A stretch of 62,916 bases of DNA, the filler included, from Patellaria atrata CBS 101060 (lineage: Eukaryota), in the NCBI GenBank assembly GCA_010093705.1. It is 7 parts of 6 records of this genome, joined end to end, with 100 filler letters (N's around TTAATTAATTAA, not from the genome) between each part and the next. Parts side by side here need not be neighbours in the genome. Positions count along the whole stretch, not along the records: positions 1 to 18,266 come from MU006132.1; 6 more parts are not named here. The stretch is one strand, 5' to 3'. Shown piece after piece: positions 1-62,916 of this stretch. The notes below the pieces were generated by a model. That model saw nothing but the letters and a program-made list of their open reading frames with translations. It did no database searches and was not told where the DNA came from. The position numbers and the translations under genes were made by a program. Every line of letters starts with the position of its first letter. Within the stretch, counting starts at the first letter, position 1.

Positions 1-1037
1 TCGTAGAGTCTGTCGTGGAGTTCCTCTTTCCACTGGTCGCGTGATAACCTGGCTTCATTAGCCAGCCGGATGAACGTAGACTGGAACTTCGGAAAGTCCG
101 CTAGGTAGCCTTGCGTCAACTCCTTTAGTTCGTCTCTAGCTTTTAGTCGCCTGTTTGGGTCCTTATAGATCTGGTCTAGGAATCTTATTAGCCTTATTGA
201 GGTTACGTCGTCCTCCTCCGATTCTAAGAAAGGGTATATATGTTCAGCTGCCTCGCCACTAATCCGTGTCTTGATATAGGCAGTCTTCGCCCTTTCGTCT
301 TAGAACTAGTCGCTGTTAACGTAGAGCTTATCGTTCATCTTACTCTTCCACTCCTTATAGGTTAGCTTCTTGCCATCGGTTAGTTCTAGTGGATCGGGGA
401 ACTTCTTTATCTTATCGTCGCCCCTGCTCCTGAAGCTTCCGGTTGAATCGACTGTTCCAGCTCGGTCGTTACGACTACGTGGTGCCAATGGTTCTTCGTC
501 GTCAGATTCGTCGTCGAACCGGACGCTCCTTCGGTCTAGTTTAGACTACTTAGTCTGCCCCTTTAGGTTATCGATCTCGTCCTAGAGGCGTTCCATGGCT
601 TCTTCGTTCGCTTGGCATACTTGCAGCTTCAGCTGTAAGTCGGGCGCCATCTCGTTAATAAGGTTTGCCATCTTTCCGAGTTGTATCTCTCGAGCCATAA
701 GCTTCGCTCTCGTGTGGAGGTACTCCGTTACGAACTGGTCTAGGTTTTCAGCTACCCATTCCTTCGCTCCGTCGATCGTATCGGCGTTTCGATCGTCTGT
801 AATAGCGGTACACCTAAGAGGCTTCCCTTCTTCTATCATTCCGGGGATTCCTCTTAGTAGGTTCTGTAGATCCGCTTCTAGGATGTCGTCGGTGATCTGC
901 TGGTCGACCACTTCTAGCGTCGATCTACGTCGGTGCATTTTTCCTTTTCCTTTTAATCCGGTGCTACTCTCTACTCCTGGATCCATGGTTAGCTCGTTGC
1001 CCGTCTGCTTCGCTGAGGTTGCTGAAGGTTTAACCAT
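1..1037 (-). pseudogene. gag of gypsy A1, broken by TAG/TAA stops
   Basis: ORFs 582-1037 and 306-488 are in one frame, separated by RIP-type stops; retrotransposon gag-like motifs. Confidence 0.75.
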
Positions 1038-1291
1038 CTTATTTAGTTTGCTATAATGTTTACTTCTCTAAGCAATTCGTATTCGTCAGTCCTGATCTCT
1101 TTCAAGTACTGGGTCGTCGTTGTCGTCGGCGCTGATACTCTCAGGCACCGGATATCTCGTTGCTAGTAGAGCTCAGCTGCTTGCAGATCCCCGATCAGTC
1201 CGATGATCGTTCGTCAGCTAGACTGATATCGTGCTCCGGTTGGAATATTATATCGCCTTTCTAGAGGCCGTTGAAGGTGAACTTAATCTAG

Positions 1292-1563
1292 TATGACAAT
1301 GTAGTATAGCTGTAGTAATCGTATTTTGACTATCTCTATTACTAACTACTAAGTGTGGAGATTAAGTTAAGGAACAATAATATCGTGGGCCGAATGTCCG
1401 CATATAACAGTCCCGCCTTGCCAAGCCTCGGCCCGACTATCTTCCGTTTAACCAATCAGCGCTCAGAGATCTTTTCCGCGTCCGACCCGGCAAAGATCTC
1501 TTGCAAATAAACCAAACACTCAGCATAGGAAATACGGGATCAGCATCGTGACACGTCGTTATA
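1292..1563 (-). repeat. Family A LTR (272 bp)
   Basis: Recurs, increasingly AT-converted, at 12233-12494, 13244-13515, 13593-13850, 13851-14122, 18367-18631 and 24790-25061. Ends TATAAC..GTCATA, read as RIP-mutated TG..CA. Confidence 0.9.
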
Positions 1564-3847
1564 GGGTTTATTATTAGCACCGACGGAATAGTAATAAACC
1601 TAGAGAAGATTAAGGTAGTTTAAAACTAGAAGTTACCCATAAGTGTAAAAGATATTTTATCGTTTAATAGATTCTATAACTTTTATCGGAAGTTCCTTAA
1701 GAAGTTTAGTTAGGTAATATAGCCGCTAATAGTTTAGACCTAAAAAGAAGTATAATAACCGCTCGGGCTAAAAGAAGAAGAAGTATTCGAAAAAGCTAAA
1801 GAACTAATTCTATTAAATTAAATACTAGCGTATTATAATCCTTTACTTAAGATAAAAGTCGAATCTAATTATAGCGATAGAGTTACTATAGTAGTCCTAT
1901 CTTAGCTTTACGGAAAGATCTAGAGACCGGTTATCTTCTAAATAAAGATATTATTAGAAACGGAACTAAGATACGAAATCTATAATAAAGAGATATTAAC
2001 TATAGTGAAAGTACTAGCTAAATAAAGAAGTATATTAATAGAACTATAGTAAGTTCCCTTCACTATAATTATTAACTATAAAGTACTAGAATACTTCACT
2101 ATAAAATAGTTACTTAATACTCGATAAGCCTAATAGAGTAAAACCCTATCCGATTTCCACTTCTAAATTATATACCGGCCCGGAGCCTAGAACGTCGTCG
2201 CGGACGCGTTTTTATATAAGTAAGAGGACCTAAAAACGATAAAAGATAAAGATATTACGATACGGACCTAGATATTAATCGACTTAAATATAATAATAGC
2301 ACCTCTCTAATTCTTTATAAAATAATAACTACTATTTAAAAAGATATCTTAGAATAATAGGAAATATATAGCCTCTATAAAGAAGGCGGTAGAGAAGTAC
2401 GCCCCGAATCTAGGACCTAGGGCCCGGGTTATAGTAGCTAAGATGGCGATAACCGAGCCTTCGCTAATATAGGAGATAGAGAGAGTCGAAGCTTAAGATT
2501 TAGGGTCTAAGGTAGCTAAAACCCTAAAAGAGAGAGATAATATATTAAAGAAGTGTATTAACCTCGACTCTAGGCTAGAGTTAATACCTACTTACTCTAT
2601 AATTCCCACCACTAAAGAAGAAAAGGAGGTTAGATTTTAAGAGAAAGAAAGAGAGGATATATCTATAAATTTAAAACGGTATATTTAAAATAAGTTTAGT
2701 TAGAACTAGAAACCGTTAATAATATATCTACTAATAAACTAGATCTTAGAAGTAAATAGGAAATATAACTCTCTATTAATATATTAAAAGTAAATTAAAG
2801 CTAAGAAGAGATACTAAGAATTATAAAATAGCCTACTTATTAGATTTAATAGGCTTATAGTTTTAGACGTGGATAATCTTAGAATATATTTAATACGAGA
2901 CGTATATAACGCGCTAATTATAGGATATTTAGGAACGAAGAAGACGAAAGAGCTAATCTAAGCACGATACTATTAACCCGGCTTAATAACTAACGTAAAG
3001 AGATATATCCGAAACTATCACACTTATCGTTAAATGTATATACTAAGAGATAAAACCCCTAGTTTACTAAAATCACTACTAATAGAAGATAGATATTAGT
3101 AATATATCTCTTTTAACTTTAAATCGTTCTCTAAAGATATATACGGTTTCGAAATAGCGTTCGTAGTGGTAGATCGACTAGAAAAGAGAGTAATCTCGCT
3201 TCCCTACACTAAAGATATCTTAGCTAAGATAGCTATAAAGCTATACTATAAATATATATAGCGAATATACGATATACCGGAAACGGCGATATTAGATCGT
3301 GATCTATAGTTTATATCCGCGTTTACAGACGAACTTTATAAACTAATAAAAGTGAAATAGAAGCTATCTATAGCCTACCACTCGTAGATAAATAGAGGAA
3401 TGAAGATTATTAACTAGTATATAGACCTATAACTCCAATCCTTTATAAACTATTATTAAAGTAATTAATCGGAATTATTATCTATAATAGACTTTACTTA
3501 GACTACGTTAGTCTATAAATTAATAGGTATTTTCCCTTATAAGTTAAAATTCGGTTACTAACTATAAATGTATTTTAACTAGTAAGAGCGGATAGAGCTT
3601 AATATATATAAGATAGTTCGAGAAAAAATAAGTAGAGAGGAAGTTTAACTATTCGCGAAACGCACCTATAACGCCGTTAAATGGGCGAGGAATAACCTAG
3701 AAAAGGTATAAGTAATATAGGTAAAGTCGGCTAATAAATATCGGAGAGAACTAGACTTCGAACTAAGAGACTACGTCTTTATCTTATATAAAGGCTAAAT
3801 ATCGGATAGGCTAAGTGTTAAACTAGACTATTAAAACGTAAGTTTAT

Positions 3848-4430
3848 TATTATAACGGAAGTCTATACTTATTAAGATAGAACTAGATAAGTCTAGAAAC
3901 GCGCTTAGCTTCTCACTTAACGTGGTTAACTATAAAGATAAGTTCGGTAAAGTGATAGGATACGTATAATAAAGGCACTTTAAGTTATCGATATAACTTA
4001 CTAACTCCTTAACTTTAGGTACTACTTATAATAAGATAAGACGTACTATATAGAAATAGTGTAATAAGTGAAGTTAAGTTTAAAACCGTAATATCCAAAT
4101 CTATAGGTAAGATTAATAGTAAGAATAACTACAAAGAATCTAAATATATAAGGGAAAGACCGTTCTTAAATATTCCTATCCTCTATAGTTAATTTAGTTA
4201 CCTATTCTCTAGTCGTTCTAGTCATTAGTCGTTCTCTACGACTAGCGCGACTAGCAACCACTATCTAGTCGTTTTAGTCGTTAGTCGTTCTCTACGACTA
4301 GCACGACCAGCGACTAACGTCTAGGTCACGTGATTCTCTATCACTCGTTTCACCCGTAGTTCTCCCGAGTGGTGTTCCTTCCTTCCCCTCACTCGTTATC
4401 TATATATTCCTATAACTTATAGCCGTAATA
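3848..4430 (-). repeat. Family B 3' LTR (583 bp)
   Basis: Near-identical to 10622-11194 and 11295-11691; adjacent polypurine tract AAGAAGGAGGAGGATAG on the minus strand. Confidence 0.92.
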
Positions 4431-4545
4431 CTATCCTCCTCCTTCTTAACTCTTATCCTAAGAGTTTATTTCTTTTGCTTAGGTATATAATAGACGTGTC
4501 GCCTATCTATTAAGTCGTACGCACCTCTCTTTCCTTTCTTTCGAG

Positions 4546-5094
4546 ATGCTAAAAGCTAAACCCCGTCCAGTCCGCCGCCGACGTTACGCTACCCGTATTA
4601 CTCTACACGGTCGTCCTATACCGACTCCCTATTCCGCTTATCGTCGTTTCTCTCGTTCTTATATTGTCGATATTCCTTCTAGTTTCTATTCTAAGTGTCT
4701 CGCTCGTGGTTCAAAATGCGATCTTATAGTGATATAAAAGGATTAAGATAAGCTCGATGCTTTAAAGGCTCGTACTCGCTCCGAGCTAGCTACTACTAAG
4801 GACGAGCAAGAATCCCTTTAGGCTCGTGTACGTCGCCTCCGTAAATAACTTCGTTCCCTTAAAGAGAAGGAATTTAAGATATCTCGTTATAAGCTTAGTT
4901 CTATCGAGGAACTTAAGGCTTTAGAGCGAGCAGCCGAAGGGCAGCGAGCTTCCTCGGTCGTTCCTCCTTCCTCCGCTATCGTGTCTCCCTCTAGTTAGTC
5001 TAGTTTGGATTTCTCTACCCTCGAGGGTCTAGAATTCCCTAGTTTTGGCGATAAAACTATTTAAGTTTCTAATCGTAGTTCGTTAAGTGCTTAA
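4546..5094 (+). pseudogene. Antisense accessory ORF of gypsy B: Zn2Cys6-like cluster + coiled coil (RIP-mutated)
   Basis: Four TAT codons plus TGT and TGC give C-x2-C-x6-C-x8-C-x2-C-x6-C on reversing TpA to TpG. The frame continues through RIP-type stops into a charged heptad-like region. 3' end uncertain. Confidence 0.7.
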
Positions 5095-8000
5095 GTGGTT
5101 CCCACGTGTTATCTACGTGTTCGTAGCCTTTCCATTTTACTAAATACTTATACTAACTATTTACTCGTTATAGGTCTAAGATTCGTTCTACCTCGTAGAT
5201 ATCTTCTTCCTCGAGTTCTATAGGTCGTGTTTAGAGTTTAGCATTAGTAGGTGCTAGTTCTAGGAGTGATATATGGAAAACTAGGTGTATCTTCATTCCT
5301 TATAGTAATTCTAACTTATAATTGACTTTTTCTTTAACCTATTTAATTCTAAAGGGGCCGATTTTCTTATAGTCTAGTTTCTTGTTAGGTCGTTTTATTT
5401 TAAGGTTTTTCTATAATAAGTAAACTTTATCCCCCCTTTTAAAGGTCGGTTCTAGCGACCTATACTAATTACTATACTTCGTAGCCCTTATCGTCTAGAA
5501 AGCTATATCTTGTGATAGTTATACGTGTAATTCCTTAATTTGCTCTACTTTTAACGTTACTTCTTATAAAATGCTCTGAACTATTCTCGGCTCACGATAT
5601 ACTTCCGGTTTAAAACCATAGTTCGTATAGAAGGGTGAAACCTTCGTGGTATCGGATTTCGCGCTATTATATACGAATTATACTATTAGTAGTAGCTCTA
5701 CCCAGTTATTCTACTAGTAATTTATATAATTACGTAAGTATTACTCTAGAGATTGATTTATTCTCTTAGTTTAGCTATCCGTTTATAGGTGAAAGCTCGT
5801 TAATAGCTTATAGTTTACCTTTAGACCTTATACTAGAGTTTACTAAAACGCTAATTTAAACAGTTTATCTCTATCTAAGATAATCTCTCTCGGTATCTAG
5901 TAATTTACTAGCACTATCCTTATCACTAATACTACTACTTATAGTGCTATTATTATTATCTTTACTAGTATAAAGTAGGTGAACTTTATTAGTCGTTCTA
6001 CGATAACTAATATCGCGTTATACTCTACTCTTATTACTAGATCTTTAGATCCTAGTAGACCTATAATAAAGTCTATCGTTATTGAGTCCTATGCTCGCTT
6101 TAGTGGCTTAATATATTATATCTATCTATAAGGTATATATTTTACACTTTTATTCCGTGCGTAGTTATTACACTTTAAGATAACTTTCTTCACTATACTT
6201 CTTACCCCTAGAAAGTAGTAGTTCCTTAGGATCCTTTCTAAGGTTTTGTCAATACCTTAGTGACTATATACTAGTGCTTTATAGATCTCTTTAGTAAGAG
6301 TCTTTCGTAGTATTATTAGCATATATACGAGCCCGTCGTATAGCTATATTCCTTAAGCTATTTATATTGCTCTAGAGTCGCTACCCTTTCGGAACTCCTC
6401 TATTATACTATCCTTCTAATAGGTATTATGAATTTATTATTCTCTCGTGGATTCGATTATTAGCATTATAGCTAATTTTAGCTAATTATAGGTGATCGCA
6501 TCGTTTTCTTTCCTTAGTACCGTGTTATATACCGGTTTTATTCCTTCTAGGTAGTCGGATCTTCTATTTATAGTATTAGCTAGTTTATTTTCGACTCCTA
6601 GTCTATAGAATATTTTAAAGTTAAAAGATACGAGTGTTTCTATCTATCTTACTTATCTTCGATTTAACTTCTTTATTATAAGGAAGTTTATTAGGTTTTG
6701 ATAGTCTAACTAAACTTTTATAGTGAACTTAGGTCCTTTAAGGTATAACCTCCACTATTTAAATGCGTCGACGATTACTAATAACTCTTTATCGTGTACG
6801 TCGTAATTTAGCTCTACGGCCGTGAATTTCCGTGAATAAAAGGCTACTAGGTGTAGTCGTCCTTTCTTATCTAGCTAATTTATATATACACCTAGTGTAT
6901 AATTAGATGCGTTAGTCTCTAGCACTATCGGTTTCTCTAAGTTAAATATAACTAAGATAGATACTATAGTGAACTTCTTCTTAAGTTCGTCGAATACTTC
7001 CTAGACCTTCTCTATCTAAATAAAGGTATTTTCCTTCTTTATTAACTCTAATAGCGGCGTTATTACCTTCGAGTACCCCTAGATAAACTTTCTATAGTAG
7101 TTCGCGAAACCTAGGAACGATTATACGTCCTTTATATTCTTCGGCGTCGGCTAATCTTAGATTATAGCTATCTTTTTTAGGTCTACTCGTATACCTTTAG
7201 TGGTAATGATAAAGCCTAGAAATTCCGTTTCTTTAATATAGAATTCACATTTATCTAGGTGTACTAAGAGTCTCTTTTCTCGTAGTTTCGTTAATACTTT
7301 CTTTATATACTCCCTATACTCTTCGAGTGTTCCGTTCGTATATACTAGTATATTATCTAGGTAAATAGTTATAAATACGTCTAAATACTCTCTTAATACG
7401 TGATTAATCACTACTTAGAACGTTACTAGGGCGTTAGTTAAGCTAAACGGTATTACTATATATTCGTATAGTCCGAACCTCGTTCTTATAGCTATCTTCC
7501 ATTCTTCGCCTTCTTTCATTCTAATTCGATAGTAACCGTCTTAGATATCGAATTTCGTAAGCTATTTTACTCCTTATAACCTATCCTAGATTTCTAAGAT
7601 TAAGGGTAATAGGTATCTATTCTTAACCGTAGTATTATTTAGCTATCTATAGTCGATATATAATCTTAGCTTACCATTCTTCTTTAGTATAAATAGAATC
7701 GGTGAAGCTATCGGGCTTTCACTAGATCGTATATATCCCTTTTCTAAGTTGGTGCGGATATATTCTTCGAGTGCTTTATATTACTCTCTCGTTAACGGGT
7801 AAATTGGACCGGGTCGTAGTTTCGCACCCTCCTTTAGCACTATCTTATAATCCCACGTCTAGTGATCCGGAAGTATAGTCGCTATATCTTCCTCAAATAA
7901 ATCTTTAAACTCGCTATACTCTTTAGGTATCTTAGGTTCTTTAGAAACCTTCTTAGCGTCTATTTTCCTAAGCTATACTACTCCTACGCTCTTAGGTTTA

Positions 8001-8540
8001 TTTCTATAGATCTATATTATCTTATAGTGCGAAATACGTTCTATAGATATACTAGTATCCGTCTACTTAGTACGTCCTATTCGCTTAACTCTATTCTTTC
8101 GTAAGGTGTCTTAGTTAATCTAGATACTTCTCGTCTTCTAGTTAATATCTAGGTTCACTATTTATAACTAGTCTATCCCTAGAATTATATCTATATCTTC
8201 TAGGTCGGTTATAGAGATACGCTAAGTAGTTACCTTCCCTTATACGTTAACTTCTACTAGTATAGTCCTAAAGTTAATTAGACCTCGTCTATATTCTATT
8301 TCTTCGCCATTTCCTAGTCGTAACGGGACTGGATTTTCAAGTTTCGTGTAAGGTATACTCTTCTTTTCTACCTATCGGGGTGAGATAAACGAATCGGTGG
8401 CGCCGCTATTAACTAGCGCTGTCGTTCTTTTACCGTGTATAGTAATATCTACCTAAAGCGTCTTATCGTTACTTCGTAGGGTTTTAAGGAACTTAGGAGC
8501 TATACTTCTCGATCGTTCCTATCTCGAGTGGCTTAGTAGT
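5012..8540 (-). pseudogene. pol of gypsy B (PR-RT-RH-IN-chromodomain)
   Basis: Domain motifs in Ty3/gypsy order; many TAA/TAG stops. End coordinate approximate. Confidence 0.88.
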
Positions 8541-10590
8541 TTTTTACGTAGCCATGTACTAGGTAACCGGATTCCACGTACACGGTCTAGTGTAGTCTAT
8601 CGTGTCGGTCGTAATATGGACCTTTACGATGTTCCTCGCATTCCAATTCTCGACATTCTCGTTTAATAACTACGTTATAACTTAGGTTACTTTTAATTCC
8701 TACTCTCTATCTTTACGCGGTATAGTAATCGTATTATATCCCTTTAATAGCGTATTATCTAAAGTCTATCGCGTTATATCTAGTAGCTTACTCGATAGTT
8801 TCTCTTTCGTCTTTAAGCGCTTCTATTTCCTATAGGAACATTTTTCCTTTATAGAACTCTTCTTCTAATCCTCTATAGTACTAGTAATCTATACTATATT
8901 TATAATCTACCCATATTACTATTATATATTCTACGTGGATTAGCGCCTAGTAATATCGTCTACACCTAAGTTTATCTATATAATTGAAACTATCGTACTT
9001 CCTATAGTCGCCTACTAATGGTTCGAGTTCTTAATTCTTCTCAGTTTTTCTTGTTTCATCTTCGTGGATTTTACATCCTTTCACCTGGCATTCGCCTTTA
9101 GGTAAGTGTATATAAGTAGGGTCTCGATCCCTAAACTTCGCTATAGCCTTCTACTATTTATAGTATAAGTAGTTATCCTCTTTATATTATATCTATCGAA
9201 AGGCTAAATAGTCTTCTACCCTCGGTGTAAGGTTCAATTATTATTCTTCGACGATCGCGTCGGCACTAGATTCGGGTTCGATCGGTTCCTAATCTCGGAA
9301 CTCTTATTCGAGCCGTTATTATTATTCCATAATCCGGTACGTGAGGCCTAGTCTATTAGATATTTATACTTTAATTCTCTAACCTTGATTTTATGCTAGG
9401 CATTCTAATACTATATATATATATATATTTCCACACGCCTAATATTATTAGTTATCTAAACGTTATCGGAGTATCTCCTCCTCTAGCTAGTTTCCTATTA
9501 TTAGGAACGGCGTTAGTGGCCTACTCACCCCCGTCTAGTATAGTAGCGGTATTTCCTTAATCTCTTCTTCTTCAAGCGATAAGACTAGTGATAGTGGTGT
9601 TAGGTGTATAACTCTAAGTTATATACGTCGGTTATATCGCGAGGATAATTACGTCTTCTATAGGTAGTCTCTCTTAAAATGTCCCACTTCTCCGTATTAT
9701 AGATATACTCTATTCGTAAAGCGCTCTTTTTCTTCTTAGATAAACTATCGTTATTTCTTTAACTTCTTTTATTTTGTTTATTATAGTCGGTCGAGATCTA
9801 TCGGGTCTCTTTAATCTTGTCTATTCGTGGCCCTTATTACCTTCTTTCTATATCTAACTATAATATTCTTCCGTCCTCCCTTTTCCTATCTACGCTTATA
9901 TAACCTATTATCTATTCTAACTACTAAGGTCACTACGTCCTATATTATTATTAGTCTCTTATAATGAACCCACTCGTCCTTTACTTCTTCCTTTAAACCT
10001 TAATAGAAAGCGATTATTAGTGGTTTATTAGGCTAACCTAATATTAATACTACCTACTAGAATATAGTCGTATACTTCGAAGCTAACCCTTTTTACCTAA
10101 GTCTTTAAAGCTTTCTTTCTACTACTTATTATTCGTCGACTTCCCTAAAGACGTTCTTTAGCGTTTCTTCGAACTTTGGAAACGACTTAAAGATCTTAAC
10201 TATTTCGTCTTCCTAGTGTTCTTCACTATTCTTAAGATAGTCTCGTGTAATGGGTTCGAACCATTCTAAAGCGTCTCCTTTAAGGTACGCTAATATATCG
10301 AGTACACGTTCACTATCGTCCGTTAGCCCTATTCTTTTATAATAAATCCTCACCTAGGTTAAGAATCCTCTCAGCTCGTCTCGTTTACCATCGTATAGTG
10401 CGGGTTCTTTAACTTTCGCGGTTCGCTTTTATAGTGAAAGCAACTATACGATAAGTTGTTCGAGCTAATCCCTAAGTTCTTAGACTATTCCCTTATTCTC
10501 GAGTTTAGTGATATGTTTATATAACGCTTAGATATATTCTTTATCCGTCTTCGTGTTAGCTACGGCTGACGATATCGTGTCTAGGTCTAT
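8533..10590 (-). pseudogene. gag of gypsy B (long, with repeated C-x4-C-x2-H motifs)
   Basis: KVKEPALYDGKRDELRGFLT..YLKGDALEWFEP; ends A AAA AAC TAC TAA at 8545-8533. Start approximate. Confidence 0.8.
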
Positions 10591-10621
10591 TATACGCTTT
10601 CCTACTACGTGATAGTTATAA

Positions 10622-11691
10622 TATTATAATAGGAGTCTATACTTATTAAGATAGAACTAGATAAGTCTAGAAACGCGCCTAGCTTCTCACTTAACGTGGT
10701 TAACTATAAAGGTAGGTTCAGTAAAGTGATAGGATATATATAATAAAGGCACTTTAAGTTATCGATATAACTTACTAACTCCTTAACTTCAGGTACTACT
10801 TATAATGAGATAAGACGTACTATATAGAAATAGTGTAATAAGTGAAGTTAAGTTTAAAACCGTAATATCCAAATCTATAGGTAAGATTAATAGTAAGAAT
10901 AACTACGAAGAATCTAAATATATAAGGGAAAGACTATCCTTAAATATTCCTATCCTCTATAGTTAATTTAGTTACCTATTCTCTAGTCGTTCTAGTTATT
11001 AGTCGTTCTCTACGACTAGCGCGACTAGCGACCACTATCTAGTCGTTTTAGTCGTTAGTCGTTCTCTACGACTAGCACGACTAGCGACTAACGTCTAGGT
11101 CACGTGATTCTCTATCACTCGTTTCACCCGTAGTTCTCCCGAGTGGTGTTCCTTCCTTCCCCTCACTCGTTATCTATATATTCCTATAACTTATNNNNNN
11201 NNNNNNNNNNNNNNNNNNNNNNNNNNNNNNNNNNNNNNNNNNNNNNNNNNNNNNNNNNNNNNNNNNNNNNNNNNNNNNNNNNNNNNNNNNNNNNAGATAA
11301 GACGTACTATATAGAAATAGTGTAATAAGTGAAGTTAAGTTTAAAACCGTAATATCCAAATCTATAGGTAAGATTAATAGTAAGAATAACTACGAAGAAT
11401 CTAAATATATAAGGGAAAGACTATCCTTAAATATTCCTATCCTCTATAGTTAATTTAGTTACCTATTCTCTAGTCGTTCTAGTCATTAGTCGTTCTCTAC
11501 GACTAGCGCGACTAGCAACCACTATCTAGTCGTTTTAGTCGTTAGTCGTTCTCTACGACTAGCACGACCAGCGACTAACGTCTAGGTCACGTGATTCTCT
11601 ATCACTCGTTTCACCCGTAGTTCTCCCGAGTGGTGTTCCTTCCTTCCCCTCACTCGTTATCTATATATTCCTATAACTTATGGCCGTAATA
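10622..11691 (-). repeat. Family B 5' LTR, partly duplicated across a 100-N gap
   Basis: 11295 onward repeats the sequence from ~10808; true LTR length about 583 bp. Confidence 0.85.
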
Positions 11692-12494
11692 TCTATATAA
11701 GATAATAGAAATAAAAGAGCACTTTTATATAATCGATTTACCCACTAATATAAAGATATCGAACATATTCCACGTAGATAGGCTTCGTAAAGCATCGATA
11801 GACCTATTACCCGGATAATAGCTAGAACTATCACCGCCGATCGAAATAAACGGCGAGCTTAAATATAAAGTAGATAAGATCCTAGTAAGCTATATCTCTC
11901 GCGGTAAGTTATAGTATAAAGTAAGTTAGATCGGATATAATCTTAATAAGATATAGTATCCGGCTCGTAACTTTATTAGAGCACTATATAAGCTCGAAGA
12001 ATTCTACGATTAAAGACTAGCTAACACCGAATTATTAATCCGACTTAAAAAATAGCTCTAAGTCTTTAAATCCGAGATAGAAATAAAGCCGCACGACGAT
12101 AATAATATAACTAAAAAGAAGGGGTCTATATAAATTTTAAGATATTATAAATAGATAATAGATTAAATTATAGAACGCTATTAACATTATTATAAAAATT
12201 AGGGCCGATTTCTATTATTAAAAGGGGGATAATATAACGACTTATCACGATACTAGTCTTATTCCTATATTTAGTGAGTTTATACGAGGTCTTAGCCGGC
12301 TTAAATACGGAAGAGATCTTATAACTATAATTAGTTAAACGAAAGATAGTCGGGCCGAGACTTAATAAAGCGGGACTATTATAAACGAGTATTTAGTCTA
12401 TAATATAATTATTCTTTAACTTAATCTCTATACTTAGTAGTTAGTAATAGAGATAATTAAAATATAATTACTATAACTATATTATATTATTATA

Positions 12495-13515
12495 GAGAGG
12501 AAATTTAACTATTCGCGAAATATATCTATAATATTATTAAATAGGCGAGAAATAATCTAAAAAAAGTATAAATAATATAGATAAAATTAGCTAATAAGTA
12601 TTAAAGAGAATTAAACTTTAGATTAAAAGACTATATTTTTATTTTATATAAAGACTAAATATTAAATAGATTAAGTATTAAACTAGACTATTAAAATATA
12701 GATTTATATAAAATAATAAAAATAAAGAGGTATTTTTATATAATTAACTTATCCACTAATATAAAGATATCGAATATATTCTATATAAATAGGCTTTATA
12801 AAATATCGATAGATCTATTACTTAGATAATAGCTAAAACTACTACTATTAATCGAAATAAATAGCGAGCCTAAATATAAAGTAGATAAGATTCTAGTAAG
12901 CCGTATCTTTTATAATAAGTTATAATATAAAGTAAGTTAGATTAAATACGACTTTAATAAAATATAATATTTAGCTTATAACTTTATTAAAATATTATAT
13001 AAACTTAAAGAATTTTATAATTAAAGACTAGTTAATACTAAACTATTAGTTCGATTTAAAGAATAGCTTTAAGCCTTTAAATCTAAAATAGAAGTAAAGC
13101 TATATAATAATAATAATATAATTAAAAAGAAAGGGCTTATATAGATTTTAAAATATTATAAATAGATAATAAATCGTGTTATAAAATATTATTAATATTA
13201 TTATAGAAATCGGGGCCGATTTCTACTATTAAAGAAAAGATAATATAATAATATATTATAATATTAATTCTATATTTTCTATATTAAATGTTTAATTTAT
13301 TTATAAGAAATTTTTACTAGATTAGATATAGAAAAGATCTCTAAGTATTAATTAATTAAATAAAAAATAGTTAAGTTAAAATTTAGTAAGATAGGACTAT
13401 TATATATAAATATTTAGCCTATAATATTATTATTTCTTAACTTAATCTTTATACTTAGTAGTTAGTAATAAAAATAGTTAAAATATAATTATTATAGCTA
13501 TACTATATTATTATA
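12495..13515 (+). mobile_element. Family A copy A3: integrase end, chromodomain, 3' LTR
   Basis: Matches 3635-3847 joined directly to 11697-12494 (empty B site); more heavily RIP-mutated; LTR 13244-13515. Confidence 0.85.
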
Positions 13516-13592
13516 ATATTATTAATTATAATTAATATAAAAATAAATAAAAAATAAATTTAAATATAATATAAATATATTAATATATTTAT

Positions 13593-13850
13593 TATAATAA
13601 TATATTATAATATTAATTTTATATTTTTTATATTAAATATTTAATTTATTTATAAAAGATTTTTATTAAATTAAATATAAAAAAGATCTTTAAATATTAA
13701 TTAATTAAATAATAAATAATTAAATTAAAATTTAATAAAATAAAATTATTATATATAAATATTTAGTTTATAATATTATTATTTTTTAACTTAATTTTTA
13801 TACTTAATAATTAATAATAGAGATAATTAAAATATAATTACTATAATTAT
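13593..13850 (+). repeat. Family A LTR, truncated by copy A4
   Basis: AT-converted match to the family A LTR. Confidence 0.7.
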
Positions 13851-16800
13851 TATAATAATATAATATAGCTATAATAATTATATTTTAACTATCTTTATTA
13901 CTAACTACTAAATATAGAGATTAAGTTAAAGAATAATAATATTATAGGTCGAATATTTATATATAATAGTTCCGTCTTATTAAACCTCGGCCTAATTATT
14001 TTCTATTTAATTAATTAGCGTTTAAAGATCTTTTTTATATTTAATTTAATAAAGATCTTTTATAAATAAATTAAATACTTAGTATAGAAAATATAGAATT
14101 AATATTATAATATATTATTATATTATCCCTTTTTTAATAATAGAAATTAATCTTAATTTCTATAATAATATTAATAGCGTTTTATAATATAATTTATTAT
14201 CTATTTACGATATTTTAAAATCTATATAGATCCTTTCTTTTTAACTATATTATTATCGTTATATAGCTTTACTTTTATCTTAGATTTAAAGACTTAAAGC
14301 TATTCTTTAAGTTAAACTAGTAGTCTAATATTAATTAATCTTTAATCGTGGAATTCTTTAAATTTATATAATACTCTAATAAAGTTATAAGCTAAATATT
14401 ATATTTTATTAAAGTTATATTTAATCTAACTTACTTTATACTATAATTTACCGCGAGAGATATAGTTTACTAGAATTTTATCTACTTTATATTTAGGCTT
14501 ATTATTTATTTTAATCGGCGGTGATAATTCTAGTTATTATTTAGGTAATAAATCTATTAGTACTTTATAAAGTCTATTTATATAGAATATATTTAATATC
14601 TTTATATTAATAGATAAATCGATTATATAAGAGTATCTCTTTATTTTTATTATTTTATATAAACTTATATTTTAATAGTCTAATTTAATACTTAATCTAT
14701 TTAATATTTAATCTTTATATAAGATAAAGATATAGTCTTCTAGTCTAAAGTTTAATTCTCTTTAATATTTATTAGTTAATTTTATCTATATTATCTATAT
14801 CTTTTCTAGATTATTCCTCGCCTATTTAATAGTATTATAGATATATTTCGTAAATAGTTAAACTTCCTCTCTATTTATCTTTTCTTAAACTATTTTATAT
14901 ATATCGAGATTTATCCACTCTTACTAATCGAAATATATTTATAGTTAATAACTAAATTCTAACTCGTAAAGGAAAATATCTATCGATTTATAGACTAACG
15001 TAGCCTAAATAAAATTTATTATAAATAATAGCTTTAATTAATTACTTTAATAATAATTTATAAAGAGCTAAAACTATAAATTTATATACTAGTTAATAAT
15101 CTTTATATTTCTATTTATCTATAAATAGTAAATTATAGATAGCTTCTATTTTATTTTTATTAGTTTATAAAGTTTATTTATAAATATAAAAATAAACTAT
15201 AGACTATAATTTAATATCGTTATCTTTAGTATATTATATATTTATTATATATATTTATAGTATAGCTTTATAGCTATCTTAGCTAAGATATCTTTAATAT
15301 AAAAGAGTAAAATTACTCTCTTTTCTAGTTAATCTATTATTATAAATGTTATTTTAAATCTATATATATTTTTAGGGAATAATTTAAAGTTAAAGATAAT
15401 ATATTACTAATATTTATCTCTAATTAATAGTGATTTTAGTAAATCGGGGGTTTTATCTCTTAGTATATATATCTAATAATAGATATAATAGTTTTAAATA
15501 TATTTATTTATATTAGCTATTAATTTAGACTAATAATATTATATTTAAATTAATTCTTTTATCTTCTTAATTCCTAGATATTCTATAATTAATACGTTAT
15601 ACACGTCTTATATTAGATATATTCTAAGATTATTTATATTTAAAATTATAAGTCTATTAAATTTAATAAGTAAACTATCTTATAATTTCTAATATCTCTT
15701 TTTAATTTTAACTTACTTTTAATATATTAATAAAGAGTTATATTTCTAGTTTACTTCTAATATTTAATCTATTAATAAGTATATTACTAGCGGCTTTTAT
15801 TTTCAATTAAATTTATTTTAAATATATTATTTTAAATTTATAGATATATCTTCTCTTTTTTTTATTTTATACTTAACTTTCTTTTCTTTTTTAGTTATAA
15901 TAGAAATTATAAAATAAATAAATATAAACTTTAATTTAAAATTAAAGTTAATATATTTCTTTAATATATTATTTCTCTCTTTTAAGATTTTAATTATTAT
16001 AGACTTTTAGTTTTAAACTTTAGCTTCCTTTATCTCTTATAAAGACTTAGCTATTATTATCTCGACTATCACTATCTCGATTATCGTTATCTAAGTCCTA
16101 AATCTTAATTTTAAAGTATACTTTTCTATTATCTTCTTTTTAAAGATTATATATTTCTTATTACTTTAAAATATCTTTTTAAATAGTAATTATTATTTTA
16201 TTAAGAGTTAAAAAAATATTATTATTATATTTAAGTTAATTAATATCTAAATTTATATTATAATATCTTTATCTTTTATTATTTTTAAGTCTTTTTATTT
16301 ATAAAAAAATATATTTATTATAATATTTTAAGCTCTAAGTTAATATATAATTTAGAAGTAAAAATTAAAAAAAGTTTTATTTTATTAAACTTATTTAATA
16401 TTAAATAACTATTTTATAATAAAGTATTTTAATACTTTATAGTTAATAATTATAATAAAGAGAATTTATTATAATTTTACTAATATACTTTTTTATTTAA
16501 TTAATACTTTTATTATAATTAATATTTTTTTATTATAAATTTTATATTTTAATTTTATCTTTAATAATATCTTAATTTAAAAGATAATTAGCTTTTAAAT
16601 ATATTTATAAAACTATAATATAATTATTATAATAACTTTATTATTATAGTTAAATTCGATTTTTATCTTAAATAAAAAGTTATAATATATTAATATTTAA
16701 TTTAATAAAATTAACTTTTTTATTTTCTTAAATATCTTTTTTTCTTTTTATTTAAATAGTTTTTAAATATCTTTTTATATTAATATTATTAATAATTATA

Positions 16801-18266
16801 TAATTTATCTAAATTTCTTTAAAAACTTTTAATAAAAATTATAAAATTTATTAAATAATAAAATTCTTTTTATATTTATTAATAATTTTTAATTTTAGAT
16901 TATTTTAATCTTTTTTAAATTTATTACTATTTTATTAATATTAATAATAAAGTTAAAAAACTTTATTTTTATTATATAAAATTTACTTTTTTTAATATTA
17001 ATTTATAAATTAATTTTAATTAATATTTTTAATATTTTCGTAATATAAATTTAATATTTTAATAAATATTTAAAATAAATTAGTATATTAATAATATATA
17101 TTATATAAAAGTTATTTAAATATTAAAAGAATATTTTATTAATAAACTATTAAAATAAAATTAAATTATTATATAATTTAAAAGATAATATTTTATATTT
17201 AAATAATTTATATTTTATTTAAAAGATAATAAGATTTTTAATTAATTTCTTTATTTAAATTTAATAGAATATTTATTTTATATTAAATTTTATAAATATC
17301 TTTATTTATTAAAGATATATTAATATTTCTTTAATTAAAAATAATAAATATTTATTTTTTTTAATAATATTATTTAACTTTTTATAATTAATATAGAATT
17401 TTTAATTTCTCTTTAATTTTTTAATAAATAATATTAGAAATATATATAATATTTTACTTAAAATAATAAACTTTTTTTTAAAGATATTTCTTTAAATAAT
17501 TCTTTATTAACTATAAATATTTAATAAATATATTATATAAAAAATTAATAGTAAAATTATTATTTTAATTTAATATTATATTATAATTAATATTTTCTCT
17601 AAATAATAATAATTTATTAAATATAGATTTTAAGAATATATAAATTAAATAATAATATTTCTTAAATAATTTTTTATAAATTATTATTTTATAAATATTT
17701 TTATCTTTATTTAAAGGATTTTTATTTTTTAAAAATTAATTTTATATTAAAAAGTTAATTTTATATAAATTTATAATATTTATAATAATATTTTTATATT
17801 TTATATTTTTTAAATAATTTTCTTTATTAATTAAATAGATATTTATATAAATTTTAATAATATTAATCTATTTATTTAATTTTAATTTTAATTTTTTAAA
17901 GAATTTTAATATTTTTTTCTTTATTAAATTTAATAATTCTAATTTTATCTTTTAAAAATTAAAATTAATATTTTTAATTTATAAATTTAATTATTTTTAT
18001 TAAAATAATTATAATTTTCTTTTTTAATTAATTAATATTTTCTATTAATTATATTTTTATTTATTAATAATTTTATCTTATTATTTTATATTAAATTAAT
18101 ATTATAAATTAGTTTAAATTTATAGCTTATTTTTTAAAATTATAATATTTTATTATTAATCTTTAATTATAATAATTTATTTTAATTAAATAATTTAATA
18201 ATATTTATAATTAAATAAATTATTAATTTTAAAGAATTATTTTTTATTTATAAATATATTATTATA
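13851..18266 (-). mobile_element. Family A copy A4 (3' LTR, PPT, pol), heavily RIP-mutated, ends at contig break
   Basis: LTR 13851-14122, PPT complement TTATCCCTTTTT from 14123; reverse complement of the A2 pol sequence. Confidence 0.85.
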
Positions 18267-18366
18267 NNNNNNNNNNNNNNNNNNNNNNNNNNNNNNNNNN
18301 NNNNNNNNNNTTAATTAATTAANNNNNNNNNNNNNNNNNNNNNNNNNNNNNNNNNNNNNNNNNNNN
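18267..18366. other. Artificial contig linker N44-TTAATTAATTAA-N44 (12-mer also at 20233, 36387, 50990, 57972, 59908)
   Basis: Identical 12-mer with stops in all six frames, centred in N runs. Confidence 0.97.
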
Positions 18367-18631
18367 ATATAATATAATTATAATAATTATATTTTAACTA
18401 TCTTTATTATTAACTATTAAATATAAAAATTAAATTAAAAAATAATAATATTATAAATTAAATATTTATATATAATAATTTTATTTTATTAAATTTTAAT
18501 TTAATTATCTTTTATTTAATTAATTAATATTTAAAGATTTTTTTTATATTTAATTTAATAAAAATTTTTTATAAATAAATTAAATATTTAATATAGAAAA
18601 TATAAAATTAATATTATAATATATTATTATA
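18367..18631 (-). repeat. Family A LTR relic
   Basis: Aligns by eye to 13851-14122. Confidence 0.75.
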
Positions 18632-19205
18632 ATTATACTATATTATTATATTTATAAATAAAAAAATAATTAAAAAAAATAAAAAATAATTTTAAAATTT
18701 ATTAATATAAATTATAAATTATAAATTAATAATATATATAAATAAAAATATAATTTTTTATTTTAATATATTTTTTAAATTTAATTATATAATTAAATTT
18801 TAAAAAAATAATTATATTTAATTAAATTTTTTTTTATAAATTTATATATTATATTTAATTTTTATATATTTTTTAAAATAATATAAATATAATAATTTAT
18901 TTTATTAAATTCTTTTTATTTAACTTTTTAATTAATTATTATTTAATAATTTTTTTTTAAATAATTAATTTTTATATATTAAATATATTTATTAAAAGTA
19001 ATATATTATTAAAAATAATAAAATTTTTTAAAATTATTATTAAATAAAAAATTTATAAAATTTATATTTATATTAAATTTAAAAGATTTTTTTAAATTTT
19101 TTTATATATTTAAATATTATATTTAATTTTTTTATAATTTTTATAATATTATAAAATTAATTAAATTATTTTATAATTATTATTATTTTAAATTTTCTTT
19201 AATTA

Positions 19206-20188
19206 ATATAATTTATAAATAAATAATATATATAAATAATTAATATATTTTTCTATTTTATTATAATTTTTAAACTTAATTATATAATTATAATTTAATA
19301 AAATTAATTATATTTAATTAAACTTTTTTTTTTAAATATTTCTTTATCTTTTTAATAAATTCTTATATTATATTTAATTTTTCTATATTTTTTATAATAT
19401 TATAAATATAATAATTCTTTTTTTATTAAATTTCTTTTCTTTAATTTTCTATTTAATTATTATTTAATAATCTTTTTTTAAATAATTAATTTTAATATAT
19501 TTTATATATTAAATATTTCTTTTATTTATATATATATTTTTTTAATTTATTATTATTTTATAAATATTTTATTAATTTTTTAAAATATTTAAATTTTATT
19601 ATATATAAATATTATTTTATAAATAATAAACTTTATACTTTTTATTAATTATTTAATAATTAAGAAAATAATATTTAAAGAATTTTTTTAATATTAAATT
19701 ATTTAATTCTTAATATATTTAAATTATAAAATAGTTTTTTTTAAAATTATTTAATATTTAAAAAATCTTTAAATTAATAATAAAAAAAAGAAATTTAATT
19801 AATATTAATATTTATAATTTTATATTAAATTTTAAAATAATAATTTAAAAGTTATAAAAAATTAAATTAATATTAAAAAAGTTTATTTAAATATTTTTAA
19901 TTATTATAATATTAATATAAATATCTTTAAATATAATAAAGAATTTAATTTTAATAATATAATTAATATAAATTTTAATAAAAACTTTAAAATCTTAATT
20001 ATATATTTATTTTAATATATTAAAATATTTAATATTTAAAAATTAAATAAAGTATAAAAAATATATAAATAAATAAATAATAATAATATTCTTTTTTTTT
20101 ATAAAATTCTTTAAATTAAATTAATAAATAATTTATATAATTATTAAAAATAATTATCTAATAAATATTTTTCTATTAAATATTTATA
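19206..20188 (-). mobile_element. pogo/Fot1-like DNA transposon, partial, RIP relic
   Basis: Same TIR and body as 53225-55085; cut by a contig break. Confidence 0.75.
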
Positions 20189-20288
20189 NNNNNNNNNNNN
20201 NNNNNNNNNNNNNNNNNNNNNNNNNNNNNNNNTTAATTAATTAANNNNNNNNNNNNNNNNNNNNNNNNNNNNNNNNNNNNNNNNNNNN

Positions 20289-23200
20289 ATAAATTTATTA
20301 AATTTAATAAATAAATTATTTTATAATTTTTAATATCTTTTTTTAACTTTAATTTATTTTTAATATATTAATAAAAAGTTATATTTCTAATTTACTTTAA
20401 ATATTTAATTTATTAATAAATATATTAATAATAATTTTTATTTTTAATTAAATTTATTTTAAATATATTATTTTAAATTTATAAATATATTTTCTTTTTC
20501 TTTTATTTTATATTTAACTTTCTTTTCTTTTTTAATTATAATAAAAATTATAAAATAAATAAATAAAATTAAAATTAATATATTTTTTTAATATATTATT
20601 TTTTTTTTAAAATTTTAATTATTATAAGCTTTTAATTTTAAGTTTTAATTCTCTTTATTTTTTATAAAAATTTAATTATTATTATTTAAATTATTATTAT
20701 TTAAATTTTAAAATATCTTTTTAAATAATAATTATTATTTTATTAAAAATTAAAGAAATATTAATATTATATTTAAATTAATTAATATTTAAATTTATAT
20801 TATAATATTTTTATTTTTTATTATTTTTAAATTTTCTTATTTATTAAAAAATATATTTATTATAATATTTTAAGCTTTAAATTAATATATAATTTAAAAA
20901 TAAAAATTAAAAAAAATTTTATTTTATTAAATTTATTTAATATTAAATAATTATTTTATAATAAAATATTTTAATACTTTATAATTAATAATTATAATAA
21001 AGAAAATTTATTATTATTTTATTAATATACTTTTTTATTTAATTAATACTTTTATTATAATTAATATTTCTTTATTATAAATTTTATATTTTAATTTTAT
21101 TTTTAATAATATTTTAATTTAAAAAATAATTAATTTTTAAATATATTTATAAAATTATAATATTATTATTATAATAATTTTATTATTATAATTAAATTTA
21201 ATTTTTATCTTAAATAAAAAATTATAATATATTAATATTTAATTTAATAAAATTAATTTTTTTATTTTTTTTAATATTTTTTTTTCTTTTTATTTAAATA
21301 ATTTTTAAATCTCTTTTTATATTTATATTATTAATAATTATATAATTTATTTAAATTTCTTTAAAAACTTTTAATAAAAGTTATAAAATCTATTAAATAA
21401 TAAAATTTCTTTTATATTTATTAATAACTTTTAATTTTAAATTATTTTAGTTTTTTTAAATTTATTATTATTCTATTAATATTAATAATAAAGTTAAAAA
21501 ATTTTATCTTTATTATATAAAACTCGTTTTTTTTAATATTAATTTATAGATTAATTTTAATTAATACTTTTAATATTTTTATAATATAGATTTAATACTT
21601 TAATAAATATTTAAAATAAATTAATATATTATTAATATATATTATATAGAAATTATTTAAATATTAAAAAAATGTTTTATTTATAAATTATTAAAATAAG
21701 ATTAAATTATTATATAATTTAAAAGATAATATTTTATATTTAAATAATTTATATTTTATTTAAAAGATAATAAGATTTTTAATTAACTTTTTTATTTAAA
21801 TTTAATAAAATATTTATTTTATATTAAATTTTATAAATATTTTTATTTATTAAAAATATATTAATATTTCTTTAATTAAAAGTAATAAATATTTATCTTT
21901 TTTAATAATATTATTTAACTTTTTATAATTAATATAAAATTTTTAATTTTCTTTTAATTTTTTAATAAATAATATTAAAAATATATATAATATTTTATTT
22001 AAAATAATAAATTTCTTTTAAAAATATTTCTTTAAATAATTTTTTATTAACTATAAATATTTAATAAATATATTATATAAAAAATTAATAATAAAATTAT
22101 TATTTTAATTTAATATTATATTATAATTTATATTTTCTTTAAATAATAATAATTTATTAAATATAGATTTTAAAAATATATAAATTAAATAATAATATTT
22201 TTTTAATAATTTTTTATAAATTATTATTTTATAAATATTTTTATTTTTATTTAAAGAATTTTCGTTTTTTAAAAGTTAATTTTATATAAATTTATAATAT
22301 TTATAATAATATTTTTATATTTTATATTTTTTAGATAATTTTCTTTATTAATTAAATAAATATTTATATAAATTTTAATAATATTAATCTATTTATTTAA
22401 CTTTAATTTTAATTTTTTAAAAAGTTTTAATATCTCTTTTTTTATTAAATTTAATAATTTTAATTTTATCTTTTAAAAATTAAAGTTAATATTTTTAATC
22501 TATAAATTTAATTATTTTTATTAAAATAATTATAATTTTCTTTTTTAATTAATTAATATTTTCTATTAATTATATTTTTATTTATTAATAATTTTAATTT
22601 ATTATTTTATATTAAATTAATATTATAGATTAATTATTTTCTTTAATTTATATTTAAAAATTATAATATTTTATTATTTATTTTTTTTTATTAATATTTT
22701 TAATAATTAAAAGATAAATTTATATTAATAATTTAATAAATTTTTTATCTTTAAAAATTATTTTTAATTAATTAATAAATTATTATTATTTATATTTATT
22801 ATTAATATTAATATATATTATTAATAATCTTTAAATATAATATTTATTTTAAATATCTCTTTTATTAATATTATTATAATATTATTAAAAGTTATAATAT
22901 TAATATATTATTTTATTTTTCTTATTTTAATTTTAAGATATTATTTAAGAATTAAAAGTTACTTTTTATATAATAAAGTATATTTTTAAACTTTAATATT
23001 AATTAATATTTTTAATTAAATTATAATATTATTATTTAAGATTTAATATAATATTATAAATAATATTTTATTAATTAATTTATTAATTATTATTTTTATT
23101 ATTTTTATTATTAATTTTAATATAAAATATTTATTTAAAATTTATTATTTTTTAACTTTTAATTATTATTTAATATAATAATTAATTTAATTTTATTTTT

Positions 23201-25061
23201 TTAAATTACTTTAAATTTAATAATCTTTTTTAATAATTTATAATTTATTTTTTAATAATTTATTTTATTATAATTAAAATATTTTTTTATAAATTTATAT
23301 ATTATTATTATTTTAATTTACTAAATTATTATAAATATATTTAACTTAAATATTATTATTATAATAATTTTTAAAATAATAATAATATTATTATTATTTT
23401 AATTTTAATATTTATTTTTAATTAAATTTTAATATTTTTTTATTTTTTTATTTTTTTTCTTTAAATTATAAACTATTATTATTATTATTTAATAATATTT
23501 TTTAAAGTTAATATAATTATTTATATATTTTTATATTATTTTATCTTTTAAATTAATATAAAATTTCTTATAAATTTTATCTTTTTATTAATTTTATAAT
23601 ATTTTAATTTTAATAATAAGTTAAATAAATTTTAATTAAATTTTTATAAAATTCTTTAAATATTCTTATTTTAATTTTCTTAAATTATCTTTTATCTTTA
23701 TATATTTATTTAAATCTTTATAAATATTATTTAAATATTTTAATATATTTTATAATAAAATATATTTATTATTTTTATATTTTATTTTTAAATAAAAATA
23801 TATATAATTAATTATTTATTTTATAAAATAAATTTTTATATATATTATTTTAACTTTATTATTTAAAAATTAATTATTATTAATTTTAAATTAATTTTCT
23901 AATTATTTTTTTTATTAATTATATATAAAATTTTTATTATTAATTAATATAAATAAATTAAAATATTTTTTTAACTTTTTATTATTTTTACTTTTAAAGA
24001 TATTTATAATATAATTTAAATCTTTAATATTATTTTATTTATTTTATTATTATTTTAATATATTATTATTTATATTCTTTATAAAATAAATATTTTAATT
24101 ATATATCTTTTTAAATAACTTTTTTAATTCTTTATTCTTTATTTTTAAATAATTAATAATTATTTTATTATTTAAATATATATTTATTTTTAATATTATA
24201 TTATTATATAATCTATTTATTATTATTAAAGTTTTATAGATTTAATTAATTTATATTCTTAATTATAATTAATTTTTAAAATATTTTTTTAAAAATTTTT
24301 ATAATTTTTTTTTATTTATTAAATAATTTTCTTAATTATATTTATTAATTAATAAGATATAATAAATACTTTTAAATTAAATTATAATCTTATTTTAATA
24401 ATATAATATAATTTTAATAAATTTATAAAAAAGTTTTTTTCTATATTATTTTAATTAAAAGAATTTTCTATTTTTTTAATTTTTAATAATTATTTATTCT
24501 TTAAACTTTTTTTTTTATTATTTTTTTAATAATTATTAATTATTTTTAAATAATTATTTATAATATTTACTTTTAATTTATTATTAAAATTATTATTAAT
24601 ATAAATAATTTTATTAATTATTAATTATTATTATTTAAAATAATAATCTTTTTTTATTAATTAATAAAATTTAATAATTTAATAATTTTAATTAATTTAA
24701 TAATTATTTATTTATAAGATTAATATTATATTTTAATTAAAATATTTTATTATTTTTTTAAAAAATTATAAAAAATAAACTTAATTTAATATAATAATAT
24801 AATATAATTATAATAAATATATTTTAATTATTTTTATTATTAATTATTAAATATAAAAATTAAATTAAAAAATAATAATATTATAAATTAAATATTTATA
24901 TATAATAATTTTATTTTATTAAATTTTAATTTAATTATTTTTTATTTAATTAATTAATATTTAAAGATTATTTTTATATTTAATTTAATAAAGATCTTTT
25001 ATAAATAAATTAAATATTTAATATAAAAAATATAGAATTAATATTATAATATATTATTATA
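20289..25061 (-). mobile_element. Family A copy A5 (RNase H-RT-PR-gag-5' LTR), near-total RIP
   Basis: 20289-22630 parallels 15650-18110; the right part parallels 1-1563; LTR 24790-25061. Confidence 0.78.
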
Positions 25062-26399
25062 ATTAAATTTTTAATTAAAAAGTTAAAAGAAATTTTAATT
25101 AATAATATTTAAAATAATAATAAATTTTTTTATTATATTTTTAAATATATTAAATCTTTTATATTAAATAATAAGATTTTTAAAAATATTATTTTATTTA
25201 AATAAATATAAATTTATAATAAATAATATTTAAAGAATTTAAAAATTATAAAAATAAATTAAAGAAAAAAAAAATATTATATATTTAATTAAAAGATTAT
25301 AAAATTATTAATAAAATAAATAAAAATTTATATTTTATTATATATTATATTTTAATATTAAAAATAATTTTATATATAAATTAATTTATAAATATCTAAA
25401 TTTAATAAAATATTAAAAATTATTTTAATTATTTTAAAATAATTAAATTATTAATAAATATTTTAAATAAATTTATTAAATAAATAATAATAATAATATT
25501 ATTAAAAATAATATTTTTAAAATAAATAAATTACTATTATTATTATTATTATATATAAAAATAATTAATAAATTTATATTAAATATTTTTAAATTATTAT
25601 TAATTAAATAATTTATTTATAATTATATTATTTTTTATTAAATTAAAAATTTATATTTTATAAAGTTTTTAATTTATTTTAATAATAATATATTTTTTAT
25701 TATATTAAAATAAAAGATTTTAAAAAAATAAATAATATATAAATTTATTATTTAATAATAAATTCTAAAATATAAACTTTAAATATTATTAAATTATTAT
25801 ATAATAATAGTAATAATTAAATATTATATTAATAATAAAAATTATTATTATATTAAAATATTTACTTTTTAAAAATTAAAAGATAAATATTTTAATAAAA
25901 ATTAAATTTAATTAATATTTAATATTTTTCGAGATTATAAAATAGAAAAAAAGATTAAATATTTTATTTTTAATAATATAAGATTTAATAATATTTATAT
26001 TAATTTTATTTTATAGACTTTTTATCCAATAATAATAAAGATAAAAAGAAAAAGATATTAATTATATTATCTAGACTATATTATTAATCTTTATATTTAG
26101 GTTTTTTTACTAGATAAAGCTTTAAATAAAACTTTAGAGACTCTAAATTTAACTTATTCGTAATAAGATTTAAATAGCGATAACGCTATCTAGAGATATT
26201 ATAGAGCGGTTGGAAGACTTTATAATATCGTCCACTATATTCGCCTGACACCTTAGCGTCGTCAGGAGTTTAAAAAGATCAAAATAAGTGGTGAGTTGAT
26301 AAAATACGACGATCTTGAGGTAAGTCAAAATTATCAGGTTCAAGATCCCGAAAATACTAAGTTTCCTTAGCTTCAACTAACGTCATTTTGTATTTCAGC

Positions 26400-26669
26400 T
26401 GTTAGATGGTGAGGTTCGCTACCGGGTAAATGGATACTTACTAGTTCAAAACAGTGGTGAAAACAATGGTATAGAACGGTAGCTTGAGACAGAGCGTTAA
26501 ACCGTATTAAAATAGATCTCTAACGAGAGCACGGATCTATAGTGTTTTATCTATTCTCTTTCTGACCCAGTATTATTGTCAACTGTTCAGTATATAGTCC
26601 ATATCTCTCTCAGTAGTTGCAAAAAAAAGCGACATATTCCATGCACCTATAGATCCAGTTTATCTCACA
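26400..26669 (+). repeat. copia-1 5' LTR
   Basis: TGTTAG...CTCACA; direct repeat of 31983-32252. Confidence 0.95.
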
Positions 26670-26987
26670 GTTATAAGCCCGGCCTTTGTGCTATTTTGAA
26701 GCCGTACAACTTACTCAAATCTGATCCGTTTATACTCCTCTTTTGATCCGTTATACTCGTGTCTTTTGACGAACAGTTGAACTGTCTTCACCGTTATTTA
26801 TTAAACCCAAAATCTCTTGTGCTATCAATTAGTTATATCGACTTCAACAAACTTCTCGTCGTCTACCACGTCGTCCATCCTTTTAAGAGATGCCTCCGAC
26901 TGGCAAGCCTGGTTCTTAGTCATCAAAGGAAGAGCCGAATTCGATCAAATATAGAAGTATTGTGATCCGGATCTCCCGTCAAAGCCG

Positions 26988-29900
26988 GTGTTACCATCAG
27001 GTGGAGAAACGCCACAGCATATCCAAGACTGGGTGACGACCGGGAAGACTCCAGACGGAGAGACGAGCCAGACGATGGCACTGTTCTACAACGCCCATAG
27101 AGCTATCGCAAAGGAGCAAGACCAGAAGAGAGCTAAGATAGCCAATCTATTCACGTTGATTATTAATACAGTGCCTGTAGACAACTTACCCCTAAGTGAG
27201 GACACTAAGGAACCCTACTCGTTACTTAAAAAGCTGAAAGATCGCTTTCAGCTTAATGATTAGACGGTAAGAGAAGAGGCTTACAACAAATATAAGCATC
27301 ATCTCTGTACGGCCAAAAAGACGAATATAGACAGCTGGTGTACGACCTTTTTGAATCTCTACGATAGATGCGTGTTATATAAAGTAACTGAGCTTAGTGG
27401 AGAGCAGCTAATTAGAGATGTACTGAGCTGTATCTCTAAAGCTTATCCACAGTGGGCAATGTCGAAAACCGTGAGTGTGGATGAAAAGCGATTCGCTGGT
27501 CTTCAAGTCGAGGTTTCCGATATAATCTCCCATTTCCGGAACTTCCATAGAGCACAAGTCCTCAAAGAACCAACCGGAAGTGTTTTGGCTACCTTTCAAG
27601 GCCAGTCTACCACGGAAACCAACACCCAAACGTCAGTTTCGTCGGACAAGAAGTCATCCAAACCGGACACCGTGAGGATTTGCCTATGCGGAAAGGAACA
27701 CCTCTGGTCTCAGTGCTAGTATATTAACACTAAGGTCTCCAAATCGAAAGACTACTCGGAAGCAACGCAATAGATGGTTGACACGAAGATTCCGGAGCTA
27801 ACACCGTTCGGACAGACGGTTATTCGACGTATCAAAGCCAAAGCTGGCAAATCCGACAAAAACGATAAAAGCGACAAAAGCGACTCCAAGCAAGGGGACG
27901 TTATTGCGTTCGTTGGAGGAATCGCCTTAAGGCCGGTTGGATCCGTTCTATCAACTCTCGATTTGGAGAGTAATAACTGGCTCTATGACTCCGTTCTTTT
28001 GGATTCTGGATCTAGCCTTCATATTTGCAACGATCCAGCTCAGTTTACTATCGAAAGTTACTGCACGGAACAGTGGATTCAGGTTGGAAAGGGAACATGC
28101 CAACTCTTGGCAAAAGGTAGGTGGACTGTGGAAGTGGAAGGTCCTGTAGGAAAACGGAATCTCCACCTAACAGAAGCTTATCTCTATCCGGATTTCAACG
28201 CCTCTATCGTCGGCTTAAAGCTGATAAAGAAGAAGCGTGGCATCTACTGGAACCACCGAAGCGATTATCTTGAATTCAGCGATGGCACCGAGATGTGCAA
28301 AGTCCTGGAAAAAGGCAATCACTATCTGCTGAACTATAAAGAAGTCAGCAAACCCACCGGATCTGTTTTCGCGGCTTACAAGTCCACGGATCCGAGACCC
28401 CCAATCAGTGCTACAACGAGACGTTGGCACCGAATCATGGGCCATGCTGGTCCAGAAGCAATTCAGCATTTAACAACCGGAGTGGTTAGAGCTGAAATAG
28501 ATAGCCGAGCGCCATCTACTATTGGGTGTGAAGTCTATGCTGTCTCAAAAGCAACTGAATTGGTAAGCAGACGACCACGCGGGCTGGAGAATCCAGCAAC
28601 ACGTATCTTCCAAAGAGTGTCCTTTGACATCATCTCTTTCCCTCCTGGCTACAACGGCCATCGATATCTCGGACACTACCGAGATATCTACTCCTCCTAG
28701 ATTGATCTAGAAACGTCAGTAACAAAGCCAGCTGCGAATATAAGTAATAGAAAGTACTTTAAACGGACGGAAACTCAATTCGGAGAGAAGGTTCAGACAT
28801 TCCATAGTGACAACGAAACGTCCTTCGGAAAAACGCATCAACAACTGTTAGACGAGACCGGAACGGTTGCAGAGCCTTCAGCTCCAGATACACCGGGCCA
28901 AAACGGTGGTGCTGAACGCTCTGGAAGGGTGATACTAACCAAAGCACGCACGTTGGCGATAGATGCTATGATTCCGTGGGAGTTGTGGCCAGAAGTGTTG
29001 AAGTATGGGTCCCCTGTTAGACTGAAGATCTTGGTGGAAAGGATAATCAAGTATATCTCCTACTGCCTTACGCTAGTTATTAGCATCATTCCTTTAACAC
29101 AGCTGCCTAGTAGGTATCAACACTGTTGCCTGCATGTTCTCAGTTGCCTAGTAGGTATAAACGCTGTTACCTACATGTTCTCATGTATTTAAACGCTCTT
29201 TAGAACAGTTATTAAACAATCGAGCGATTATCTTGATCATTTTCAGCACCCTTACGTCTGACAAGAAGTGGTGGCAGCAGTGACTTATATAAGCAATCGG
29301 ACTCCCCATAAAGCTCTCAACTGGAAGACTCCTTTTGAAGTTGTGACCGGACGGAAGCCAGATATCAGTCACCTCAAAACGTACGGCTGCAGGGCATACG
29401 TACTCGACAAGCATATTCCACATTTACAGAAGCTCCAGCCAAGAGCTCTGATTGGTTACCTTGTTGGATACGACTCTACAAATATTTACAGAATCTGGGT
29501 TCCCAGCAGGAAACGGGTGTTCCGCTCCAGAGACGTCAAATTCGACGAAGATCGGTTCTATGATACAGCAGAGCTGGATTTCGGTCATTTACTGCGTGAG
29601 AGAGCTGATGAGGTGATCGTTATGCTTGAAGTTCCCCCTATAATCACTACAATTGAAGAAGTTGACGAACCAGTGCTCCTTGAAGATATCGTGGACGCTG
29701 AGGCGACTCAAGTTTGCAATTTGAAGCAGACGACGCAAACAGCAGTTGGCAAGGCCAAAGATGGAAGGGTGGACCAGTCCGGGACATTTCCTACCCCCCC
29801 TCCAGACACACCTCCAACATCGGACTCACCGTCAAATTCGCATGTTTTAACACCAACTTCAACACCTCCACTCTCAGCACAACCACAGCAACCAGATAGA

Positions 29901-31913
29901 ATAGCTGGAAATGCTGAGGAAGCGCAAGAAACCAGTCTCAGTGGCCCTACGGATTCAGCTGATGCTATGGAAGACCCCGAGGCCGCGCCGCCAAGCTTAT
30001 CACTCTCCGACCATCCACGACAGACGCAATCGTCGTCTTCTCTAAGGACAGATGAAGAAGGAGAGGTAATAGATGTAGAGAGGGGCCAAGATAAACCCAC
30101 ACAGGAAGAGCTAGTGGAGCAGCAGATCCAAAGCGAGCTTCATACCAGCCAGAAGAAGGGTTCAGGGGTAAATACCCGTCGGAATCGGGCCCCACGGGCC
30201 ATAGAGATTTCCTCCCGGATGGCCGAGACTAACATTCTACCGGAAGGCTCAAAACGAGTTCGGAAACCACCAAGAAACAACGATCCAGCTGTATTCTATG
30301 CTGAGCATATAGCTAAACAGCTGTCAGATCTGAAGACGACTCACCAGGACGATTTGCCACCTCCTCCAAAATACTATAAGGACGTTTTGAAGCATCCGTA
30401 CAGGGCTCAATTCCTTGCAGCTATGGAGCTGGAGATGTCTGCCCTTCAGAGTCGTGGTACGTATGAGCCAATCAGAGCGTCGCAGATCGACAATACTAAG
30501 CCTCTTCTACCTCTTGTCTGGGTATTCACGTACAAACTAGACGTGGAAGGCTTTTTGACGAAAACAAAGGCTCGACTTTGCGTCAGAGGTGATTTACACG
30601 AGACGGAACTCGATACGTACGCAGCAACTCTCGCCGTACGTACAATACGGGCCATACTGTCTATAGCAGCCGCTTTTGATCTCGAAGCCGTACAGCTAGA
30701 CGCTGTCAATGCCTTTGTCAACAGTGATCTTGACGAAGAAGTCTACTGCAGATATCCAGACGGATTCCACAAGCAGGGGCTCGTCATGAAGCTTCACAAA
30801 GCGTTGTACGGGCTGAAGAGATCACCTCGGCTCTGCTATCAGTTGTTTTCAACGGCTCTGGAAGAGTTGGGAATGATGCCAGTTCCTGGTGTCAATTGCT
30901 TGTTTACTGATGGCACGATAGTAGTGTTTTTCTACGTGGATGACATAGTGCTATTAGCACGTTCTCAATTTGCGACGAAGCTCCACGAATTCAAAGACAA
31001 AGTGATGGGAAAATTTCCCATGCGAGATCTTGGAGATATCCAGTACTTTTTGGGCATACGTATCATTTGAGACAGACCAAATTTAAAAATATGGCTGTGT
31101 CAAGATGCCTATATCGACAAGATTGTTAACAGATTTGAGCTTCACAACTGTCGGATGAGACATACTCCCCTTCCCTCAGAAGAGCTCGTTCAAAACGTCT
31201 CAGACGAAGCACCCCCAAGCCGTATATCGGCATACAACACTCGGGTCGGCTCTATCGGCTGGTTGAGCAGCATAACCAGACCAGACGTCGCCAAAGCCCA
31301 CAGCAAGCTGTCAGAATTCCTTAAGAATCCGTCAAGCAAGCATCCCGAAGCTGCAAATCAAGTGCTGGCTTATCTGAAGCATCACAAGCACCTGGCAATT
31401 CAGTATGACGGAACGTCGACTGGAAGGGTGTTTGCAAGCTCTTCTGACGCCTCATTTGCAGATAACCCCGACCGGCGAAGCTCTCAGGGGTTCCTCTTCT
31501 CATTATTCGGTGGACCAATTGACTGGCAGGCCTCAAAGCAGAAGACAGTCACCACATCAAGCACAGAAGCTGAGCTGTTAGCTCTCAGCTTCGCTACCAG
31601 AGAGATGGTAGCATGGAATCGTTTCTTTGAAGCGATCAAATTTGATCCAGAGCACCGAAGCTCAATTTGGTGCGACAATCAACAGACGATACGGCTTCTC
31701 AAAGCACCTGAACCTCAGTTAACAACAAAACTCAGACACGTGGATATCCACCACCTCTGGCTGAGGCAAGAGGTTCAGCATGACCGAATAAACGTAGAAT
31801 GGAAGCCTACGTTTGAGATGCCGGCAGACGGACTGACAAAACCTCTGCCCCGGCAAAAGCACGAGAACTTTGTGAACTTACTGAATCTCGTCGACATACA
31901 ACACCTTATTTAG
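26988..31913 (+). pseudogene. copia-1 gag-pol, split by stops, a frameshift and a solo LTR
   Basis: ORF pieces 26988-27263, 27351-27719, 27774-28700, 29268-31070, 31155-31913. Confidence 0.9.
28996..29263. mobile_element. Solo LTR (family D, 268 bp) inside the copia-1 integrase
   Basis: TGTTGA...CTGACA with TSD AGAAG (28991-28995, 29264-29268); removal restores LWPEVVAAVTYISNRTP. Confidence 0.93.
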
Positions 31914-31982
31914 GTGTATAGAACGGACTTTGCAGCTACTGAATAGCTTCAAAAAACTCACTCTTCAGCAGCTGGAAGGGTG

Positions 31983-32252
31983 TGTTAGATGGTGAGGTTC
32001 GCTACCGGGTAAATGGATGCTTACTAGTTCAAAACAGTGGTGAAAACAATGGTATGGAACGGTAGCTTGAGACAGAGCGTCAAACCGTATTAAAACAGAT
32101 CTCTGACGAGAGCACGGATCTGTGGTGTTTTATCTGTTCTCTTTCTGACCCAGTATCATTGTCAACTGTTCAGTATATAGTCCATATCTCTCTCAGTAGT
32201 TGCAAAAAAAAGCGACATATTCCATGCACCTGCAGATCCAGTTTATCTCACA
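31983..32252 (+). repeat. copia-1 3' LTR
   Basis: Direct repeat of the 5' LTR, followed by TSD TCAGC. Confidence 0.95.
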
Positions 32253-32256
32253 TCAG

Positions 32257-33348
32257 CTTATCCAGACTAACGCAACGAGATGGAACTCTTATTTTACCTC
32301 GATCGGCCGTGCCCTTAACTGTCGAGAGCGTATCAATAGGTTCACGTTGAACCATGAGCCTAGACGTGGTGACGGTGTTGAAAAAGATCACCTTAGTAGA
32401 CGCCATTGGGACACCCTAGAACGGATCTATACTATACTTCAGGTGTTTTACGAGGCGACTATACTTAACGAAGGCAATAAGTCATCAATTTCGAACTGGT
32501 TTTCAACGCTTGACTACCTTCTTGATCGCCTGGACGATACGAAGCTCTACTTTCAAGAGTTAGTGGAGGAGTATCCGGAAAACGAAGAGTATATCCATCT
32601 CCAAGCGGCTTGCCAGACGGCTTGGGAGAAATACGAAAAGTACTATAATATGGCTGATTCTAATCCGGTATATTATGCTGCTCAGTTTCTACAGCCCGGG
32701 CTTAAATGGTCATGGTTCAGCGATAAGATGGATGGTCATATTGAAAAGAAACACTGGCTTAGGGGGAACCCGAGAATAGATGGAGATACGGGCATTCAGG
32801 GCAAAGTTCGACAGCTATATACTAACGAATATAAGGGTCGCTACAGCCAAATCGAGGTCCCTTCCCAATCCACCCACCCCCGTAGGCACGGCGACGACTT
32901 TGGTGGCCTACAAGCCCATCAGGCTGTTCGCAATCGATCATCACAAGCCATCGACTTCTTCGACGAATACTCAGCCCACGATACACGCGAAATCGAAGCT
33001 CTGATATACTGGAACGAACGCTACAACAGCCAACCGGATCTAGCCCGGATGGGCTTAGATATGGCTGCCCTTCCGTGTATATCAGACGAGTGCGAGCGAG
33101 TATTTAGTTCAGCAAAACACCTCATCTCCGATGCCCGGAATCGCCTTCAAGCAGATATAATTGAAGCATCTGAGTGCCTACGGAGCTGGTTTGGGCCACC
33201 CATAAGCGACGAGGCTAATCAGAGCAAAAAGAACGGTAGCAATACAATAGATAACACGGAAGATATGGTTAAAGAGGCATCTATTGACGAACAAGGCGAT
33301 GGCAGTGAAGCCGAAACGGATATCAACTACACCTTAGAGGAGCCGTAG
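32257..33348 (+). pseudogene. hAT transposase, last exon (frame still open)
   Basis: TRWNS motif and hAT C-terminal dimerisation motif; the upstream exon ends at 26319. Confidence 0.88.
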
Positions 33349-33759
33349 TAGTAGCAATATATTGTATTCGACCATCTATAACACCACAGTCCTTTAAAAT
33401 ACTACCTATACAAGCCCCATCCATGCCTTAGACTCTACCGGAACGGATTCGCCATACAAAATATCATGGATTTGATGGACTGGACTGGATCTGGATTGGA
33501 CCAGAGGTCAAAACGTGGACCGGATCTGGATCAGAGGTCGATCCAGTCCAAATCCAATCCACGGCCATCACTGGGATTTAGGGTTATGGGATTACATACT
33601 ACCGGTTTTGAGATACGCCGATGGTTTTCAACTCGCTCTTTTTGAGCAGGCAAGTAAAGCCCTCTGGAATGACATTGTGCTCCAGGATTGAACTAGACCC
33701 AGTTCGTGTGGAAGACCTGGATGGTTACCCTGAAGTTGTGCGCAGCACCGCCAGCTAAG

Positions 33760-34440
33760 TTATAACTTCCTATGTAGGTATGGAACGAACCAGTAACCTT
33801 GCATACGTTGCAGGCCAGTCTCCTTTTGGTCATCAACGCCGCATTTCTCAAGCATGATCTCGAATTGTTTTGCGTGTGGATCGGCTATACCAGAACCAAC
33901 AGGTAGATACTTCAAAGTCTCTGCCATCTACATTATTGTCAATACCTGCGATTTTAGATGCAATGAATTGGACATACCTCAGGATTCCGCATCGATGCAG
34001 CAACAGTGGAGAATTTGTTGTCGTAACTTGTAGTATCGTTTTGGGTGAATGACCAGACACCTAGGCAGATGATGCCGAGAGAAGCTAATATTCCGACGGT
34101 ATAAGAAATGATGAGGTTCTTCGCGTGGTAGCTATAGAAGATTAGGGTTCCGCTGAATTGCGTTTCGACTTCTACCTCATCGCTGTGCGCAGTTGATTAG
34201 CAGTGGTGGAAAGCTTGAGTGTGGAGGTTAGTAACTCTTACCAAAACCGACGATTACTCATCAAGCTGAGAGAGAAGTTGAGAGACAGCTCTTCGATCCA
34301 ATCACCAAAGGGTTGCTGCTGTCTCCCGATGAGTAATCTCGGAGTCCGAGGGATACGGTCCGCCCACAGGTACCACATATACTCCTCTGTTTTTGCCAAC
34401 ATATCGGGGTTTACGCGTGTAACAGGCTAGAGCCTAGTGG
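33760..34440 (-). pseudogene. 3' fragment of a fungal membrane-protein gene, cut by gypsy C
   Basis: Manual splicing (two GT..AG introns with branch sites) gives IEELSLNFSLSLMSN / YSYHAKNLIISYTVGILASLGIICLGVWSF..SYDNKFST...RNPE / short tail. One TM helix. Confidence 0.55.
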
Positions 34441-34610
34441 TATGAGCGCGCCCTGCATCCGAAGATCAGCCAGTAATATTTTCCTCAAACCTGCCTTCAG
34501 ACTCTTCTCTTCTTCTTTATCTTGATTGTAGATAGCATCTGGACTAGATAGTTGGAACACAATTACTAGAGGCCGCTCACATACAATCAAGATCATTCAA
34601 GTTACTAAGG

Positions 34611-35765
34611 ATGGAACAGAATAACGAGCCTAATACTTTAAGCATCCTACTCGCAGAGATACAAAACCTTAGGAGCGAGTGTACTGAGCTACGTCGTCAA
34701 TTTAACGAACGACTCCCTTCCCTAGAGCATCAGCAAACGACTTCCCAATTAGATCCCACAACAACCCCTGAATCTGATACCCCTCCCCCCTTCGCCGCGA
34801 TCACACCTGTCGTCACGAAGCCGCGCCATAGCCTCCCCCATCCTCCGAAGTTTAGCGGTGACAAGTCACAATGGAGGGGCTGGAAGTTAGAGATGGAAGG
34901 CAAGATAGAAGAAGACGCTATAGCCATTGGGTCCCTCCAAGCCCAATTGCGTTATATCTATATGCACCTTGAGAAAACCGCTAAGACAAACACGACAACA
35001 TTTTATGAGTTGGAAGTTAAAAAGGATTTACCGAACCCTTATCGGTTACTTGAACGACTTGAAATCCTCTATGGAGAGCGGAACCGTAAACAAAAAGCCA
35101 TCCAAAACCTTCATTCTATTCGCCAACGGGATAACGAGACATTTATGGCTTTCTATCCCCGCTTCGAGAAAGAGATAGCTAATGCCGATGCTGAAGATTG
35201 GGATGATGACTCAAAGATATCCTATTTGCGTAATGCGCTGAGTGAGAGGATGAAGGATAAGCTTGTGGGTATTTTAGGAAAGAAAAAGGATACCTATATG
35301 GAATTTGCTCAGAGATGTGAAGAAATCAGCAATGATATGGAACTATTTGGGCAGTGGACCAAGGTTAGGAGTAGTAAAAGTGCGCAGACCATAGATACTG
35401 AGACACCACATCGAGACATGATGGAATGGGAACCCACCCCATCAGTATCTACTTTAACCCAAGTCAATAGCACACGCACCCGTAATAACAAGGATGGATA
35501 CCCATCTAAAAGACCTGAAGACCAAGCGCTTATAGGAAAACGGGCAAAGTGGGTTGATCAGAGAGAGATAAATGCTCGTATCCGGGAAAACCGTTGCTTC
35601 CGTTGTGGTAGAGATGATTGCAGGGTTAGCACCTGCCCACTAGCAGCACCAATTCGACCAAAACAATCTACTCATGTTAGCACAGCGGTATCTCCTCGGC
35701 CCACTATCACCCAAGCCATGGTGGAGGAAGATGATGATAACACTAAGGAAGACGCAAGCCAATAG
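34611..35765 (+). CDS. gag, gypsy family C (open, 384 aa)
   Basis: LPHPPKFSGD; IRQRDNETF..FYPRFEK; CFRCG...C....C knuckle. Confidence 0.88.
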   Translation: MEQNNEPNTLSILLAEIQNLRSECTELRRQFNERLPSLEHQQTTSQLDPTTTPESDTPPPFAAITPVVTKPRHSLPHPPKFSGDKSQWRGWKLEMEGKIEEDAIAIGSLQAQLRYIYMHLEKTAKTNTTTFYELEVKKDLPNPYRLLERLEILYGERNRKQKAIQNLHSIRQRDNETFMAFYPRFEKEIANADAEDWDDDSKISYLRNALSERMKDKLVGILGKKKDTYMEFAQRCEEISNDMELFGQWTKVRSSKSAQTIDTETPHRDMMEWEPTPSVSTLTQVNSTRTRNNKDGYPSKRPEDQALIGKRAKWVDQREINARIRENRCFRCGRDDCRVSTCPLAAPIRPKQSTHVSTAVSPRPTITQAMVEEDDDNTKEDASQ

Positions 35766-36342
35766 GGACGCGCGGCAGCTCGAAGAGAATGGAAAGAAGT
35801 TGGAGAAGCAAAGATGGATGGAGACCCCTTTTTAGTGGATATTAGACTCAATGGAACCAAGTTTGTTACAGGACTCATTGACTCTGGCTGTCTTTGCTAC
35901 GCTGCAATTAGTGAACAACTTTTCAAATCTTTAAAGCTGCCTCATCTCCGGATTGCACCAAGAAAGCTAGAAGAAGCTGCTAGAAAGAACGCAAGGCCCT
36001 CTACAGTCTTAGATACTGTGACCTATGCTTCAATCGATATAGATGGCCACTAGCAAAAACGTATCTTTTTCTATGTTATACCAGGCCTTAATCACGAAGT
36101 GATCCTTGGAAATCCTTGGTTAGAAGATACCAATTCAATCATATCCGCAAGGAAAGGGTGCTTAGACATTGGAATATCTAATACCCGTGTCTGGAACCGC
36201 GCTAAGAAGTCATACCAGCCACCCCAACTCAAAGCAAAACAAGTCATGGCCACAGTATTTATGGCAGACGTAAGAAGGAATAGAAGAGAAGCTAAGCAAA
36301 GGGGAATTAATATCTATACTGAAGTGCATGCTGTCTCTATGG
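35766..36342 (+). pseudogene. pol N-terminus (aspartic protease), gypsy C
   Basis: In frame with gag; LIDSGCLCY, ILGNPWL; internal TAG at 36051. Confidence 0.82.
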
Positions 36343-36442
36343 NNNNNNNNNNNNNNNNNNNNNNNNNNNNNNNNNNNNNNNNNNNNTTAATTAATTAANN
36401 NNNNNNNNNNNNNNNNNNNNNNNNNNNNNNNNNNNNNNNNNN

Positions 36443-36536
36443 AACCTGCCTTCAGACTCTTCTCTTCTTCTTTATCTTGATTGTAGATAGCATCTGGACT
36501 AGATAGTTGGAACACAATTACTAGAGGCCGCTCACA
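36443..36536 (+). repeat. Family C LTR, 3' portion
   Basis: Identical to 34488-34581. Confidence 0.9.
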
Positions 36537-38329
36537 TTTATAATTCTAAATATCTTACTTTATTGCTCCACTACCTATGCTTTTAGTCCATCTGAAGTCC
36601 CTATCAGATACGCGAAGGAAAGCACCGCCTATATTAATGCTAGTATTGGAACGCTAGGTCAACAATTCGGCCTGAAACTAGATTTAAGCTTAGAAGAAAC
36701 CATTATATTAAAGAGGCTGTTTGCCGGTACAGGATATAGTTACAGGGCAGAGCCTATAGAGCTTGCATATTTTTGGGGCTATACGATAACCGTACTTCTA
36801 CAACCGCAAAATACATTCCCAGCCCTCTCGCGGATTTAACATCTGAAACTATTTCTATCGGCGATGTCCAACTATATAACCAAAATCTAAGACTGTTCAA
36901 CATACCGTTATATCTGGATGGACTAAGTAACTGGACTACAGATATGGGGAAAATAGGCCTATCTTCAAGAGAAGCGATAAATTCTTCAGATTGGAGTACA
37001 CCTAAAGATGAAGAGATAACCGGACCTATACCAATTTCTCTATTGGGTGGCCTTATGGACTCAGGAATATCGAGTACAGCTTCGTATAGTATTTGGTTAA
37101 ATCACCGTAACGCATCGACTGGATCAATTCTTTTCGGCGGTATGGATACCGAGAAATTTTCTGGAAAACTACACGCTCTACCTACTCGAGAGACATTAGG
37201 GTCCAAGTTATGCGGGACACGATGTAGAAATATGATAAGTATAGAAGATGTTTATCTGGAAAGTGGTGTTGATGGCCCGGCAATGCGCGTCAATGATAGT
37301 GTTACGTTAAATTGGGGTATTGACGCTCTTCTACAGCCGTCAAAACCGTTCTCTTCGCTGCCTGGAAATTTTGGATCAATATTCGACTCCTTAATGCTAG
37401 ATGAAGGAATAAACTACGAGGTGGACACTCTAAACACGGTTGATTGTGAGTGGACCAACTTCAATCAGAGCCTTGTATTTGAAATAAGGGGAATGATTCT
37501 CAAGGTCCCTTTAAGCGATATTATATATCCGGAAGGCAACGAAGGCGATGAAAATCCCGATGTGTAATTGGAATTATCCCTACTGACCTTCAAGGACAAT
37601 ACGAAAACTCCTTCGAGCCTCGGGAACAAACTATTACCCTAGGAGCTAATATTTTACGCCGTATTTATATGTTACTTGATTATTGACAAGAAAGCTCCCG
37701 TATTTTTGTGGCACCAGCCGAGTCCGGTAGCTCTGGCAGAAGGTCGAATATCCTTCCAATATCCGATGATATACTTAGAGAACACTCGGATAATTCAGAA
37801 GCATGTATGTCAGTACTTCACAGTACAGGAATGGAGAATGTATCTGATCCTGCAACCGAAGACGCATCTGATCCTATGCTCAGTCGTAACGGTATTGCGG
37901 GGCTTTTTGTGGACATAGCGGTTGGCACAGCTATATTCGTTTTACTATTCACTTTTCTAGTACGCCGAAAGAAAAGAAAAGATATTAAGGATTCAGGCTT
38001 CTCAAAGCCTGAACTAGAGGCAAAAGAACTACAGAATCACGTACTAGAGGCTTCAGGAGAAGCCTAGGTTATAGCGGAGATGCCACAATCGCTTCGCATC
38101 GCACAATAGTTCTTGCCAGCGCGTGATAGAGCACAGGAACTACCCTTATCACCTCGTATGGCTGCAGGAACTATCGTCATCACCTCGTATGGTACATAAA
38201 TTACGATTATCACCTCAGATGGCACAAGAGTTATCGGGAGACATTCCCCGTATCCAGGAGATTGGGGTTTCGGATGTTAATGATGAACGATATGCGAATG
38301 AAAAGTTCACTTCGAAAGAGGACAATTGA
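36537..38329 (+). pseudogene. Pepsin-family (A1, yapsin-like) membrane-anchored protein, frameshifted
   Basis: Signal-like FIILNILLYCSTTYA; YINASIGTLGQ; SYSIWLN..STGSILFGGMDTEKFSGKL; ITLGANILRRIY; TM followed by RRKKRK; about 4 frameshifts and TAG stops. Confidence 0.8.
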
Positions 38330-38812
38330 ATTCAGTTCTGGCACTAGAACACAATAAAACGTTCACTCAGTGTAGTATTAACACATGACCCGAAATCTGA
38401 GACGCTATCGGAATGAGCCTAGGTTTCCTTTGTCTACATCATTGTTCCTTTCCCTTTCCTTTTCTCTTTACTGTAGTGTTCTACTAGCTACGAGCCTGCC
38501 ATAGTAACAACCAGTCTGTTAACTAGTAAACTCTTCTGCATCACATAATATTAAACTCATTACCTCACTTCTTCGTGAAGATAAGACAGACTTGACTTTT
38601 ACTTGTGTGGAATCGGGTCTATGCCACGTATATGCTGTAGACTGGAAACGATTCCCACGGACAACCCTACTTTGACTGATAGGGAGCTTCACCGAAATCC
38701 TGCTCCTAGGGAGGTACCCTCAGAAGATATCTTCGGATAAAGTATCGATTTCAACATTCATGACAACGTTCATACGAATCAATTCAAGTTCAACGAGGAT
38801 CACGGAACCACA

Positions 38813-39210
38813 ATGACATCCAGCGCATTAGACGAATCAGAGTACAATAGCATCCAAGGTAAGGCGTGGCCAAACAGCTTCGTCGAGGATGGAAAGGCTG
38901 CTAGAAGCGAGATAAGATATACAATAGCAGCTACAGACCAGGAGATACCCCGAGATTTTGAAGACGAGTATATGAGTACAGAGATAGGACGACTCGAACC
39001 AACAGCCACGATATTGTCGAGTTCCTACAGGGCATCTACGAAGGCACGAACTTTGAGCTCAAGGATAGGGAAGAACTGAGAGAGGTTAAAATTACCTATC
39101 TTCGGGATTTTAAGAAGTTCAAAGGCGAAGTAACTAATGACGTAAATATGCATATTGAGCTTTACCCCGACCTAAAGCTCGCGATGACCCACTACCTCCG
39201 CAGACAGTAA
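38813..39210 (+). pseudogene. Possible degraded gene of unknown function
   Basis: 88-aa ORF plus an overlapping protein-like frame HDIVEFLQGIYEG..LKLAMTHYLRRQ*; no family recognised. Confidence 0.3.
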
Positions 39211-39352
39211 CTCACAACCTGACAGTCTCCTCTCCATTCTGAACCACTATCACTATTCATTTAGGGGGTATCTTAATTTAGCCATTGACATTTCAATTTC
39301 GACGCATTGAAGACCATTTTGTGACCTTCTTGGAGCATTGAAGATTTTGGTT

Positions 39353-42300
39353 TATCGCACCTGACTAAGCACTCAGTCGGGTATATATGCCCGTCTTCCT
39401 CCAGTCTCTTGTAGAGCAGACACTTCAATCTACATCTCACTTTACGTGCCCTTGCCACCTGACAGTTATGAGCCCGGCATAATCCGCACCTTACCAAAAT
39501 CATCTCTTGTTCAATTATCCATCAATTATCTTCATTAACTTACCTACTATCTTCTATTTCCACTATGCCTACCCATTCCAAATCGATTTCAGAGGAAGTT
39601 ATTCTCCATGGCATGAACGATTAGTTATCCTGGATTTTTGTGGTCAAAAGTATGGCCGAATCCTACAACCTATGGGACCTCATTGACCCAGAGAAAACCT
39701 CCATACCTCTACAGGAACCAACCCTACCTATCAGAAACACGGGAGATAGGACACTTACCATTACAGGAGAACCATACTTAGAAGCATTTGAGCAGTACAA
39801 GCATGCTCGCAAGCAATTTGAACGCAAACAAGAAAAGCTAGGTCTTATCAGAGTACACATTATTAAAACAGTAGACAGAGCTTTTCTACTCACCCTCAAA
39901 GCTACGACGTCAGTCTACAAGCTCTTAAAATACTTTCACGGTTGATTCGCACCTACTCAGGCAAGTCAAAAAGACCTCATATCACAGCAATATAATAGGG
40001 GCAAGATCTTCGATCCACGCCGCCACAACATTGAGGATTGGTGCCATCAGTTTGCAAACTTATACTGAAGCAAAGAGTTTGGACTTACCAGATGTTGCTG
40101 GATATCGTGCTCAAAAAGACCTTTTAAGAGCCTTCAAGCATCTTGAACCTGCTCAGACAGCACTTATGGGAATCAGAGTTTTCAAAGCTCAAGAAGCCTA
40201 TGCCAAAGCTCGTCACTAGGCTACCACTCCTCAAACCGATCCAGATCCTCAGATCGATCCTGAATGTACAATCGATTACCTCATCAACGAGTTTTTACAA
40301 TATTATCGAGCAACACACACAACGAGAGTCAACATACACGGAGGCGCCTTTGCAACCCTCAACGGAGAGGAATCTCCATACAACAAAAAGAGAAAATATG
40401 CGGAAAGAAGACCAAGCAAACCATGCCCAGCTGGAGATGGAGACAGTCACGACAATATCTGGGGCAGATGCCCGTACATTGACCCAAGCAATAGAGAGAG
40501 TGGATTTGTTGTAGACCCCGAAAAAGCCAAGAAAGTTGTTGAGTTTGAAGTTAGAGAGATAAGAGAGGAATCCTAAACAAAATACGAGCTAGAAACAAGG
40601 ATCGTAGCAAGAAACCTAAAACCAACCAACTCGATTCAGACCAACTAGAAGTCGACTCAGGCTTCCACCCGTCAACTAATAATGGATCCTTTGCAGTCTA
40701 TTCGTCGAATTCCAACCAAGGCTCCGCTCAACAATATCCATTACTTCATTCTTGGACTCTTGACCCCGCTTCAGACGTCCACATCTGCAACAACCCTACA
40801 GAATTCCACTGGAAAGCACCAGCAGCTGACAATGACGTGATACTAGCTGGAGGGCAAGAAATGCAGATACAAGCATGGGGAGAGGTGATTATTCCATTCT
40901 TGACTCCTAATGGAATCAAGAAGGCTACTTTCAAACACGTCGCTCTAGTGCCACCATTCTTCACCTCGTTAGTCTCGTTATATCGGCTCAACTATACTGG
41001 GATCCATTTCGACTCTGGGGATAACGCTCTCTACAAAAAAGGCCTTAACAGAGAGACTGTTGCCTCGCTAACCAAGGTTGGAGGTCATTGGCTAGTTATG
41101 CATAGAACGAAGGCACCTATATCTCATACGGAACCACAAAGACCATTCCAGACATTTACTTCCTCCAGTTAACACCGCTTATCTGCACAGCCTCGAAAAC
41201 CACGCCAACTTACTGCCAATAAAGCTCATCTCCTCATAGGGCATCCAAGCAAAGAAACGATTGACCACCTTAGTTCCAACGCCATTGGTTGCTAAGATAC
41301 TGGAGAAGCACCAACAAAGTTCCATTGTGAACAATGTCTAGCCAATAAAGCTCATCACATTATCTCAAGACGACCTGGAAGAGAACATGGTGCCATAAGA
41401 CCATTTGAATCAATTGCTATTGATATTATCAAGTTAGATACAACGGGATACAATGGGCATAAGTACATCTTTCATGGTTACTGTCTTGTTACCAAGTTTA
41501 ACTTAGTCTATTCCATTCCCAATCGAGAGAAGGAAACCCTCCTAAAGGTGCTCCAAGTCATAGACCACAGGATCAAGCGAGAATTCAACATCGCATGCAC
41601 TTTTCTTCTTATGGATGGAGAAAGAGGGTATGGCTTTGCAGCAGAGGACTCAATGATCGCTTACTGCCACGAAGAAGGTATCCAGATCCAAGTCCGCGCT
41701 CCATATACACCAGAACAGAACAGTCCTGCAGAAAGATCTGGCAAAACTCTCATTGAACACTCAAGAGCAATGATGGTTACTGCAAAACTGCCAATCTATC
41801 TTGCTCCAGAGGTTTATATCACAGCTGGCTATCTACTTAACCGCACTCCGAACAAATTATTGCAATAGCATACTCCATTTGAGAAAGCATACAACAAGAA
41901 GCCTTCACTAGCGCATCTCCATATATTTGGATGCAGAGCTTTTCCTTTAAGGAACATGATTCCAAGAGCTGATAAACTTTCACCTCGAGCTCATATTGGC
42001 TATCTGGTTGGATATGACTCAACAAATATTTTCCGCATTTGGATCCCCAAAGCCTCAAGCAGGACTCATCAAGGGAAAGTGATTCGCTCTCGTGATGTGT
42101 TCTTCAAAGAAGACATTTTCTATGGAGATCAGCCTGATGACCTAATTCATGATAAGTCCCTCAAGGAGATAATCCATATTATTGACATACCAGAACCTGA
42201 AGCTGAAAGCTCTTCTGAGGATGAAGATATCATTAATCCTACTTTGTCTCCAGAACACGAGATTGAACAGTAAGAGTCTCATCAAACATTACAGGATAAA

Positions 42301-43872
42301 GACTCTGCAACAAGCCTACTACATTACAATCGCTATCCTACTCCCAGATCAGGCCAATTGCCTCAATCGTCATTATCCAGTACTTTAGACACAAGTAGCA
42401 CAACCAGTTCTCAAACACTTATGGCACATACTCTATTAGAGCAACCAACTCAACCTTCTCGATCATCTCATAAAAGACGACACTCTAATACGGCCATTAA
42501 TAGAGATACCATCGATGCTCAATTTCGCTTATCAAATATTCTTCCTGAAGGATCAAAAAGAGCTAGAACTAAATCTCAAGAACAACCTTACGCAATTAGC
42601 CATTATTGGTCTACCTTTATGGCATCTTCAACCAACAATAACAAGCATCGCTTCCACCGTTCTCAACTTCCATCCGAACCTCGATACTGGTCAGATATTC
42701 AAGCAATGATAGAACCGCACAAGCAAGGATTTATTGCAGCCACTCATCGGGAACTTCAGACTATCAAAAGAAAAAGTACTTATGAAGAGATCTTATGGAA
42801 AGATTTTGACTCCATTGAACATGAGATTTTACCGCTACTTTGGGTGTTCAAGTACAAATTTGACAATGAAGGTTATCTTCTCAAGTACAAAGCTCGAATT
42901 TGCGTACGAGGAGATCTTCAAACCACTACTGAAGATACTCATGCTGCTGCACTAGCTATCAAGATATCCCGCTCTCTCATGGCTATTGCCGCCTACTTCA
43001 ATCTCGATATCAGGCAGTATGATGCAGTCAATGCGTTCACAAACGCAGATCTTGACACAGCTGTCTATTGCCATCCACGTGAAGGATTTAATGACAAGCA
43101 ACATCTTTGGAAACTACGTCGTGCACTCTACGGCCTCAAGACTTCACCAATCTTTTGGTACAAAAATCTTACACAGACTCTGAGCCAATTTGGTCCCAAA
43201 CCAGTCCTCGGTGCTTCTTGTCTTTGGATGGATAACAAGCTTATCGTCTTCTTCTACGTAGATGACATCGTAGTCCTAGCAAAACCAGGCCACTCTACTC
43301 ATCTTGACTCGTTTGAGAGGAAGCTTTTCCAACGCTATGAGATCCACTCACTAGGATATCTCAAGGCCTTTTGCGGCATAACCGTGCAGAGACAGAGACA
43401 ATGGCTCTATCTGGCTAAATCAAGGAGACTACGTCGATAAGATCTACCACAAATATCCATCTCCAAAAGCATTCACGAAATCACCTCAAACGCTATTGCA
43501 GGCAGAGGATCTCCTTCCGTCTAATGAAACTAAAAACGAAAGCAACTATCCACGCTATGCTCAATTGGTCGGATCAATTGGCTATGCAGCCGGAGCAACA
43601 AGACCAGATATCTCAAAAGCACACTGCAAACTTGCTGAGTTCCTAACCAATCCTGCAGCAACTCACATTAACGCTGCATACCAAACTCTAGCCTACCTCT
43701 ACTATGCAAAATCAAAATCACTCTTTTACAATGCCTCAATTACAGCAGATGCAGCCTTTATTCAGGACAACGAAGAACCCGATTTCTTTGGTGCAACTAA
43801 CGCCTCTTATGCGGATCACCAAGCGACTCGAAAGAGCTCACAGGGTTACATCTTCTTCCTCTTTGGAGGTCC
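39353..43872 (+). mobile_element. Ty1/copia family 2, 3'-truncated within RNase H
   Basis: LTR 39353-39464, PBS GTTATGAGCCCGGC, WTLDPASDVH, EQNSPAER, YVDD, SQGYIFFLFGGP then a break; stops and frameshifts. Confidence 0.92.
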
Positions 43873-45144
43873 GAATCGAGTTGGTTGGTTTTAGGTTTCT
43901 TGCTACGATCCTTGTTTCTAGCTCGTATTTTGTTTAGGATTCCTCTCTTATCTCTCTAACTTCAAACTCAACAACTTTCTTGGCTTTTTCGGGGTCTACA
44001 ACAAATCCACTCTCTCTATTGCTTGGGTCAATGTACGGGCATCTGCCCCAGATATTGTCGTGACTGTCTCCATCTCCAGCTGGGCATGGTTTGCTTGGTC
44101 TTCTTTCCGCATATTTTCTCTTTTTGTTGTATGGAGATTCCTCTCCGTTGAGGGTTGCAAAGGCGCCTCCGTGTATGTTGACTCTCGTTGTGTGTGTTGC
44201 TCGATAATATTGTAAAAACTCGTTGATGAGGTAATCGATTGTACATTCAGGATCGATCTGAGGATCTGGATCGGTTTGAGGAGTGGTAGCCTAGTGACGA
44301 GCTTTGGCATAGGCTTCTTGAGCTTTGAAAACTCTGATTCCCATAAGTGCTGTCTGAGCAGGTTCAAGATGCTTGAAGGCTCTTAAAAGGTCTTTTTGAG
44401 CACGATATCCAGCAACATCTGGTAAGTCCAAACTCTTTGCTTCAGTATAAGTTTGCAAACTGATGGCACCAATCCTCAATGTTGTGGCGGCGTGGATCGA
44501 AGATCTTGCCCCTATTATATTGCTGTGATATGAGGTCTTTTTGACTTGCCTGAGTAGGTGCGAATCAACCGTGAAAGTATTTTAAGAGCTTGTAGACTGA
44601 CGTCGTAGCTTTGAGGGTGAGTAGAAAAGCTCTGTCTACTGTTTTAATAATGTGTACTCTGATAAGACCTAGCTTTTCTTGTTTGCGTTCAAATTGCTTG
44701 CGAGCATGCTTGTACTGCTCAAATGCTTCTAAGTATGGTTCTCCTGTAATGGTAAGTGTCCTATCTCCCGTGTTTCTGATAGGTAGGGTTGGTTCCTGTA
44801 GAGGTATGGAGGTTTTCTCTGGGTCAATGAGGTCCCATAGGTTGTAGGATTCGGCCATACTTTTGACCACAAAAATCCAGGATAACCAATCGTTCATGCC
44901 GTGAAGGATAACTTCCTCTGAAATCATCTTGGAATAATTAAGCATAGTGGAAACAGAAGATAGTAGGTTGGAGTGCTGTTCTTTTTAGATGATTTTAAAG
45001 GTGCGGATTATGCCGGGCTCATAACTGTTAGGTGGCAAGGGCATGTAAAGTGAAGAATGTAGATTGAAGTGTCTGCTCTAGAAGAGACTCGAGGAAGACG
45101 GGAATATATAACTTACCCGACTGAGTGCTTAGTCAGGTGCGATA
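43873..45144 (-). mobile_element. copia family 2, second copy (5' LTR + gag only), inverted
   Basis: LTR 45026-45144; PBS; 43873-~44880 is the reverse complement of ~39630-40637. Confidence 0.88.
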
Positions 45145-45339
45145 GGATCAAATGGTTTCGACCCCATAAGACCTATAAGTAGAAATATCCTTCACGAAAT
45201 AACTTGGCCCACGATTTTACAAAGTTGGCAACTGCACACCATATTGCTACACAAGTTACACATTAATGTACCTAGAAATGTAATTCTAGCAACGTGAAAA
45301 CTTAGCCTGATGAACCTGTTCATTCCTTTTCGCCAGACT

Positions 45340-46744
45340 ATGAAAGAATTTCTTTCCAGTCTTTCTTTTTTTCTTTCCTGGAATGTTGTAGATGTTTCCT
45401 TGCGATGTCTTCTGAAGAACCGGAATGGATATTCCCACCTGCTGGAAATGCTTCAATGCCAATCGAGCACATTGATATTACTTCCTTGATCGGGCCGGTC
45501 TACCCAGGTGATAGCATCGAGCTCGATTGGCTCCCTAGGGGAGAAGCGTCTTTTACCTTGAACTGTGGTAGTACGATAAGCAGACCCTTCACCTTCAATC
45601 CGTAGGAGACAAAGGCTTACGATTCGAAAAAAGGGGCTGAGAAACGACAATCTGGCAGTCCACCGTTAAGTTTCACGTTCGGAGAAGATACTGCCGAGAA
45701 TGATAGCGCAATTTGCCAATTCTCGTTCGACGACGGTGCTTTCCATCCTAGCGACCGCAAAACGCTTACTTTTGAATTCAATCGTCAGCGAAATACCGAC
45801 AAAATGCGTATATGGAATACAGTACACTTGAGAATTTTGTATCCTGACATTGTAACCTGGATCTATCCACCGTGCGGCATTGCGAGTGATTTCTTCCCTA
45901 ATTCAGCAATTGGGCCAGTGTCGTTAAATGAGATGATTATTCTTGAGTGGGAACCAGCTGAGGAACCGGTATATCCGCTATTGTGGTGTTCCAATTCAAC
46001 GGACGCTAGTAGATGGGCATGATTTCCCTATACTTTGCCAGCTGCTGATTACGCACCTGTAGAAAGGAAAGGCTGGCAAAGATGTTTGCAGCCCAGGTTG
46101 GAGGTCGATCATTAAACCCCGGCGATGGCGTCAAATCACCATTTGAATGGCGTTTTATAGATCAATATGACAGCAGCATGACCGTCATTTACCATTTGTC
46201 AATCTCAGCAACAAGAACCGGAAATACCGCATCTTTTTACTATAGCAGCCAAACAGCGGAGGATATCCATAGTTGGAAACGTCAAGAAGCCGAAGATACA
46301 AGAACTTCTCAAAGCAAGAGTATCGTTTCTACTACCAGCCCCCCAACCACCTCGGCATTCTCATCTACTACTATATCCCTTGAAGGCTTGCTAAGGAGCA
46401 GTACTACCTCTACATCTTCACCTGCGCAGACAACGAGCAGACCTCATCACGATTCCAGCAAGGCCTGGATAGCTGGGGCGGTGATTAGTCCTCTCGCATT
46501 GCTAGCCATCGTGGTAGGAGGCCTTTTGCATCTTCGATGACAGTCTGCAAAGAAGCGCCGAAATGTAGTTCAATCGGACCAAGGTTATCAGAAACCCGAG
46601 GTTTCGGGTGAACCCATGCAGAACGAACGATATGAAATGCCGGCTCATATGGAACCCGCGGAGTTAGAGGCTCATGGCATCTCGGATATCGTCTCTGTAT
46701 CGGCAATCAAAATGGTTCCAGCCGCTTCTAAACAGCTCGGTTGA
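45340..46744 (+). pseudogene. Type I membrane protein with Ser/Thr stalk (Mid2/Wsc-like architecture)
   Basis: Signal-like start, two related W-I-(F/Y)-PP ectodomain units, S/T-rich linker, TM AWIAGAVISPLALLAIVVGGLL, tail KPEVSGE..PAELEA; frameshift near the start, TAG 45603, TGA 46538. Confidence 0.7.
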
Positions 46745-47440
46745 TTGGGATATCTGATGTTATACGCAAGCACTCTTGGTTATTATGGTATTGCTCAGTA
46801 TGGCCAAGAATATGAAGAATTGGATCCTCGGACCGGTGTATTAAACGTCCCATTCAGTACGACGGTGATCTCGGGAAGCCATCATTTGGCTCGATAATCT
46901 TGTTCGATAGGTGCTCGTACTGTACAGAAGATTGATGTCTTCGGGAACTATAGTAGATGAAGTTTTCCTTACCCTTTTTAGTCTCACTAAAGTGAGTTTA
47001 AACTAGGAAATTTACACGTATTATATCTAACCCTGTTATTACCTTCCTTATAAGGTCGGATAGAGCTTTTCGCCAGCAATTCAAAAGTGACTGTTAGTGA
47101 CAGAACATACCATCACATTGTCAACTCAATCATTCAAAGTTATAACACGTTAGCAAAATGTTCATGTTCGAGCAATTGATCCTGTGCATCAAGGGCTCAG
47201 GTATCTTTTCGCTGGGTAGCAGCGTGCTCAAGCTCATCTCATAGACTACAGCCCAAATCCACCCTCTAGTGGGCCTACGAGTACAGTTTCGCCTGCATAC
47301 TCTGAGGCTTTGGTTCGCCCACATATTATCTCAAGCTTACATATTCAGACTAAGAATAGTCCCTAAACGGATCATACAATATACGGACAACCTGTCTATA
47401 CCTAAAGGAGCTCCGAACTTGGACATGGAGGAAATACCTC

Positions 47441-48317
47441 CTATAGATCCTCACCGGCCTTCTTCCTCTTTAAAGGCGCTGGCTTTTTAGTTGCAGCTGT
47501 ACAATATTCTTCTCGAGCCTTATTTTGCTCCTTGACGAAATCACCGATGTGGTCTGGAATCTTCTTGACTCTGTTGTAGGGCCCTGGTACTGGATCGCCG
47601 AACTTCTCGTACACCGGAATGACGCCCGTCCATACCGTATCCAGTATGTCCTCCCTCTTCGTATCCTTTCTCTCATCCTCAGGGACACCTTCCCTAACCT
47701 TGCCACTGGCAGTTTTAATTTTCATCTTCAGGATCCTAGTCGATTGCATCTCTGCATTATCTGGCGGAACACGAGTATTGTCATAGCGATCTGGAACCAC
47801 CGAGTTTGTGACCAATTGCATCGCCCACAGCTTCTCCCCCACATCCTCTACTATCGTTGCATAGCCTTGTAGCACCGCGGACCGGTAGTTGTAGTTGTGA
47901 GAGTTCGGAGTCAATGACAGCACGAAACCGTCGACTTTCGTGGCAGCGACGCAGAGAGGCAATCCTTCCTCGCCCCTTTTCACAGCTTCGTCCGCCAGTC
48001 TCATAAGCCGCGAGGATACGTATCCGTGTAGGTAGACACTAGGAGCTCCTTCGTCAATGGTTTCATTTCCTAGATACAACCCTAACTGGCCGATCATAGG
48101 TAAGACTATCGGTAAGGCTGTAGATGGATCCGGCACGAATGATACATGGAGTACGGAGGTATTATTGACGACTGAGTGGATAAAATCCGCATCGTAAGTT
48201 GCTTAGAAGGTTCATTAGCCCAATCTTATAGTAAATTTAGGTGAATCTTTCCACACCTTGGTGTTTATATCTATTAATTGTATTTGCGGGTATCTTTGGG
48301 TAAGTATCATTTTCCAT
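47441..48317 (-). CDS. Flavin-nucleotide-binding protein, pyridoxamine 5'-phosphate oxidase-like/NimA family (2 exons: 48317-48257, 48201-47441)
   Basis: YPK..NTINRYKHQATYD..LHVSF; YLHGYVSSR; DGFVLSLTPNSHNYNYRSAVL; ASGKVREG; VWTGVIP; 55-bp GT..CTAAT..AG intron keeps the frame. Confidence 0.9.
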
Positions 48318-49087
48318 GCTGGTTCAAGTATTACGAAAGGTAATTCTGGCGTCTGTTACACTATTTCACTAGAGCAGTTTGAGGTACTAGGAAAATCAAT
48401 CTACCTTAGTTCTACGGCAGAGGCGAATGCACTTTTCTATTCTTCAGCCAGACGCCCTCCAATCTCCTTATCATCATTAAAAATGTCCAAAGCATTATCG
48501 TTCAAAAATCAAAATGACTCTTGTGATCCTCCGTCCCCCGCGCTGTACTCGAGCCAGAACTCCAGTTATCGCTCCTTTTAACCTAAAAGAGTATCTCTAC
48601 GCGGTACCCAGAACGCCTCTATCTCAACGTTACTCCGACGACTTCCATGGCATCACCACCATCAATATCAAATGATTATTACTAAACTGAGTAAAGTCTC
48701 CTAATTCCTAAGGATCTCTTTATTCACATCTACCCCCGACAAATGCTATTTTCTTCTCTTTGTTTCAATCATGTCGTGTCTAGTCCGAGATGGTTTAACA
48801 GTGACGAGATTCATAAACTGTCGTCACATCCAGTCGTGGGCAAGAAAGACGCTGTTAAAAGCGACGACACCTTCGCATCGAACCAGCAGTAACACTATCC
48901 GCATATACGGATGATACGGCGTTTTCACTCCTCGATTTACTAATACTAGGAGAGTAGTCCCAGGGGTTGACACGTCCTCGTTTGTTTCGGACGGCTCATG
49001 GATGCTAAATCCGCCCTATCGGTTCCATAGTTCCCTTGTCTGAGATTAGTCGCCATCCCGATTCCTTAACCGCAAGCAATATCGGTG

Positions 49088-49420
49088 TCAGATTGTGAAA
49101 TTTCTTCCGTTAGAGATGTGAATATACTGCCCCTCGCAGTAGGGGTCTTCATGCTTTGACAAAAGCTTGGAAACTAAACAGAAACTTGAGATTTCTGCTG
49201 ACAGTCGCTCCAATTCCGTGTTGGCCAGCGCTGTGTGGTGGTCACCAGGTGCGTACATCGCCATGTTGTTGATTACTCCGTTTGCTTCACCCTCGCTCGT
49301 CAACCCTATGTGATATCTTGCTTCATTCTCGCTGGTCAACGCCGTGTGGTAGTCATCGGGTATGACACCGTTTGCGGATGAAGGGGGTAAAGGGAGGATG
49401 GGGGATTTGTGGGAGAACAT
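49088..49420 (-). CDS. Hypothetical protein (possibly a first exon)
   Basis: 110-aa ATG ORF with internal repeat ANGVI..D(Y/H)HTAL; no family recognised. Confidence 0.3.
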   Translation of the reverse strand: MFSHKSPILPLPPSSANGVIPDDYHTALTSENEARYHIGLTSEGEANGVINNMAMYAPGDHHTALANTELERLSAEISSFCLVSKLLSKHEDPYCEGQYIHISNGRNFTI

Positions 49421-49724
49421 TTTGGTAAGCTGCTGCCTTTCTGCAATTCAAGTTTCAAGCTAGAAGTACGTCTAGTTAATTCCTGACGTAGAACTATCCA
49501 AAACTACATCAGCCAGGACGTAGTGTCTATGCACCCGACGCAAGTGAACATATATTCACTGAGCCCCTAATTGCTCGCAATCCGCAAACTTACCGCATTC
49601 ACCGAAGTTACTGCGGGCAATCTTGGCGTGTATATGTTCAACTTTCTGCACGGTTGGGGAACCACTTCTGCACACTCCGTCCCTGTCACTTACGTACCAT
49701 GGGCAGAGTACATAGGGAACATGC

Positions 49725-49815
49725 TTCCATATGATGATTGAACAATTGGCTCAGCTACAAGTTTTAAATCGCTCTTGGTGTTTCTCACTGCTGGGTTATA
49801 TTGTTGTCTAAGGAA
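49725..49815 (+). ncRNA. Probable C/D-box snoRNA, copy 1
   Basis: TTCC-AT-ATGATGA (box C, 49731) ... CTAA (RIP-type variant of CTGA, 49808)-GGAA terminal stem; paralogous to copy 2. Confidence 0.5.
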
Positions 49816-50188
49816 CCAGTTGTTGACATTACCTGTCTACTAGTTCATCAACCACACCGCTGGCTGTCTGTGCTTGGAAATGCATAACCTTGAGCTTATC
49901 TAGTAGATAGAAATATGCATAGTATCTAATGACTGAAGTATTTGTAGATATTTGTGCTATCTCAATCCATTGCTTTTCCGGCCACCTCAAAGACCTGTCG
50001 CGTTCCGTGTCTCTTAGCAGTTCGCATATGGCAACATCTTGCGTTCACTTAATCCACTGCCAGAAACTTAGCGTGAATATGTAATACTTCGAGAGTTCAC
50101 ACAGCTTCAACACATTTTTGCTTTTCTCGGGTTGGCCGTGCAATTCAAAATACCGTTGCCATACTTTCACACCTAGATAAGGGGGATC

Positions 50189-50296
50189 TTAGACAGGGCT
50201 AAATGATGTTTTAACAATTACCTCAGCTACGGTTTTGCAATCCCCTTTCGGTTTGCCAACCTGCTGAGTTATATTGTTGTCTGAGGTGTTGTCTAA
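50189..50296 (+). ncRNA. Probable C/D-box snoRNA, copy 2
   Basis: ATGATGT at 50203, CTGA at 50281, flanking stem TTAGACA/TGTCTAA; shares GTTATATTGTTGT before box D with copy 1. Confidence 0.55.
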
Positions 50297-50822
50297 AATA
50301 CTGTTGACGTTGACTACCTGGCTTGTTTGTAGATAGTTTTACCTACGAGTTACCATAACCCTTCCCACAATAATGAAATCTTAAGTCGCCACGTGCCCAT
50401 TCAACTGCCAGATGTCTGGGTATAAATATATTTGCTTCGTGAGCTCTTACTCCTTGTTTCTCCTCAGGGAAGCCGACGGGAAGAGCTAATACATGCAAAA
50501 ATCCGTGCTTTCACCATGCGGTGTTAGACGGGCCATCTGATGATTTAACAATTAGCTCAGCAATAGGTTTGGAATCCCCTTTGGGTCCACCAAAGCTCTT
50601 CATGTTTATTAGAACCATTTCTTGGCTGGAACGACAGCTTTATCTTATTCCTTCAAACCATCCTCCACAGTGCTTACTATATAGTACAGGAAGATAGAAA
50701 ACGTAAGGGGACTCGGAGCTACTCAATTGACTTAGCTGTGCAAATCGTGGGGATTTTAAATGCACCTACTGATGTTCATCAAGCGTATAGAGCCAAATAA
50801 ATGTCCATGACTAGTCTATTAA

Positions 50823-50945
50823 TGTTGAAGTAGGGGTCCCCTTGTTAGACTGACGATCTTGGTGGAAAGGATAATCAAGTATATCTCCTACTGCCTTACG
50901 CTAGTTATTAGCATCATTCCTTTAACACAGCTGCCTAGTAGGTAT
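50823..50945. repeat. Family D LTR, partial (cut by linker)
   Basis: Nearly identical to 28996-29117. Confidence 0.88.
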
Positions 50946-51045
50946 NNNNNNNNNNNNNNNNNNNNNNNNNNNNNNNNNNNNNNNNNNNNTTAATTAATTA
51001 ANNNNNNNNNNNNNNNNNNNNNNNNNNNNNNNNNNNNNNNNNNNN

Positions 51046-62916: not shown

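Follow-up and report, generated by a model that had tools for sequence, protein, structure and literature searches.

A conserved antisense gene with a predicted Zn2Cys6-like fold between pol and the 3' LTR of ascomycete chromoviruses

The closest described gene is brtn of Boty, a chromodomain-containing gypsy element of Botrytis, which is an antisense ORF lying between the 3' LTR and pol; the accessible text of the papers that cite it gives its function as unknown and names no domain for Brtn (PMC7264820, PMC4227169, PMC8365987). Like brtn, the gene described here is an additional antisense reading frame that a fungal chromovirus carries in the interval from pol to the 3' LTR, and it is likened to brtn by this layout. 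The family described here has a Zn2Cys6-like cluster. The brtn gene is reportedly spliced. Antisense ORFs of plant elements (Grande gene23, Retand TRP28 and RIRE2) likewise lie between pol and the 3' LTR, have their own promoter and encode nuclear or predicted DNA-binding proteins, and a regulatory role has been proposed for them, without proof in the accessible portions of the sources (PMC7264820, PMC11963269). However, these elements belong to non-chromovirus lineages, and Pfam scans of the antisense family found neither TRP28 nor another shared domain.

Two other systems offer functional analogies. Foamy-virus Tas, which according to the accessible part of the source activates both the LTR and an internal promoter, is also the product of an accessory gene that has its own promoter and lies close to the 3' LTR, and its loop is the same as the one that we propose below by analogy (PMC8003144). 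Tas is retroviral, however, its gene is in sense orientation, and no link in sequence or fold to the antisense family was found. The HBZ gene of HTLV-1 is comparable to the Tas gene in its position and in having a promoter of its own. VANC of Arabidopsis VANDAL elements is an element-encoded, sequence-specific protein with shown anti-silencing activity, and its tandem-repeat targets differ between related elements (PMC5735166, as far as its accessible text goes). This likeness is one of functional analogy only; VANDALs are DNA transposons and the protein is unrelated. In the literature searched by title and start of abstract, with most subscription papers outside coverage, no Zn2Cys6 gene in fungal LTR elements or Helitrons was found, and the accessible parts of PMC3248453 and PMC10799480 contained nothing relevant on such genes.

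The antisense gene and its host element

The DNA analyzed, hereafter the window, is a stretch of 62,916 nt from Patellaria atrata CBS 101060. It contains an LTR retrotransposon, element B (Table 1), whose pol domains are in the order protease, RT, RNase H, integrase and chromodomain. LTRs, gag, the PR-RT-RH-IN order and a C-terminal chromodomain, which together characterize chromoviruses, were found when the window element, genomic copy L019 and the foreign relative L034 were considered, and the chromodomain of L019 matched the Pfam Chromo family with an E-value of 2e-14. The two LTRs are 96.6% identical over 581 nt, and the 5-bp flanks TTTAT and TCTAT form a target-site duplication save for one C>T change. 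In the region 11195-11691, a 100-N gap (11195-11294) divides the 5' LTR from a repeated LTR piece of ~400 nt that is 99% identical to it; this piece is probably an assembly artefact and not a third LTR.

Table 1. Features of element B and of its antisense gene (window coordinates).
Feature	Position	Strand	Remark
Element B, Ty3/gypsy chromovirus, RIP-mutated, nested in another repeat	3848..11691	-	Based on LTRs and motif order
3' LTR of element B, 583 nt	3848..4430	-	
LTR array, two 56-nt units, each with three forward and then three reverse hexamer half-sites	4210..4324	.	Candidate binding sites
TCACGTGA palindrome	4326..4333	.	Similar distance from ATG in L017, L019, L020, L021 and foreign L032
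Polypurine tract of element B	4431..4446	-	Based on sequence adjoining the LTR edge
TATATAA, a TATA-like box that precedes the antisense ATG by 62 nt and is not part of the LTR	4484..4490	+	Putative promoter role
Antisense accessory gene, 182 codons and stop, dead copy	4546..5094	+	Stop codon 5092-5094
N-terminal basic helix, residues 7-21, family motif RRxxLAxxI	4564..4608	+	
C-x2-C-x6-C-x8-C-x2-C-x6-C cluster	4630..4719	+	
Long helix/coiled coil, residues 64-127	4735..4926	+	Hosts in-frame subfamily insertions of +21, +54 and +87 nt
Acidic tail rich in Ser/Pro/Gly, with aromatic residues	4948..5091	+	
pol chromodomain	about 5045..5197	-	Final codons run into the 3' end of the antisense gene
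gag and pol (protease, RT, RNase H, integrase), with numerous RIP stops	5198..10590 (bounds approximate)	-	
5' LTR of element B, split by assembly gap	10621..11691	-	

The antisense gene is located between the chromodomain and the 3' LTR in the orientation opposite to gag-pol, and 115 nt separate its ATG at 4546 from the inner edge of this LTR. An initial annotation had read the frame from this ATG as a hidden Zn2Cys6-like gene in which RIP had converted four of six cysteine codons, and our analysis agreed with that reading: Tyr codons TAT are found at 4630, 4639, 4660 and 4687, followed by TGT at 4696 and TGC at 4717, these six codons have the spacing x2-x6-x8-x2-x6, and both the basic patch RPVRRRR and the stretch ARVRRLRK*LRSLKEKE..SIEEL are in the same frame. 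The relaxed C/Y motif occurs a single time in the six frames of the 7.8-kb element and is not due to chance.

Compared with an open copy of the gene (L002), the window sequence has 52 differences over 552 bases; 51 of these are G>A or C>T, and 47 are RIP-type changes in CpA context. At six codons (64, 67, 92, 101, 151 and 173) the window copy has premature stops where L002 reads CAA, CAG or TGG. The window copy is therefore dead, and the later analysis rests on natural copies. With four of its Cys codons changed to TAT, it does not itself show the six-Cys pattern, and no Pfam family was matched by it.

Other parts of the window were also inspected. The regions 13000-26000 and 51000-60000 include blocks whose G+C content is 2-17%, with inverted repeat copies nested in them and extreme RIP products. 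A heavily mutated segment at 57253-57920, inside an A+T-rich block, is 72% identical to 5128-5795 (integrase end and chromodomain). The G+C-rich region 27774-35765 has several long open frames, of which we take 29622-31913 to resemble a copia-type RT/RNase H and 32224-33348 a transposase. A 1.1-kb inverted repeat (39542-40642/43868-44968, 99% complementary) encloses a 339-codon ORF at 42421-43440, and several pairs of 44-N runs occur within the window.

Natural copies, relatives and conservation of the frame

A search of the P. atrata genome yielded 55 matches. Thirty loci were read, five duplicates and two loci without the motif were dropped, and 23 distinct copies remained. The less-mutated copies carry Cys rather than Tyr, and the complete pattern C-x2-C-x6-C-x5-12-C-x2-C-x6-8-C (PF00172) is present in 9 of the 23. 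At the six cysteine places, all 138 codons in these copies are either TGY or TAY, consistent with the proposed erasure of cysteines by RIP. Open frames of 182-198 aa were found in four copies (L002, L004, L017 and L019), net indels were divisible by three in 22 of 23 copies, and insertions lengthened the coil by 7 to 29 residues across copies. The gene was linked to a pol chromodomain in four of six foreign loci and in 23 of 23 own-genome copies, the latter being partly built in because the query DNA included the chromodomain.

The antisense frame was conserved across copies and relatives and was found to be under purifying selection. For all six pairs, dN/dS values, computed on the first 72 codons of natural copies (L017 being lightly mutated by inspection), were 0.04-0.05 within protein type A and 0.19-0.24 when type A was compared with type B (see below). 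In addition, codon position 3 was the least conserved in 10 of 10 pairs formed by five genes from different sources. The two findings that the initial annotation had named as counter-evidence, Tyr in less-mutated copies and a frame that is not conserved among relatives, were both looked for and not seen. It is almost certain, therefore, that this is a real conserved antisense gene borne by the element. The extra antisense gene is the third gene of an ascomycete chromovirus lineage, located between pol and the 3' LTR.

A profile search detected 790 protein clusters at E<=0.001 and 257 at 1e-10. When 151 of these proteins were examined with a slightly wider pattern, 131 had the six Cys; the spacing 2-6-8-2-6 was present in 89, and six residues separated the second and third Cys in 118 members. 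The family occurs in several ascomycete classes. Names were looked up for 30 clusters, most of which had none, and named members came from Patellaria, Zopfia, Aaosphaeria, Aureobasidium, Lasallia, Circinaria and Watsoniomyces; no Botrytis or Sclerotinia was among the named matches, most matches being nameless. The initial annotation had also supposed that the gene is missed by databases, and this was not the case: NCBI/UniRef contain near-identical intact proteins, which are named there as hypothetical and 'Zn(2)-C6 fungal-type'. Because several members carry this label, the domain is known to annotation, and it is the element origin that is unrecorded.

In a metagenome scan, 8 of 407 candidate stretches passed. 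Two (L037 and L038) were discarded as their translation lacked the six-Cys pattern, and six were kept as foreign loci. In L031, L032, L034 and L036 a chromodomain lies directly behind the gene on the opposite strand, and in L034 it belongs to a 1557-codon gag-pol frame with capsid, protease, RT, RNase H, integrase zinc-binding and chromo domains. The L033 sequence terminates within the gene. The 16-kb locus L035 contains no pol; instead, a Helitron Rep-helicase is located 1.1 kb downstream on the same strand. A scan of IMG/VR gave 94 pattern matches, none of which was confirmed.

Introns on the same strand as the gene were found in L034 (163 nt, with two alternative acceptors) and L035 (173 nt). 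Both interrupt the same codon, that of a conserved Trp after the cluster, and a frame break at this place was also seen in L033 and L036. Since the splice signals are on the strand of the gene, transcription would proceed in the antisense direction. Together, the introns in relatives and the TATA-like box make antisense transcription from the 3' end, as first suggested from the window alone, more likely.

The predicted protein

The product is predicted to be a minimal Gal4-fold protein consisting of a basic helix, a six-Cys putative zinc cluster, a long coiled coil and an acidic tail. When natural copies were searched against Pfam Zn_clus, L019 passed the cut-off of 21 with 21.7 bits, and L004 (20.1), L002 (20.0) and L017 (14.1) scored below it; among 84 family members, 11 matched at E<=0.01. 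A predicted model (pLDDT 96) comprised a helix at residues 7-21, the cluster and a helix at 64-127. The best eleven Foldseek rows were all Zn2Cys6 regulators, at weak E-values of 0.15 or worse. The predicted cluster superposed on 33 residues of Hap1 at 1.2 A and on 32 of Lac9 at 1.5 A (Z ~3), and Z was at most 3.3 for the Zn2Cys6 rows in the structural comparison. Folding of the cluster alone as a single sequence was poor (pLDDT 56), and phmmer found no match of the cluster in the PDB. Profile searches against the PDB returned mostly coiled-coil noise together with Lac9, Leu3 and Put3 at E-values of 0.027-0.44.

With Zn(II)2Cys6 regulators (Gal4, Put3, Hap1, Ppr1, Leu3 and Lac9; PF00172) the family shares the six-Cys spacing and, by prediction, would also share the cluster fold, a coiled coil following the cluster and the formation of a homodimer. 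In contrast to these regulators, the proteins have a median length of 184 aa (longest 388, among 151 relatives) and no middle homology region, they have an extra basic helix before the cluster and a 64-residue helix that is predicted to pair in antiparallel fashion, and they are element-borne. PF04082, the middle homology region, was not matched by the family members scanned with Pfam, and 11 long members matched no Pfam family at E<=0.001.

The residues with which Gal4 reads bases are also mostly missing. In Gal4, K17 and K18 read CGG and the loop proline is conserved, according to the accessible text of PMC4245848. Lys was found at the place of K18 in 15 of 118 family members, and Gly replaced the loop Pro in 79 of 118; the alignment with Lac9 agreed that the base-reading lysines and the loop proline are missing from the cluster. 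Because of this, CGG sites would not be expected to be read in the usual way. As judged from sequence, the family is Zn2Cys6-like by pattern, yet it differs from Gal4-type CGG readers at K17/K18 and at the loop Pro.

A homodimer was predicted with a score of 0.57 (best control 0.00), a contact agreement between runs of at least 86% and a pLDDT of at least 78. In calibration sets from microbes, 21 of 30 solved pairs and none of 23 single chains attained this mark; among eukaryotes, 17 of 29 pairs did so but only one of seven pairs that had no older solved relative. The score possibly results from similarity to coils of solved structure. The predicted dimer is antiparallel (contacts 77-105, 81-98 and 91-91), whereas Gal4-type dimers are parallel. 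The last 50 residues contain on average 16% D/E and 3% K/R in 121 members, and Trp in 79% of them, a composition that resembles that of activation domains.

LTR arrays and possible functions of the protein

The half-sites of the LTR array read TGGTCG/CGACCA in less-mutated copies. The neighboring TCACGTGA palindrome is probably a site for a host factor. TATA-like words occur at the place that matches the antisense box in other copies and in L032 and L035; because this box stands outside the LTR, only the 3' LTR adjoins it. A TATTTAA is found on the sense strand of the element at 4172, on the side of the array opposite TCACGTGA. As this word and the antisense box flank the array, the latter would lie between two divergent TATA-like boxes.

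Hexamer arrays were located 190-370 nt upstream of the ATG and varied with protein type (TGGTCG, TGGACG, TGATCG and TGATTR). With 22 RIP-proof sites as markers, the 23 genomic copies fall cleanly into two protein types, A and B. Sites of the GGTCG type were present in 12 of 12 readable type-A copies (in one of them only in RIP-degraded form) and in none of six type-B copies, the array being unreadable in four type-A copies and in L004. Four of the 12 readable type-A copies (L005, L006, L021 and L028) have mixed arrays that include type-B-like sites, and their codons 1-65 are of type A. A comparison of L019 (type A) with L017 (type B) gave 14 transversions per 100 nt within the array but 2 and 1 across the adjoining 200 nt; the values were 13 and 11 for codons 1-66, 9 and 22 for the coil, and 0-7 in other parts. 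Between type-A copies they were 1-3 in the array and codons 1-66 and 5-12 in the coil.

Among foreign loci, L034 has a TGATCG array and L035 a TGATTR array at the same distance from the gene, beyond shuffled controls (P<=0.003), with the shared hexamer pattern having been defined post hoc, after the motifs were known. In L035, dense arrays occur only before the family gene and before the Helitron Rep-helicase. Within L035:7640-16201, the spliced homologue and the Rep-helicase (Helitron_like_N, DUF6570, PIF1) are each preceded by the same 18-nt repeat array, and blocks at 9158-9487 resemble sequence behind the helicase; this locus, a single contig, may consist of a non-autonomous and an autonomous Helitron in tandem that share a 5' end.

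The geometry of the arrays differs by subfamily. Copies without coil insertion have three forward and three reverse sites offset by 29 nt. Most longer-coil copies, including the +54/+87 copies L005, L006, L021 and L028, have four and four sites at ~38-40 nt, and type B has three and three at 38 nt. The idea that coil length sets the array spacing was rejected as there was no clean rule: L019 (+54) has 29 nt and type B (+21) has 38 nt.

The co-variation of arrays and protein types makes binding of the protein to the LTR repeats, which the initial annotation had suggested, more likely. It should be noted, however, that the A/B co-variation is one evolutionary event and, because array and gene are 200 nt apart, could be explained by shared descent or a single recombination. 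In addition, LTRs commonly contain short repeats, which may be sites for host factors. On balance, we consider it rather probable that the protein acts by binding the LTR arrays.

The most likely mechanism would combine these features. The antisense gene would be transcribed from a TATA box of its own, next to the 3' LTR, and the protein would dimerize through the coiled coil. The dimer might then bind TG(G/A)(A/T)(C/T)G-type half-sites in the U3 array by a surface unlike that of Gal4, and the acidic tail would activate the sense promoter in the 5' LTR as well as the gene's own promoter. The outcome would be a positive feedback loop that is specific to each family and whose protein and sites change jointly. 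We give an even chance to such an element-encoded, sequence-specific activator that drives its own promoter and the 5' LTR. The wider proposal, that ascomycete chromoviruses encode a Gal4-fold transactivator that uses a non-canonical surface to read family-specific hexamer arrays in their LTRs and evolves jointly with these arrays in a lock-and-key relation, and that this gene-plus-sites module moved into Helitrons, is made more tentatively and appears somewhat less probable than that.

The same DNA binding could have another outcome, with the protein as a repressor or copy-number brake, for which HBZ is a model, or as a VANC-like anti-silencing factor that frees the LTR of methylation. The co-variation suits any sequence-specific binder, RIP is strong in this host, and VANC itself targets tandem repeats that vary between related elements (PMC5735166, accessible text). 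However, the acidic aromatic tail resembles an activation region, and Pfam, PDB and fold searches found no similarity to VANC or bZIP proteins; we regard these outcomes as unlikely.

The gene could also be a captured piece of a host transcription factor with a role apart from element DNA, such as modulation of host genes or a dominant-negative partnership with Zn2Cys6 proteins, and the arrays would then serve host factors. The predicted Gal4-like fold together with the loss of canonical base-reading residues agrees with this, and the conserved TCACGTGA by the array hints at host factors. On the other hand, no host-gene homologue was found in the genome, where 35 of 36 matches were at element copies or in stop-ridden frames (the remaining match, on C3 with an E-value of 0.002, was rejected as an unrelated long coiled-coil protein). 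Similarly, no longer forms were present among 8000 candidates of 444-2000 aa, which is weak evidence, and divergence peaks jointly in the array and the N-terminus. Such a capture is thus quite improbable.

A structural role in replication, in which an antiparallel dimer bridges the two LTRs of the cDNA or the LTR and its target, or the basic helix imports the pre-integration complex, is in our view also quite improbable. The predicted antiparallel coil would place the clusters at opposite ends, the coil tolerates 7 to 29 additional residues, the N-terminus is basic, and nuclear import is among the roles proposed for plant antisense ORFs in the accessible text of PMC7264820. Against this, the L035 homologue has the same intron and lies beside a Helitron in a 16-kb locus without pol and hence without a cDNA stage, and the acidic tail would be left unexplained.

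Finally, the frame might be no more than a shadow cast by a longer pol C-terminus, or an ORF present by chance. In L002, L019, L020 and L021 the pol frame is stop-free across the antisense gene, with 0 stops against 3.9-7.6 expected in L002 and L019, but its dN/dS was 1.87-4.75, or synonymous change was zero, compared with 0.04-0.24 for the antisense frame, pol ends 67-73 codons past the chromodomain core in L032 and L034, introns occur on the antisense strand and six Cys are near-invariant in ~150 relatives, so that this explanation is extremely improbable, the pol shadow being ruled out by the six-Cys conservation, dN/dS and the third-position pattern. In the same four copies the pol frame (window 5045 to ~4280, minus strand) is open past the chromodomain and the polypurine tract into the 3' LTR; the amino acids of this read-through are not conserved, and the foreign loci L032 and L034 have no read-through. 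A possible reason for the stop-free read-through is selection against a long 3' UTR.

Antisense ORFs in LTR retrotransposons have long been known without a function, as far as the accessible text of PMC7264820 and PMC11963269 goes, and one family of them now has a recognizable predicted fold and a candidate target. Types A and B amount to a natural swap experiment, in which the N-terminus and the LTR hexamer differ within otherwise near-identical elements. Some short 'Zn(2)-C6' proteins that are counted as host transcription factors of fungi are transposon genes. If the element-encoded activator is real, retrotransposons would have an equivalent of foamy-virus Tas, and it could supply small orthogonal activator/site pairs. 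Many fungal chromoviruses would then control their own transcription in the manner of complex retroviruses, which would bear on the timing of their bursts relative to RIP and silencing.
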